Shown: positions 1 through 64,000, counted from the stretch's first letter. The stretch: DNA of 64,000 nucleotides from Candidatus Dormiibacter spiritus (GCA_003244185.1 QHBT01000010.1:29726-93725), one strand, 5' to 3'. Made by a program: numbers and translations. Notes: generated by a model not told the origin, from the sequence alone.

Positions 1-10
1 GCCCCAGCGG

Positions 11-2017
11 TTGCCTGACCCCGAGGCCAAGGAGACCCGCCAGTCGCCCCAGCCGGCGAGCCCAGCGCAGGCAGCGTCCCCCGGCGACCGCTCCCCCGAT
101 CGGCGCTCTCAACCCGAGGGAGCCGTCCTCCCGCCCGCTCCGGAGCTGGTGAGCCTCAGCATCGACGGCCAGGAGATCTCCGTCGCCAAGGGCACGCTGA
201 TTGTGGAGGCGGCGCGGCGGCTGGGAATCGAGATCCCTGTCTTCTGCTACCACCACAAACTGGATCCGGTGGGCGCCTGCCGGCTCTGCCTCTGTGAGAT
301 CAGTCCCGGTCCGCCCAAACCGCAGACCGCCTGCACGACGCCTGTCGCGCAGGGCATGAAGGTACAGACCAACACCCAGCTGGCGGTGAGCGCTCGCGCT
401 GACATCCTCGAGTACGAGCTGGTCAACCATCCGCTGGACTGTCCTGTCTGCGACAAGGGTGGCGAGTGCCCGCTGCAGGATTACACCTTTCGCCATGGCT
501 ATCCAACCAGCCGGATCGACGCTCCGCGGCTGCATTTCCAGAAACCGATTCCCCTCTCGCCCCGGATCGCCCTAGACCGCGAGCGCTGCGTGCTCTGCTA
601 CCGCTGCACGCGCTACTACGACGAGATCGCCTGGGAGCAGGAGCTGACGACCGACCAGCGCGGCGCGCACGCCTTCATCACCAGCCAGTTCGGAGAACCC
701 CTCCAGTCGGTCTTCAGCGGCAACATCATCGACCTCTGTCCGGTCGGGGCTCTGACCAGCCGCGTCTGGCGCTTCGAGTCGCGCCCCTGGGACATGAACC
801 ACACCTTCTCGGTCTGCTCGCGCTGCTCGGTCGGCTGCAACGTGACGCTCTGGGAGCGGCGCCACCAACTGGTCAGGGTGACCTCCCACGAGAACGACGC
901 AATCGATGATGGCTGGATCTGTGACAGAGGCCGCTTCGAGTACACAGAGGTCAATGCCCCGGAGCGGCTGCGCCAGCCCCAGGTGGGGGGCCAGCCCGCC
1001 ACCTGGGAGGCCTCGCTGCAGGCGGTGGCGGAGGGCTTGAAAGGTCGGCGGCTCGGCATGTCGCTTCGCCGCGATGTGACCAACGAGGAGCTCTACCTGC
1101 TGAGCCGGCTGCTGGCCGGTCCTCTGCAGGGCGCCCGGGTGGCGATGGAGAATCGGACCTGTCTGCCCCCACCCCAGGGCGAGACACTGCGCATCGAGGA
1201 GCTCGACACCTGCAAAGCCATAGTCGTGCTCGGCGCCGACCCGGAGAAGGAGACGCCCATCGTCGACCTTCGGATCAAGAAGGCTGTCAAGAAGCTCGGC
1301 GCCAAGCTGCTGCTGGTCAACGCCGCCGACCTCGACCTCGACCGATGGGGCGACGCAGTGCACATTCGGCCCGGCGATGCCGGCCTGGCCGCGACCGCCA
1401 GGCAGCTGATTGGCCATGAGCTGCTCCAGTCAGGCCCCGTCGGCATAGTCCACGGCCACTACCCCGCCGACGAGGCCGCGACCGCGGAACTGGTAGCGGC
1501 CGCCCAGGAGCTCGCCGGTAGCTGCGGCGCCAAGGTCATGCCGCTCTACCAGGCGACCAATGAGCGCGGGGCACTGATCACAGGGGTGGTCGGGAAACCC
1601 GATGACCTGGTCGGCTGCGACGCAGTCCTCTGCTTCGGACCGCCTGCAGTCCCCCTGCCCTCCTCGGCCGGGTTCGTGGTCGTCTGGGATACTGTGCTGC
1701 GCCCGGCGCAGGGCAGGCCTGACGTGATTCTGCCGGCGCTCAGCTTTGCGGAAACGCAGGGCAGCTACACCAATCTGGAGGGTCGGGTCCAGTTCCTGCG
1801 GCCGCCCCTGGAGGTGCGCCAACCACTGCGGGAGAGCTGGGACGTGCTCTGTGATTTGGGCGTACGTCTGGGTCTGGCCGAATTCAGCCGCTATGCCGGC
1901 ATCTTTCAGATCCAGAGGGCGGCCGCCGCAACCTTCCCCGACCTCGCGGCGCTGGCCGACCCGCCAGCACCCGAAGCGCCGCCTCGGCCGGTGCTCCTCG
2001 GAGCCTCGCGGCCGTGA
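11..2017 (+). CDS. nuoG: NADH-quinone oxidoreductase subunit G (NuoG). Start uncertain: the frame is open to the window edge, and GTG at 149 is an alternative.
   Basis: Fe-S cluster cysteine motifs typical of the 75-kDa subunit (CYHHKLDPVGACRLC, HPLDCPVCDKGGEC, CVLCYRCTRY). It is first in a contiguous nuoG-N gene order. Confidence 0.9.
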   Translation: MPDPEAKETRQSPQPASPAQAASPGDRSPDRRSQPEGAVLPPAPELVSLSIDGQEISVAKGTLIVEAARRLGIEIPVFCYHHKLDPVGACRLCLCEISPGPPKPQTACTTPVAQGMKVQTNTQLAVSARADILEYELVNHPLDCPVCDKGGECPLQDYTFRHGYPTSRIDAPRLHFQKPIPLSPRIALDRERCVLCYRCTRYYDEIAWEQELTTDQRGAHAFITSQFGEPLQSVFSGNIIDLCPVGALTSRVWRFESRPWDMNHTFSVCSRCSVGCNVTLWERRHQLVRVTSHENDAIDDGWICDRGRFEYTEVNAPERLRQPQVGGQPATWEASLQAVAEGLKGRRLGMSLRRDVTNEELYLLSRLLAGPLQGARVAMENRTCLPPPQGETLRIEELDTCKAIVVLGADPEKETPIVDLRIKKAVKKLGAKLLLVNAADLDLDRWGDAVHIRPGDAGLAATARQLIGHELLQSGPVGIVHGHYPADEAATAELVAAAQELAGSCGAKVMPLYQATNERGALITGVVGKPDDLVGCDAVLCFGPPAVPLPSSAGFVVVWDTVLRPAQGRPDVILPALSFAETQGSYTNLEGRVQFLRPPLEVRQPLRESWDVLCDLGVRLGLAEFSRYAGIFQIQRAAAATFPDLAALADPPAPEAPPRPVLLGASRP

Positions 2018-3063
2018 GGTCGACTGTGTTCCTGGTGCCACCCGACCCGTTCGGCGTCTATAGCAACCCGATCGGCCACTGGTTGGTGGTCGTGATTGCG
2101 ATGGTGATGCTGGTTTTTGTGCTGCTCACCGCCACTGCCTACACCGTCTACTACGAACGCCGGGTGCTCGGCTTCATCCAGAACCGGCCGGGTCCCAACC
2201 GCGTGGGACCGCTGGGCCTCCTGCAGCTGGCGGCGGACGGCTTGAAGATCGCTTTCAAGGAGAGCTTCGCGCCCGTCGGCGTCGACCCCCTGCTCTATGT
2301 GCTGGCGCCGGGGATCATCGTAGTGGCGGCTTTTCTCTCCTGGGCCGTGATTCCGATCGGACTCAGCGACAGCTTCACCTACTGGATCGCCAACCTGAAC
2401 ATCGGCATTCTATTTGTCTTTGCGGTGGGCTCGATGAGCGCCTACGCCACACTGCTGGGCGGCTGGTCTTCGAACAACAAGTACTCCCTGCTGGGCGGGC
2501 TCAGAGCGGCGGCACAGTTGATCAGCTACGAGATGGCGTTGGGTCTCTCGCTGGTGCCGATCTTCATGATCACCGGCTCGCTGCGCCTGCAGGACATCGC
2601 GAGCTACAGCGTTCAGCTGGGTCCCTACCACGGCCCCCTGCCGCTCATCGTCGTGGCCCCGGTCAGCTTCGTCATCTACTTCATCTCGGCGGTGGCCGAG
2701 ACCAACCGCACGCCCTTCGACCTGCCCGAAGCCGAACAGGAGCTGATCGGCGGCTATCTGACCGAGTACTCGGGCTTGAAGTTCCTCTGCTTCTATCTGG
2801 GCGAGTACATAAACATGATCACAACCTCAGCGCTGGCGGTGCTCATCTTCTTCGCCGGCTGGCATCCCACCTTCGGCTTCCTGCCGGCCATTCTGACCTT
2901 CGCCGTCAAGGTGGTGCTAGTCCTCTTCATCTACATCTGGCTCCGGGCCACGCTTCCCCGGCTGCGCTACGACATGCTGATGCGTTTGGGCTGGAAGTTC
3001 CTCCTACCGCTGGCCATCGCCAACGTGGTGGTCACAGCGGTGATAGTGGTGGCGGTTTCCTAG
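2014..3063 (+). CDS. nuoH: NADH-quinone oxidoreductase subunit H
   Basis: Polytopic membrane protein with the NuoH/ND1-like segment YERRVLGFIQNRPGPNRVGPLGLLQ. There is a 4-nt overlap with nuoG. Confidence 0.95.
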   Translation: MRSTVFLVPPDPFGVYSNPIGHWLVVVIAMVMLVFVLLTATAYTVYYERRVLGFIQNRPGPNRVGPLGLLQLAADGLKIAFKESFAPVGVDPLLYVLAPGIIVVAAFLSWAVIPIGLSDSFTYWIANLNIGILFVFAVGSMSAYATLLGGWSSNNKYSLLGGLRAAAQLISYEMALGLSLVPIFMITGSLRLQDIASYSVQLGPYHGPLPLIVVAPVSFVIYFISAVAETNRTPFDLPEAEQELIGGYLTEYSGLKFLCFYLGEYINMITTSALAVLIFFAGWHPTFGFLPAILTFAVKVVLVLFIYIWLRATLPRLRYDMLMRLGWKFLLPLAIANVVVTAVIVVAVS

Positions 3064-3067
3064 CGCG

Positions 3068-3568
3068 ATGAATGAGAAGACGGGCGAGCAGAACGTTCTC
3101 AGGGATGTAGCGGCGCTGGGCGTCGGCCTCAGGACCACGCTCAGGGAGATGTTCCAGCCCCAGGTCACGCTGAGCTACCCGGAGGAGAAGAAGCCTCGCT
3201 CAGCGCGCTACCGAGGCCGTCACTATCTGCGCCGCTACGACAACGGTCTCGAGCGCTGCATAGGCTGTGAGCTGTGCGCCGCCAACTGCCCCGTCGGCTG
3301 CATCCTGGTCATCGCCGCCGAGAACTCGGAGGAGCACAGGGTCAGCCCGGGAGAGCGCTATGCGAAGGTCTACGAAATCAACATGCTGCGCTGCATCTTC
3401 TGTGGCTACTGCGAGGAGGCCTGCCCCGTGCAGGCGATCGTGCTGGGTCCCGAGTACGAGCTGTCAGAAGTGAGCCGCGAGCGCTCGATCTATACGAAGC
3501 CGATGCTGCTGGAGCCGGATCCCGGACCTCATCCTGACCAGCAAGAACCGATCCGGGTCGGGGGCTAG
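3068..3568 (+). CDS. nuoI: NADH-quinone oxidoreductase subunit I
   Basis: Two 4Fe-4S ferredoxin motifs, CIGCELCAANCP and CIFCGYCEEACP, and its position within the nuo operon. Confidence 0.95.
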   Translation: MNEKTGEQNVLRDVAALGVGLRTTLREMFQPQVTLSYPEEKKPRSARYRGRHYLRRYDNGLERCIGCELCAANCPVGCILVIAAENSEEHRVSPGERYAKVYEINMLRCIFCGYCEEACPVQAIVLGPEYELSEVSRERSIYTKPMLLEPDPGPHPDQQEPIRVGG

Positions 3569-3574
3569 GCTTTT

Positions 3575-4117
3575 GTGAGCCTGGCGGGCGTTCTCTTCTA
3601 TGTGCTTGCCCTCATAGCCGTGCTGGGCGGCGTCGGGGTGGTGATCTCGAAGGAGCCCGTGCGCTCGGTCCTGAGCTTGGTGGGCGTGATGCTGGCCCTG
3701 GCCGGCCTGTTCCTGATGCTCTCGGCCCAGTTCGTCTTTGCGGTCCAGATCATTGTCTACGCGGGCGCCGTGATGGTGCTGTTCCTCTTCGTGGTCGCCC
3801 TGCTGGGCCCCATCCGGGAGGGCCCGAGCGGCCCGCTGAAGCTGCACTGGGCGTATCTGGTGGTAGTCCTGGCGCCGCTCACGATCGGGCTCTGGGCGCT
3901 CCTGAACCAGATCCAGTTTCGCAAGCCTGACGGCCTCGACATCACGTTCTTCGGCACCGTCGAGCAGATCGGCTACGGCCTCTTCACCACCTACCTCTAT
4001 CCCTTCGAGCTGACCTCAATCCTGCTCCTCATCGCTGCCGTGGGCGCCATCTACCTGAGCCGCGGCGGTCGCAGCGCCGAGGAGGAACGAGAAGGCGTGG
4101 AGGGTCGCAGTGTCTGA
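3575..4117 (+). CDS. nuoJ: NADH-quinone oxidoreductase subunit J
   Basis: Hydrophobic 180-aa protein between nuoI and nuoK. GTG start. Confidence 0.9.
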   Translation: MSLAGVLFYVLALIAVLGGVGVVISKEPVRSVLSLVGVMLALAGLFLMLSAQFVFAVQIIVYAGAVMVLFLFVVALLGPIREGPSGPLKLHWAYLVVVLAPLTIGLWALLNQIQFRKPDGLDITFFGTVEQIGYGLFTTYLYPFELTSILLLIAAVGAIYLSRGGRSAEEEREGVEGRSV

Positions 4118-4451
4118 CTACGGCCAGCTGCAGATCGGCAACGCCGGCAGCGTGGACGCCGTCCAGTTCCTGCTCTTGGGCGCAGTGCTGTTCGTCATTG
4201 GAGCCATCGGCGTCATCATCCGCCGCAATCCGTTGGTGATTCTGGTCTCGATCGAGCTCATGCTCAACGCCGTCAACCTGACGCTCATCACCTTCGCCCG
4301 ACAGCTGCACAACACCGAGGGACAGCTGTTCGCGCTTCTGACCATGGTGGTGGCCGCGGCGGAGGCGGTGGTCGGCCTGGCGGTGCTTGTCGACGTCTTC
4401 CGTACCCGCGACGTCGACGACGTTGATGAGCTGAGCGAGCTGAAGGGTTGA
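4110..4451 (+). CDS. nuoK: NADH-quinone oxidoreductase subunit K
   Basis: 113-aa three-helix membrane protein (ND4L-like) in the operon position. Confidence 0.9.
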   Translation: MSDYGQLQIGNAGSVDAVQFLLLGAVLFVIGAIGVIIRRNPLVILVSIELMLNAVNLTLITFARQLHNTEGQLFALLTMVVAAAEAVVGLAVLVDVFRTRDVDDVDELSELKG

Positions 4452-6361
4452 GCACTCTTCAGTTGGTGGCGCTGGCAGTCCTGGCGCTGCCGGCGCTGGG
4501 CGCGCTGGCGCTGGCGATCGGCGCCCTGCGGATCCCGCGCGGGGCCATCCGGGTGATCGGTCCGGGAGCGGTCTGGGCGGCGTTCATCTGCGTGGTGAAC
4601 CTCTTGCTCGACTCGCTGGCTCACTCCCAGCCCCACGACTTCAGCTACTGGACCTGGATCCGAAGCGGCGACTTCCAGCTGCCGTTCGACCTCCTGGTCG
4701 ATCGGCTCTCCATCTTCATGTGCCTCGTCATCACCGGAGTGGGCGGTCTGATAGTCACGTACGCCGTCGGCTACATGGAGCATGAGACTGACGGCAGCTA
4801 CGCTCGCTTCTTTGCCTACATGGACCTGTTCGTGCTCTCGATGCTCCTCCTGGTCCTGGCCGGCAACTTCCTGTTCCTGATCGTCGGCTGGGCGGGCGTG
4901 GGCCTCAGCTCGTATCTCCTGATCGGCTTCTACTACTGGCGCAACTCGGCGGTCGTGGCGGCGCGCAAGGCTTTCATCATGAACGTGATAGGCGACATCG
5001 GCCTCATCCTGGCGGCCTTCGCAATCTTTCTTACCTACCATGCTGTCACCTTTGTCGGCGTCTTCCAGCGGCTGGGCGGCAGCGACAGCTTTACTCTGGA
5101 GCTGATCGCCTTCCTGCTCCTGGTAGGTGGCATCGCCAAGTCCGCCCAGCTTCCGCTTCACACCTGGCTGCCTGATGCGATGGAGGGCCCGACCCCCGTC
5201 TCGGCGCTCATCCACGCGGCGACCATGGTGACCGCCGGCGTCTACCTGGTCGGCCGGATGCACCCGATCTACGATGTCGCCCTCTACGCCCATGGGACTG
5301 TGGCGGTGATCGGCGCCGCCTCGGCGCTGTTTGCGGCGACAGTGGCTCTGGTCCAGACGGACATCAAGCGAGTGCTCGCCTATTCGACCATGAGCCAGAT
5401 CGGTTACATGTTTTTAGGCGTCGGCGTCGGCGCCTACGCGGCCGCCTTCTTCCACCTGCTGTCCCACGCCTTCTTCAAGGCCCTCCTCTTCATGAGCGCC
5501 GGCAACGTGATTCATGCCATGCACGACGAGCAGGACATGCGCCGATTCGGCGGCCTCTGGCGCCAGCTGCGGCCCACCTCCATCGCCTTTCTGATCGGCT
5601 CCCTCTCGCTGGTCGGGATCATCCCGCTGGTCGGATTCTTCTCCAAGGAGCTGATCCTCGGCGACGCCTTCAGCAAGCCAGGGGGCAGCGGCTTCCCCCA
5701 GCTGATGTGGCTGGTCGGTTTCGCGACCGCGATCCTGACGGGCTTCTACACGGGTCGTATGTGGTGGCTTGCCTTCTGGGGTCCGCCTTCCCCCGACCGC
5801 GCGGTCGCCGAACCGCACGAGGCCCCGCGGGTGATGCTGTGGCCGGTGCTGATCCTGGCCGGCTGCACAGTCTTGGGCGGCCTGCTCCAGACCAGCGCGC
5901 TCAGCTCGCAGGGCCCCAAGCTGATCGAGGAGTTCCTTTCGCCGGCGGTCGGCAGGCTCGGCTGGGAGGCCAATCCGCTGGAGCTGCTTGCCACCGCGGC
6001 GACGCTTTTTTTGGGGGCGGGCGCATTCTGGCTCGCCAGATATTTCTATGTGGAGAAGCGCTTCGCTCCCTGGTCGCAGCGCTTGCCGGGTGCTCAGCGG
6101 GTTCTGGAGCACAAGTACTACTTCGATGAGGCCTACAACGCAGTCTTCGTGCGGGGCCTGGACGCGCTGGCCAGGGGCGGGGAGCGGCTGCTGGAAAACC
6201 CGGTCTTCGACGGCAGCGTCGATGGCGTCGGCACCGGAGCCGAGGCTGCCGCCGGTGGGCTGTCGCTCACCCAGACGGGCTTCTTCCGGAACTATGCTTT
6301 CGTCTTCGTGGCGGGCGTTGTGGTCGCCGGCGGGCTGCTTCTGATCAGGCTGGCGACCTGA
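4448..6361 (+). CDS. nuoL: NADH-quinone oxidoreductase subunit L
   Basis: Antiporter-like subunit with HTWLPDAMEGPTPVSALIHAATMV. 637 aa. Confidence 0.95.
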   Translation: MSTLQLVALAVLALPALGALALAIGALRIPRGAIRVIGPGAVWAAFICVVNLLLDSLAHSQPHDFSYWTWIRSGDFQLPFDLLVDRLSIFMCLVITGVGGLIVTYAVGYMEHETDGSYARFFAYMDLFVLSMLLLVLAGNFLFLIVGWAGVGLSSYLLIGFYYWRNSAVVAARKAFIMNVIGDIGLILAAFAIFLTYHAVTFVGVFQRLGGSDSFTLELIAFLLLVGGIAKSAQLPLHTWLPDAMEGPTPVSALIHAATMVTAGVYLVGRMHPIYDVALYAHGTVAVIGAASALFAATVALVQTDIKRVLAYSTMSQIGYMFLGVGVGAYAAAFFHLLSHAFFKALLFMSAGNVIHAMHDEQDMRRFGGLWRQLRPTSIAFLIGSLSLVGIIPLVGFFSKELILGDAFSKPGGSGFPQLMWLVGFATAILTGFYTGRMWWLAFWGPPSPDRAVAEPHEAPRVMLWPVLILAGCTVLGGLLQTSALSSQGPKLIEEFLSPAVGRLGWEANPLELLATAATLFLGAGAFWLARYFYVEKRFAPWSQRLPGAQRVLEHKYYFDEAYNAVFVRGLDALARGGERLLENPVFDGSVDGVGTGAEAAAGGLSLTQTGFFRNYAFVFVAGVVVAGGLLLIRLAT

Positions 6362-7905
6362 TGCTCACAGCGATCTGGCTCCTCCCGGTGGCCGGGGCGC
6401 TGGCGGTGGCGCTGCTGCCCCGCCATCTGGCCAAGCCGGCCGGCCTGGGCGTTGCCGGGCTGACCCTGCTGCTCACGCTGCTGCTGGCGGTCACCTTCGA
6501 CCCTGGCCACCGCGGCTACCAGTTGGAGGAGAACCTGCCCTGGGTCGATCAGTACAAGGTCGCCTATCACCTCGGCGTCGACGGCATCAGCCTCTGGCTG
6601 CTGGTGCTGAACGCCCTACTGACTGTGATCGCCATCCTGGCCACCGGCCCCCGGCTGCGGCGGCTCCGCGGCTTCATAGCCATGCTGCTCTTCCTGGCGG
6701 GCTGCATGGCCGGCATCTTTCTGGCCGCCGACCTGCTGCTCTTCTACGTTTTCTGGGAGGTCCAGCTGATCCCCGCCTACTTCCTGCTCTGGCAGTGGGG
6801 CGAGGGCCGCTCCGGCCGGGCGGCGCTCAAGTTCATCCTCTACACGCTCGTGGGCTCTTTGCTGGCGCTGGTCGGCGTGATCGGCGAGTACATCTATGCC
6901 GGCAACACGTTCCAGCTCGCAGATCTGGCGGCACACCCACCGACGCCTGCCATCCAGTTCGGTCTGTTCCTGCTGCTCGGACTTGCCTTCGCCATCAAGG
7001 TGCCCCTCTTCCCCTTCCACGGCTGGCTGCCTGACGCCTACCGGGCGGCTCCTGCCGCGTTCCTGGTCACGTTCGCCGGCGTGATGGGCAAGACGGGCGC
7101 CTACGCCATGCTGCGGATTCTCATCCCTCTGCTGCCTCATCCAGTCTTCTGGTGGGACTGGAACGGCGTGATGCCCATTCTCGCGGTGATCGGGATCGCC
7201 TGGGGAGCGCTCTTGGCCCTCACTCAGCGCGACATGAAGATGGTCATCGCCTACTCCAGCGTCAGCCACATGGGCTTCATTGTGCTGGGCATCTTCTCCT
7301 TCAACCAGCCAGGTCAGCAGGGCGCCCTGATCCAGATGATCAACCACGGGGTGATAGTCCCCGCCCTCTTCCTGCTCGTCGCCTGGATCGGCGCTCGGAC
7401 GGGCTCGCGCGACCGCGCAGTGTTGAAGGACCTGGCTCCCCGGATGCCTGTGCTGGCGGGCATCTTTCTCATCGTCACGCTGGCCGCGCTGGGGCTGCCG
7501 GGGCTGAACAGCTTCGTAGGCGAGTTCATGACGCTTTTGGGAGCCTGGCAGTTCGCGCCCTGGCTGGCGGTGGCCGGCTGCATAGGGCTGCTGCTGGCGC
7601 CTGTCTACATGCTGCGGCTCTTTCAGGGCGTCATGTATGCGGCGCGGGGAGAGCAGCTCGGCGCGCCCAGCGCCGCGATCGCTGAAGGAGCGCACGGAAG
7701 CGAAGTGCGGACAGCAGCCGACGGTGGCGTAATCCAGTCGGTGACCGCAGTGGCAGCGCGCCCGGCGCGTCTGGACCTCGCTCGGGCCGAGTTGGGGATC
7801 CTGCTGCCGTTGGTGCTGCTCATGTTCGTGCTGGGGCTCTATCCCTACCTCATCACACAAGCGATGAACGCGCTCGCCTTCCCGCTGCCGGTGCCGTGGC
7901 GATGA
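6361..7905 (+). CDS. nuoM: NADH-quinone oxidoreductase subunit M
   Basis: Antiporter-like subunit with PLFPFHGWLPDAY. Follows nuoL. Confidence 0.95.
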   Translation: MLTAIWLLPVAGALAVALLPRHLAKPAGLGVAGLTLLLTLLLAVTFDPGHRGYQLEENLPWVDQYKVAYHLGVDGISLWLLVLNALLTVIAILATGPRLRRLRGFIAMLLFLAGCMAGIFLAADLLLFYVFWEVQLIPAYFLLWQWGEGRSGRAALKFILYTLVGSLLALVGVIGEYIYAGNTFQLADLAAHPPTPAIQFGLFLLLGLAFAIKVPLFPFHGWLPDAYRAAPAAFLVTFAGVMGKTGAYAMLRILIPLLPHPVFWWDWNGVMPILAVIGIAWGALLALTQRDMKMVIAYSSVSHMGFIVLGIFSFNQPGQQGALIQMINHGVIVPALFLLVAWIGARTGSRDRAVLKDLAPRMPVLAGIFLIVTLAALGLPGLNSFVGEFMTLLGAWQFAPWLAVAGCIGLLLAPVYMLRLFQGVMYAARGEQLGAPSAAIAEGAHGSEVRTAADGGVIQSVTAVAARPARLDLARAELGILLPLVLLMFVLGLYPYLITQAMNALAFPLPVPWR

Positions 7906-9401
7906 CTTTGCTGAGCACAGTGCCCCAGATCAACTACGGCGTCGGTCAGGCCTGGTCTGATCTGAGCCAGATCCTGCCCATCGCGTTGGTGGCGGTGGCG
8001 CTGCTGGTGGCCATAGTGCTCGACTTCAGCCTGCCCCAGCCTTTGCGCGGAACAGCAGCGGCCCTTACCGCGGCCGCCGGTTTGGCCCTCGCGCTGCTGG
8101 TGGCGGCGTTGCGCTTCGCGACAGGTGGTGGCGGCAGCGCCTACTCAGGCTTCGCCAGCGGCGACACCTTCGCCCTCTTCTTCGAGATGCTGCTGGCCGC
8201 GCTGGGACTCTTGAGCGTCGTCATCTCCCGCGTTTACGTGCGCCGCCGCAACCTGCTGGAAGCCGAGCTGCACGTGCTGCTTCTGGCCGCCGTCGCCGGC
8301 ATGATGGCGCTGGCATCGGCAACCTCGCTGGTCACCGTTTTCATCTCGCTGGAGACCCTCTCGGTGGCGCTCTACGTGGCGTGCGGCTACTCCCGCCGGG
8401 ACACCGCTTCGCAGGAGTCGGCGGTCAAGTATCTGCTGGTGGGCGGCTTCGCCAGCGCCTTTCTGCTCTACGGCATGGCACTTGCTTACGGCGCCACCGG
8501 CACGACTGTGCTGAGTGAGATCGGCAAGCGCGTCACCGAGCAGGACGCTCACAATCCGCTGCTGATCCTGAGCGTGATCCTGATGGCAGTCGGCTTTGGC
8601 TACAAGATCTCCGGGGCCCCATTTCATCAGTGGACGCCTGACGTGTACCAGGGCGCGCCGCTGCCGGTTACCGCCTTCATGTCGGTGGGCACAAAGGCTG
8701 CAGCGTTCGCCATGATCATCCGCGTCTTCGGTACGGGCCTGGCCCACCTGCAGGCGGAGTGGGCCCTGATCCTGGCCTTCATCGCGGTGGCCAGCATGCT
8801 GATCGGCAACCTGGCGGCAGTCGTCCAGACCAGCTTCAAGCGGCTGATGGCCTACTCCTCGGTCGCGCAGGGCGGCTACATGCTGGTGGGTGTGATAGCC
8901 GGTGGCAAGTCGGGCTTCGGCGCCACCCTGTTCTACCTGGGCGCCTACCTGTTCATGAACTTCGGCGCCTTCGCCGTGCTGACTGTGCTGGTCACACCCG
9001 AGGGGGAGCACGACCGCATCAGTGACCTTGACGGGCTGGGCTACAGACATCCGCTGCTGGGAGTCCTGCTCACCGCCTTCATGCTCTCCCTCGCCGGCTT
9101 CCCGCCCAGCCTGGGCTTTTTCGGCAAGCTGTTCCTCTTCACAGCGGGTGTGCAGAGCGGCTGGACGGCTGTAGTAGTTGTGGCGGTGCTCGCCAGCGTC
9201 ATCTCGGTGGCGTATTACGTGCGCGTGGTCTATCACGTCTGGTCGCCAGTCACCTCTGAGCGTCGGCTCTGGCGCTCGCCGGCCGCCGTCGGCGTCGTCA
9301 CAGTGACCGCTGTGATGGCGCTGGCGATCAGCCTCTATCCAGCGCTGGTCTTCGCCCTCGGCCTGACCGGAGCCGCTGACGCGCTGGCCGCCGGGCACTG
9401 A
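7896..9401 (+). CDS. nuoN: NADH-quinone oxidoreductase subunit N
   Basis: Antiporter-like subunit with GAPFHQWTPDVYQGAP. Last gene of the operon. Confidence 0.95.
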   Translation: MAMTLLSTVPQINYGVGQAWSDLSQILPIALVAVALLVAIVLDFSLPQPLRGTAAALTAAAGLALALLVAALRFATGGGGSAYSGFASGDTFALFFEMLLAALGLLSVVISRVYVRRRNLLEAELHVLLLAAVAGMMALASATSLVTVFISLETLSVALYVACGYSRRDTASQESAVKYLLVGGFASAFLLYGMALAYGATGTTVLSEIGKRVTEQDAHNPLLILSVILMAVGFGYKISGAPFHQWTPDVYQGAPLPVTAFMSVGTKAAAFAMIIRVFGTGLAHLQAEWALILAFIAVASMLIGNLAAVVQTSFKRLMAYSSVAQGGYMLVGVIAGGKSGFGATLFYLGAYLFMNFGAFAVLTVLVTPEGEHDRISDLDGLGYRHPLLGVLLTAFMLSLAGFPPSLGFFGKLFLFTAGVQSGWTAVVVVAVLASVISVAYYVRVVYHVWSPVTSERRLWRSPAAVGVVTVTAVMALAISLYPALVFALGLTGAADALAAGH

Positions 9402-9416
9402 TCGGCCCAGACCCAC

Positions 9417-9443
9417 CAACGGCTGCAGCGCCAGCGGCCGTTG
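9417..9443. terminator. GC-rich 10-bp hairpin in the convergent nuoN/ggt-family gap; possible bidirectional terminator without a U-tract
   Basis: caacggctgc (9417-9426) pairs with gcggccgttg (9434-9443), with one G-U pair and a 7-nt loop. No T-run on either side. Confidence 0.3.
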
Positions 9444-9465
9444 CTGCCGTCTCTCGTAAAGCCGT

Positions 9466-11247
9466 TCAGCGGCCAACCGCATAACCCTGGTCCCCGCGCG
9501 CGTTGGCGGCCGCCTTCAGCAGTCTCGAGCGAGTGTCCCAGGCAGCTGCCGAGAGTCTGCCCAGCGACCAGCCAGGCTGGACCACAACCTGGTGGCCGCG
9601 CCGCCGCAGCTCCCCGATCACCGCCGGGCCGGCGCGCTCCTCGATGTAGAGGCTGCCCGGTCGGGAGTCGTGCGGCAGGAAGGAACGCGGGAAGTGGTCG
9701 GTGTGAAACATGGGCGCATCAATGGCGGCCTGCAGACTCTCACCGCTCTGGGCCAGGCGCACGAAGAAGTTGAGCGCCCACTGATCCTGCTGGTCGGCCC
9801 CCGGAGTGCCGAAGGCCAGGCGGCCTGCGCCCTGGTGCTCCGCCAAAGACGGGCTGAGGGTCGTCCGCGGCCTCTTGACGGGAGCAAGCACATTGGGATG
9901 GCCGGGCGTCAGGTTGAAGATCTGCGCCCGCGTCCCGAGGCAGAAGCCCAGCCCGGGGATGGCGGGCGAGCTCTGCAGCCAGCCGCCGCTCGGAGTGGCT
10001 GAGACGAGGTTGCCCCAGCGGTCGACCACATCCAGATGGCAGGTGTCTCCCGTTTGCGGGGCGGCCGGCGTGAACGTGGGATCACCGAGACCGGGTGGGG
10101 AGTCGGCCTGGGCCCCTGCTCCATAGTCCGGCAGGAGCGGCGGGCGGCCGCCTACCGAGCCAGGTCGCAGGTCGAGCGAGCAGTGTTCGGCGATCAGGCC
10201 CGATCGCTCGCGCACGTAACCCGGGGCCATGAGCTCGGACGTCACATCAGGCACACAGGCAGGGTCTCCGTACCACGCTTCCCGGTCGGCGAAGGCGAGC
10301 TTGGCAGCCTCGACGACCACGTGCACGAACTCAGCCGTGCCGGGTTCAAGGTCCTGCAAACCCGCAGCTTGGAGCAGCGCCAGCTGCTGCAGGAACACCG
10401 GAGCCTGGCTCCAGGGTCCCGGCTTGTGCACACGCCAGCCGCCGTAGCTGGCGCTGCATGAGCGTTCCCAGGTGGGCCGCCAGGTCGCCAGATCGTCAGC
10501 TGAAAGCAGTCCGCCGTGGCGCCGGCCGCTGGAGTCCTGCACCTGACTCTGGCGCAGGAAGTCGTCGATCGCTTCGGCGACGAAGCCTTCGTACCAGGTG
10601 GCCAGCGCTCCCTCGATCTCGTTCTCCCGTCCGGTCCGCGCCTCGGCCTCGGTCAGCAGGCGTCCGAACGCCGCAGCCAGCGCGCGGTTGCTGAAGAGCT
10701 CGCCGGCTCCGGGCGCCCGGCCCTGCTTCAGCCAGATCTCCGCTGACGTCGGCCACTCGGTCTGAAACAGCTGCCCCACGTTCTCGATGGTGGCGGCGAC
10801 GCGAGGCAGGAGCGGATGTCCGGCCTGGGCGTAGCCGGCGGCGAACTCCAGCACGTCACGCAGCCGCCAGGTACCCAGGTCTCGGAGCAGCGTCAGCCAG
10901 GCGCCGACAGCTCCCGGCACGCAGGGGGCGAGCAGGCCCGTGCCCGGGATCTGATCCAGGCCCAGGCTGCGAAAACGCTCAACCGTGGCGAGCCTGGGAG
11001 CCGGCCCCTGGCCGGAGAGGACGCTCACCTGGTGCCGTGAGGCTTCGTAGACGAGCGCCGGCATGTCGCCGCCCGGCCCGTTCAGGTGCGGCTCGACCAC
11101 CTGCAGAACGAAGCCTGCGGCCACTGCGGCGTCGAATGCGTTGCCGCCCCGCTCCAGGACGGCCATCCCGCTGGCGCTCGCCAGCCAGTGCGTCGACGCC
11201 ACCATGCCGAAGGTGCCCTTCAGCTCGGGTCGGGTGGGGTGTGCCAC
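9466..11247 (-). CDS. gamma-glutamyltransferase family protein
   Basis: N-terminal GMVASTHWLASASGMAVLERGGNAFDAAVA and the autoprocessing-Thr region GDTCHLDVVDRWGN are typical of the GGT/Ntn hydrolase family. Confidence 0.85.
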   Translation of the reverse strand: MAHPTRPELKGTFGMVASTHWLASASGMAVLERGGNAFDAAVAAGFVLQVVEPHLNGPGGDMPALVYEASRHQVSVLSGQGPAPRLATVERFRSLGLDQIPGTGLLAPCVPGAVGAWLTLLRDLGTWRLRDVLEFAAGYAQAGHPLLPRVAATIENVGQLFQTEWPTSAEIWLKQGRAPGAGELFSNRALAAAFGRLLTEAEARTGRENEIEGALATWYEGFVAEAIDDFLRQSQVQDSSGRRHGGLLSADDLATWRPTWERSCSASYGGWRVHKPGPWSQAPVFLQQLALLQAAGLQDLEPGTAEFVHVVVEAAKLAFADREAWYGDPACVPDVTSELMAPGYVRERSGLIAEHCSLDLRPGSVGGRPPLLPDYGAGAQADSPPGLGDPTFTPAAPQTGDTCHLDVVDRWGNLVSATPSGGWLQSSPAIPGLGFCLGTRAQIFNLTPGHPNVLAPVKRPRTTLSPSLAEHQGAGRLAFGTPGADQQDQWALNFFVRLAQSGESLQAAIDAPMFHTDHFPRSFLPHDSRPGSLYIEERAGPAVIGELRRRGHQVVVQPGWSLGRLSAAAWDTRSRLLKAAANARGDQGYAVGR

Positions 11248-11267
11248 AAACCAGACTCTAGTGGCGG

Positions 11268-12014
11268 CTAGATGTTGCTGCGCGACTGACCGCCGTCGAC
11301 AGGCAGGCAGGCGCCGTTGATCAGCGCGGCTCGCTCCGAACAGAGAAACGTCACGGCATCAGCGACCTCCTCCGCCGTACCGAAGCGGCCGAGAGGCAGC
11401 TCACGCTCGACGAAGGCCGCGACCGCGGCCGGGTCTGCCTCCCGTCGGCGCCACCAGGAGCCGCCCTGGAAGAGGATGGAGCCGGGCGCGACAGCATTCA
11501 CAGTGATGCCATGACGTCCGACCTGGCGGGCGAGCGAGGTCGTCAAGCTGATCTCCGCCGCCTTGGTGGCGTTGTAGGCTGGCGCCCCACCAGACTCGCG
11601 GCCGAAGACTGAGGAGATGACCACTATCCGGCCCCAGCCCCGTTGCCGCATCAAGGGGAGGGCGAGCAGCGAGAGCCGGGCCGCCGGGTAGAGGTTGCCG
11701 GCCATCCCCTGTTCGAACTGGGCCACGCCGGTGTCCGCCCAGCTGGAGCCGGCGCGGAGGCCCAGGTTGTTGACCAGGATGTCGATTCGGCCCCGGCAAG
11801 CCTCCACGGCGGCGCGACAGCCCTCCTCGCCGGTCAGGTCGGCGGCCGCCCCGCGGCCGTGAAGCTCAGCTGCGATCCGCTGGACATCCTCTTTGGTGCG
11901 CGCAGCGATGACAACCCGCGCCCCCTCCGCGGCCAGGCTGCGGGCGATGGCAAGGCCGATGCCCCGAGTGGCTGCGGTGACGAGGGCGGTCCGTCCCGCC
12001 AAGCCCAGATCCAC
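11268..12014 (-). CDS. SDR family oxidoreductase (3-oxoacyl-ACP reductase-like)
   Basis: Rossmann motif TAATRGIGLAIA, NNLG, and the catalytic YNATK. Confidence 0.85.
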   Translation of the reverse strand: MDLGLAGRTALVTAATRGIGLAIARSLAAEGARVVIAARTKEDVQRIAAELHGRGAAADLTGEEGCRAAVEACRGRIDILVNNLGLRAGSSWADTGVAQFEQGMAGNLYPAARLSLLALPLMRQRGWGRIVVISSVFGRESGGAPAYNATKAAEISLTTSLARQVGRHGITVNAVAPGSILFQGGSWWRRREADPAAVAAFVERELPLGRFGTAEEVADAVTFLCSERAALINGACLPVDGGQSRSNI

Positions 12015-12264
12015 TGGAACATGCTAGTTGCCTGTAACGGTCAACCCACATCCGCCGGTAAGGGCGAGGCCGTTGCCCGAGTCTAGAGCCCATCAGCGGG
12101 CGGAGCGAGATCCGGTCACCTGAACCTAGACTCGGCCTGATGAATCCGGCTTTCCCGCCGTGCACGGTGCTGACGTCCAGCGCCAGTGTGCAGCACACGT
12201 CCAGCCACGCGTGACAGGCAGCGATAGGGCTGGCCTGGCCGGGCTGCTGCAGGAGGGGCCGCCG

Positions 12265-12951
12265 GTGGTGCCGCGGCCGTCGGCTTCGCTGCTTGTGATC
12301 GACGGCCGCCGACGCCCGTGGCGGGTGCTCATGATGCAGCGGCCCGGCGGCGCCGAATTCGCGCCGGACGCCTACGTCTTTCCCGGCGGCAGCGTCCAGC
12401 GGGAGGATGAGCGGTGGAGCGATCCGTACCGGGCAGCAGCCATCCGGGAGACTTTTGAAGAGGTGGGCATCCTATTCGCGCGCGGGCACGGCGGCCGTTT
12501 GGCGTCCGACCGCGAGAGCCGGGCGGTTGGCGAGGCACTAGGCCGCGGCCTCGAGTTCTTCGCGGCGCTGGCTGAGATGGGTCTGCGACCAGCCTTCGAT
12601 CGGCTCACGCTGCTCACTCGCTGGATCACGCCCGAGCCGATGCGCCGCCGCTTCGACACCCGCTTCTACCTGGCCAGGCGGCCTGGCCGCCAGCAGGTCC
12701 TGCCGGCCGCTGGTGAGGTGGTCGACTGCGTCTGGCTCAGCGTGAGCGAGGCGCTTGACGAAGGCGGACCGACACTGGTCCACGCCACGCGGCGGATCCT
12801 GGAGGCGATCGAGGGCGCGAGCGATGCGACTGCGCTGATCGCACGACTGAGACACCTGTCAGAGCCGGCGCCGATCAGACCGGTGCTCCGGCCTCGCCCC
12901 GATGGCCCCGGCTATGACGTCCTCGACGATGCGCAGCCGGTCTTCAGCTGA
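12265..12951 (+). CDS. NUDIX hydrolase. The ORF track starts at 12160; GTG 12265 is preferred.
   Basis: NUDIX box GGSVQREDERWSDPYRAAAIRETFEEVG. AGGAGG at 12250-12255 lies 9 nt upstream of GTG 12265. Confidence 0.75.
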   Translation: MVPRPSASLLVIDGRRRPWRVLMMQRPGGAEFAPDAYVFPGGSVQREDERWSDPYRAAAIRETFEEVGILFARGHGGRLASDRESRAVGEALGRGLEFFAALAEMGLRPAFDRLTLLTRWITPEPMRRRFDTRFYLARRPGRQQVLPAAGEVVDCVWLSVSEALDEGGPTLVHATRRILEAIEGASDATALIARLRHLSEPAPIRPVLRPRPDGPGYDVLDDAQPVFS

Positions 12952-12956
12952 GCCCA

Positions 12957-13397
12957 CTACCGCCAGAGCGAGCCCCAGCGGTCATACAGGATGGTCTCTA
13001 CCCCGCCGGCGGCCAGCGTCCTGAGACCGCTCACGTCACGGTAAGCGGCGCGGTAGTAGACGCGGCCGACGTTGCAGTTGATGATCATCTTGGCGCACAT
13101 CACGCAGGGCGAAGCTGTGATGAACATCGTCTTATTTGGCTCCTGCGCGCCGGCCTTGATGAGAGCGTTCGTCTCCGAGTGGAGGCAGCCGCAGCGGCCT
13201 GGATCGGGCCCGTCGCAGGAGTTGGGCAGTCCGCGCGCATTGCCGTTGTAACCGATGCCGAGCACCTGCGTGAGATCGCGCGTGGTGACGACTGATCCGA
13301 CCTGCAGGCGGGCACAGGTGGAACGCTTGGCGAGCTCCTCGGCCATCCGCATGTAGACCTCCTCCAGAGGTATCCGCTCAGGCTTCGGCTCACCCAC
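12957..13397 (-). CDS. dCMP deaminase (ComEB-like cytidine/deoxycytidylate deaminase). Start is probably GTG 13397 rather than the track start 13478.
   Basis: Zinc motifs HSETNA and PCVMCAKMI. The N-terminal PERIPLEEVYMRMAEELAKRSTC matches the usual family N-terminus, so the start lies just upstream of it. Confidence 0.8.
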   Translation of the reverse strand: MGEPKPERIPLEEVYMRMAEELAKRSTCARLQVGSVVTTRDLTQVLGIGYNGNARGLPNSCDGPDPGRCGCLHSETNALIKAGAQEPNKTMFITASPCVMCAKMIINCNVGRVYYRAAYRDVSGLRTLAAGGVETILYDRWGSLWR

Positions 13398-13450
13398 GGA
13401 GGGCCATGTTAATGGTTGCGTTTGCCTCACCGCTGAGCTAGACTGGCCAC

Positions 13451-14569
13451 ATGTCGTTCTCCGAACTGTTGTTCGCACTGCTGCTGGTGTCCCTCGTGGT
13501 GGGCGTGACCATGGTCTATCTCGTGCTCAGCAGTCTGAACCGGCGCAGTGAATCCGAGGCCGCCGATCTGGCCCGGCGGAGCGAAGCTCAGACGGCCGAG
13601 CTGAGCGAGCTCCGCAGCCAGCTTCAGCTCGGCAGCCAGACTCAGGATCGAGCCAGCGACGAGCTTCGCGCCCGGCTGGGCGAAGCCGCTCAACTCCTGG
13701 AGGGGATGAGGTCGGCGGTGGTGGCCCGTCACCAGATGCAGGACGAAGCGCGCCAGAGCCTGCGCCGGTTGGAGGCGGTGATCGCGGGTGGCTCCTCGCG
13801 CGGGGCCGCGGGTGAGAACATCCTGGAGGCGGCCTTTGAGCACCTGCCGCCGGAGATGATCGTCCGCAACTTCCGGATCAAGGGCAAAGTCTGCGAGTTC
13901 GGGTTTCGCATGCCCGGCGGCAAGCTGATGCCGATCGACTCCAAGTGGACTTCCCGCTCCTCGTTGGAGGAGCTCTCCCAGCCGGATCTCTTGCCGGCCC
14001 GACGCAGCGAGCTCTGCGACCGGATCGAGAAGGACGTGGTGAGGCGCGTGCGGGAAATCGGTCAGTACATCGACCCCTCCGGCACCACCCCGTTTGCGCT
14101 CGCCGCGGTGCCCGACGGCGCGTACAGCGTCTGCCGGGGGGCGTTCGCCGAAGCTCATCAGATGCATGTGCTGGTGGTCGGGTACTCCATGGCCCTTCCC
14201 TATCTCCTGGCGCTGTACCAGATGCACCTGCAGTTCTCGAGGACGGTTGACATGGACAACCTGCAGGCGTGCCTCATTAACGTCGAACGCCAGCTCGACC
14301 TGCTGGACGGCGAGCTGGAGAACCGGCTCCAGCGCGCTGTCACCCTGCTCAGCAACACGTTCGCCGAGGGCAGACAGATCTCCTCTCGGATTAGGGCCTC
14401 AGTGCAGTCGATCCAGGCCACCGAGCACCTCGACGTCGACCCAGCGCTCCAAGCTTCCTCAGCGGAGGGGTCGGTCAGCGTGGAGGCCAACCCCGAAACG
14501 ATCTCGCTGCGCGCGGTGGCGGCCCTGCCCGATGAGCCGCAGCTTCACCTGGAAGCGCTCCCCCGCTGA
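13451..14569 (+). CDS. rmuC: DNA recombination protein RmuC
   Basis: N-terminal TM helix, a long coiled coil, then an RmuC-like nuclease region (GENILEAAFEH...FRMPGGKLMPIDSKW). Confidence 0.75.
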   Translation: MSFSELLFALLLVSLVVGVTMVYLVLSSLNRRSESEAADLARRSEAQTAELSELRSQLQLGSQTQDRASDELRARLGEAAQLLEGMRSAVVARHQMQDEARQSLRRLEAVIAGGSSRGAAGENILEAAFEHLPPEMIVRNFRIKGKVCEFGFRMPGGKLMPIDSKWTSRSSLEELSQPDLLPARRSELCDRIEKDVVRRVREIGQYIDPSGTTPFALAAVPDGAYSVCRGAFAEAHQMHVLVVGYSMALPYLLALYQMHLQFSRTVDMDNLQACLINVERQLDLLDGELENRLQRAVTLLSNTFAEGRQISSRIRASVQSIQATEHLDVDPALQASSAEGSVSVEANPETISLRAVAALPDEPQLHLEALPR

Positions 14570-14646
14570 CCTTGGCCGAGCTCGGCAGAAAACTGGGTTG
14601 ACGGATGTCGCGGAGTCTGTACTGGCTGCACAAAACGCTCGGGGCG

Positions 14647-15504
14647 TCAGTGGAAGCGGGGAAGCAGCTCGTTGGCCAGCTGCTCGGCCTGGCGGACTGG
14701 ATCGGGCGGCGAGACATAGAGGATGACGTCCACAAAGCCGGCGGCCCCAAAACTCTCGCAGAGCCGGATTGTGTCATTGAGGTCGTTCCCTTCAGTGCGG
14801 ATCTGCACTGTTCGCCGGATGGCGTCAGGATCCCGACCGATGCTCTCGCAGTGCCGATCAAGGACTTCGGACTTCCGCCTGCATTCGTCGACATCGGGGC
14901 CAACTGCGTTCCAGCAGTCGGCGTGCTCGGCCACCACCCGCAGCGTCTTCTTCTCGCCGCTTCCGCCGATCCAGATCGGGGGGTGCGGGCGCTGCAGCGG
15001 GGGCGGGTTCTGCACCGCCTCGCGCAGGTGATAGGCAGGCCCGTCATGGCTGACGGGACTCCCGCTCCACAGCTGCTTTACGACTGTGCAGGCCTCGCCC
15101 AGCCGACGAATGCGCTCTCCCACCGGGGGAAACTCCAGGCCCAACATCGTGTGCTCGACCTCCGCCCACGCGGCGCCCAAGCCGAATTCGAGGCGGCCGC
15201 CGGAGAGGTGGTCGACGGTGGTCGCCATCTTCGCCAGCTGGCCGGGATGACGGTAAGTGTTGCCGGTCACCATGCAGCCAATCCGCACCCGACTGGTGAA
15301 CTCTGCCATGGCCGGGAGCAGAGTCCACCCGTCCCAGGCCACTCCGGCCAGCTCACCGGTGATGGGGTTTAGGTGATCGAAGGTCCAGAGATGGTCAAAG
15401 CCGCCCTGATCGGCGACGCGCCACACTTCGCGCTGCTCTTGGACGCTGCAGTTCATGGGGGCCAACTTGAGTCCAAATCGAGGGGGTTCGCTCATCGCTC
15501 TCAT
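14647..15504 (-). CDS. LLM-class (luciferase-like) F420/flavin-dependent oxidoreductase. Start ATG 15504 or 15495.
   Basis: Family-typical FGLKLAP..., GFDHLWTFDHL and RLEFGLGAAW segments. The track N-terminal extension is Arg/Pro-rich and unlikely to be coding. Confidence 0.8.
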   Translation of the reverse strand: MRAMSEPPRFGLKLAPMNCSVQEQREVWRVADQGGFDHLWTFDHLNPITGELAGVAWDGWTLLPAMAEFTSRVRIGCMVTGNTYRHPGQLAKMATTVDHLSGGRLEFGLGAAWAEVEHTMLGLEFPPVGERIRRLGEACTVVKQLWSGSPVSHDGPAYHLREAVQNPPPLQRPHPPIWIGGSGEKKTLRVVAEHADCWNAVGPDVDECRRKSEVLDRHCESIGRDPDAIRRTVQIRTEGNDLNDTIRLCESFGAAGFVDVILYVSPPDPVRQAEQLANELLPRFH

Positions 15505-15778
15505 CGTGACACGGCCGGCTCCGGCAGCGCGCCTTCTGGCCGGGAAGCAGTGGGCGGCCAGCGACTGGTTAGGCGGCAGCGCGCGGCTCTTCGGGAGGAG
15601 TACTTTCGCCGAAGGGCCCAATTGCTGCGGCTTTGACGCCGGATTCTTTTGACTGTTGTGGGCCCTTTATCTTTGCGTGCGCTGCAGACAGCTCGCCGTC
15701 GCTGGCTCAAGCCGTGCCTGCCCAGTCGGGCCCAATCGTCCGTTGACTGTCCGCGGCGAACTGCCAGCATCGGTGGTC

Positions 15779-16180
15779 ATGGAGGCTGCGCGCTCTCATC
15801 CCCAAACTCCCCTCCCGCCACTCCACTTTCTTCGCGCACTGAAAGAGCTTCGCAGCCTCCTGTCCGAACTGAGCAGTCTGACTTACGCAGATCAGCTTTG
15901 GGGAATCCAAACCCTGCGCAGCCAGCTCGGCTTCGCCTTCCAGAGGCCCTCATCCCTGGTCGAGCCGTTGAATCAGGTGGACCTGGCCGCCTGCTTGCTG
16001 GACGCCATCTGCGAAGCTGCCGAGGTGGGTTGGGGTGGCCTCCGGGAGCAAGCCGAAGTAGCCTTCCCGATACCCAGCCTGGGCGCCGACCGCAGCGCCG
16101 CCAGGATCTACGAGTTGACAGCCGACATCTCCGACGCCGTGGGACTCTGGCGGCAGGCAGGCTCCTCCCGGCGCCTCTGA
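15779..16180 (+). CDS. hypothetical protein (133 aa from ATG 15779)
   Basis: Open frame with protein-like, helix-prone composition. I recognise no family. The track extension upstream of ATG 15779 is Cys/Arg-rich. Confidence 0.4.
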   Translation: MEAARSHPQTPLPPLHFLRALKELRSLLSELSSLTYADQLWGIQTLRSQLGFAFQRPSSLVEPLNQVDLAACLLDAICEAAEVGWGGLREQAEVAFPIPSLGADRSAARIYELTADISDAVGLWRQAGSSRRL

Positions 16181-16227
16181 ACGAGGCGCGAAAACCTGGA
16201 CGCTTTTGCCCAACTCAAGGCACTCGT

Positions 16228-16284
16228 CCACAGGTCTAGCCACACCCCTTCCACAGGTTGTCCACGCCATGATCTTGGGGCTGA
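16228..16284 (+). repeat. Direct repeats containing CACAGGT (three copies) upstream of the nrdJ promoter
   Basis: CCACAGGTCTAGCCACAC (16228-16245) and CCACAGGTTGTCCACGCC (16251-16268), plus CACAGGT at 16278-16284. Confidence 0.5.
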
Positions 16285-16296
16285 CCGCACAGGTGA

Positions 16297-16325
16297 CCGC
16301 AAGATGTTGACATTTGGCAGTGACA
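16297..16325 (+). promoter_or_regulatory. sigma-70-type promoter candidate for nrdJ
   Basis: TTGACA (16297-16302), 17-nt spacer, TATCCT (16320-16325). This predicts a leader of roughly 115 nt. Confidence 0.5.
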
Positions 16326-16448
16326 GCCGTATCCTAGGAGGAGTTCTGTTTCGGTGGCCCTGGGGCATTTCTTGGCGGGCATGCTCCGGGGCCTTTTCTC
16401 CCCGGCCGGTGAACCCGGCGAGGGTGTTTGGAGGCTCCTGAAGTAGGA

Positions 16449-19202
16449 ATGGCGAAGAACGCAGCCGACGTCGCAGCATCTCACCAAGAACCGCACGTAG
16501 CTCCCGGAGGCCTCAAGTTTGGCAGATACTTCACGCCCGCCGAAACCCATGCGTACGACCTGATCGAGTGGGAGCGGCGGACCGCCGCGATCACCAGTGA
16601 GAAGGGAGTGACGATCTTCGAGCAGGAGGAGGTCGAGGTCCCCCGCTCCTGGTCGCAGCTGGCGCTCAACGTTGTGGCTCAGAAGTACTTCAGGGGTCAT
16701 CAGGGCAGCCCCGAGCGCGAGACCAGTGTGAGGCAGCTCATCGACCGGGTGGTCAACACGCTCGGCGAGTGGGGCCGGCGGGGAGAGTACTTCAGAAGCG
16801 AGCAGGATGCCACAAACTGGGAGGAGGAGCTGCGCTGGCTCCTCGCAACTCAGCACGCCTCATTCAACAGCCCCGTCTGGTTCAACCTGGGCGTGCCCAA
16901 CCGCTCACAGCAGGGCTCCGCCTGCTTCATAAACTCCGTCCAGGACACCATGGAGTCGATCCTCGAACTGGTCAAAACCGAGGGCATGCTGTTCAAGTTC
17001 GGCTCGGGCACCGGGACCAACCTGTCAGTTCTGCGCTCCTCCAAGGAGCGGCTGGCTGGGGGTGGCACTGCCTCGGGTCCCGTCTCGTTCATGCGCGGGT
17101 ATGACAGCTTTGCCGGCTCGATCAAGTCGGGCGGCACCACCCGCCGGGCGGCCAAGATGGTCATCCTCAACGGTGACCATCCTGATGTCAGAGAGTTCAT
17201 CGCCTGCAAGGCAGACGAGGAGAAGAAGGCCTGGGCCTTGATCGACGCCGGCTACGAGGCCGGTTTCAACGTTCCGGGCGGCGCCTATGACTCGGTGCAG
17301 TTTCAGAACGCCAACCACTCGCTCAGGCTCACTGACGAGTTCATGGAGGCCGTCGAGAACGACACCGAGTGGGAGACCAAGGCAGTCACCGACGGCCGTC
17401 CGCTCGAGAAGCACAGGGCCCGCGACCTCTGGCGGGAAACGGCTGAAGCCGCGTGGATCTGCGGAGATCCGGGGCTGCAGTTTGACACCACCATCCAGCA
17501 GTGGAACTGCGTGCCCAACAGCGGCCGGATCAACGCCACCAACCCCTGCTCAGAGTTCGTTTTCCTGGACGACACGGCCTGCAACCTGCTCTCGCTCAAC
17601 CTCATGAAGTTCCAGAGCGAGGATGGGACTTTCAATTCCCAACGGTTCGAGAAGGCCATCGACATCTGCTTTCTGGCCCAGGAGATCATCGTTTCCTACG
17701 CCAGCTACCCCACTCCGGCGATCGCTGCCAACTCGGAGCGCCTGCGGCCGCTCGGCCTGGGCTACGCCAACCTCGGCGCGCTGCTGATGTCGATGGGTCT
17801 CGCCTACGACTCCGACGAAGGCCGCCGCTACGCCAGCGCCATCACGGGCATCATGACAGGCCGCGCCTACGCGCAGTCAGCGCGCATGGCCGAGGTGAAG
17901 GGACCCTTTGCTGACTTCCAAGACAACCGAAACGAGATGCTGCGCGTCATGAACCAGCATCGGGGAGCCGCGTACTCGCTCAACGCCGCAGGCGCGGCCG
18001 GCGTCCCCGTTGAGGCTGCCCGAGCGGCCTGGGATGAGGCGGTGAAGCTGGGTGAGAGGCACGGCTATCGCAACGCCCAGGCCACAGTGCTGGCCCCGAC
18101 CGGGACGATCGGGCTGATGATGGACTGCGACACCACAGGCATCGAGCCCGATCTGGCTCTCGTCAAGTACAAGCGCTTGGTCGGCGGCGGGATGCTGAAG
18201 ATCGTCAACGGTACTGTGCCGGAGGCCCTGCGCAAGCTTGGCTACGACGCGGCTCAGACCAAGGCCATAGTGGAGTACATCGACGAGCACGACACCATCG
18301 AGGGCGCGCCGGAACTAGCCGACCAGCACCTCAAGGTGTTCGACTGCGCCTTCAAGCCGCTGAATGGCCAGCGGTCGATCAAGCCCATGGGTCACGTCAG
18401 GATGATGGCGGCGGTCCAGCCCTTCATCTCCGGTTCGCAATCCAAAACCGTCAACCTGCCCCATTCTGCGAGCGCAGAGGACATCGCCGATGTCTACCTC
18501 CAGTCGTGGAAGCTCGGTCTCAAGTGCATAGCCATCTATCGCGACGGCTGCAAGCGCTCCCAACCACTGTCGACGTCGAGCCAGAACCAGGACGGCAAGG
18601 CCAAGGTTCCGGCGGAGGCCCGGCCGATTCGACGCCGGCTTCCCGATGAGCGCCAGTCCCTGACTCACAAGTTTGACGTCGCCGGCCACGAGGGCTACAT
18701 CACAGTCGGCATATACGAGGACGGGGCGCCGGGCGAGGTGTTCATCACGATGGCCAAGGAGGGCTCAACGATCTCCGGCATGATGGACGCCTTTGCCACG
18801 CAGACGTCCGTGGCGCTTCAGTACGGCGTGCCGATGCCTGTCATGATCAACAAGTTCTCGCACATGCGCTTCGAACCTAACGGGTTCACCAAGAACCCGG
18901 AGATCCCGATCGCCAAGTCGATCATCGACTACATCTTCCGCTGGCTGGCGACCCGCTTTCTCAACGCCGAGGATCAGGACGCGGTTGGCATAGTGCGCCG
19001 GCAGCCCGTCTCACTCGAGATCGAGACGCCGGCCAACGCTGAGCTGAAGCTCGTGGCGAAGACAAACGGGGGCAGCACCAGCAACGTCACCTTTGTAGTG
19101 AATGCAGACGCTCCCTCCTGCGCCGACTGTGGCTCCATCACTGTGCGCAGCGGAAGCTGCTACAAGTGCCTGAACTGCGGCTCGACGACCGGATGCAGCT
19201 GA
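16449..19202 (+). CDS. nrdJ: adenosylcobalamin-dependent (class II) ribonucleoside-diphosphate/triphosphate reductase
   Basis: Class II RNR features: NPCSEF active-site region, TVNLPHSAS, and a C-terminal Cys cluster CADCGS...CYKCLNCGS. GGAGG at 16431-16435 precedes ATG 16449. Confidence 0.9.
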   Translation: MAKNAADVAASHQEPHVAPGGLKFGRYFTPAETHAYDLIEWERRTAAITSEKGVTIFEQEEVEVPRSWSQLALNVVAQKYFRGHQGSPERETSVRQLIDRVVNTLGEWGRRGEYFRSEQDATNWEEELRWLLATQHASFNSPVWFNLGVPNRSQQGSACFINSVQDTMESILELVKTEGMLFKFGSGTGTNLSVLRSSKERLAGGGTASGPVSFMRGYDSFAGSIKSGGTTRRAAKMVILNGDHPDVREFIACKADEEKKAWALIDAGYEAGFNVPGGAYDSVQFQNANHSLRLTDEFMEAVENDTEWETKAVTDGRPLEKHRARDLWRETAEAAWICGDPGLQFDTTIQQWNCVPNSGRINATNPCSEFVFLDDTACNLLSLNLMKFQSEDGTFNSQRFEKAIDICFLAQEIIVSYASYPTPAIAANSERLRPLGLGYANLGALLMSMGLAYDSDEGRRYASAITGIMTGRAYAQSARMAEVKGPFADFQDNRNEMLRVMNQHRGAAYSLNAAGAAGVPVEAARAAWDEAVKLGERHGYRNAQATVLAPTGTIGLMMDCDTTGIEPDLALVKYKRLVGGGMLKIVNGTVPEALRKLGYDAAQTKAIVEYIDEHDTIEGAPELADQHLKVFDCAFKPLNGQRSIKPMGHVRMMAAVQPFISGSQSKTVNLPHSASAEDIADVYLQSWKLGLKCIAIYRDGCKRSQPLSTSSQNQDGKAKVPAEARPIRRRLPDERQSLTHKFDVAGHEGYITVGIYEDGAPGEVFITMAKEGSTISGMMDAFATQTSVALQYGVPMPVMINKFSHMRFEPNGFTKNPEIPIAKSIIDYIFRWLATRFLNAEDQDAVGIVRRQPVSLEIETPANAELKLVAKTNGGSTSNVTFVVNADAPSCADCGSITVRSGSCYKCLNCGSTTGCS

Positions 19203-19300
19203 TCTCAGCTCAGTGAACACGAGGGGCGGCCGCCACGGCCGTCCCTGGGTCGACCCTGGGGCACGGTCGGATGAACCGCCGACCAGATTCCCGGCTGTGG

Positions 19301-20257
19301 CTAGGCCGCCGGCGGCGCCAGATGGTCGCGGAGAAGCTCGGCTCGGCCGCTCTCGCGCAGGCACTCGAGAGCGCCGCGCTCCAGCCGGCGCACCTCTTCC
19401 CGGCTGACCCCCATCCGCTTGGCCACCTCCTCGATGGTGCGCGGCTGATCGTCACCCAGCCCGAAGCGCAATTGCAGAACCCTGCGCTGTCGAGGCATCA
19501 ACGACTCCAGCGCCGCCTCGATGTCGCCCTTGCGGGCGCTGGCCGCGGCCGCCGCGGCCGGGGACTCGGCCCGGTGGTCGGCGAGCAGGTCGCCCAATTC
19601 GGTTTCGCCCTCCTCGCCCAGCGGCGTCTCCAGCGACACGGGCTCCTGCGCGATCTCGAACAGCCACTCCACCTTGCCCGGATCCAGGCCCATCTCGAGA
19701 CCAAGTTCAGCTGAGGTGGGCTGGCGGCCGAGCTCCTGACGAAGCCTGTCCTGAACACGCACGAGCTTGCCGATCAGCTCGGCGTTATGAGTTGGGATCC
19801 GAATCGTCCTGGCATCGTCGAAGACAGCCCGCTGGATCGCCTGGCGGATCCACCAGGTGGCATAGGTGGAGAACTTGAAGCCCCGGCGGTAGTCGAACTT
19901 TTCGACTGCGCGCATCAGCCCCAGATTTCCCTCCTGGATGAGATCGAGCAGAGGCAACCCCCGCCCCACGTACTTCTTGGCCACTGAGACGACGAGGCGC
20001 AGGTTCGCCTGAATCATCTTCTGGCGGCATTCGCTGCTGCCAGCCTCGATGCCCTTCGCCAGCTCCACCTCGTCGCTGGCGGTGAGCAGCTTGACCCGAC
20101 CGATCTCCTGGAAGTAGGCGCGGACCGCGTCGTCCAGGGCTGCGCTCTCGACCTCCTCAGGCGGTTCCTGCTTCGCGCGGTCCAGACTGGTCGTCAAACC
20201 TTCCAACTGTTCGCGGGAAAGCTCTGCGGCTGCGGTCTCCGGGTTGATCTGTGCCAT
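19301..20257 (-). CDS. RNA polymerase sigma-70 family factor (RpoD/SigA-like, group 1/2)
   Basis: Region 2 ([37 protein letters not shown]), region 3, and the region 4.2 HTH ([20 protein letters not shown]). Confidence 0.9.
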
Positions 20258-20492
20258 ATTCTTTGACTTCCTGTTTCAACCGCGTTAGTCGCTAGACTGT
20301 TCCCTTCACGCGCTCTGGCTCGAGTGGGAGCGGATGCGCGCGTGGCTGCGCGGCGATGAACCTGTTAAGGGTACCACCCGGGGTGGCGCCAAGTCCACAT
20401 GTGCCGCTGGCGGGGTCGTGGCCACCGGCCGGCGCCCAGCCCCCCGATCGGTTGGTGTCCAAAGGGACTTAGGGCTCGATGGCCGGGGCGCC

Positions 20493-21104
20493 CTACGGCG
20501 CCAACCGTTCGATCTGCCAGCCGGCTTGCCGGCGGCGATACAGCAGGCGGTCGTGAAGGCGATTGCGCCGCCCCTGCCAGAATTCGATGCTCTCAGGCCG
20601 CAGCCAGTAACCACCCCATCGATCCGGCAGGGGAGGCGCATCGGGCTGAAGCGCCTCCAGCCGCCGCATTTCCTCCTCCAGCTCGACTCGGCCGCCGATC
20701 ACCTGACTCTGTCGCGAGATGGCGGCTGAGATGCGGCTCCCATACGGTCGCCCGACCCAGTATTCCTCCGACTCCGCCCGGCTCGTCCGCTCGACGGAAC
20801 CGGTGACGCGCACCTGCCGGTGGAGTCGCGGCCACCACAACGCCAGCGCCGCCCGGGCGTTGATGGCCAGATCAGACGCCTTCGCGCTCTCGTAGTTGCT
20901 GAAAAAGCTAAAGCCGCGGCTGTCAGCCGTGTGCAGCAGCACGAATCGAACCGCGGGCGCGCCGCTCTCGCCGGCTGTGGCCAGCGCCATGGCGTTGGGC
21001 TGGAGCTCACCGGCGGCCTCGGCCTCGGCGTACCAGCGGTTGAAGGCCGGAAGCGGGTCCTGGCCCAGGTCCGCCTCGTTCAGCGGAATGTCGCTTTCAA
21101 CCAT
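20493..21104 (-). CDS. pdxH: pyridoxamine 5'-phosphate oxidase. Start ATG 21104, not the track start 21461.
   Basis: DPLPAFNRWYAEA, NAMALAT, RFVLL, and the C-terminal IEFWQGRRNRLHDRLLY are PdxH hallmarks. 203 aa from 21104. Confidence 0.85.
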   Translation of the reverse strand: MVESDIPLNEADLGQDPLPAFNRWYAEAEAAGELQPNAMALATAGESGAPAVRFVLLHTADSRGFSFFSNYESAKASDLAINARAALALWWPRLHRQVRVTGSVERTSRAESEEYWVGRPYGSRISAAISRQSQVIGGRVELEEEMRRLEALQPDAPPLPDRWGGYWLRPESIEFWQGRRNRLHDRLLYRRRQAGWQIERLAP

Positions 21105-21158
21105 GCTCTCGACTATGGGCCATCCGCCGCCCTCAGGACGAGCACGCGTGGCGGCATC

Positions 21159-22229
21159 ATGGAAGCACCCATGAAACTGCCTGTAATGCCGCCTCTGAAG
21201 CCGATGCTGGCCAAATCGGTGCCTGAGATACCGCCCGGCCTTCATTACGAGCCCAAGTGGGACGGCTTCCGCTGCATTGTCTTTCGGGACGGGGACGAGG
21301 TAGAGCTGGGCAGCCGCAACGAGCGCCCCATCACCCGCTACTTCCCCGAGCTGGTGGCAGCGCTGAAAGACAGCGTGCCCCCCCGGTGCGTCGTCGACGG
21401 GGAGATAGTCATAGTGCGGGGGGAAAAGCTGGACTTCGACGCCCTCTTGAACCGCATCCACCCGGCTGACTCGCGCGTGCGTCTGCTCGCCGCCGAAACC
21501 CCCGCCTCGCTCGTCGCCTTCGATCTACTGGCGTTGGATCAGAGATCTCTCATGGCCGAGCCGTTCCGCCAGAGGCGGCTATTGTTGGAGCAAGCACTGA
21601 CGAGAGAATCGATGGTGCACGTTACTCCAGCAACGCTGGACCTGGATGTCGCCAGAGACTGGTTCGAGCAGTTCGAGGGCGCCGGACTGGACGGCATAGT
21701 CGCCAAGCCGCTGGATCTGCCCTACCGACCCGACCAGCGTGCGATGTTCAAGACCAAGCACGATCGCACTGCAGATTGCGTGGTGGCGGGCTTCCGCTGG
21801 CACAAGAACGACGGCGTGGTCGGCTCGCTGCTGCTCGGACTGTACAACGCGGCGAACCAGTTGCAGCACGTGGGGGTTTCCGCCTCCTTTCCCCTCCACC
21901 GCCGGCGGGAGCTGGTCAGGGAGCTCGAGCCTTACCGGCAGGAGGACCTGGACGGTCACCCCTGGGCGGAATGGGCACGTGCCGAAGCGCACCAGGGCGG
22001 CCGGCTCCCGGGAGCTCAGTCGCGTTGGAACGCGAAGAAGGATCTCTCCTGGGTGGCGCTGCGGCCGGAGTTGGTCTGCGAAGTCGCCTACGACCACATG
22101 GAGGGCACGCGCTTCCGCCACACGGCTCAGTTCCGGCGCTGGCGCCCCGACAGGGATCCTCGCACCTGCGGATATGACCAGCTGGAGGAGCCTGTGAGCT
22201 ATGACCTGGCCCGGATCCTTGGCCACTGA
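21159..22229 (+). CDS. ATP-dependent DNA ligase (LigC/LigD ligase-domain type). Start ATG 21159 or 21171.
   Basis: Adenylation motif I (EPKWDGFR), then FDLL and the GLDGIVAKP motif. The track extension upstream overlaps pdxH antisense. Confidence 0.85.
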   Translation: MEAPMKLPVMPPLKPMLAKSVPEIPPGLHYEPKWDGFRCIVFRDGDEVELGSRNERPITRYFPELVAALKDSVPPRCVVDGEIVIVRGEKLDFDALLNRIHPADSRVRLLAAETPASLVAFDLLALDQRSLMAEPFRQRRLLLEQALTRESMVHVTPATLDLDVARDWFEQFEGAGLDGIVAKPLDLPYRPDQRAMFKTKHDRTADCVVAGFRWHKNDGVVGSLLLGLYNAANQLQHVGVSASFPLHRRRELVRELEPYRQEDLDGHPWAEWARAEAHQGGRLPGAQSRWNAKKDLSWVALRPELVCEVAYDHMEGTRFRHTAQFRRWRPDRDPRTCGYDQLEEPVSYDLARILGH

Positions 22230-22332
22230 ATGGGGCAGGCCGTCACATGTTGTGTTCTGCTGCGGGTTGTGCTACCATTTGTAGCATCCTCTAAGCGAGG
22301 ACCCCAAAAGCGACATCTTCCCCACCCCAGCC

Positions 22333-22374
22333 GGGAAGCCCGTCCCCCCAAAAGGCGGGCTTCCCCTTTTTATT
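22333..22374 (+). terminator. rho-independent terminator after the ligase gene
   Basis: 10-bp stem gggaagcccg (22333-22342) / cgggcttccc (22356-22365), followed by cTTTTTaTT. Confidence 0.65.
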
Positions 22375-22377
22375 GGC

Positions 22378-23481
22378 CTAACCTTCCAGCCAATCCAAGG
22401 CGAGGGCGGCGCTCCAGGAGAAACCGCCCGCTCCCAGCGGGCTGCCGTCGAAGGGGTCGAAGCACTCGGCCAAGCCGTGCTCCTGGACCAGGGCCAGGCT
22501 CTGGCTCACCAGTGCGCGCGCCTCACCCGCCAGACCTACCTGAGCGAGCCCACGAGCGGCGAGCCAGTTCACATTGAGCCAGACCGGCCCCCGCCAGTAG
22601 CGCTCTGGCTCGAAGTTGGGGTCTGCCGGCGGCACTGTACAGACCGCGAGGGCGCCTCGGCAGAGTTCCGCGTAGCGGCGCCAGGCGGCCCGCCCACGCT
22701 GGGGCTTGGCGACGCCACCCGCCAGAGCGGCCACCCCGGCAGCTGAGGGCGTCCTGATCCGCTCCTCGCGGCGGCAGTCCCAGTCGAAGTACAGCTGGGC
22801 CGCCTCGTCCCAGTGGCTCGCCTCAAACGCCGCGGCAAATTCGGCCAGGCGTTCACCGCTCACAGCGGGCGGGTCGGCGAGTGACGCGCAGATGGAGTTC
22901 AGGTCATTTGCCGCTCCGTACCAAGCGGCGTCCAGCAGGACGTCGTGGACGCAGAAGGGTGAGTCCGACCTGTAGCGCTCAAGCTCGAAGTCAGCGTCTT
23001 CCAGCTTCTCGACCAGGGCCAGATACGCGTCGTAATCGCTGTCAGTCGGTCGCTCGCTGGCCCTGACGAAACGGTTGTCCAGTCGAAAGTAGGGCTGCCG
23101 CGGTTTCAGGCCTGACAGCCTGAGCGCGTCCCAACGGGGTGAGTTGTCCCAGCCGCTCTCCCAGGGGTGGACCATGACAGGCAGAAGATGGCCTGGCCGA
23201 CGTCGGGCGGAGCCCCAGTACTCGACGTACTTGGCCAGGGCCGGCCGCACCCGCCGCCAGAACGCGTGGCGGAGGCGCTGATCGGATTGGCGCAGACCGA
23301 TCAGCCAAGCGGAAGTGATCAGAACTGGCGGGTTGCTGATGCCGCTGGTCAGCTGGCCGGGGTTGCGGACGTGCTGCTGCGCCCGAGGCCAGCGGTCAGG
23401 GCCGGGAAAGTACTCGGCCAGGTGGCGGGGATCGTAGTGAACGTGGGGCACCATGCCGTCCCACCATTGGGCGGCCAGCAT
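22378..23481 (-). CDS. GH63-like (alpha/alpha)6-barrel glycoside hydrolase (MGH1-like, mannosyl/glucosylglycerate hydrolase-like). The true 5' end probably extends upstream of 23481 (see findings).
   Basis: The C-terminal GPVWLNVNWL...ECFDPFDGSPLGAGGFSWSAA is typical of the clan. The conserved YPHQWNWDSAF is encoded in-frame just upstream of the track ATG. Confidence 0.7.
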   Translation of the reverse strand: MLAAQWWDGMVPHVHYDPRHLAEYFPGPDRWPRAQQHVRNPGQLTSGISNPPVLITSAWLIGLRQSDQRLRHAFWRRVRPALAKYVEYWGSARRRPGHLLPVMVHPWESGWDNSPRWDALRLSGLKPRQPYFRLDNRFVRASERPTDSDYDAYLALVEKLEDADFELERYRSDSPFCVHDVLLDAAWYGAANDLNSICASLADPPAVSGERLAEFAAAFEASHWDEAAQLYFDWDCRREERIRTPSAAGVAALAGGVAKPQRGRAAWRRYAELCRGALAVCTVPPADPNFEPERYWRGPVWLNVNWLAARGLAQVGLAGEARALVSQSLALVQEHGLAECFDPFDGSPLGAGGFSWSAALALDWLEG

Positions 23482-23660
23482 GCTTTCCAGCTCCTGGCAG
23501 GCGCGCGGCCAGTCGAACGTGGCCCAACCCAGGCTGATGAACGCGGAGTCCCAGTTCCACTGATGGGGGTACTGATCCGGCGACGGTCGCGTCCAGGCGC
23601 CCGCGTCGTTCCCGCGCAGGACAGCCCGGGCCGCTTCAGCGAGCTCGCTTTGCTTGACCT

Positions 23661-25019
23661 CTAAACCTCGCCGAAACGGAGAAGCAGCCGGGCGACGTGC
23701 CGGGCGGCCTGCCGGATGTCCTCCAGCCGCACGCTCTCATTGGGACTGTGGGCGAGGTTGCTGGCGCCGTAGCCGACGCCCGGCGCCACAATCGGCACTC
23801 CGCGGCCCGCGAAGAGAAACATGGGGGTGGTGCCGCCGGACAGGGGCACCAGCTGGGCCGGCCGACCGTAGACCTCGGCGCCGGTCTCTGCCGCCAGCCT
23901 GACCAGCGGGTCGTCAGGGTCGATGAAGGCGCCCGGCTCGCAGCCGATCACTCGCAGGTTGACGTCGGGGAAGCCCTCCGCGTCCAGGTGGGCACGCAGC
24001 TGGCCCGCGACGGCAGCGGGGTCCTGGCTGGGTACGAGCCGGAAGTCGAGCTTGGCGCTTGCCAGCGCCGGGATGACTGTCTTGGCTCCTTCCCCCTGGA
24101 AGCCGGCTGTTACGCCGGCGATGTTGCAGGTCGGTTGGAATCGGGCCGCCAGCACTTCAGCTCCCGTCCGGCCGAGCAGCAGCGAGTCCAGCTCGTAGGT
24201 GGCCAGCAGTCCGCGCTCAGGGCTGGGTAATTCGGCCAGCATCGCCAGCTGGCGAGGAGTTGGTTCTGGGACGCCATCGTAGAAGCCCGGGATCTTGATG
24301 CGCTCGTCCTGGCCCTTCAAGGTGCTGAGCGCCCAGGTCAGACGCCAGGCCGCATTGGGGATGAGGTTTGCCTCTCCAGAGTGGCCGTCCCGGCCGCTGG
24401 CCCTGACGCTCAGCTCCACGTAGAGCAGGCCGCGAGTGCCGAGGGTCACGAGCGGCCGGCCCTCGGGATCGACGCCACCCTCTTCCCAGATGGCGCCGTC
24501 GCAGCGCAGCCTCTCCCAATGCCGCTCGACAAACGGCGGCAGATGGGGACTGCCCACCTCCTCCTCGCCCTCGGCCAGCCAGCGAACGTTGCAGGGAAGG
24601 CCGCCGGTGACCGCCTGCAGGGCGTCGACCGCCGCCAGCCGGGCCATCAGCTCGCCCTTGTCGTCCTTGGCGCCACGCGCGTAGAGACGGCCGTCTCTCA
24701 GGTCCGGCTCAAATGGAGGGCTTTGCCAGAGGTCAAGCGGTTCAGGCGGCTGGACGTCGTAGTGGTTGTAGAAGAGCATGGTCTTGCCTCGGCCCGCCGC
24801 CAGCTCGCCGACCACCACGGGATGACCGTCTGTTGGCAGCACCTCGGCAGCCAGCCCGCGCCTTTGGAGCAACCGGCAGACGTGCGCGGCGCACTCTTCT
24901 ATGCCCTCGTGCCGGGCGGAGACGCTGGGCAGCCGGCAGAGCTCGACCAGCTCCTCTACCCAACCGTCTAGGTGGGCCTTGAGGTAGCTGTCGAGGTCAT
25001 TCAGGAGCCGCGCCGACAT
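23661..25019 (-). CDS. M20 family metallopeptidase (dipeptidase-like). Start ATG 25019.
   Basis: LFYNHYDVQP, ARGAKDDKG and EGEEEVGS motifs. The track ORF (to 25427) runs through the tRNA-Pro gene and is over-extended. Confidence 0.85.
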   Translation of the reverse strand: MSARLLNDLDSYLKAHLDGWVEELVELCRLPSVSARHEGIEECAAHVCRLLQRRGLAAEVLPTDGHPVVVGELAAGRGKTMLFYNHYDVQPPEPLDLWQSPPFEPDLRDGRLYARGAKDDKGELMARLAAVDALQAVTGGLPCNVRWLAEGEEEVGSPHLPPFVERHWERLRCDGAIWEEGGVDPEGRPLVTLGTRGLLYVELSVRASGRDGHSGEANLIPNAAWRLTWALSTLKGQDERIKIPGFYDGVPEPTPRQLAMLAELPSPERGLLATYELDSLLLGRTGAEVLAARFQPTCNIAGVTAGFQGEGAKTVIPALASAKLDFRLVPSQDPAAVAGQLRAHLDAEGFPDVNLRVIGCEPGAFIDPDDPLVRLAAETGAEVYGRPAQLVPLSGGTTPMFLFAGRGVPIVAPGVGYGASNLAHSPNESVRLEDIRQAARHVARLLLRFGEV

Positions 25020-25053
25020 GCATCCGACTCTAACGGCTGGCAACTGGGTGAGG

Positions 25054-25130
25054 TGGTCGGGCGGGCGAGATTCGAACTCGCGATCTCCTGCTCCCAAAGC
25101 AGGCGCGCTGCCAGACTGCGCTACCGCCCG
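25054..25130 (-). tRNA. tRNA-Pro (anticodon UGG), CCA encoded
   Basis: Reverse complement CGGGCGGTAGCGCAGTCTGGCAGCGCGCCTGCTTTGGGAGCAGGAGATCGCGAGTTCGAATCTCGCCCGCCCGACCA folds as a 77-nt cloverleaf. Anticodon loop is TTTGGGA. Confidence 0.95.
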
Positions 25131-25389
25131 TGTCTTTGAGCCCAGCTGCCATGCCTGCTCCCGAAACCGCGCTGCGAAGCGTTGCCTGCCCGGCATCGCT
25201 GGCTGAGCAGGACACGGCGAAGTGGACGATAGCGAACGATACAGAGGGGACGGGCAGCAAGAGGAGGCGGGGAAGCTTGGAGTCCTGGAGCGGCTGGTGT
25301 GGCAGCCGACGCAGGGCAGGACTCTGGGCGTGCCTTCGTCATACCGACCGATACCCGGCGAGCCGGCGACGCGCGTTATAGTCCCAGCC

Positions 25390-25479
25390 ATGGATACGAC
25401 CACCCTGATCATCGTCATCGTCGTCATCGTCTTAGTTCTCGGCGGGGGCGGCTTCTGGTATCGCGGACGAGGCCGCTAG
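25390..25479 (+). CDS. possible 29-aa hydrophobic peptide (MDTTTLIIVIVVIVLVLGGGGFWYRGRGR)
   Basis: A single TM helix plus a basic tail. TATAGT (25377-25382) ends 7 nt before the ATG, a leaderless-type arrangement. Below the usual gene-caller size. Confidence 0.3.
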   Translation: MDTTTLIIVIVVIVLVLGGGGFWYRGRGR

Positions 25480-25546
25480 AGGAAGCGCCCGGCGTCGGGC
25501 CGAAACCAGTGGCAGCGCGCAAGGTCACCGAGCTGGGGGCCTCCTG

Positions 25547-25942
25547 TTGACACAGTCCTTTCACCCCGGCGTGGATGCCTACATCGACGGCCTACCCGAT
25601 TGGCAGCAGGCGATCTGCCGCGAGGTGCGCACTTTAGCCCACACCGCCGACCGAGAGGTCACTGAGACGATCAAGCGCACCAACCGTCCCTACTTCGTCC
25701 TGCAGGGCAACATCTGCGCGCTGCTGGCGGCGAAAGACCATGTGAACGTGTTCCTTTACGACGGGGCGATGGTCCCTGATCCCGAAGGAATCATCACAGC
25801 CGGTCACGACAACCAGACCGCCCGAACAGTGGCTGTCCGCCAAGGCGAAGCGATCAACGCACCCGCGCTGACCGCCATCCTCAAGCACATCATTGCCAAC
25901 AACCGCGCCGGCGGCTGGCGCAGGCTCAAGCGCAAAAGCTGA
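25547..25942 (+). CDS. DUF1801 (YdhG-like) domain protein
   Basis: The N-terminal VDAYIDGLPDWQQAICREVRTL and overall 131-aa layout resemble the DUF1801 family. TTG start. Confidence 0.6.
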   Translation: MTQSFHPGVDAYIDGLPDWQQAICREVRTLAHTADREVTETIKRTNRPYFVLQGNICALLAAKDHVNVFLYDGAMVPDPEGIITAGHDNQTARTVAVRQGEAINAPALTAILKHIIANNRAGGWRRLKRKS

Positions 25943-26012
25943 TTCACTTCCAGGGTCCTAGGCCAATTCGAACCTGCCGGGCGTTGCTGCTCTTTGCCTA
26001 GTCTCAACCGCA

Positions 26013-26525
26013 ATGGCCCAAGCGACTGCCCTGAACGTGCTCGACACCGAGGGACAGTCAGTCGACCTGCTGACGCTGGCCGCCGAGAGACCGCTGCTGG
26101 TCGTCTTCCTCCGCCACTTCGGTTGAACCCACTGTCTCGAGACAGCCGCGCAGTTGCGCGGCAAGCTGCCTCAAATCGAGGCCAAGGGCGCTCAGCTCAT
26201 CTTTGTCGGGAACGGGTCTGTCAAGTTCGCAGCCAGATTCCAGGAGGACAAGGTGCCGGGGATCCCCGTCTACACCGATCCTTCGCTCAGCACCTTCAGC
26301 GCCGCCGGCCTGAAGCGCGGCATCGGAGCCACACTCTCGCTCGGGAGCCTGCTCGCCGGCGCCCGCTCGACCTTGCGCGGTCATCGTCAGACCTCAGTCC
26401 AGGGGGACCCCTGGCAGCAGGGAGGCGTGATAGTTGTGGCGCGCGGCGGCGAGGTGGTCTACCGGAGGCCCAACCAGCACGCCGGTGAGCGGCCCGACCT
26501 AGCGGCGGCTCTCGCCGCGCTCTGA
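26013..26525 (+). CDS. peroxiredoxin-like (AhpC/TSA, PRX_like2-type) thiol-disulfide oxidoreductase; probable selenoprotein with Sec at the in-frame TGA 26124-26126
   Basis: ATG 26013, 37 codons ending ...LLVVFLRHFG, TGA, then THCLETAAQL... in the same frame as track ORF 26154..26525. The TGA replaces the first Cys of FxRHFGCxxC. Confidence 0.65.
26132..26162 (+). promoter_or_regulatory. SECIS-like stem-loops immediately downstream of the in-frame UGA
   Basis: Palindrome ctgtctcgagacag (26132-26145). Also a 7-bp stem gccgcgc/gcgcggc (26145-26151 / 26156-26162) with an AGUU loop about 26-29 nt after the UGA. Confidence 0.5.
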
Positions 26526-27101
26526 GGGCCGACCCAGGGTCGCCAGCGCGCCGCTGGCAAGCAGCGCCCGCACCGCTGCGCCGCGGTGGCTGAGTCTGTG
26601 CTTCTCGATCGGCGGCAACTCAGCCAAGGAGAGCCGGCTGCCGGAAGGCCAGAAAACCGGGTCGTAACCGAAGCCGTGGCCTCTGCCGGCCGGCTCCCGG
26701 ATCTCGCCGGCCGCCTCGCCGCTGAACGAGAGTGTCTGGCGGCCGGGCACCGACAGGGCGAGCAGGCACACGAAGCGCGCCCGCCAGGGCCGCGGGTGGT
26801 GGCGCAGGCGCTCCAATAACAGCGCCTCGCGTTCAGCTTGAGTCGGCGCGATCCGCGCCGAGAGCAGGCCGGGATAACCGCCCAGCGCCGCGACCTCCAG
26901 ACCGCTGTCGTCGCCCAGGGCCGGGCCGGCCCGGGACCTGGTGGCCGCTTCAGCTTTGAGCGCGGCGTTGGCCCCGTAGCTGTCGCCAGTCTCGGGCACT
27001 CTGGTGTCGACCGCCTCAAGCGTCAGCCCGGTGCCGAGCAGCAGCTCCTGGAACTCGCCCAGCTTGCCCGCGTTCCCAGTGGCCAGGAAGAGAACCGTCA
27101 G
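26499..27101 (-). CDS. rdgB: dITP/XTP pyrophosphatase RdgB (HAM1 family); likely CTG start at 27101
   Basis: In-frame translation from 27101 gives (L/M)TVLFLATGNAGKLGEFQELL...PETGDSYGANAALKA...FGYDP. The first canonical start (GTG 26999) would delete the ATGNxGK motif. Confidence 0.85.
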   Translation of the reverse strand: MTVLFLATGNAGKLGEFQELLLGTGLTLEAVDTRVPETGDSYGANAALKAEAATRSRAGPALGDDSGLEVAALGGYPGLLSARIAPTQAEREALLLERLRHHPRPWRARFVCLLALSVPGRQTLSFSGEAAGEIREPAGRGHGFGYDPVFWPSGSRLSLAELPPIEKHRLSHRGAAVRALLASGALATLGRPSERGESRR

Positions 27102-27107
27102 CCCGGT

Positions 27108-27836
27108 CTAGCCCAGGGTCGCGATCGCCCGCTTTTGTTGCACTATCAGCTCGCGGATCCCGCTCTGCGCGAGTGCCACCAGCGCGTCGAGCTCGGTCTT
27201 GGCCAGCGGCTCCTTCTCGGCGGTGGCCTGGAGCTCGATGAACCGCCCGTCGTCGAGCATGACCACGTTCATGTCGGTGTGGGCCAGGAAGTCCTCGGCG
27301 TAGTCAAGATCCAGACGGGGCTCACCATCGATGATGCCGACGCTGACGGCCGCGACGTAGTTGCGGATCGGGTTGTGACTGAGCAGCTTGGCTGCCTGCA
27401 TGCGCTTGATGGCCTGATACAGCGCGCAGAACGCGCCTGTGATGGCCGCCGTCCTGGTGCCGCCATCAGCCTGCAGCACGTCGCAGTCAAGCGTGATGGT
27501 CCGCTCGCCCAGCGCCTTCATGTCCACCACAGTGCGGAGGGAGCGCCCGATCAGCCGCTGGATCTCGTGAGTGCGGCCGCCGATCCGGCCCTGGCTGGCC
27601 TCCCGCTGGCCCCGGTCGTGCGTAGCTCGGGGCAGCATCGAGTACTCCGCGGTGACCCAGCCCCTGCCGGTGCCCCGGCGGTGGAACGGCACCCGCTCCT
27701 CCACGCTGGCCGTCACCCAGACACGCGTCCTGCCGGTCTCGACCAGGGCCGAGCCTTCAGCGTGCGCGTTGACGCCCAGCTCGATCTTGAAGGGCCGCAG
27801 CTGATCGGCGCGCTCACGTCCGTCAGGTCGGGCCAT
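27108..27836 (-). CDS. rph: ribonuclease PH
   Basis: [37 protein letters not shown] and [14 protein letters not shown] are RNase PH hallmarks. Confidence 0.95.
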
Positions 27837-27841
27837 GTTTC

Positions 27842-28582
27842 CTACCTCCCGGTCAGCCGCAGCAGCAGCGTGGTGCCCAGCCAGAAGATCGCCAGGGGCA
27901 CGAACACGATCAGCGGGGTGAAGGGGTCAGCGCCGGGCGTCATGACATTGGCGATCAACCCCAGCGCGACGAGCCAGTAGGCCCTGTGCTTCCACAGCCA
28001 GCGGGAGCTGATGATGCGCAGGAGGCCCAGCGTGTAGAGGACTACGGGCAGCTCGAAAACGACGCCGAAGGCGATCACGATGCCGAGGATGAAGCTGAGC
28101 AGTTCACTGGCTGTGATGAGCGGCGCCAGGCCCACGAAAGAGAAGCCAAACAGCACGTGAATGATTAGCGGCAGCGCGAAGAGGGCGAAGCCAACTCCGA
28201 GCAGGAAGAAGAAGGTGGTCGCGATGATCAGCGGCAGAATCAGCCGCTTCTCCTTCAGATGAAGCCCCGGGCTGACAAACCACCACAGCTGCTGGAAGAT
28301 CAGCGGTGAGGCGACGACTATGCCCATGTAGAGGGAGATCTTGAGCTTCAGCGTGAAGGGATCCGTGGGCGCCGTGAAGTAGACCTGATGCACGCCCGAG
28401 CGCTGGACGAGGAACTGGAAGGCCTGGCCCGAGAAGAAGAAGGCCACCAGAGTCAGCGCGACCCAGCCGATGATCGAGATGATCAGCGCCCGGCGCAGGT
28501 CCTCCAGGTGGGAGATGATCGACATGCGGGTTTCATCCGCAGTCTTCGGGCGCGACGAAGCGCTACGCGACAGTAGCGCCAT
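27842..28582 (-). CDS. tatC: twin-arginine translocase subunit TatC
   Basis: [15 protein letters not shown] start and a six-TM layout, adjacent to tatA. Confidence 0.9.
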
Positions 28583-28592
28583 CAGACGCTGA

Positions 28593-28889
28593 CTAAGCCG
28601 ACTTCTCGGTTTCGGTCTTGGCGGGCTCTGGTGTGACCGGCGGGGTCACGGTGGTCGGGGCGGCGGGCGTCGAAGCCACCGCTTGAACGGGGGCAGCCGG
28701 AGCGACTGGTGGTGTCTCGGCGGCAGGCTCCGTCTTGACGTCGTTCATCATCTTCTCGGATTCCTTGCGGAACTCGCGCATGCCGCGGCCGACGGCACCA
28801 CCTATGTCGCCCAGCTTCCCGGGGCCAAAGACGACCAGCACGATGATGAGCAGGACGAGGAGAAAGCCAGGGTGGATCCCAAAGGGCAT
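28593..28889 (-). CDS. tatA: twin-arginine translocase subunit TatA/E
   Basis: TM helix, then FGPGKLGDIGGAVGRGMREFRK. GGAGG lies 8 nt upstream of the ATG. Confidence 0.9.
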   Translation of the reverse strand: MPFGIHPGFLLVLLIIVLVVFGPGKLGDIGGAVGRGMREFRKESEKMMNDVKTEPAAETPPVAPAAPVQAVASTPAAPTTVTPPVTPEPAKTETEKSA

Positions 28890-28907
28890 CTAAGTAACCT
28901 CCATGCG

Positions 28908-28913
28908 ATTATA
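28908..28913 (-). promoter_or_regulatory. perfect TATAAT -10 hexamer between the PPIase stop and tatA (possible internal promoter)
   Basis: The minus strand reads cgTATAATcgcatGGAGGttacttagATG. No good -35 element is seen. Confidence 0.3.
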
Positions 28914-28921
28914 CGAGTGCC

Positions 28922-29629
28922 TCAGGCCTTCTTCGGCTGTGAGGATTGGATCTTGATCTGGGTGATTCGGTCGGACGCATCCAGCTGTGATACGACTGAA
29001 AGGCCCGCACCGGACACAGTGGCGAATCGGTTGTAGACGGTCGTCGGCTCGCTGCCCGGCCAGGGTCCGCGGAGAATGAAGAATTGGGAGCCGCTCAGAC
29101 TCCCATCGGGAAAGCGAGCCATGCCCATGGCGCCCGGCGTCAGGTGCTCATCCTTGCCCAGGGGTTCGGGCGGCAGCGTGTAGCCAGGGCCGCCAGAACC
29201 GTTGGCCTGGGGATCTCCCGCCTGGACTATCCAGTCCTGGACAGCAAAGAAGTGCTGCCCGTTGAAGTAGCCGTTGACGGCCAGAATTATGAAGTTGTTG
29301 ACGGTGATCGGCGCCGACTTGCTGAAGGTCAGCTGGATGTCGCCCTTGCTGGTCGAGATGACTGCCGAATAGTCCTTCCTGGCGTCAATGCACATGGCGG
29401 GCGGCCCCGCAAACCGGCCCGGCGCCAGCTGCGTGGCCAGATGGCAGCTGGCGAATTCGGCCGGCGGCTTCACCTGCGCTGCCCAGTTGAGCCCGACACC
29501 GGCCGCGACCGTGAGGGCGATGACCACCAGCGCGATCGCCAGGGCAGCGGGCGCCCGCATGGGCAGGGGCGGCTCCTCGGGCGCCGCCTCAGGCGCCGGG
29601 GTGCGGCGTTGCTTTGTCACGGCCTCCAA
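28922..29629 (-). CDS. cyclophilin-type peptidyl-prolyl cis-trans isomerase, membrane-anchored. Alternative start ATG 29560.
   Basis: VNNFIILAVNGYFNGQHFF, GDPQANGSGGPGYTLPPE and GAMGMARF...SGSQFFI. N-terminal TM segment. Confidence 0.85.
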   Translation of the reverse strand: MEAVTKQRRTPAPEAAPEEPPLPMRAPAALAIALVVIALTVAAGVGLNWAAQVKPPAEFASCHLATQLAPGRFAGPPAMCIDARKDYSAVISTSKGDIQLTFSKSAPITVNNFIILAVNGYFNGQHFFAVQDWIVQAGDPQANGSGGPGYTLPPEPLGKDEHLTPGAMGMARFPDGSLSGSQFFILRGPWPGSEPTTVYNRFATVSGAGLSVVSQLDASDRITQIKIQSSQPKKA

Positions 29630-30518
29630 TGATGCCAGGCGTGGGGTCCCGAGCCCGGGACGACTGGTCGAGGCGAATCTCCTTCACCGGCGGCACCGGC
29701 CGCCCGAAAAGTATCTCCCCCACCTCGTGGAAGCGTCGAGGCACAGCCGTAACCCGCAGCTCGTGCACCGGCTGACCGGTGCCAGGCAGCGCTCGCATGC
29801 GGGCGTGGTCCAGGCGCCGCTCGACCATGGCGGCGGTCGTCTCGGCCGAGTCGACGAGCGCGAAGGCGCCGGGATAGACAGCCTGGATGGCTGGGCGCAG
29901 GAGGGGGTAGTGAGTACAACCGAGCACGAGCACGTCGGCGCCGAGATCCACAAACGGGGCCAGATCGCGCCGCAACGCCTCTTCTGCGCGCCCGCTTTCA
30001 GCGTCGCCCTCCTCGACTATCTGAACCAGCTCCGGGCACGCCTTCTGATAGACGCCGACCATCGGGTCCAGCTCCTTGATGGCGTGCAGGTACTCCTGCG
30101 ACAGTCGTGTGCCCTCGGTCGAGATCACGCCCACCAGCCCCTTGCGGGTGGCCTGAACCGCAGCCTGCGCGCCAGGGCTGATCACGCCCACCAGCGGCAC
30201 ATCGAACACCTCCCGGGCCTGGTTCAGCGCCGCCGCTGTGGCTGTGTTGCAGGCGATCACAATCAGCTTGACCTGGGCCTGCTGCAGGTGGCGGATGATC
30301 TCGAAGGCGAACTGCTTCACCTCTTCCTGGTAGCGCGGCCCATAGGGAAAGTGCTGCAGGTCGCCCACGTAGATGGTGCTCTCCAGCGGCAGCCGCTCCT
30401 GGATGGCCCGCAGCACCGTGAGACCACCCACGCCTGAGTCGAAGACTCCGATCGGACGGCTGTCTCCGGCAGCCGGCCGCCCACCTCGGGCGCGATCGGC
30501 CGAGATAGCCTGCCTCAG
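29589..30518 (-). CDS. murI: glutamate racemase. The conserved N-terminus requires a start upstream of track GTG 30431; CTG 30518, overlapping the upstream TGA, is proposed.
   Basis: In-frame upstream sequence encodes ...SRPIGVFDSGVGGLTVL. The track ORF begins only at GGLTVL. Also IACNTA and GCTHYP motifs. Confidence 0.85.
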   Translation of the reverse strand: MRQAISADRARGGRPAAGDSRPIGVFDSGVGGLTVLRAIQERLPLESTIYVGDLQHFPYGPRYQEEVKQFAFEIIRHLQQAQVKLIVIACNTATAAALNQAREVFDVPLVGVISPGAQAAVQATRKGLVGVISTEGTRLSQEYLHAIKELDPMVGVYQKACPELVQIVEEGDAESGRAEEALRRDLAPFVDLGADVLVLGCTHYPLLRPAIQAVYPGAFALVDSAETTAAMVERRLDHARMRALPGTGQPVHELRVTAVPRRFHEVGEILFGRPVPPVKEIRLDQSSRARDPTPGIIGGRDKATPHPGA

Positions 30519-30829
30519 CGCCCGGGCGGGGCGAAGCCCACGCGCCGCGCTTCTCGCTCCACCTTCCTGGGCTTGCGCAGGAGCAGGACGTGCCGCTCGC
30601 CTGCCGGATAGACACCTGCCAGCTCCCAGCTGTCCTCGGCTGCCGCAGCGAGCTTCGCCACCAGGGTCTCGCCGTCGATCATCTCAGCCGGCGTCAGCAG
30701 ATCGGTCCTGTAATGCCAGTTCCGGCCGCCCTCCCCGTCCGTAACCGTGGGCACTGGCAGGCTGAGGGCGGGTCCGGCGGCGTCAGGCTCCTGGTCCGGC
30801 TCGGGCTCTTCCTCGTATCGCTCGCGCAT
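30515..30829 (-). CDS. hypothetical protein, acidic N-terminus; possibly DUF4177-like
   Basis: 104-aa ORF. The W-x-Y...DSWELAGVYP...LLLRKP pattern is reminiscent of DUF4177, but that assignment is from memory only. Confidence 0.45.
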   Translation of the reverse strand: MRERYEEEPEPDQEPDAAGPALSLPVPTVTDGEGGRNWHYRTDLLTPAEMIDGETLVAKLAAAAEDSWELAGVYPAGERHVLLLRKPRKVEREARRVGFAPPGR

Positions 30830-30877
30830 CCTTTGTAGATGTTAGGGCGGTCACGCCAACGCCGGGCGCTGCCCATT

Positions 30878-30962
30878 GTGCGGGTGGTGGGGATCGAACC
30901 CACACGCCTTTTCAGGCACGGCTTTTTAAGAGCTGCGCGTCTACCGGTTCCGCCACACCCGC
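30878..30962 (-). tRNA. tRNA-Leu (anticodon UAA), no encoded CCA
   Basis: Reverse complement GCGGGTGTGGCGGAACCGGTAGACGCGCAGCTCTTAAAAAGCCGTGCCTGAAAAGGCGTGTGGGTTCGATCCCCACCACCCGCA. 85 nt with a long variable arm. One A-C mismatch in the anticodon stem. Confidence 0.9.
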
Positions 30963-30989
30963 GTGTGCCGGTGGACCGTAAACAGTCCA

Positions 30990-31871
30990 CTACTGGTCGT
31001 AATCGTAGAAGCCACGGCCCGTCTTGCGGCCCAATTCTCGCCGCTCCACCTTGTCCTTCAGGATCTTCGGCGCGCCCGGGCCGCCCTCCAGCCGCGCCCG
31101 GTCCTCCAGCCCGCCATAGAAGACGTCCAGGCCACTGAAGTCGAGCAGCTCGAAAGGACCCATCGGCCAGTTCAAGCCCTTCTTGACGGCCGTGTCGATG
31201 TCCTCCACGCTCGCATAGCCGCCCTCGAGAAGATTCATGGCTTCCTCGGCGGCGGCGAAGAGGATGCGATTGACTATGAAGCCGTGCACCTCCTTGTTGA
31301 TCAGCACTGGCACCCGGTCGATCGAGCGCACGAATTCCATGGCGCGCCGGATGGTCTCATCGCTGGTGACAGGTCCCTTGACGACCTCGCACAGCTGCAT
31401 GACAGTGACGGGGTGAAAAAAGTGGAGGTTGCAGCACCGCTCGGGAGTGGCGACCTCCGAGGCCAAGCGCGAGATCGCGATGGTGCTGGAATTGGTTGCC
31501 AGGAGCGCGTCTCGGGCTGCTCGCTCGCCCAGCTGACGCCAGAGGTCTTGCTTGGCGCCGAGGTCCTCGATGATTGCCTCGATCACGAACTGCGCCTGCT
31601 CCACCGGCCCCAGATCCGCTGAGAACTCGAGAGCGGCCAGCGCCCGGTCGGCCCCCTCCTGACTGAGCCTGCCCTTGTCCACGGAACGAGCGGAGAGCTT
31701 CTGAGATTGAGCTCGGGCCCGCTCGAGCTGTTCGGGCACGCTGTCCACCAGGGTCACCGCGTAGCGACCGCTGTAGGCGGTCTGCAGCGCTATCTGCGAG
31801 CCCATCGTGCCGGCCCCCACGATCACCACCCGCTGTGCGCCCGCGGTCTCAGCAGTCAGGCTTTGCCCCAT
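30990..31871 (-). CDS. 3-hydroxyacyl-CoA (3-hydroxybutyryl-CoA) dehydrogenase. Start ATG 31871.
   Basis: VVIVGAGTMGSQIA Rossmann motif, HFFHPV, GFIVNR, and C-terminal GRKTGRGFYDY. GAGGAG lies just upstream of the ATG. Confidence 0.9.
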   Translation of the reverse strand: MGQSLTAETAGAQRVVIVGAGTMGSQIALQTAYSGRYAVTLVDSVPEQLERARAQSQKLSARSVDKGRLSQEGADRALAALEFSADLGPVEQAQFVIEAIIEDLGAKQDLWRQLGERAARDALLATNSSTIAISRLASEVATPERCCNLHFFHPVTVMQLCEVVKGPVTSDETIRRAMEFVRSIDRVPVLINKEVHGFIVNRILFAAAEEAMNLLEGGYASVEDIDTAVKKGLNWPMGPFELLDFSGLDVFYGGLEDRARLEGGPGAPKILKDKVERRELGRKTGRGFYDYDQ

Positions 31872-31883
31872 TCTTCTCCTCAG

Positions 31884-32198
31884 ATGTTCCCGGTCAGCAG
31901 GGAGCGCTTCGAAGCGGCGGTGATGCAGGCGATCGAAGCGATCCCGGCCGAATTTCAGCCGTACCTGGAGGATATCCACTTCCTGGTGGCTGACGATTCC
32001 GGCCTGCGCCTCTTCGGGCTGTACGAGGGCGCCGGAGTGCTGGCCGAGACTAACCTGCCCCCGCGCATCACACTGTTCAAGGACACGCACGAGCACTTCG
32101 CCGAGAGCTGGCAGGAGCTGGAGACGCAGGTCCGGCGCACGCTGGAGCACGAGATCGGGCATCACTTCCAAATGGGAGAGCAGGAGCTGCCTCACTGA
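31884..32198 (+). CDS. small zincin-like metallopeptidase-family protein (DUF1025-like). Start ATG 31884.
   Basis: FEAAVMQAIEAIPAEFQPYLEDIHFLV and the HExxH-type motif LEHEIGHHF. 104 aa. Confidence 0.65.
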   Translation: MFPVSRERFEAAVMQAIEAIPAEFQPYLEDIHFLVADDSGLRLFGLYEGAGVLAETNLPPRITLFKDTHEHFAESWQELETQVRRTLEHEIGHHFQMGEQELPH

Positions 32199-32300
32199 GG
32201 GAGATCAGAGCCGACGATCTGCGCGGGTCCAGGCGAGTTCACACGAGCGGCCGCCTGCCTCCCTGGCGGATATAGCGGACGGTAGAATCCCCTGCTGGCC

Positions 32301-32374
<74 letters not shown>

Positions 32375-32402
32375 CTCTGGACAGCTTTTGGAGGAATTTC
32401 AG

Positions 32403-33776
32403 TTGGCCGACACGCCGATCAAGATGCCGCAGCTCGGCGAGTCTGTGACCGAGGGCACAGTCGACAAGTGGCTCAAACAGGAGGGCGACTACATCAAGCG
32501 GGATGAGCCGCTGGTGGAAGTGGTCACTGACAAGGTCAACGCCGAGATCCCCTCCCCCTTCGAGGGCCGCCTCGTTCAGATAGCTGTGAGAGAGGGCACG
32601 ACTGTCCCCATAGGCACTGTGCTGGCCCAGATGGAAGTCGCCGGCGCCGCGCCCGAAGCACAGGTCGCCGCCGAACAAGCGCAGCCACAGCAGCCGCGGG
32701 ATGCTGACCTCAGCACGGCTGCCGCCCAAGCCACAGCGGAGGCGACAGTGGTCGAAAGCGCAGGCGGCCCGTCTGGCGCAGCCGCCGCCGCCACGCCCAC
32801 AGCGGCCCCCGCGGACAGTGACGGCGTCGCTCGGGCCCGATTCAGCCCAGCGGTGCGCCGCCTGGCGGAGGAGCATCGGCTCGATCCGAGCTTTATCCAA
32901 GGCAGCGGCCTGGGCGGCCGGGTAACTCGGGACGATGTGCTCGCCCACGTCGCGAAGCAGGCAGGGGAGCCCACCTCAACCGGACCCACGGCGGCCGAGC
33001 CCCAGGCTCCAGCCGCCCGAACCGAGCCTCTCCAGCCCGCGCCGCCAGAGGCCGGCACTCCGGCAGCCGCGGGCGAGGCCCCCGAGGAGCTGGTCCGAAT
33101 CAGCGCCATGCGCCGCTCGATCGCTGAGCATATGACCCGCAGCCTCGCCACCAGTCCCCACGCCTGGACCTTGCAGGAGATCGACATGACTGAGCTGGTC
33201 CGCTACCGCGAGGCGGAGAAGTCGGGCTTCGCCCAGCGCAACGGGACCCCTCTCACCTACCTCCCCTTCGTGATCCAGGTGCTGGGCGACGCTCTTCACG
33301 AATTTCCGCTCCTCAACTCCAGCTGGACCGATGACGGGATTCTCCTCAAGCGGTACATCAACGTCGGGCTGGCGGTCGCCATCCCTGACGGCCTGATCGT
33401 CCCCGTCATCCACAACGCCGACCGCCTGGGGTTCAGCGATCTCGCTCGGGCTGCGGGCGATCTCGTCCAGCGGGCGCGCAGCCGGCAGCTCCGGCCCGAG
33501 GACGTGCAGGGCGGCACTTTCACCTTGAACAACACAGGCCCGACCGGCTCGGTGGCGAGCCAGCCAATCCTGAATCAACCGCAGGCGGCCATCCTGACCA
33601 CCGAGTCGATAGTGAAGCGGCCGGTGATCATCGGCGAGGGCATCGCCGTGCGGCACATGATGAACATGTGCCTCTCGTTCGATCACCGGGTCATCGACGG
33701 CAAGCTCGCCGGCGATTTCCTGGGCCTGATCAAGTCCAGGCTGGAGGGCTGGACGCCCGCGGCAATCCGTATCTAG
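32403..33776 (+). CDS. 2-oxoacid dehydrogenase E2 component (dihydrolipoamide acyltransferase). TTG 32403 is preferred over the track TTG 32388.
   Basis: Lipoyl domain (PQLGESVTEGTV...VVTDKVNAEIPSP), Ala/Pro linker, E3-binding region, and a catalytic domain ending SFDHRVIDG. GGAGGA lies 7 nt upstream of 32403. Confidence 0.9.
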   Translation: MADTPIKMPQLGESVTEGTVDKWLKQEGDYIKRDEPLVEVVTDKVNAEIPSPFEGRLVQIAVREGTTVPIGTVLAQMEVAGAAPEAQVAAEQAQPQQPRDADLSTAAAQATAEATVVESAGGPSGAAAAATPTAAPADSDGVARARFSPAVRRLAEEHRLDPSFIQGSGLGGRVTRDDVLAHVAKQAGEPTSTGPTAAEPQAPAARTEPLQPAPPEAGTPAAAGEAPEELVRISAMRRSIAEHMTRSLATSPHAWTLQEIDMTELVRYREAEKSGFAQRNGTPLTYLPFVIQVLGDALHEFPLLNSSWTDDGILLKRYINVGLAVAIPDGLIVPVIHNADRLGFSDLARAAGDLVQRARSRQLRPEDVQGGTFTLNNTGPTGSVASQPILNQPQAAILTTESIVKRPVIIGEGIAVRHMMNMCLSFDHRVIDGKLAGDFLGLIKSRLEGWTPAAIRI

Positions 33777-33790
33777 TTGACTGAGGACCA

Positions 33791-34684
33791 ATGACGGAGA
33801 CCATTCAACCGGCGCGGCGACTCCCCGACTGGCTGCGCGTGCGCGTCCATGAGGGTGAGAACTACAAGCAGCTGAAGCAGCTGGTCAAGGACAAGCGATT
33901 GCACACTGTCTGCGAGGAGGCCCGCTGCCCGAACATCTTCGACTGCTGGAACCGGCGCAGCGCCACCTTCATGATCCTGGGGGACACGTGTACCCGAGCG
34001 TGTCGCTTCTGCGCAGTCACCTCCGGCCGGCCCGCCGAGTTCGATCTTGGCGAGCCCGTGCGCGTGGCCGAATCGATAGCTCAGCTGGGGCTGCGCCACG
34101 CGGTCATCACCTCTGTCGATCGGGATGATCTGCGCGACGGCGGTGCGGATACGTTCGCACGAACCATCCGGGCGGTCCGCCGCCTCAGTCCACAGACGTC
34201 GATCGAGGTCCTGACCCCCGACTTTCAGGGCGAGCCTGAGGCGATCCGAGTCGTCGCGCAGGCGCGGCCTGAGATCTTCAACCACAACACCGAGACCGTG
34301 CCGCGCCTCTACGCCAGGATTCGTCCCAAGGCCGTCTACGAACGCAGCCTCCAGCTCCTCCAGACTGTGAAGCGGCTCCAGCCCGACCTGGTCACCAAGT
34401 CGGGCGTCATGGTGGGCTTGGGTGAGGAGAAGGAGGAGCTGCTCCAGGTTTTCCGCGATATGCGGGCCCACGACATCGACGTGCTGACAGTCGGACAGTA
34501 TCTGCGACCAACTCCCAAGCACGCAGCGGTGGTCCGCTACTACGAGCCGAGAGAGTTCCTGGAGCTGAAAGAGGAGGCACTTGCCCTGGGCTTCGAGCAC
34601 GTGGAATCAGGAGCCCTCGTGCGATCTTCCTATCACGCTGATGAGCAGATCCCAGCCCGTCGTAAGAGCCTGCTGGCTGGGTAG
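33791..34684 (+). CDS. lipA: lipoyl synthase
   Basis: CEEARCPNIFDC auxiliary cluster motif and radical-SAM CTRACRFC. Confidence 0.95.
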   Translation: MTETIQPARRLPDWLRVRVHEGENYKQLKQLVKDKRLHTVCEEARCPNIFDCWNRRSATFMILGDTCTRACRFCAVTSGRPAEFDLGEPVRVAESIAQLGLRHAVITSVDRDDLRDGGADTFARTIRAVRRLSPQTSIEVLTPDFQGEPEAIRVVAQARPEIFNHNTETVPRLYARIRPKAVYERSLQLLQTVKRLQPDLVTKSGVMVGLGEEKEELLQVFRDMRAHDIDVLTVGQYLRPTPKHAAVVRYYEPREFLELKEEALALGFEHVESGALVRSSYHADEQIPARRKSLLAG

Positions 34685-35405
34685 CGTCCCCTACCGGGGC
34701 GCCTGGAACCTCCAGCGCGCCCTAGTCGAGGGAGTCAAGGCCGGCCGGGAGCCTGACACCCTGCTGCTGCTCGAGCATCCGGCTGTCTTCACGATCGGCC
34801 GGCGGGGCGACGGCTCAACCTTGCTCTGGACCGCAGAGGAGTGCGCCAGGCGCGGAGTCGAGGTGGTCTGGAGCGACCGTGGCGGCGACGCCACCTACCA
34901 TGGGCCCGGCCAACTGGTCGGCTATCCCATCCTGAACCTGCCGGGTCTGGGAAGCGACATTCTGCGCCACATCCGTGGGCTGGAGCGGAGCCTGATGGCG
35001 TATTTGGCGAGCCTCGGCATTGCGTCAGAACCCGGCGGCAGGGGTCTCACAGGCGTTTGGTCGCGGGGGTCGGCGCTGCCGAGCCCGGGCAAGGTCGCAG
35101 CCATCGGCGTGAAGCTGAATCAGCGGGTGATCAGCCATGGCTTCGCCCTCAATCTGACCAGCGATCTCAATACGTTCAACGCAGGCATAGTGCCCTGTGG
35201 CTTGAGCGGCAAGCGCGCCACCTCGGTGCTCGAGCTTCGCGGCCCCCGACTTTCCGTTCAGGAAGCCGCCTGCGGCTACGCGCCGTTCTTTGCAGCGGAG
35301 TTCGGGGTTTCACTCCACTGGTCAGCCCCCGACACACTGCCCGAGCCGGTCGCAGGGCAGCTGACGTCATCTCCAGAACCGCTGGCGGTGCTTAGAGACC
35401 GGTAG
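34641..35405 (+). CDS. lipB: lipoyl(octanoyl) transferase. Start ATG 34641, overlapping the lipA 3' end.
   Basis: LLLLEHPAVFTIGRRG, RGGDATYHGPGQLVGYPIL and AAIGVKL motifs. Confidence 0.9.
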   Translation: MSRSQPVVRACWLGSVPYRGAWNLQRALVEGVKAGREPDTLLLLEHPAVFTIGRRGDGSTLLWTAEECARRGVEVVWSDRGGDATYHGPGQLVGYPILNLPGLGSDILRHIRGLERSLMAYLASLGIASEPGGRGLTGVWSRGSALPSPGKVAAIGVKLNQRVISHGFALNLTSDLNTFNAGIVPCGLSGKRATSVLELRGPRLSVQEAACGYAPFFAAEFGVSLHWSAPDTLPEPVAGQLTSSPEPLAVLRDR

Positions 35406-35431
35406 CCTGTTTACACAGCGTCTTCACACCG

Positions 35432-35460
35432 TTGGCGCACAGGCGCCCCACTTTTATGAT
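35432..35460 (+). promoter_or_regulatory. promoter candidate for dedA (near-leaderless)
   Basis: TTGGCG (35432-35437), 17-nt spacer, TATGAT (35455-35460). The ATG at 35470 is only 9 nt past the -10, with no SD. Confidence 0.4.
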
Positions 35461-35469
35461 CGCGGCAAC

Positions 35470-36186
35470 ATGCTCAGCCAACCTCTAGCGTCGCTGTCTG
35501 CGGCGCTGCTCGTGATGGCGTGGAACTTGCCTCGCTGGCTGCAGATGCCCGGCACCTTCCGGCCCCTCCAGCGAGCGGTTCTCCACTTCATCAACGAGCA
35601 CACGGCGGTCGGCCTCTACCTAGTGGTCTTCGCGGAGGAACTGGGCATCCCGCTGCCGGTGCCAGGCGACGTCGCCATAGCCTGGGGCGGCTATTTGACG
35701 ACGACAGGAAACATGGCCTTCCCGCTTGCCTTTCTGGCGGTGGTCACCGGCGCCGTGACCGGCAGCTTCTGCCTCTATCAGCTGAGCCGACGCTTCGGTC
35801 GGCCTTTCATCCTGCGGGTGTTCAAGCTCCTGGGAATGGATGCTGACCGGCTGGATCGGGCGGAGAAGGCCTTCTCACGCTGGGGCCCATGGGCGATCAT
35901 CTTGGGCCGGCACATTCCCGGCCTGCGCATAGTGCTCTCGGCGTTTGCCGGCATCGTGGAAGTCCCGCCGGTGACCTTCGTGCTGTCAGTCCTGGTGTCG
36001 TCCCTGGCCTGGGCGACTATCTTTCTCCTGCTCGGTAGGCTGCTAGGGCGCCGGGTCGTGCTGCTCTTTCGCCTCCTTCCGGCGCAGCTGGTGCCACTCG
36101 CATTGCTGCTGATAGTGCTGGTCGCGGTCACTTACACTGCGCACGAGCGCGGTCTGTTGCGGCGCGCCGCGAGACGCTGGAGCTGA
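35470..36186 (+). CDS. DedA family (SNARE-associated/VTT domain) membrane protein
   Basis: YLVVFAEELGIPLPVPGDVAIAWGG, FGRPF and RHIPGLR segments are typical of DedA. Confidence 0.85.
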   Translation: MLSQPLASLSAALLVMAWNLPRWLQMPGTFRPLQRAVLHFINEHTAVGLYLVVFAEELGIPLPVPGDVAIAWGGYLTTTGNMAFPLAFLAVVTGAVTGSFCLYQLSRRFGRPFILRVFKLLGMDADRLDRAEKAFSRWGPWAIILGRHIPGLRIVLSAFAGIVEVPPVTFVLSVLVSSLAWATIFLLLGRLLGRRVVLLFRLLPAQLVPLALLLIVLVAVTYTAHERGLLRRAARRWS

Positions 36187-36254
36187 TCCCAACCCTGCTT
36201 TGAATCTGCCTATTCATAGTTTGGGTAGAGGCCAAATGTGATATCATCCATGTC

Positions 36255-36557
36255 ATGTCGAAGTCAGAGAAGATGGAGCTTGTACCGCTCGATTCAGTAG
36301 CCACCGAGACCGATATCGAGATCCTGCCGGACTTTCCCGCCCAGGTGGACGGACGAGAGGTCTGGGTCACCGCTGTTCTGGAGCGGACAGCCGTTATCGA
36401 GCCCGCCCCCGGAGAGCCGAAGTTGCTGGTCAACCGGCATCGCTGCCTGGTTGATCCCAAGCGCTTGCGCTTTGGCGTCCTGGCGGCTCGTCACGCTGCG
36501 AAGCGGGGCCGCGAAGCCGCACGGCGGAATCGTGCCGCGGGGAAAAGCGCAGCCTGA
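36255..36557 (+). CDS. small hypothetical protein, paralog A of a tandem pair
   Basis: 100-aa ORF whose core (ELVPLDSV...VWVTAVLERTAVIEP...CLV) is similar to the next ORF. Followed by a strong terminator. Confidence 0.55.
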   Translation: MSKSEKMELVPLDSVATETDIEILPDFPAQVDGREVWVTAVLERTAVIEPAPGEPKLLVNRHRCLVDPKRLRFGVLAARHAAKRGREAARRNRAAGKSAA

Positions 36558-36608
36558 AAGGCGAAGTGTAGAACTGAGTTGCAGAGGGCTTTTGGTACAC
36601 TCAGCCAG

Positions 36609-36639
36609 CGCCGGTCCGGACGGACCGGCGTTCTTTTTT
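36609..36639 (+). terminator. rho-independent terminator between the two small paralogs
   Basis: Perfect inverted repeat cgccggtccg / cggaccggcg (36609-36630), followed by TTCTTTTTT. Confidence 0.75.
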
Positions 36640-36658
36640 GGGTAGCCGGAGGTCCCGC

Positions 36659-36940
36659 ATGAGCAGCACCGTTGAACTGATTCCGCTCTTGAACGTCGTT
36701 CCGCCGGAGAATTTTGAAGTCGGCCCCGGCTTTAACGCCGTCGTCAACGAGGAGAGCGTGCATGTTCGGGCAGTGCTGGAACGAACGGTTGTGGTGGAGC
36801 ATTCGAGCGGGGAACGCACAGTCGTGCGCAAGGATCTGTGCCTGGTCAAGGAAGGCTCAGTGCCCTTCATTCCCGGCAACCCGAACGGAGGGGTCGGGCC
36901 CCGGCAATGGCGCCGGCTGCCCGGTAAACCGCCCCGCTAG
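36659..36940 (+). CDS. small hypothetical protein, paralog B of a tandem pair. Start ATG 36659.
   Basis: GGAGG (36648-36652) lies 6 nt upstream of ATG 36659. The core VELIPLLNV...VHVRAVLERTVVVEH...CLV aligns with paralog A. Confidence 0.55.
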   Translation: MSSTVELIPLLNVVPPENFEVGPGFNAVVNEESVHVRAVLERTVVVEHSSGERTVVRKDLCLVKEGSVPFIPGNPNGGVGPRQWRRLPGKPPR

Positions 36941-36989
36941 AGGCAGCCTCCTTGCTGTCGGGTAAGCGCCTTGCGGACGCCGCCGGCGC

Positions 36990-38582
36990 TCAGTCCAGAA
37001 GTTCGTAGGCGGGCAGCGTCAGGAAGTCGACGAAGTCGTCGGCCAGGGCGACCTGGTCGAAAACTCTGCGAGCGTCGTTGAAGCGGCCTGACGAGTAGCT
37101 CTCGCCGTAGCTCTGCCGCAGCTTCTCCAGTTCCTGGTCGGCGATCTCACCTACCAGTTCCTTGGTCACCGGCCGCCCATCTTCCAGGCGGACGCCGTGC
37201 CGCACCCACTGCCAGACCTGAGAGCGTGAAATCTCGGCGGTGGCCGCGTCCTCCATCAGATTGTTGATGGCTGCCGCTCCGTTGCCGCGCAGCCAGGACT
37301 CGATGTACTGGATGCCGACGCTGACATTGAGGCGGAGTCCCGCCTCGGTGATGGCCCCACCGCCGATCGCGAGATTGAGCAGTTCAGCCGGTTTCACCTG
37401 AACGTCATCGCGCAACTTGTCGATCTGGTTGGGCCGTTTGCCCAACACCTCGTCGAAGCACTCCGTGGCGGCCTGAACGAGGTCCGGGTGGGCCACCCAG
37501 GTCCCATCGAAGCCGGCCTCTGCCTCCCGCACCTTGTCTTCGCGCACCTTCTCCAAGGCCACGCGGTTTACCTCGGCGTCCTTGCGGCTGGGGATGAAAG
37601 CCGCCATGCCGCCCATGGCAAAGGTGCCGCGTCGGTGGCAAGTGCTCACCAGGAGCTCGGTGTAGGCACGCATGAAGGGAACCGTCATGGTGACCTGGGC
37701 CCGGTCTGGCAGCACCATGTCGGAGCGGTCCCGGAACTTCTTGATGACGCTGAAGATGTAGTCCCAACGGCCCGCGTTCAGCCCGATGGAGTGCTCCCGG
37801 AGTTCGTAAAGGATCTCATCCATCTCGTAGGCGGCGAGGATCGTCTCGATCAGGACTGTGGCCCGGATGGTGCCTCGCTCAAGGCCCAGCGTTTCCTCGG
37901 CATGCGTGAAGACGTCGTTCCAGAGCCGGGCCTCCCGGTGGCTTTCCAGCTTGGGCAGGTAGAAGCAGGTGCTGAGGCCCTTGCGGCGCCGCCTCTCGGC
38001 GTTGTGAAACGTGTACAGCCCGAAGTCCATCAGACCGCCGGCGATCTGGCCGCCGTCGACCAAGAGATGCTTCTCGGGTAAATGCCAGCCCCGCGCGCGT
38101 ACCAAGAGGTAGGCAGGGTTCGGCTTCAGCTTGTATTCCTTGCCCTCTGGCGTCCGCAGCTCGATGCTGCCCTCGATGGCCTCGATCAGGTTCACCTGGC
38201 CGTCGAGGTTGTTCTGCCACGTCGGTGAGTTGGCGTCCTCAAAGTCGGCCATGAAAACCCGGGCGCCGGAGTTGAGAGCGTTGATCAGCATCTTCCGCTC
38301 AACGGGCCCTGTGATCTCGACGCGCCGGTCCTGCAGGTCGCGAGGTGGCGGCGCAGTCTTCCAGTCGCCGTCGCGGATATGCCTTGTCTCCGGCAAGAAA
38401 TCCGGCCGGACGCCGCCCGCCAGCTGGCTCTCCCGCTCCCGCCGCGAGGCCAGGAGCTCGTGCCGCCGGCCATCGAAGCGCCTGTGCAGCCCTGCCAAGA
38501 ACTCCAGCGCCTCCGGCGTCAGGATCTCGGCGTGGCGCCCTTCAATGGGGCCCCTGACGTCAACTCCCTGCACCTCGATCAT
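36990..38582 (-). CDS. aceB: malate synthase A. Start ATG 38582.
   Basis: [33 protein letters not shown] and RATVLIETI motifs. GAGGAGGA lies 6 nt upstream of ATG 38582. Confidence 0.9.
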
Positions 38583-38688
38583 GCCTCGTCCTCCTCGTCC
38601 CACCTGCGCTGATCAGCCATGTGCGTCCGACTCTACGCGGCGGTCAACCGAGCCCGACCGCACCGGCCTGAGGCACGAGGACGGGGGA

Positions 38689-38765
38689 TGGTGCCGAGAC
38701 CCAGATTTGAACTGGGGACACCTTGATTTTCAGTCAAGTGCTCTACCAAGCTGAGCTATCTCGGC
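38689..38765 (-). tRNA. tRNA-Phe (anticodon GAA), CCA encoded
   Basis: Reverse complement GCCGAGATAGCTCAGCTTGGTAGAGCACTTGACTGAAAATCAAGGTGTCCCCAGTTCAAATCTGGGTCTCGGCACCA. 77 nt. Confidence 0.95.
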
Positions 38766-38934
38766 ACGGCGGACCATTCTAGTGTCCTGGAACTGACCAC
38801 GAGGTCGATGACTTCGTGGGCGGAAGGAAAAGGTGGTGCAAAAGGAGGAGTGAGGCAAGGAACTTCGGTTCCAGGAAGTCGTGTCCAGGACGCCGGCGGT
38901 GGACCTGATCACCCGGATCATCCAGCTCCGGGCG

Positions 38935-39008
38935 TGGGCGGTGAGAGGTTCGAACTCCCGACCTCCTCGGTGTAAACGAGGCGCTCTGACCAGCTGAGCT
39001 AACCGCCC
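38935..39008 (-). tRNA. tRNA-Val (anticodon UAC), no encoded CCA
   Basis: Reverse complement GGGCGGTTAGCTCAGCTGGTCAGAGCGCCTCGTTTACACCGAGGAGGTCGGGAGTTCGAACCTCTCACCGCCCA. 74 nt. Confidence 0.95.
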
Positions 39009-39027
39009 CGAGGCCTGACCGCAGAGT

Positions 39028-40206
39028 CTACGGAGAGGCCGCCAGCTGCAGAGCTTGGTTCAGCTGCGCGTCGTCGGCGTGACCTCGCTCTGGCTGCAAT
39101 ACGTCGAACATGGCCGACTTCTTGGCCAGCGGCACTGCGACGTCAGGCTGCAGTCCACTCTTGTCGATGGATCGGCCGTCAGGCAGATACCAGCGCGCTA
39201 TTGTCAGGTGGAGGTCCCCGCCGTTCTGGAGCCTGTAGTCGACTTGAACCGAACCCTTACCGAAGGTCTTGGCTCCGACCAGGGCGCCGCGGTGGTGAGC
39301 CTGGAGGGAACCCGACACTATCTCCGAGGCGGACGCGCTGTCCTCATTGACCAGCACGAAGAGGCGAACCCCGGCTGCCGGGTGGTTACCGTCGACGTCG
39401 GTCCGCTGGACGCTGCCGTTCCTTCCGCGCTCTTCGAATACCTCTCCCCGATCGACGAAACGGCTCACCATCGCCACCGCGGCGCTGACCAGTCCGCCCC
39501 CGTTCTCTCGTAGATCAAGCACCACGCTGTGAGCCGCCGGCAGGCCTGCTGCCAGTTGGCTGTCGAATTCGTCCCGAGTGCGATCTCCGAACTGATATAC
39601 CCGCAGATACAGCACCGAGCCCGGCAGCGAAGCTGCCTCAACGCTCGGACTCTGGAAGTCCTGCCGCTCCACAGTCACATCCAGTTCGCCGCTGCCCCGC
39701 CGGAGGTGAAGGACCACCTGGGTCCCCACCTGGCCTCTGATGAGGGCGGAGGACTCCTCCGGCTTCAAGTTCAAAGCCGGTTTGCCGTCGATGGCCAGGA
39801 TCACGTCTCCTGTCTTGAGGCCGGCTTTCAGCGCCGGCGAAGCCGGCAGCAGCCCAGTGATGACCGGATAGCCACCCTGGTAGTCAACGTAGATGCCGAT
39901 GAGCCCCGCGTGGCGGCCTGAGTAGCTGTCCTGCTGCTGGCGGTACTGGGCAGGGTCCAGATAGGCGCTGTAGGGATCGCCCAGGGCCTGCACCATGCCT
40001 CTGATGCTGCCCTGGCTCAAACTGCCCGAGTCAAGCTTGTCGTTGTAGTACTGGGTGCGCAGGAGCCGCTGTGCCTGGTTGACGCTGGCCTGGTCGAACT
40101 GCCCCGAACCCGACTGGCCGGGGAGGACCGGAACTATGTCGGGGAAGTTCTGATCCGCCCAGACGCCGCCCGTGAACGACAGTAGTATCAGGACCAGCCC
40201 GGCCAT
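39028..40206 (-). CDS. S41 family C-terminal processing peptidase (Ctp)
   Basis: PDZ segment (GLKTGDVILAIDG) and the catalytic region NEDSASASEIVSG...GAKTFGKGSVQ. Confidence 0.9.
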   Translation of the reverse strand: MAGLVLILLSFTGGVWADQNFPDIVPVLPGQSGSGQFDQASVNQAQRLLRTQYYNDKLDSGSLSQGSIRGMVQALGDPYSAYLDPAQYRQQQDSYSGRHAGLIGIYVDYQGGYPVITGLLPASPALKAGLKTGDVILAIDGKPALNLKPEESSALIRGQVGTQVVLHLRRGSGELDVTVERQDFQSPSVEAASLPGSVLYLRVYQFGDRTRDEFDSQLAAGLPAAHSVVLDLRENGGGLVSAAVAMVSRFVDRGEVFEERGRNGSVQRTDVDGNHPAAGVRLFVLVNEDSASASEIVSGSLQAHHRGALVGAKTFGKGSVQVDYRLQNGGDLHLTIARWYLPDGRSIDKSGLQPDVAVPLAKKSAMFDVLQPERGHADDAQLNQALQLAASP

Positions 40207-40274
40207 AGCCTGGCGCCACCAGCCGAAGCTGAGCCGTCGAAGGATTCTGAGCGTTCTGCCCTACTTCCTGTGCG

Positions 40275-41543
40275 TCACGCGAGATATGCCTGCGGGTTCA
40301 CCCAGCTCCCGTTGTACAGCACGCCAAAGTGGAGGTGAGCGCCAGTCGAGTAGCCGGTCGAGCCCTCGTTGCCTATGATGTCGCCCCGGTTGACGTGCTG
40401 GCCGACACTGACGTTGACCGCTGAGAGGTGCGCGTAGTACGTGGTGAAGCCACCGGCGTGCGTGATGATCACGTGGTTGCCATAGCCGCCGCCGCAGCTC
40501 CAGAAGCCTTCGCTGCACCCAGTCACCACATCGCTCACTATGCCCATGTCCGCAGCGCCGACGGGCGTTCCCCAGGCCGCTCCGATGTCGATTCCCTGGT
40601 GGAAGTGGCGGCTGGGGCAGTTGGGATCGTAGGGCTCGCCGAGCAGGTCGCTGCAGCCGAAGCCCTGGGTGATGTAACCCTGTTCCGGCCAGCCCAGCCG
40701 GCCCGCCCCACCCCCGCCGGTGTTGCCACCACCGCCACCGGCCGCGGCCCGCTGGGCGGCCTCCTGGCGTAGCCGCTCGAGTTCGGCGGCGTATTGAGCT
40801 TGCAGTTCTATCGCCTTCTGAGCCGTGCGCTCGTTCTCGGCGCTCTGGACTGCCGCCTGCTGCTGGTACTGGGCCTCCAGTGATTGCTCATACGTCAGCA
40901 CCGACTGCTGATCGGCCAGGGACTTGTCAAGCGCGGCCTTCTGGTCCTTCTGCTGATTCAGGAGCGCAGCCTGCTCCTGGCGGCGGCCCTGCTGCTGGCT
41001 TTCCAGCTGTCGCACCTGCTCCTTGTCCGCCTTGAGGCTCTTCACCTGTCTCTGGTCGGAATCGATGATCTGCTGCATGATGGCCACCCTATCGACCATG
41101 TCGGTGAAACTCCGCGAGGTCACCAGCACCTCCACGTAGTTGAGCTCCCCGTGCTTCGTGAGCTCCCGGGCCCGCTGATCCAGCAGCTGCTGCTTCAGCG
41201 TTATCTGCTGGTCGCGGCGGGTGATGTCAGCCCCCGTGTAGCGCAAATCCCGTTCGGTCCTGGCCAGCTTGAGGCTGGTGTCGGCGATCGCCTTCTTCTG
41301 CTGCTCGATCTGCCCCGAGAGCTGCTTGATCAGCTCCTGCGCCACGCGCTCCTTCTCCTGAGCGTCAGCCACGCTCTGCTGGAGCTGTTGGAGCAGTGCC
41401 TCGACATCCTTCTTGTGCTGATCGTTCTGTTTGATCTGCTGGCAGATCGGATCGTTGGGGTCGCAATCCGCCAGCACGGTTTTTGGCACCAAGGCTGTGG
41501 GCAGCAAGGGGACCAGCAGAAGCAGCAGCAGGAGAGCGCGCAC
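40275..41543 (-). CDS. M23 family peptidoglycan metalloendopeptidase with a long N-terminal coiled coil (EnvC-like)
   Basis: Signal peptide, Gln/Glu-rich coiled coil, and a C-terminal LytM domain (HQGIDIGA...YYAHLS...GSTGYSTGAHLHFGV). Adjacent to ftsEX. Confidence 0.9.
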   Translation of the reverse strand: MRALLLLLLLVPLLPTALVPKTVLADCDPNDPICQQIKQNDQHKKDVEALLQQLQQSVADAQEKERVAQELIKQLSGQIEQQKKAIADTSLKLARTERDLRYTGADITRRDQQITLKQQLLDQRARELTKHGELNYVEVLVTSRSFTDMVDRVAIMQQIIDSDQRQVKSLKADKEQVRQLESQQQGRRQEQAALLNQQKDQKAALDKSLADQQSVLTYEQSLEAQYQQQAAVQSAENERTAQKAIELQAQYAAELERLRQEAAQRAAAGGGGGNTGGGGAGRLGWPEQGYITQGFGCSDLLGEPYDPNCPSRHFHQGIDIGAAWGTPVGAADMGIVSDVVTGCSEGFWSCGGGYGNHVIITHAGGFTTYYAHLSAVNVSVGQHVNRGDIIGNEGSTGYSTGAHLHFGVLYNGSWVNPQAYLA

Positions 41544-41550
41544 CAGCTGC

Positions 41551-42447
41551 TCAGAGTCTCACGAAGCGGCGGACGCTGATGAAGCTCCCGACCAGTCCCA
41601 ACCCGCTGCCCAACGCCAGCATCTCCAACCCCAGCGGGACCACGAAGCTGGGGTCGTAGGCGAGCGGCAGGAAAAACAAATCCTGCTGGAAGCGCGCGAC
41701 AAAGGGCCTGTAGATGGCGAGGAGAACCGCCACCGCCAGCGCCGCGGCGATCATTCCCGTCAGCCAGCCCTCGATCAGGAAAGGCCGGCGGACGAACCAC
41801 TCGGTGGCTCCGACCAGCTTCATCACCTCGATCTCCCGCCGGCGATGATAGACAGCCGTGCGAATGGTGTTCATCACTATCACCACGGAAATCAGCAGGA
41901 GCACTGCGAAAAGTCCGAGGCCGGCGATTGTCAAATAGTTGGAGAGCCTCACCATGTTGGCTATGAAGTCGCCCTGATAATCGGTGGGGTTGGTCCGATC
42001 GGCGCCGCGCCAGCTTCGGGCCAGGCCGTCGATAGTGCTCACGTCAGAAAGGTGCCGGACCGAAACCTCGATCTTGGCCGGCACGGGATTGCTATCCAGC
42101 TGCTGCAGCAGCTGCTGGTTGCGAGGATCGCTGGCAAACCGGCGCAGCTCCTCGTCCTTGCTGACGAAGCGGACGTTGGTCACTTCCGGGCGCTCCCGCA
42201 GTTCCGCCATGAAATCGCTGACTGACGCCAGGGGAGTTCCGTCCGCGACACTTACGCTGATGACGCTCACGCGCTGCTTGTAGCCTTCCAGCACCTGGCT
42301 CAGCGCATGGCCGAGCAGCAGGCTCGTCCCACCCAGCAGCAGGATGAGCATTATCGAAAGCACAGCGGCAACAGTGACGCCGCCGTTGCGCCAGAAGCTC
42401 TGCCAGCCGCTGTTAGAGGTGAACAGCAGCTGCCGGAAGAACCTCAT
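41551..42447 (-). CDS. ftsX: cell division permease-like protein FtsX
   Basis: Four-TM FtsX layout with a large first periplasmic loop. Follows ftsE. Confidence 0.9.
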   Translation of the reverse strand: MRFFRQLLFTSNSGWQSFWRNGGVTVAAVLSIMLILLLGGTSLLLGHALSQVLEGYKQRVSVISVSVADGTPLASVSDFMAELRERPEVTNVRFVSKDEELRRFASDPRNQQLLQQLDSNPVPAKIEVSVRHLSDVSTIDGLARSWRGADRTNPTDYQGDFIANMVRLSNYLTIAGLGLFAVLLLISVVIVMNTIRTAVYHRRREIEVMKLVGATEWFVRRPFLIEGWLTGMIAAALAVAVLLAIYRPFVARFQQDLFFLPLAYDPSFVVPLGLEMLALGSGLGLVGSFISVRRFVRL

Positions 42448-43153
42448 GGTACCTCCCTGATCGGTCGTCTCTGACGACCTGGCCGCCGTCGATGGCGATC
42501 ACCCGCCGCCGGAGCATGTCAACTATCTCCCGATTGTGAGTGGCCATCACCACTGTCGCCCCGCCAGCGTTGATGCGCAGGAACAATTGCATGATCTCCC
42601 AGGCGGTGGCGGGATCCAGGTTTCCGGTCGGCTCGTCCGCCAGGATGAGCCGCGGCGCATGCACCAGAGCGCGGGCGATGGCGACCCGCTGCTGTTCGCC
42701 ACCGGAGAGTTCGCTGGGATACTTGCGCCGCTTATCTTCGAGGCCCACGGTCGCCAGGGCCTCGCTGACCCGAGCGGAGACCACGCGACTCGACTCGCCC
42801 AGAACACGAAGTGCAAAGGCCACGTTTTCGTAGACAGTGAGCCGCGGCAGCAGCTTGTAATCCTGGAAGACCAGGCCCACCTGGCGCCGAAAGTGGGGCA
42901 GGCGCCAGCGCTTCATGCGACCCAACTCCAAACCGTTGATGAAGATCTTGCCCTTGCTGGGCTTCTCCTCTCGGATCAGCAGGCGAACGAGTGTGGACTT
43001 GCCGGCGCCGGAGGGACCGACTAGAAACAGAAACTCGCCCGCGGGGACTTCCAGCGAGATGTCGCGCAGCGCCAGCGTGCCGTTGGGATATCGCTTCCAG
43101 ACGTGCTGCAAGCTGATGACCGGCCTGGAATTGAAGCGTGGAGCTAGGATCAT
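42413..43153 (-). CDS. ftsE: cell division ATP-binding protein FtsE
   Basis: Walker [10 protein letters not shown], signature [15 protein letters not shown], and Walker [12 protein letters not shown]. Confidence 0.95.
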
Positions 43154-43222
43154 GGGTGCTGCGACAAATGGTGTGACTGTGAAGGAACTGCCAGCCGCTA
43201 AGCGGTGCTACCGACTTTGAGC

Positions 43223-43252
43223 AGTATAGACCCGGAAAAGAGGCCCGGTCAA
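43223..43252 (-). promoter_or_regulatory. promoter candidate for ftsEX-M23-ctp
   Basis: The minus strand reads TTGACC (43252-43247), 18-nt spacer, TATACT (43228-43223), about 70 nt upstream of the ftsE ATG. Confidence 0.5.
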
Positions 43253-43305
43253 ATTGCAGCCCACCCGCGAAAGTGCCCCGGCCGCCTCCGCGACGGCGTA
43301 CCGCG

Positions 43306-44431
43306 CTAGCCTTCGGCTAGCCGCCAGCGAAGCCAGCCCTCCAGGAAGGGCTCGAGTTGACCGTCCAGAACAGCCTGGGCGTTGCCGACCTCAACGCCCG
43401 TCCGCACGTCCTTGACCATTGTGTACGGCTGCAGCACGTAATTGCGAATCTGGCTGCCGAACTCGGCAGGCATCACGTCCCCGCGCAGTTCGTCCCGCTT
43501 CTTGGCAGCCTCCTCCTGCTGACGCTGGAAGATCCGCGCCCGGAGGACCTTCATGGCCAGCTCACGATTCTTCAGCTGGGAGCGCTCGTTCTGGCAGGAG
43601 ACCACTATCCCAGTCGGGAGATGCGTCAGCCGCACTGCCGAGTCGGTCTTGTTGACGTGCTGGCCACCGGCCCCGGTCGAGCGATAGGTGTCGACCCGAA
43701 GGTCCTCGGGATTGATCTCCACCTGCGCCTCTTCCCCCTCGGCCAGCTCGGGCATGACCTCCACCAGGGCGAACGAGGTGTGTCGGCGGTGATTCTGGTC
43801 GAAAGGCGAGATGCGGACCAGGCGATGTACACCGTGCTCGGCGCGCAGCAGGCCGTACGCTCGGCGGCCGCGGAGAACCAGGGTGGCCCCCTTCAGCCCT
43901 GCCTCTTCCCCAGCCGCCGTGTCGATCACCTCCACCTCGCATCCCGGCCGCAGGGTTGACCGCTCCTGGGCCGGCGGCTGCGCCCACTTCATGTACATGC
44001 GCATTAAGATCTCAACCCAGTCCTGAGCGTCAACGCCGCCCTGGCCGGCCGAGATGCTGAGCACGGCGTTGTGCCTGGCGTAGGGATCGGCGAAGAGCAC
44101 CTCCAACTCCAACTGCTGCAGCTCCTGATCGACAGCCAGGCTGTCGACTTTCACCTGCTCCGCCAGCTCTTCGTCCTGACCGGCGAGCTGCGCCAGCTCC
44201 TCCAAGTCCTCGGCTCGTCGCTGCAGCTGTTCCCAGACCGTGACTTCGTCGCGCAGCTCGCGAGCTTCTCGGGCAATCCCCCCGGCAGCCTGGGAATCCT
44301 CCCAGATGCCGGGCTCGGTCAGCTTGGCCTCGAGCTCCTCAGATCGGCGCCGCTTTTCCGGCAGGTCAAAGATGCTCCTTGAGCTCGAGGATGCGCCGAA
44401 GTTGCTCCGCGGGCGTGCGATCAGCGGCCAT
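43306..44431 (-). CDS. prfB: peptide chain release factor 2, with a programmed +1 frameshift (join 44431..44369 and 44367..43306)
   Basis: Frame 0 is ATG 44431 MAADRTPAEQLRRILELKEHL, then CTT TGA C. The +1 frame continues DLPEKRRRSEELEAKL... with the SPF and GGQHVN motifs. Confidence 0.95.
44365..44380 (-). other. RF2 autoregulatory +1 frameshift site
   Basis: The minus strand reads AAGGAG cat CTT TGA C: an internal SD-like element, 3-nt spacer, slippery CUU, then an in-frame UGA followed by C. Confidence 0.9.
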
Positions 44432-47078
44432 GACAGCGTTTGTACTTCTTGCCCGAGCCGCACCAGCAGGGCTCGTTGCGGCCGACTTTGACGTTGCCGG
44501 CGGGTGTGCCACCGGTTGTGACGCCGTCGTCGGCGACGGCACCGACCGCGGCGCCGACGGGAACCTTTCGTTCGGAGCCGTTGCTGGTTGATCGCCGTTC
44601 CGGCGCCGCGACCTGTGGTGGCGGCCTCTCGGGCTCCAACTGCACGCGAAACATGCTGGCGACGACGTCGCCCTGAATCGAAAGGGTCAGCTCGTTGAAC
44701 ATCTTCAGCGCTTCGTTCTTGAACTCGACGAGGGGGTCCTTCTGGGCGTAGGCCTGGAGGCTGATCCCCTCCCGGAAATGCTCCATGGTGGTCAGGAAGT
44801 CAACCCACTTGGTGTCGATGGTTCGCAGCATTACGAAGCGCTCCACCTGCCGCACTACTTCCGGATCGCCCAGTTCTGCTTCCTTCTGCTCGTAAACAGC
44901 CAGCGCCGCGTCGTAGAGGTAGTTGGCGAGACCGTCCTTGCCCGAGTTCAGAGCCTCGTCGGGAAGCTCCGTTTCAGGTGCGATCGGCATGTAGTGAGAC
45001 AGGTAGCGCAGCAGCTCCTCCAGATCCCAACGGTCGGGATGCCGCCCCGTGCAGTTCGCCTCCACGCCCCTGTCGATGACCTCGCGCAGGTAGTCGAGGA
45101 TGTTGGCCCGGGTATCGATGCCGCTCAGTACCTTCTCGCGCTCGGCGTAGATCAGCTCCCGCTGCGTGTTCATCACGTCGTCGTATTCGACGACGTGCTT
45201 GCGAGCGTCGAAGTTCATGCCCTCCACGCGCCGTTGAGCGCGCTCGATGGAGCTGGTCACCCAGCCGTGTTCGATGCGGTCTCCCTCGAGCCTGTCCATC
45301 AACCTGCCTATGCGGTCGGCCGCCGGCCCGAAGACCTGCATCAGCTGGTCGTCCAGGGAGATAAAGAAGCGCGTCGAGCCCGGGTCGCCCTGCCGTCCGG
45401 CTCGGCCGCGCAGCTGGTTGTCGATGCGCCGGCTCTCATGCCGCTCGGTGCCGACGATATGCAGTCCGCCCAACGCTTGCACGCCGTCGCCGAGCACTAT
45501 GTCGGTGCCGCGACCCGCCATGTTGGTGGCGATCGTGACAGCCCTCTGCTGGCCGGCCTCGGCCACGATGCTCGCCTCACGCTCGTGCTGCTTGGCGTTG
45601 AGGACGTTGTGCTTGACGCCCTTCTTCTGCAGCAGGCGGGCGAGCCGCTCTGATTTGTCGACGGAGACCGTGCCCACCAGCACCGGCCGGCCCAATTCAT
45701 TCATCTCCACAATCTCATCGATGACTGCGGCGAACTTGGAGTCCTCGTCGCGATAGATGACGTCCGCCTCGTCAAGCCTGATGAGGGGCCGGTTGGTGGG
45801 GATCTCCACGACTGTGAGCCGGTAGATCTTGTCGAATTCCTCCGCCTCAGTGATTGCGGTGCCCGTCATCCCGGCAAGCTTGTCGTAGAGCCGGAAGTAA
45901 TTCTGCAAAGTGATCGTCGCGAGCGTGCGCATCTCCTGCTGGACTTTGAGGCCCTCCTTGGCCTCCACCGCCTGGTGCAGCCCGTCTGACCAACGCCGCC
46001 CTGGCATCGTCCGGCCGGTGAACTCGTCCACTATCACCACCTCCCCGTTCAAAACGAGGTAGTGGTCCTCCCGGTGATAGAGAGCCTTCGCTTTCAACGC
46101 CTGGTTGAGCTGGTGGGCTTCGACTGCCTGCTCCAGGTCGTAAATGTTCTTGATTCCGGTCAGGCGCTGAATTTTGGCGATGCCCTCTTCGGTCAGCGAG
46201 GCTGACTTGTACTTGAGCTCGACTATGTAGTCGACGTCTTTTTCCAGCTTGGCCGCATAGCGCGCGTACTGGTAATACTTGTCGGTCGATTCGGCGGCGG
46301 GGGCCGAGATGATGAGAGGCGTCCGAGCCTCGTCGATCAGGATTGAGTCGACCTCGTCCACTATGCCGTAGTGGAGCTTGCGCTGAACCCGCTGGCTCAG
46401 ATCGGTAGCCATGTTGTCGCGGAGATAATCGAACCCGAACTGGTTGTTGGTGCCGTATGTGATGTCGCAGCGGTAGGCCTCCTGCCGGCCGGAAGGCCGG
46501 AGGTGGCGCAGTCGCGGATCCGAGTGGTCCGGATCCGCGTAGTCAGGGTCGTACACGAAGGACCCGTTGGGCTGGTGCGGGTCGCCGACGATGACGCCTG
46601 TGCTGAGACCCATGCCGTGATAGACAGGCGCCATCCAGCCCGCGTCGCGCCGGGCCAGGTAGTCGTTGGCGGTGACCAGATGAACGCCTTCCCCGGAAAG
46701 GGCGTTCAGAGCCAGCGGCAGCGTGGCCACCAGCGTCTTGCCTTCACCTGTCTTCATCTCCGCGATCTTGCCGTGGTGGAGAACGATGCCGCCCACGATC
46801 TGGACGTCGAAGTGTCGCATGCCGATGGTGCGCTGAGCGAGCACCCTGGTCAGGGCGAAGGACTCCTCCAGAAGATCTTCCAGGGACTCATCCTGAGCGC
46901 GGCTCCGCAGCAGCTCGGCCCGGGCCTTGAGCTCGGCGTCGCTGAGCGGCTTCAGCTCGTCTTCGATCTCACCAATCCGCTCAGCTGTGCGCAGGTGGTG
47001 GCGGATTTCCCGCTCATTCGGGTTGAAGACACCACCGAAGAGCCTCATCAGGCTGCCCACCTCGGGCTCGGCAGGCAT
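44421..47078 (-). CDS. secA: preprotein translocase ATPase SecA
   Basis: DEAD-like motor motifs (MKTGEGKTLVATLP, VDEVDSILIDEARTPLIIS, TNMAGRGTDI) and a C-terminal zinc finger (CWCGSGKKYKRCHG). Confidence 0.97.
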   Translation of the reverse strand: MPAEPEVGSLMRLFGGVFNPNEREIRHHLRTAERIGEIEDELKPLSDAELKARAELLRSRAQDESLEDLLEESFALTRVLAQRTIGMRHFDVQIVGGIVLHHGKIAEMKTGEGKTLVATLPLALNALSGEGVHLVTANDYLARRDAGWMAPVYHGMGLSTGVIVGDPHQPNGSFVYDPDYADPDHSDPRLRHLRPSGRQEAYRCDITYGTNNQFGFDYLRDNMATDLSQRVQRKLHYGIVDEVDSILIDEARTPLIISAPAAESTDKYYQYARYAAKLEKDVDYIVELKYKSASLTEEGIAKIQRLTGIKNIYDLEQAVEAHQLNQALKAKALYHREDHYLVLNGEVVIVDEFTGRTMPGRRWSDGLHQAVEAKEGLKVQQEMRTLATITLQNYFRLYDKLAGMTGTAITEAEEFDKIYRLTVVEIPTNRPLIRLDEADVIYRDEDSKFAAVIDEIVEMNELGRPVLVGTVSVDKSERLARLLQKKGVKHNVLNAKQHEREASIVAEAGQQRAVTIATNMAGRGTDIVLGDGVQALGGLHIVGTERHESRRIDNQLRGRAGRQGDPGSTRFFISLDDQLMQVFGPAADRIGRLMDRLEGDRIEHGWVTSSIERAQRRVEGMNFDARKHVVEYDDVMNTQRELIYAEREKVLSGIDTRANILDYLREVIDRGVEANCTGRHPDRWDLEELLRYLSHYMPIAPETELPDEALNSGKDGLANYLYDAALAVYEQKEAELGDPEVVRQVERFVMLRTIDTKWVDFLTTMEHFREGISLQAYAQKDPLVEFKNEALKMFNELTLSIQGDVVASMFRVQLEPERPPPQVAAPERRSTSNGSERKVPVGAAVGAVADDGVTTGGTPAGNVKVGRNEPCWCGSGKKYKRCHGR

Positions 47079-47216
47079 CTAGGCAGGCGGAGCTGAGCTG
47101 CTGGGGGCTGGCTCCGGACCGCGCTCGAGGCCCTGGTCCGGCCGGGGACCGCGACCTTCACTGAAGGGATGATACCCATGGCCCTCGTGGCCCAAGCCGA
47201 ACTGAACTTCAGACAT
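47079..47216 (-). CDS. possible 45-aa coupled upstream ORF between comF and secA (MSEVQFGLGHEGHGYHPFSEGRGPRPDQGLERGPEPAPSSSAPPA)
   Basis: Its ATG overlaps the comF stop (ATGTCTGA). Its TAG directly abuts the secA ATG (TAGATG). secA has no SD of its own. Confidence 0.3.
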   Translation of the reverse strand: MSEVQFGLGHEGHGYHPFSEGRGPRPDQGLERGPEPAPSSSAPPA

Positions 47217-47901
47217 CCACCCGCGCCAACGTGACGGCCGTCACCTGACCGGCGCCGCCCGCCTTCAGCGCGGCTGCACAGCTCTCCAGTGTCGCCCCGG
47301 TGGTGGCCACATCATCCACGAGCAGAATCGCAGCCCCGGCCAGGCGCGGTCCCTGCCATTGGAATGCGCCATCGACGTTGCCGCGCCGGCGCAGCCTGTC
47401 CAGACCGACCTGCGGCGGCGTATCCCGCACCCGGATCAGCCGGCCGGCAGGCCGCGGCAGCCGCAGCCGGTGCCGAAGCTCGCCGACCAGCAATTCCGCC
47501 TGGTTGTAGCCGCGCTGGCGGAGCCGACGCGGATGCAGCGGCACCGGTACAAGCTGCGTCTCGGGGCGTACCCCAACCTCGCGGCCAACCGCTTCGGCCA
47601 GCAACCCGGCCAGCGCGGGTGACAGCGCCTGCCAGCCGGCGTACTTGAAACGGTGAATGGCCCGCTCCAACGGCCCCTCGTAGGCGGCGACAGAGCGCAG
47701 GCGCGACAGGCAGCGCAGGCGCGCCCGGCAGCCGCAGCTGATGCCTGCATGCTCCAGCTCCCGGCCGCAGCGACGGCAGAGGGGCTCCTCCAGTCGGCGC
47801 ACGCGGTCCCTGCAGCCGGCGCACAGCCAGGCACCCACCGCGCCGCAGCCGCCACAGCGGGGCGGCAGCAGCCAGTCGAGCAGGCGACTCCAACCTGCCA
47901 T
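47209..47901 (-). CDS. ComF family protein (phosphoribosyltransferase domain)
   Basis: N-terminal double CxxC zinc ribbon (PPRCGGCG...CAGC...CRRCG) and C-terminal PRT motif LLVDDVATTGATL. Confidence 0.85.
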   Translation of the reverse strand: MAGWSRLLDWLLPPRCGGCGAVGAWLCAGCRDRVRRLEEPLCRRCGRELEHAGISCGCRARLRCLSRLRSVAAYEGPLERAIHRFKYAGWQALSPALAGLLAEAVGREVGVRPETQLVPVPLHPRRLRQRGYNQAELLVGELRHRLRLPRPAGRLIRVRDTPPQVGLDRLRRRGNVDGAFQWQGPRLAGAAILLVDDVATTGATLESCAAALKAGGAGQVTAVTLARVDV

Positions 47902-48046
47902 GTCGACGACGCTGCCACGTCCGAGCCCGCCTTGTCAGCCGAGGCGGTGAAGATCGGCCGCACTCGAGCGGAGGCAGGGCGCCCACTCAGAGCGATCGAC
48001 AGCTCAGCGACGCGCAGGTCTTGCTGACTGGGCGGCAGACCTCGCC

Positions 48047-48415
48047 TCAGACGGGTTCGATGCTGAATTGCTCGCCTCGCTCCAGGGGCAAGCCGGAAAG
48101 TGAGCCGGCAGGCAGCTCGACCACGCTGCGGCTGCCCGCCACGAAGGGCACGACGCGCCAGGGCCTAAGGCCGCCACGGGCCGACACCAAGCGCTGGGCT
48201 CGATCGAGGAAGATGGCATCGAGCGGAAAGCGGACGCCGAACATGTGGATGCCATTGCAGGGCTGGATCCACATCCCCTGCCCGGCGGGGAGAGCGGGCC
48301 TGAACATCAGGCCCAGGCCGCGCCCCACAAACGTGCGCGGCACCAGCAGGCGCTCCGCCAGGACGCGCCCGGACGGCACGTGCCGAAGCCGGAGAATCTG
48401 CTCAGTTCGCGCCAT
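48047..48415 (-). CDS. DUF192 domain protein
   Basis: The 122-aa pattern RGLGLMFR...GMWIQPCNGIHMFGVRFPLDAIFLD...VVELPAG is typical of DUF192 (COG1430). Confidence 0.7.
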   Translation of the reverse strand: MARTEQILRLRHVPSGRVLAERLLVPRTFVGRGLGLMFRPALPAGQGMWIQPCNGIHMFGVRFPLDAIFLDRAQRLVSARGGLRPWRVVPFVAGSRSVVELPAGSLSGLPLERGEQFSIEPV

Positions 48416-48439
48416 CTCGCCTAAGCTACTGCGACCTCA

Positions 48440-49180
48440 GTGCCTGAATTTATCTCCGCCGGAGTCCGGCTTCACTACGCGCTCGCAGGACCAGCCGACG
48501 GCAGACCCATAGTGCTGGGCCATGGCTTCTGCAGCGACTACTCGCTCAACTGGAGAGGCACTCGCTGGCAGGAGACACTGACCGGCGCCGGCTTCCACGT
48601 GATAGGCCTTGACAGCCGCGGTCATGGCGCTTCGGCGAAACCGCATGACCCGGCCGCGTACAGTCGCCCGGAGATGGCGGCGGATGTGACGCGTCTGCTG
48701 GACGAGCTCGGCCTCCAGGCGGCCGACTACCTCGGCTACTCGATGGGCGCGCGCATCGGGTTGGAGCTGCTGCAGCGCTTTCCCGAGCGCGTCCGCCGGG
48801 CGGTTCTCGGGGGGTTGAATAGCTCGGACGACTTTGAGCGCGCTCGGCTGATCGCCCGCCGCTTTCGGGGGGATGGCGCGGTCACCGACCCGGTGGCAGT
48901 CTCCTTCTTCTCATTCGCTTCGGCCCGGCCGGTGAATGATCTCGAGGCTCTGGCCTGCTGCATCCTGGGCGACCAGCCACCGCTCCAGGAGGTCGCTCTG
49001 CGCCGCATAGCCGTAAAGGCTCTGCTCGTCGCAGGTGATCGCGATCCCCTAGCGGCTGAGGCCGAGTCAATCGCTGCCCTGATACCCAATGCCAGCTATG
49101 TCGAGCTGCAGGGCCGCGACCACATGAGCTCAGTACCTGCCCGGGCCTTCAAGGAGGCCGCGCTGGCGTTTCTCAGCTAG
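48440..49180 (+). CDS. alpha/beta hydrolase fold protein
   Basis: HGF oxyanion region and nucleophile elbow GYSMGA, with C-terminal RDHMS. Confidence 0.8.
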   Translation: MPEFISAGVRLHYALAGPADGRPIVLGHGFCSDYSLNWRGTRWQETLTGAGFHVIGLDSRGHGASAKPHDPAAYSRPEMAADVTRLLDELGLQAADYLGYSMGARIGLELLQRFPERVRRAVLGGLNSSDDFERARLIARRFRGDGAVTDPVAVSFFSFASARPVNDLEALACCILGDQPPLQEVALRRIAVKALLVAGDRDPLAAEAESIAALIPNASYVELQGRDHMSSVPARAFKEAALAFLS

Positions 49181-49320
49181 AGCTGGAGCGCTTCGGCGGT
49201 GCCGCGAAGCGTCTGGACGATCTGGCCGCCCAGCGTGTACCAGATGAGCGCCAGGGCAAGCAGAGTGAGAAGCGCCAGCAGCCAGTAGTCGACCAGCTTG
49301 GGCTTCGGCTCCTGACTCAC
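49177..49320 (-). CDS. possible 47-aa single-TM peptide (MSQEPKPKLVDYWLLALLTLLALALIWYTLGG...)
   Basis: GTG start at 49320, downstream of the GT2 gene on the same strand. One clear TM helix. Below the track size cutoff. Confidence 0.3.
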   Translation of the reverse strand: MSQEPKPKLVDYWLLALLTLLALALIWYTLGGQIVQTLRGTAEALQL

Positions 49321-49387
49321 GCTTGGCAAGCCTACTGAAGCCACCGGCAGAGGCAGTCGGCCTCTTCCCGCCTGGCCGGGCGCTGGC

Positions 49388-50206
49388 TCAGCTCCGGCCG
49401 ACGCTGCCCAGTCTCAGCCGCGCCAGGTCCCAGAGCATCCGGCCGCCGTCGCGCAGGGGGGAAACGCTGCTGGCGTCGGAGTTCAGCCAGCGCACCCCTA
49501 CCTCGGTCACGCGGTAGCGGGAGCGCCGAGCGCGGAGCAGGATCTCGATATCGAAAGCAAAGCGATCGATCTCCAGCTGACTGAAGAGTTGCCGGGCGGT
49601 CTCGCCCCGGAAGAGCTTGAAACCGCACTGCGTGTCACGCAGGCCGGGCAGAAGCGTCACCCGCACCAGGCGGTTGAACGCTTTCCCCAGCAGCCGGCGG
49701 TGGAAGGGCTGGTCGATCTCCCGGGCGCCCGGCACAGCGCGGGAAGCGATAGCGATATCGGCGCCATCGGCGATCGCTCGTTCTAACTTCGACAGCTCCT
49801 CGATGGGCATCGAGGCATCGGCATCGAAGAGCAGCACCAGAGTGCCTCGGCTGAAATGAACGCCCTCGGCCGACGCCCGACCTTTGCCCCGATTGCGCGG
49901 CAGGGTCTTGACTCGGACCTGCGGATAGTCGCCAGCCAAGCGTCGCAGCAATGCGCCGGTACCGTCGGAGCTGCCATCGTCGACGAGGATGACCTCGAAA
50001 GGCCGGCCGCGCTCCAGAAGCCACCGAGAGACCCCTGCCACCGAAGCGGGCAGCCGTCGCATCTCATTGAAGCAGGGGACCACCACGCTGAGATCCGGGG
50101 CCTGACCGCTCAGGCTTGCTGCCTCCGCGCCACCGCCAGCGCAAACACCGGTAGAACCCACATACGGCGGATGCGCCAGGGCTGGAGCAGCAGTCGCCAG
50201 AACCAC
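49388..50206 (-). CDS. family 2 glycosyltransferase (dolichyl/polyprenyl-phosphate glycosyltransferase-like). Start uncertain: track ATG 50206, GTG 50161, or CTG 50113.
   Basis: LSVVVPCFNE, ILVDDGSSDGT and LLFDADAS (DxD) motifs. Confidence 0.85.
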   Translation of the reverse strand: MVLATAAPALAHPPYVGSTGVCAGGGAEAASLSGQAPDLSVVVPCFNEMRRLPASVAGVSRWLLERGRPFEVILVDDGSSDGTGALLRRLAGDYPQVRVKTLPRNRGKGRASAEGVHFSRGTLVLLFDADASMPIEELSKLERAIADGADIAIASRAVPGAREIDQPFHRRLLGKAFNRLVRVTLLPGLRDTQCGFKLFRGETARQLFSQLEIDRFAFDIEILLRARRSRYRVTEVGVRWLNSDASSVSPLRDGGRMLWDLARLRLGSVGRS

Positions 50207-50838
50207 TCCAGGTGCACCCTGCGTACAGGTTCGGGCGCCCGCCTAACGCGGCCGGCGAGAAAGTCGAAAGTGCCGCCCACGCCGATGGCCACCGGCACTC
50301 GCAGCCTTTCTCGATTGCGCTCCACCCAAAGCTCCTGGCGAGGATGCCCGTAGCCGACCAGCAGGACGTCTGGCTGCGCCATCTCGATGCGCCGCAGGCT
50401 TTCCAAGTCGTCCGCCGGGAGCGGCGAGCCGGCGTGCACGCCTGCCACCTGCAGCCTCGGATAGCGCTGCTGCAGCCGTCTCGCTGCCTCTGCCCCGACG
50501 CCGGGCAGCGCGCCCAGCAAGAAAGGCCGCCAGCCGCGCCGCGCACAAAGCTCAGCCAGCGCCGGCACCAGGTCGCTGCCTGCCACGCGCTCCTGCTTGT
50601 CGGCGCCCTGGCGGCGCAGAGCCCAGACCAGCCCTATGCCGTCTGGCACGCACAGGGCTGAGCGCTCCAGCACCTGGCGGAATGCCGGATCGCGGCGGGC
50701 GCGCATGATGAACTCGGGGTTGGCTGTCGCCACGAGCCCCACGGGCCCCCGAGCCTCGATCAGGCGCTCGACGACTGCCAGCGCTTCAGCCATGTCCACG
50801 CAGTCGACTCGGATTCCGAGTACGCGCTTGGATTCCAC
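50110..50838 (-). CDS. WecB/TagA/CpsF family glycosyltransferase. Start GTG 50838.
   Basis: VLGIRVD...ATANPEFIM...CVPDGIGLVWA...VGYGHPRQELW...IGVGGTFDFLAG...LEWFWRL. The track N-terminal extension is low-complexity. Confidence 0.85.
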   Translation of the reverse strand: MESKRVLGIRVDCVDMAEALAVVERLIEARGPVGLVATANPEFIMRARRDPAFRQVLERSALCVPDGIGLVWALRRQGADKQERVAGSDLVPALAELCARRGWRPFLLGALPGVGAEAARRLQQRYPRLQVAGVHAGSPLPADDLESLRRIEMAQPDVLLVGYGHPRQELWVERNRERLRVPVAIGVGGTFDFLAGRVRRAPEPVRRVHLEWFWRLLLQPWRIRRMWVLPVFALAVARRQQA

Positions 50839-51128
50839 AGCTATATCATCGCCAGCGGATGCACGCGGGCGCCGGCATCCAAGCCGCTGGCGGCGCCTGC
50901 GCAATGGAAGCTTTCCACTGATGCATGAGCAGTCGGCCGTAGCATCGACCAGAACTGTGAGCTCGCCTGAGTCCCGATTCACCGGTCCGCCGCGAGAGAA
51001 TTGGGGTCCAGGCGCGCCAGGTGGTGATTCGGCGCCGAGGACCGGAGGGAGCGCACCCAAAGGTGCGTGAGCGAGGACCGCAGAAGTCCGGGGCGCCAGC
51101 TGGTGCGCCTGGGCGCCAAGGCTCCGCG

Positions 51129-51905
51129 GTGGGTCGGTGGATCGGGACTCAGGCCAATCGGCGCCTGTTCGATCTAGAGCAGCCCCGGCGAAAGGAGGCT
51201 CCCATCCACCCCTCCCACCAGCCACCCGGCTACTCCTACCTGCTTCATCGGCGCCACGCGCCGGGCCCCGAGCGGCGCACCTCCGCGTCAGGGGTGATGA
51301 CCGCGAGCGAGCACTCGGGAACGCATATCGACGCCCTCTGCCACCAGGCCTGGGACGGACGCCTGCATGGCGGCGCGGATGCGGTCGCCGCGCAGGGCAG
51401 CTTTGGCTTCTCGCTGCTTGGCGCGGAAGCGATGGCCCCGATCCTGACTCGGGGCTGGCTCATCGACCTGGGTTTGGTGGCCGAGCCCGGCTGGATCTCG
51501 CTCGAGAGGGTGCGCCGGGCGGCCTCAGAGCAAACTGTCGAGCCTGCGCCTGGCGACGTGGTGCTGATCCGCACTGCCAACGGAGCGAATTGGCAGGAGC
51601 CTCAGCGCTACCTTCGCGGTCCCGGGATGGCGCCGGCCGTGTCCAGCTGGCTGGCCGAGCTTCGACCGCGAGCAGTCGGCGCCGACAACCTGGCTTGGGA
51701 CTGGCTCGAACCCGATCCGGCGTACGGCACGCTGCCGGGCCACACGATCCTGCTGGTGCAGCACGGCATTCACATCTTGGAGAACCTCTACCTGGAGGAG
51801 CTGGCCGCTGCCGGCGTCAGGAGCTTCACGTTCGTCTGCCTGCCGCTGAAGCTGGTGGGAGCCACTGGCTCGCCCGTCCGGCCAATCGCTTTACTCGAAA
51901 GCTAG
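51129..51905 (+). CDS. cyclase family protein (kynurenine formamidase-like fold). Start GTG 51129 is tentative.
   Basis: HSGTHIDALCHQ matches the HxGTHxDxxxH cyclase-family motif. The C-terminal part (LPGHTILL...IHILENLYL) is consistent. Confidence 0.7.
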   Translation: MGRWIGTQANRRLFDLEQPRRKEAPIHPSHQPPGYSYLLHRRHAPGPERRTSASGVMTASEHSGTHIDALCHQAWDGRLHGGADAVAAQGSFGFSLLGAEAMAPILTRGWLIDLGLVAEPGWISLERVRRAASEQTVEPAPGDVVLIRTANGANWQEPQRYLRGPGMAPAVSSWLAELRPRAVGADNLAWDWLEPDPAYGTLPGHTILLVQHGIHILENLYLEELAAAGVRSFTFVCLPLKLVGATGSPVRPIALLES

Positions 51906-52843
51906 CCAGTGGGCGAGGACGCCTGCACTGTGGGGTCGAGCGGCCCCAGATTCTGCGCGAAGCGGGTCAGCGGCTCTTGCCCCTCGACCCTTACCCTGGG
52001 CCAGGCAAAGCGGCTGGCCGCGCTCTCGGCTGCCCCTTGCTCGGTGGTCGTGGCGGTGTCGAAGCCGGCTGCCTGGACAGCCTTTTCCACTGCGGGATTG
52101 TGACGACCCGAGGGGTAGCTGAAGTCCAGCACCGGGTGGTTGACTATGTGCTCCAACGAGGCCTTGCCGTCCACCAGCTCATGAACGAGGTCGGCAGCCG
52201 CGACGATTGTCAAGTCCACATGGGTCACCGTGTGGGCCCCGACCTCGACGCCTGCGCGGTCGAGCTCAGCCACCTGCTCTGCGGTGACGTAGCCAGGCCT
52301 GCCCAAGAAGCCGCTCACAAGATAGGCGACAGCGGTGAAGTGGTGTTCCCGTAACACCGGCCACGCTGTCGAATAGAAGTCGGCGTAGCCGTCATCGAAC
52401 GTGAGCACGACGGACCGGGCGGGCAGGGTGCCGAGGTTGGCAAGATAGGCGCTGACATCCCTCAATGTCACGGGGCGATAGCCGTTCTGCGCCAGCCAGT
52501 CCATCTGGGCCCGAAAGTCATCAGGCGTAACTGAGAGGTCGTAGCCCACCGTCCGGGGCGGTTCCCTGGGCACGCGGATGTAGTGGTACATGAGGACGGG
52601 CACATGCAGCTGGGAACGGCCTGGCTCGACGATCTCAGAGGCGGCTGGCTTACCGCCCGGCGGCGCGCTGGGCAAAGTCGCAGGCAAGCTCACCGAAGTG
52701 CTGGGGTGCTGGGCGGCGACCCGGTTGGTTTGCCCACCCTGCCAGCGTGCGAAAAGACTCATTCGGCCGGAAGCCACGACGGCCAGGACGAGGACCAGCG
52801 CCAGCGCTGCGGCCGCCCGCAGCCGCCAGACTTGGGGAAGCAT
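51902..52843 (-). CDS. polysaccharide deacetylase (NodB homology domain), membrane-anchored
   Basis: N-terminal TM, then VPVLMYHYI, LTFDDGYADF and GAHTVTHVDL motifs. Confidence 0.85.
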   Translation of the reverse strand: MLPQVWRLRAAAALALVLVLAVVASGRMSLFARWQGGQTNRVAAQHPSTSVSLPATLPSAPPGGKPAASEIVEPGRSQLHVPVLMYHYIRVPREPPRTVGYDLSVTPDDFRAQMDWLAQNGYRPVTLRDVSAYLANLGTLPARSVVLTFDDGYADFYSTAWPVLREHHFTAVAYLVSGFLGRPGYVTAEQVAELDRAGVEVGAHTVTHVDLTIVAAADLVHELVDGKASLEHIVNHPVLDFSYPSGRHNPAVEKAVQAAGFDTATTTEQGAAESAASRFAWPRVRVEGQEPLTRFAQNLGPLDPTVQASSPTG

Positions 52844-52892
52844 GGCTAGTGTCGCCTTGTGAGAACGGCTGAGCGCACCACCTGCAGCCTAC

Positions 52893-53681
52893 TCAAATGA
52901 ATGACCGGGAGCGCATCAGGGGGGGCAGGGCGTCGGGCAGCCCGGCTGCCCCTCGGACGGCGCAGGTGAGCGGCTCTGGCGGAACGCGCACGGGCAGTGC
53001 CGTCCAGCCGGACAACTCGGCTGCGAGGTGCGGCCACCGCCACAGGTCGCCAGCCAGATGAAATCCCCGCTCGCGGGCCTGCTGGGTCTGCCTGTCAGTC
53101 AGGCCGGAGTGGACTTCCTGGAGCATGGTCGCCAGCTGCCGGGTCGGGCTCTTTCCCACCGGCCTGCCGGTCTGCCAGGCAGCAGCCCCCAACTGCGCGG
53201 CGCCGTCCAGTACAGCTACCTCGGCGCCCCTCCCGTGCACGTGGATCACCGTCTCCAGATCGCCTCTGCCCAGCTGCAGACCGACCCCAACGGCCGCCGC
53301 TAAGGGGCCATCGACCAGCCAGCACTGGCCAGCGCCGGCTGCCACCGCAGCTCCACTTATCCGCACAGCGGCGGCTGCAGGTAGCTGACCCTGCAGGCAG
53401 ATGCCCAAGGCCGGGCGGAAGGGCCAGCGGAGACCGACGAAGCGATCCAGCACGTGTTCGACCACGAGGCTGAGCGTGATCAGCTCCGGCTGGGTCCAGC
53501 CGCCGCCCAGAACCTGCGCCTCGATTGAGCCCTCGGCGGGCTCCTCGCCCAAGCCCAACAGCGCCCCTGTCCGGCGCTCGAAGAGCGCGACGCCCGGTTG
53601 ATCGAGCACCAGGCCTGTACCGTCCAGCCAGACCCGCACCCGGTCCGGGCTGACCTGCAAGCCCAGGCGGCGGCCAAGCAT
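52893..53681 (-). CDS. MreB-like actin-fold protein, shortened and with degenerate nucleotide-binding motifs
   Basis: Collinear similarity to MreB ([43 protein letters not shown]). The phosphate-binding motifs are replaced, and it is 262 aa. Confidence 0.6.
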   Translation of the reverse strand: [262 protein letters not shown]

Positions 53682-53693
53682 CCTAACCGGGAC

Positions 53694-54998
53694 TCATACT
53701 GGCTCGACGCCTTGACTGGCGGCTGGGACCGCTGCCGGCCGCCGCTCCAAGTCGGCGCCCAGCGCTACGAACTTCTCCACCAGGTCCTCATAGCCCCTGT
53801 CCAGGTGCCAGGCCTGCTCGATGGCGCTGACACCCTGAGCGCACAGGGCGGCGATGACCAGCGCCGCCCCCGAGCGGATGTCGGAGACCCCCACCGTCGC
53901 CCCCTGCAGTTGGCGCGGCCCCGTCACGAGCGCATCCCGGCCGTGGATCTCGATGCTGGCGCCCATGCGGTTCAACTCGGTGGCGTGTTGAAAGCGGTTT
54001 TCAAAGATGTACTCGGAGATGACACAGCTTCCCTGCGCCTGCGTCATGAGCGCCATGTACTGAGCCTGGAGGTCGGTTGGAAAGCCGGGATGGACCCACG
54101 TGCCCATGTCGACGGCCCGCAGCGCCTGGGCCGGGTCGCGCCGAACCCGCAGCGTCCGATTGCGCTGCTCGAGCTGAACGCCCACCTCCTCCAGCTTGAG
54201 CAGCGTCTGCTCCAGATCCTCGTTCGGGCATTCATCGATGGTCACATCCCCGCCTGCGGCGGCGGCGGCGATGGCATACGTACCCGCCTCCAGGTAGTCC
54301 GGGACTACCTGATGCTCAGTCCCTCGCATCCGCCGGCCGCCGTAGATCACTATCTGGTCGGTGCCGGCGCCCCGCACGTCGGCGCCCATCTTGTTGAGCA
54401 GGCGGCAGAGGTCTTGGACGTGGGGTTCGCGAGCCGCGTTGAAAATCTCCGTGCGACCTTCGGCGAGAGTTGCAGCCATCACCAGGCTCTCGGTGCCCGT
54501 GACTGTGGGCAGGTCCAACACGACCCGCGCTCCCTTGAGCCGGCCCTCGCTGCGGGCGATTATCTCGTGCTCAGTTTCCTCGACCCGGGCTCCCATCGCC
54601 CGGAATCCGCGCAGGTGCTGCTCCACGCGGCGGGCGCCGATCTGGTCTCCTCCCGGCCGCGTGAGGTGTGCCTCGCCCGTTCGCGCCAGCAGGGGGCCCA
54701 GCAGCACTATGGACGCGCGCATCCGCTGCGCCATCTGGGCGGGGACTCGATCGGTGACCTGCGTGGCCTGGAGGGTGATGCGTCCCTCACCGTCAAGCGT
54801 CGAACGGCCACCCACTGCCTGCACGATCTCCGCCATCAGCGCCGTGTCGAGAATCCGCGGCACATTGCGCAGGTGGAGTGGCTCAGGAGTGAGCAGCGCC
54901 GCCGCCATGATGGCGAGGGCTGCGTTCTTGGAGCCGGCCACCTGCACGCGCCCGCGCAGGCGGCGACCGCCGGTGATCAGAAGCTGGGCAGCCACCAT
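53694..54998 (-). CDS. murA: UDP-N-acetylglucosamine 1-carboxyvinyltransferase
   Basis: [27 protein letters not shown], a [12 protein letters not shown]-type region, and C-terminal DRGYE. Confidence 0.95.
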
Positions 54999-55024
54999 CC
55001 CATCACACCAGGGATCGGCCCGCC

Positions 55025-55456
55025 TCAGCCCCGCTGGCTGCGAGACCTGGCCAAACGCAGGCGGGCTTCGGCCACCTCCAGGATCAGAGCGATGTTCGAC
55101 TCCTCTTCCGGGCTGAGCTGACCCTGGGTCTGCAAACGCTCCTGCGCCCGGCGCCGGGCTTCTTCAGCCTTCTGCTCGTCGATCTCGTCGGTCCGCTCAG
55201 CCTCATCGGCGAGAACCGTCACGCGGTCGGGCAGCACCTCGAGAAAGCCGCCTCCGACGAACAGCGAGGTCTCCTCCCCCCCGTTGCGGATCCGAAGCTC
55301 GCCGGGGCGCAGTGAGGTCAGCAACGGCGAGTGCCGAGGCATGATGCCAAGTTCACCCTCGGCTCCCTGGCAGACGAGGAACGGCCGGCCCTCGCCGTCC
55401 ACCTCGCCCTCGAAGAGGGAGCGCTCGATGCTGACGACTCGCAGCTCTACTGGCAC
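55025..55456 (-). CDS. atpC: F1 ATP synthase epsilon subunit
   Basis: 143-aa beta-sandwich plus helical hairpin, last gene of the atp operon. Confidence 0.9.
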
Positions 55457-55493
55457 GCCAGAGTCCCGGACACTACGGTCCTGGCGCGGGACA

Positions 55494-57838
<2,345 letters not shown>

Positions 57839-57864
57839 TAGGGAGTCGTCACTGCTTTAGACAA

Positions 57865-59379
<1,515 letters not shown>

Positions 59380-59408
59380 AGTCGTTCCCCTAATTCACTC
59401 TTGCTGGT

Positions 59409-59963
59409 TCAGACCCCAGCCAGGCTACGGCGCAGCTGCTGCAGCCGGGAGGCCACACTGGCATCGATGACTTGGTCGTCGGCCTGGATCACCAGCCCGC
59501 CCATGATCTCCGGCCTGACCTTGCTGGTCAGCCGGGTTTCTCGGCCCAGGCGGCCCTCGAGCTGACGCTTCAGGGCGAGCAACTCCTCCTCGCTCAGCTC
59601 AACGGCTGAGGTCACCGTCGCCCGGATCCGGCCCTCGGCTTCGTCGTCCAGCCGCTGGAATTCCTGGCCAATCGCATCGATCTCTGACACTCGGTTGGCG
59701 GCGATGAGAAGCTTGGCCAGGTTCACCGCCTCTTTTTCCACGCGGCCTTCGAGCAAAGTCGTGACGGCTTCCTGGCGGCGCTGGCGGGCGATGCTGGGAT
59801 TCATCAGGACGGCCCTGACTTCAGCCTGATCGAGCAGCTCCTGCACTGCGGCGAGGCGGCGCGCCCATTCTTGGACCTGACCTTCTGAGCGGGCAAGCTC
59901 GAAGATCGCGCGGGCGTAGCGGCGGGCGCCGCGGCTGGGATGAAGGGAATCAGTTGCGGCCAT
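59409..59963 (-). CDS. atpH: F1 ATP synthase delta (OSCP) subunit
   Basis: 184-aa helical protein between atpF and atpA. YARAIFELA start is typical. Confidence 0.9.
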   Translation of the reverse strand: MAATDSLHPSRGARRYARAIFELARSEGQVQEWARRLAAVQELLDQAEVRAVLMNPSIARQRRQEAVTTLLEGRVEKEAVNLAKLLIAANRVSEIDAIGQEFQRLDDEAEGRIRATVTSAVELSEEELLALKRQLEGRLGRETRLTSKVRPEIMGGLVIQADDQVIDASVASRLQQLRRSLAGV

Positions 59964-60462
59964 CCCTCGCTCCGACTTCTGCTATGGCCCGATCGATGAG
60001 ATTGTGGTGGGAGCCGACGTCCAGCCGCTCGCCGACTACCTTCTCCGTCGCGCTGACCACCAGGTCGGCGACCTCACCCCGAATGGAGTCCATCGCCTTC
60101 TGGCGCTCGGCCTCGATGTCCCTGCGCGCATTGTCGGTAACGCGGCGGGCGTCCTCTTCCGCCCTCGCCTTCAGATCGGCGCGCAGCTGTTCAGCCGAAC
60201 GGCCTGCGCCTTCGATCACCTCGGCCGCCTGGGTCCGAGCCTCGTTGAGCCGTGCCTCCGCTTGACCCAGCCGTTCCTCCGCTGCCCGCCGCGACTCCTC
60301 CGCCTTGCGCAGCTGCTCAGTGATCTGCTGCTGGCGAGCCTCGGCCGCAGCGCTGATGCGCGGATAGACGAACCGCGCCAGCACGGCAAGCATCAGCAGG
60401 AACGCAACTGCTTCGATCCAGAAGGTCGCGTTGATGACAAGGATGCCGGCGGCCAGATACAT
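59950..60462 (-). CDS. atpF: Fo ATP synthase subunit b
   Basis: N-terminal TM, then a long charged helix. Operon position. Confidence 0.9.
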   Translation of the reverse strand: MYLAAGILVINATFWIEAVAFLLMLAVLARFVYPRISAAAEARQQQITEQLRKAEESRRAAEERLGQAEARLNEARTQAAEVIEGAGRSAEQLRADLKARAEEDARRVTDNARRDIEAERQKAMDSIRGEVADLVVSATEKVVGERLDVGSHHNLIDRAIAEVGARDGRN

Positions 60463-60716
60463 CAGGTGACCGGCGTTCCGATGGCGTAGATGAACACGAA
60501 GCCCAGAGCCAGATTGATGAAGTACATCGCCTCGACGAGACCGACGATCAGGAACATGTTCGTACGAAGCCGGCCTTCCAGCTCGGGCTGGCGGGACACA
60601 CCCTGAATCCAGGCGCTGCCGACCAGACCGTCACCGACGGCCGCGCCAATGGCGCCTCCGCCAAGCGCTATGCCGGCGGCGACCATGGCGGCGGCGACTG
60701 CAACTGCGTGATTCAT
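60462..60716 (-). CDS. atpE: Fo ATP synthase subunit c
   Basis: Two-helix hairpin with an RQPE loop and the carboxylate in GLVEAMYF. Confidence 0.95.
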   Translation of the reverse strand: MNHAVAVAAAMVAAGIALGGGAIGAAVGDGLVGSAWIQGVSRQPELEGRLRTNMFLIVGLVEAMYFINLALGFVFIYAIGTPVT

Positions 60717-60742
60717 TGACTCCTCCTAACTAGTGGACAGGT

Positions 60743-61519
60743 CTAAGCATGCTCTTCGTGCGCACCCTGGCGGGCCATGCCGAAGTAGATGATCGTCAGC
60801 AACATGAAGATAAACGCCTGGATCAACCCGATGAAGAGCACATCGAACAGCTTCCAGGCCACCACCAACACGGTCGACAGCAGGACCGGCACGAACGGCA
60901 GCGGGATCTGCGGGACCAGGGTGGCCAGTACAAAAAGCATGACCAAGCCGCCGAAGATATTGCCGAAGAGTCGGAGGGCCAACGTGAGGGGCTTCGCCAG
61001 CTCTTCGATGATGTTGAGCGGTGTGTACGCCACCCGCACCGCAAGATTCATGTCGAACGGTCGGGTGAAGTGATGGAGGTAGCCGCGCAGTCCCTGCACC
61101 CTGATCGCGTAGCCCGTCACCAGCAGGATCACCACCACGGCCATGGCGGCAGTCTGATTCAGGTCCGAGTTGGCGGGATGGAAATAGCCCGTCAAGGGTA
61201 GGAAGTCCAGCCAGTTGCCGATCAGGATGTAGATGAAGATCGTCAGCGCGAGCGGCACTATGAAAGTCGCCTTGGCGTCGACAGCCTCCACGACCTGGCC
61301 CTTCACGTAGCCGTAGATGAGCTCGAAGATCATCTGAAACTTGCCAGGCGTGCCAGGCCTCAGCTTGGCCGCCATCAAAAAGCAGATGAGCAGCGTGACG
61401 CCGATGGCGAAGGCGCTGGAGATCAGGCTGTCGATGTTCGCTTGGCAGAGGATGGCCGGGCCTGAGCAAAAATCGATTGTCGGATGCTCGACCGGCGGCC
61501 CTTCGGCCAGATAGCTCAC
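60743..61519 (-). CDS. atpB: Fo ATP synthase subunit a
   Basis: Polytopic protein with the conserved LALRLFGNIFGG (essential Arg). Confidence 0.95.
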   Translation of the reverse strand: MSYLAEGPPVEHPTIDFCSGPAILCQANIDSLISSAFAIGVTLLICFLMAAKLRPGTPGKFQMIFELIYGYVKGQVVEAVDAKATFIVPLALTIFIYILIGNWLDFLPLTGYFHPANSDLNQTAAMAVVVILLVTGYAIRVQGLRGYLHHFTRPFDMNLAVRVAYTPLNIIEELAKPLTLALRLFGNIFGGLVMLFVLATLVPQIPLPFVPVLLSTVLVVAWKLFDVLFIGLIQAFIFMLLTIIYFGMARQGAHEEHA

Positions 61520-61875
61520 CTCCGCGCTTCCCGCAGAGTGAGGCTGAAGGCCGCCGCGGCCATGATCACCTGGGCCAGGGCAATGCCGCCGATGACGAGG
61601 GCTGCCTTATCCAGCCCCAGCAGCGCTGCCGCACCCAGGCCGGCGACAGTGAGCACCAGCAGCCTGCCCAGTCCACCTACGCCAAACCCTGAGCGGGCAG
61701 TAAGCGCACGATCGATGAGCCAGGCGTTGCTGGCGCCGATAGCAAGACCTATGGCCAGCGCGAGAGCCCAGAAAACATGGCCGAGAGGAGTCAGAACCAA
61801 GAAAGCAAGCAGAGCGGCGAAGCTTGACAGGATTGCCGTCCGCTGTACCGCATTCTTACCCATGCCAACTGTCAA
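61516..61875 (-). CDS. atpI: ATP synthase subunit I-like membrane protein
   Basis: 119-aa four-helix hydrophobic protein immediately upstream of atpB. Confidence 0.7.
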   Translation of the reverse strand: MTVGMGKNAVQRTAILSSFAALLAFLVLTPLGHVFWALALAIGLAIGASNAWLIDRALTARSGFGVGGLGRLLVLTVAGLGAAALLGLDKAALVIGGIALAQVIMAAAAFSLTLREARR

Positions 61876-62090
61876 CCTTGCCTCACCATCCTCAAGTACA
61901 TGACGGCCGCCGCCGCCACGATACCCACGCCAAGTCCCACCAGCAGAAGGAGGGGACCGGTGTGCAGGGCGCCGTCGAGCAACGCACCGCCGACCAAGGG
62001 CACGATCACCGAGCCGGCGAGCATTCCCCCGAGGCCGATCAGCTCAGCGCTCGAAGGGCCTCCACCGCTAGCCGGTGACATCCCGCCCAA
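61872..62090 (-). CDS. AtpZ/AtpI family small membrane protein
   Basis: 72-aa two-helix protein (ELIGLGGMLAGSVIVPLVGGALLD...) at the head of the atp operon. Confidence 0.65.
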   Translation of the reverse strand: MGGMSPASGGGPSSAELIGLGGMLAGSVIVPLVGGALLDGALHTGPLLLLVGLGVGIVAAAAVMYLRMVRQG

Positions 62091-62158
62091 AGCTTAGCGA
62101 ATCCGTTCCCAGCCGACCGAATGAGTTGATTCGCCGAACCGCCCGGCGAAGCTTGGAC

Positions 62159-63328
62159 TCAGTTGCGAGCAGACCTGCCCTCCAGGAAGAGGCGGATCAC
62201 ACGGCCACCTGGCACCGGCACCCGCCGATTCAAGAGCCGCAGCCTCTCGCCCAGCAGGCTGGAGACGATCACGAGTGTGACCACCACCGCAGCCGCCAGC
62301 AGGCGCTGATGAGCGCCGAGCAGCGCCAGTCCGGCAGCCCCCAGAATGCCGGTGGCGCCGTAGAAGAGGAGGCAGGTTTCCCGCTGCGAGAGACCGAAGT
62401 CGAGCAGCTGATGGTGGACGTGATTGGAGTCGGCATGGGCTATCGAGAGGCCCTGCCGACGCCGGCGGAAAATGGCCCAAGCGGTGTCGCCGATCGGGAC
62501 CGCCAGCGCGAGCAGCGGCACCAGGAGAGCCGCGGCCACGGCTATCTTGGCAACGCTCAAAATCGAGAGCAGGGCCAGCGCCATGCCCAGGAAGTGCGCG
62601 CCCGAATCCCCCATGAAGATGCGCGCGGGATTGAAGTTGAAGACCAGGAAGCCAACGCAGACCGCCGCCAGGCAGGCGGCCAAAATCAGCACCTGATGCT
62701 GGGCGGCGGCCGGCAGGCCCGCCGGGCGGCCGAAGACGGAAACCATCAGCACCACAGCCACGATGGCCACCACGCCGGCAGCCAGACCGTCGACTCCGTC
62801 GAGCAGGTTCACAGTGTTCTGCATGCCGATCACCCAGAAGACGCTGACCGGCAGGATGAGCAAGCCGAGGTTCGGGATCTCCAGGAACGGCAGGTGGAGG
62901 AAGCGAATTTCGAAACCGAAGAGCTTGACGGCGACGACAGCCACCACTATCTGCAGACCGAGCTTGGCCAGCGCCGGGATGTCGAAGCGGTCGTCGAGCG
63001 CGTAGAGGAGCGCGCTGACGCCGCAGAGAACCAGCACCCCGAGCACACTCCAGCTGTGAGGCAGGAAGATGAGGACTGCCAAGGCAAAGGCGACGAACAT
63101 CGCAAAGCCACCCATCTTGGGAACTGCCCCGCGGTGGATGTCCCGTTCCCGATTGGGCCGCGCGACCAGGCCCAGCGCAGGCGACAGGCGGATGGCGAGC
63201 GGGGTGGCTATGAGGCAAGCGCCCAGCGCCACCAACGCCGGGATCAGAGCTGGGCCCAGGTTGGCCTGCAGTGCTGTGAGCGAGGACTGGTTGAACAGAT
63301 CGGTGAGGACCGAGGAAAGCTCGTTCAT
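62159..63328 (-). CDS. MraY-family polyprenyl-phosphate N-acetylhexosamine-1-phosphate transferase (WecA/TagO-like)
   Basis: VNLLDGVDGLAAG, FNFNPARIFMGDSGAHFLG and HHQL motifs. Polytopic. Confidence 0.9.
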   Translation of the reverse strand: MNELSSVLTDLFNQSSLTALQANLGPALIPALVALGACLIATPLAIRLSPALGLVARPNRERDIHRGAVPKMGGFAMFVAFALAVLIFLPHSWSVLGVLVLCGVSALLYALDDRFDIPALAKLGLQIVVAVVAVKLFGFEIRFLHLPFLEIPNLGLLILPVSVFWVIGMQNTVNLLDGVDGLAAGVVAIVAVVLMVSVFGRPAGLPAAAQHQVLILAACLAAVCVGFLVFNFNPARIFMGDSGAHFLGMALALLSILSVAKIAVAAALLVPLLALAVPIGDTAWAIFRRRRQGLSIAHADSNHVHHQLLDFGLSQRETCLLFYGATGILGAAGLALLGAHQRLLAAAVVVTLVIVSSLLGERLRLLNRRVPVPGGRVIRLFLEGRSARN

Positions 63329-63369
63329 GAGTAAGGCAGCAGAGAGCTGGCCTGGAAGGTCAGCCGCGT

Positions 63370-64000
63370 CTACTCAAAGCCATACGGTAGGGGGAAGCGC
63401 CGGCAGAGGTCAAGCGTGCGCTCGCGCACGGCCGCCAGGGAGGCCGGTCCCTTCTCTTCCGAAAGCGCCTCCAGGAGGTCCACCACGCAGTCGGCGACCT
63501 CCACCACCTGAGCCTCGCGCATGCCCCGCGTGGTGATGTTGGGAGTGCCCAGCCGAACCCCGCTGGGGTTGAACTTGGATGCCTCGTCATAGGGAATCGA
63601 ATTGGCGTTGAGGGTGATGCCCGCTCGGTCGGCGATCTCCACCACCGAGCGGCCCTTCAATCCCAGCGGGCGAAGGTCGATCAGCATCAGGTGGTTGTCG
63701 GTGCCGCCGGTGGTCAGCCGCAGTCCCCGCTCCTGGAGCCGTCGCGCCAGGGCCTGGGCATTGTCGACTACGGCTCTGGCGTACTGCTTGAACTCAGGCT
63801 TGAGCGCTTCTCCGAAGCAGACCGCCTTGGCAGCGATGGCGTGCATGAGCGGACCGCCCTGGGTTCCCGGGAAGACTGCCGAGTCGAGCGGCTTCTGCCA
63901 TTCAGTGCCGGCGGCGAGGATCATGCCTCCCCAGGCGCCGCGCAGAGTCTTCTGGGTGGTGGTGGTGACGATGTGCGAGTCAGGCACCGGCGAGGGGTGG
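63370..64000 (-). CDS. glyA: serine hydroxymethyltransferase, 3' part (5' end beyond the window)
   Basis: HPSPVPDSHIVTTTTQKTLRGAWGGMIL...FPGTQGGPLMH...TGGTDNHLMLIDL. The frame is open to the window edge. Confidence 0.9.
   Translation of the reverse strand, partial: HPSPVPDSHIVTTTTQKTLRGAWGGMILAAGTEWQKPLDSAVFPGTQGGPLMHAIAAKAVCFGEALKPEFKQYARAVVDNAQALARRLQERGLRLTTGGTDNHLMLIDLRPLGLKGRSVVEIADRAGITLNANSIPYDEASKFNPSGVRLGTPNITTRGMREAQVVEVADCVVDLLEALSEEKGPASLAAVRERTLDLCRRFPLPYGFE

Follow-up and report, generated by a model that had tools for sequence, protein, structure and literature searches.

A peroxiredoxin-like reading frame interrupted by a single UGA

On the plus strand of the window, by which we mean the whole 64-kb stretch of DNA analyzed (G+C content 66%), a reading frame at 26013–26525 is broken solely by a TGA codon at 26124–26126. 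The frame opens with an ATG (26013–26015), the first start codon past an upstream in-frame stop and one that occupies the same place in two related contigs, L001 and L002. It encodes MAQATALNVLDTEGQSVDLLTLAAERPLLVVFLRHFG up to the TGA and continues in the same frame as THCLETAAQLRGK... (also given as THCLETAAQLRGKLPQIEAKG...) to the true stop codon, a TGA at 26523–26525. With the internal UGA read as selenocysteine (Sec, U), the product would contain 170 residues with U38 in the motif F-L-R-H-F-G-U-T-H-C, where U38 would be the attacking residue of a U-x-x-C center and the TGT codon at 26133–26135 supplies C41, the resolving cysteine, which is Cys in nearly all members. The mechanical ORF list contains just one piece of this frame, a 3′ fragment at 26154–26525 (+) with a TTG start and 123 amino acids. 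The interrupted frame is thus directly visible in the DNA, and both its coordinates and the listing of the 3′ piece alone are as an initial annotation of this sequence had described them. The 26154–26525 ORF is an artefact of taking the UGA as a stop.

On one side, the gene has a DUF1801 gene as its neighbor; Ham1/RdgB, RNase PH, TatC, TatA, and cyclophilin genes lie on the other. A conserved neighbor that might give a clue to a redox partner was sought among related loci, and none was common across phyla; synteny was found within lineages only. Farther away, the window contains a partial nuo operon at 2–9401 (+), where Pfam confirmed genes like those for NuoG, NuoH, NuoL, NuoM, and NuoN, and an F-type ATP synthase operon at 55494–61519 (−), in which the alpha and beta subunits were confirmed and the other subunits were assigned from gene sizes alone. 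A tRNA-Pro (UGG) gene at 25054–25130 (−) lies within the longest ORF (23661–25427, −) of an M20 peptidase gene; because the M20 Pfam domain does not begin until residue 218, the true peptidase start lies downstream of the tRNA.

The UGA occupies the catalytic-cysteine position of a PRX_like2 protein

For family searches, we wrote the U of the conceptual 170-residue protein as C. The protein matched Pfam PF13911 (AhpC-TSA_2, PRX_like2) with 64 bits (E = 2e-17, profile positions 2–112 of 114), above the gathering threshold of 27 bits, and matched PF00578 (AhpC-TSA; 31.7 bits) and Redoxin more weakly. The NCBIfam model NF040769, "SelL-related redox protein", aligned over positions 3–172 of 173 with 111 bits (E = 4.8e-32), short of its curated cut-off of 120 bits. 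Other Dormibacterota members that we tested also fell below this cut-off (96–115 bits), and members from three loci of other phyla passed it (L010, L013, and L024; 123–146 bits), all of which have the same UGA and the hairpin described below. Judged by these profile scores, the gene is placed in PF13911/PRX_like2 as a putative divergent sister branch of NF040769 rather than as a curated member.

A collection of 5.8 billion proteins yielded 74 homologues of the window protein. Thirteen were full-length, aligned with it end to end, and carried FLRHFGCxxC or a close variant; in all 13, the TGA column aligned directly with the first Cys of F-x-R-x-F-G-C-x-x-C, the position to which the initial annotation had assigned it. 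That annotation had also proposed an alignment with PRX_like2 homologues, in which the column proved to hold Cys in full-length proteins and TGA or TGC/TGT in DNA. The other 61 homologues were 3′ fragments that began just past the UGA column, at differing M, V, or L codons, and extended over 76% of the query or less. One of these, P0045 from a Dormibacterota MAG (130 amino acids), bears the NCBI name "peroxiredoxin-like family protein".

As a stand-in for the window protein, we modelled a full-length Cys orthologue from a Dormibacteraceae MAG (P0005, 55% identical). The fold is directly apparent in the AlphaFold model, which had a mean pLDDT of 93 and a pTM of 0.89 and placed the motif cysteine (C40) between a central β-strand (residues 30–34) and the N-terminus of a helix (residues 41–51), predicted to be the canonical active site of a thioredoxin fold. 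The top structural matches of this model in the PDB were to human prostamide/PGF synthase PRXL2B (9usa/9us9; TM scores of 0.76–0.83), followed by BCP/PrxQ peroxiredoxins (TM scores of about 0.65–0.7) and ResA. The human enzyme (PGFS) was also the top PDB match by sequence (1.7e-8), with FGUTHC aligned to FGCVVC (C44-x-x-C47) and the UGA column therefore opposite C44.

Codons on both sides of the UGA evolve as coding sequence

We compared codon changes between the window and L001, to which it is 89% identical at the DNA level. Across the 37 codons that precede the UGA, 10 codon changes were synonymous and five were non-synonymous, and 12 of 18 base differences fell at the third position. Downstream of the UGA, there were 24 synonymous and 13 non-synonymous changes, the same pattern as upstream. 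This likeness indicates that the N-terminal segment is translated in the same frame as the remainder, and the direct codon comparison shows that purifying selection acts both before and after the UGA.

These results bear on the possibility that the UGA simply terminates translation, so that the 123-residue 3′ product is made alone from TTG 26154 or another internal start and the 37 upstream codons form a separate small ORF or are untranslated. ORF callers and public annotation, including the entry for P0045, treat the locus in this way. However, the upstream codons are conserved at the protein level and align with full-length Cys homologues, and the internal start is not conserved among the database fragments. 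Judged from the P0005 model, moreover, the annotated 123-residue fragment is not plausible as a protein because a product begun past the UGA would be missing β-strands 1–3, helix 1, and the catalytic residue. We consider termination at the UGA very unlikely.

TGA alternates with cysteine codons across phyla

To the window we added 80 loci obtained from a single scan of species-representative genomes, seeded with a narrower alignment (A2), alignment A1 being too diverse. Among these 81 loci, which span at least six phyla, the motif codon was TGA in 69, TGC in 10, and TGT in two, with the frame open on either side. Sec and Cys forms numbered 12 and three, respectively, in Dormibacterota-like MAGs (window included), 10 and one in Acidobacteriota, eight and three in Myxococcota, 22 and four in Planctomycetota, and 11 and one in other or unclassified genomes; the four loci from Gemmatimonadota and the two from SAR324 were all Sec forms. 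The Dormibacterota motif is U-[TIA]-H-C, whereas U-[LMI]-F-C predominates in other groups. Three Planctomycetota loci (L047:5031, L062:1834, and L079:5082) have a U-x-x-T motif (RH[FY]G-U-L-F-T-R-E-R), without the resolving cysteine. In L020 (Candidatus Binatia), the frame from position 4086 stays open for ~450 codons past the UGA, compared with the usual ~135, and could be a domain fusion or reflect a lost stop codon.

The source contig is metagenome-derived, and an erroneous base at 26126, introduced in sequencing or assembly, might in principle have created the TGA. The same TGA is nevertheless present in L001 and in L002, a Candidatus Dormiibacter inghamiae contig that is 91% identical to the window at the DNA level and syntenic with it over 10.3 kb, as well as in dozens of unrelated MAGs. 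The codon is present in three independent assemblies with 89–91% DNA identity over 6–10 kb, so that neither an error in sequencing nor a nonsense mutation of recent origin can account for it, and we regard the probability of such an error as practically negligible.

A nonsense mutation might also have inactivated a Cys-type peroxiredoxin-like gene, leaving a pseudogene. A single base change suffices to convert TGC or TGT to TGA, and gene callers handle the locus as truncated. Against this reading, 69 of the 81 loci, drawn from many phyla, have the same TGA, the frame remains open with mostly synonymous changes upstream of the TGA, and a covarying hairpin accompanies the TGA forms and not the Cys forms. 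These sequence comparisons effectively refute inactivation by nonsense mutation, which appears exceedingly unlikely.

A conserved hairpin follows the UGA

A SECIS-like hairpin lies within the coding sequence at 26145–26162 (+). As the initial annotation had noted, a perfect 7-bp stem (26145–26151 paired with 26156–26162) closes an AGUU loop (26152–26155), giving GCCGCGC-AGUU-GCGCGGC. The loop starts 25 nt after the UGA, and the G at its second position and the U that follows are 27 and 28 nt past the last base of the UGA. The bSECISearch model uses a UGA-to-loop range of 16–37 nt, which includes the distance in the window, and the G-U step in a SECIS loop is the SelB contact. When the 52 nt after the UGA were folded, the minimum free energy was −18.3 kcal/mol (z = −1.8), and 6 of 200 shuffled sequences folded as well; in the window sequence alone, the hairpin is weakly better than chance and no proof of a SECIS. 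Its significance comes instead from the conservation of TGA and hairpin together over 69 loci. Searches of Rfam at the hairpin gave no match at the gathering threshold or at a permissive E-value, apart from chance-level matches on the other strand.

To score pairing, we used an alignment (A3) of 48 nt counted from the U of the UGA, which is gap-free in all 69 TGA loci and in which columns 22–28 pair with columns 33–39. The loop was AGUU in 49 loci and AGGU in nine. Standard pairs filled 82.8% of stem cells (68 distinct sequences), compared to 71.0% when the 3′ partners were shuffled and 21–53% when the partners were slid by 1–3 columns. Stem cells changed on both sides numbered 54, compared to 16.7 ± 4.0 in shuffles (none of 500 reached the observed value), and the covariation score was 0.347 compared to 0.157 in shuffles. 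Five of the seven stem pairs showed compensatory replacement, for example of C-G by U-A or G-C. Six or more of the seven pairs could form in 52 of the 69 TGA loci but in none of the 12 Cys loci (Fisher p = 7e-7). The loop coincides with Gln-Leu or Gln-Val codons in the TGA loci, and the Cys forms vary there. The alignment thus directly shows conservation of UGA and hairpin with covariation, and a hairpin that is conserved, covarying, and missing from the Cys forms is as expected for a SECIS located inside a coding sequence.

Most TGA loci off the canonical register keep some hairpin. A bulged version of the common hairpin occurs in Planctomycetota, and the SAR324 loci have a variant of their own. 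In L030, L043, L059, L066, L070, and similar loci, a different hairpin places a GGC or GGU loop ~20 nt after the UGA; in these five and in L033, a structure ~13–30 nt past the UGA, for example GCGAGCA-GGC-UGCUCGC, replaces GC-AGUU-GC. L040/L048 group with the Sec members that have no common GC-AGUU-GC hairpin. These differing hairpins among Sec members suggest SECIS turnover inside one protein family.

The initial annotation had also noted a 14-nt palindrome directly downstream of the UGA. This palindrome or small hairpin, CTGTCTCGAGACAG (26132–26145, +), is present between the UGA and the SECIS stem; in A3, however, it is kept just in the window, L001, and L002 and partly in L008 and L039. 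Since only the nearest relatives retain it, the palindrome is probably incidental.

Decoding of the UGA

The UGA codon retains its usual role elsewhere in the window, where it is the commonest stop and ends 33 of 56 called genes. A prfB gene (RF2, with PCRF and RF-1 domains and the SPF motif) lies at 43306–44431 (−), directly downstream of secA (44421–47078, −). From an ATG at 44431, its first frame runs for 21 codons and ends in CTT TGA C (44371–44365, −), preceded by an AGGAGC Shine-Dalgarno-like element, and the +1 frame continues as DLPEKRR... to the stop. A CTT TGA C +1 frameshift is classic RF2 autoregulation, and gene callers will mis-start or split this gene. We also scanned the window for further ORFs that an in-frame TGA might interrupt and obtained three candidates, none of them convincing. 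The candidate at 53694 was rejected as the normal stop of an EPSP_synthase-family gene (53697–55163, −), probably murA or aroA. A 262-residue ORF with a weak MreB-like match lies directly in frame past this TGA (53694, −), and the ORF on the strand opposite the gene (53598–55121, +) has no Pfam match and an atypical codon-position GC pattern.

We found no selA, selB, selD, or tRNA-Sec in the 64-kb window, where every ORF of appreciable size was scanned, and none in the 80 loci of 10 kb each. ARAGORN detected no tRNA-Sec in the 80 loci, and tblastn with approximate E. coli SelA and SelD query sequences gave no match in the window and loci, weak evidence of absence within ~0.7 Mb. That a dozen Dormibacterota-like genomes retain both the UGA and the hairpin is strong indirect evidence for the existence of Sec machinery.

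The lack of visible Sec machinery in the window and the 80 loci is also what might be expected if the UGA were read through without Sec, either under a reassigned genetic code or by near-cognate insertion of Trp or Cys promoted by the hairpin, and in other systems a structured RNA that follows a stop codon can favor read-through. The use of UGA to end 33 of 56 genes and the RF2 frameshift site, whose autoregulation depends on UGA, show that a reassigned code is not the explanation. In addition, the codon alternates with Cys codons only and does so at a catalytic CxxC, the signature of a Sec/Cys pair, and relatives pass an NCBIfam model named for selenoprotein L. Read-through without Sec is therefore unlikely, and we give it only a small chance.

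With the UGA read as Sec, 26013–26525 (+) very probably encodes a 170-residue cytoplasmic PRX_like2/AhpC-TSA_2 thioredoxin-fold oxidoreductase in which U38 is the first active-site residue. The alignment of the UGA with a Cys column, the conserved covarying hairpin, and selection upstream of the UGA bear out the proposal in the initial annotation of a probable selenoprotein missed by ORF calling. We infer that translation would depend on SelB and tRNA(Sec) and that selenium would be incorporated into the window protein. When a ribosome arrives at the UGA (26124–26126), the mRNA hairpin (26145–26162) would recruit SelB-GTP-Sec-tRNA(Sec), which would outcompete RF2; Sec would then be inserted, and translation would run on to the stop at 26525. 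If the chemistry follows that of other thioredoxin-fold enzymes with CxxC/UxxC centers, the U38 selenolate might attack an oxidized substrate, either a peroxide or a disulfide, and then form a selenenylsulfide with C41, after which a thiol reductant would re-reduce the center.

Discussion

The gene described here is almost certainly a genuine if ordinary member of a catalogued bacterial selenoprotein family, located in a Dormibacterota genome and using TGA as a Sec codon. What is modestly new is the U-[T/I/A]-H-C motif of this clade, its systematic mis-annotation, and the link between Dormibacterota and Sec. Within the literature collection searched, no paper connects Dormibacterota with selenocysteine or selenoproteins. 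Together with orthologues from ten or more Dormibacterota MAGs, the gene may be the first evidence that this phylum decodes UGA as selenocysteine, a priority that we advance tentatively and with somewhat less than even confidence. Dormibacterota are aerobic bacteria that scavenge trace gases and live in soils, including those of cold deserts. Selenoproteins have been described as rare in aerobic bacteria (2026 review, PMC13188914). A Dormiibacter-like organism with a working selenocysteine system and a need for selenium is implied.

For sequence databases, the result corrects a systematic error in which 61 of 74 homologues, including NCBI-named Dormibacterota entries, are stored headless and without the catalytic residue. 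Because the Dormibacterota clade scores just under the NCBIfam cut-off, pipelines label its members as a truncated "peroxiredoxin-like family protein". A GC-AGUU-GC hairpin at a fixed distance from the UGA offers a simple signature with which to recover the whole family. The main outcome is a corrected annotation, together with a hint that Dormibacterota use Sec; no new mechanism is revealed.

Among bacterial selenoproteins, those with a thioredoxin fold and a U-x-x-C motif are the most common, and SelL and SelU are Sec-containing members of the PRX_like2 superfamily, whose domain is cd02970. The window protein and NF040769 have the motifs RHFG-[U/C]-x-x-C and GDPWQQGG in common and differ in that the window and Dormibacterota members, with U-[TIA]-H-C, score below the cut-off of that model. 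Selenoprotein L proper has two Sec residues in a U-x-x-U motif, whereas the second position in the window is a TGT cysteine codon (26133–26135). Compared by description, the catalogued Prx-like thiol:disulfide oxidoreductase also has a thioredoxin fold with Sec first in U-x-x-C/U (PMC13188914, PMC2398784), and a survey of GOS data reported Prx-like selenoprotein families with UxxC/UxxU (PMC2398784). The 2026 review tabulates a cd02970 "Peroxiredoxin-like family protein" selenoprotein with UxxS, which differs, again by description, from the UxxC of the window, and remarks that pipelines often mis-call such genes as truncated (PMC13188914).

Human PRXL2B (PDB 9us9/9usa) is only about 21–24% identical to the window protein and has the same thioredoxin fold, with its CxxC between a β-strand and the N-terminus of a helix. 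Typical peroxiredoxins (AhpC/BCP/PrxQ, PF00578) are more distant, giving the weak Pfam match of 31.7 bits and, as BCP/PrxQ, the next-best structures. Because their peroxidatic motif, P-x-x-x-[TS]-x-x-C, is missing in the window (VVFLRHFGUTHC), where the site is a thioredoxin-like U-x-x-C, the gene is not a typical peroxiredoxin. With respect to the RNA element, eukaryotic PRX_like2 selenoproteins carry a SECIS in the 3′-UTR, whereas the window element lies inside the coding sequence just past the UGA. The fdhF-type SECIS of E. coli is likewise a hairpin within the ORF, directly past the UGA, and its small apical loop contains a G-U step. In the window, by contrast, the AGUU loop (AGGU in relatives) caps a perfect 7-bp stem in which no bulged U is evident, and it lies about 7 nt farther from the UGA than the loop of the fdhF SECIS.
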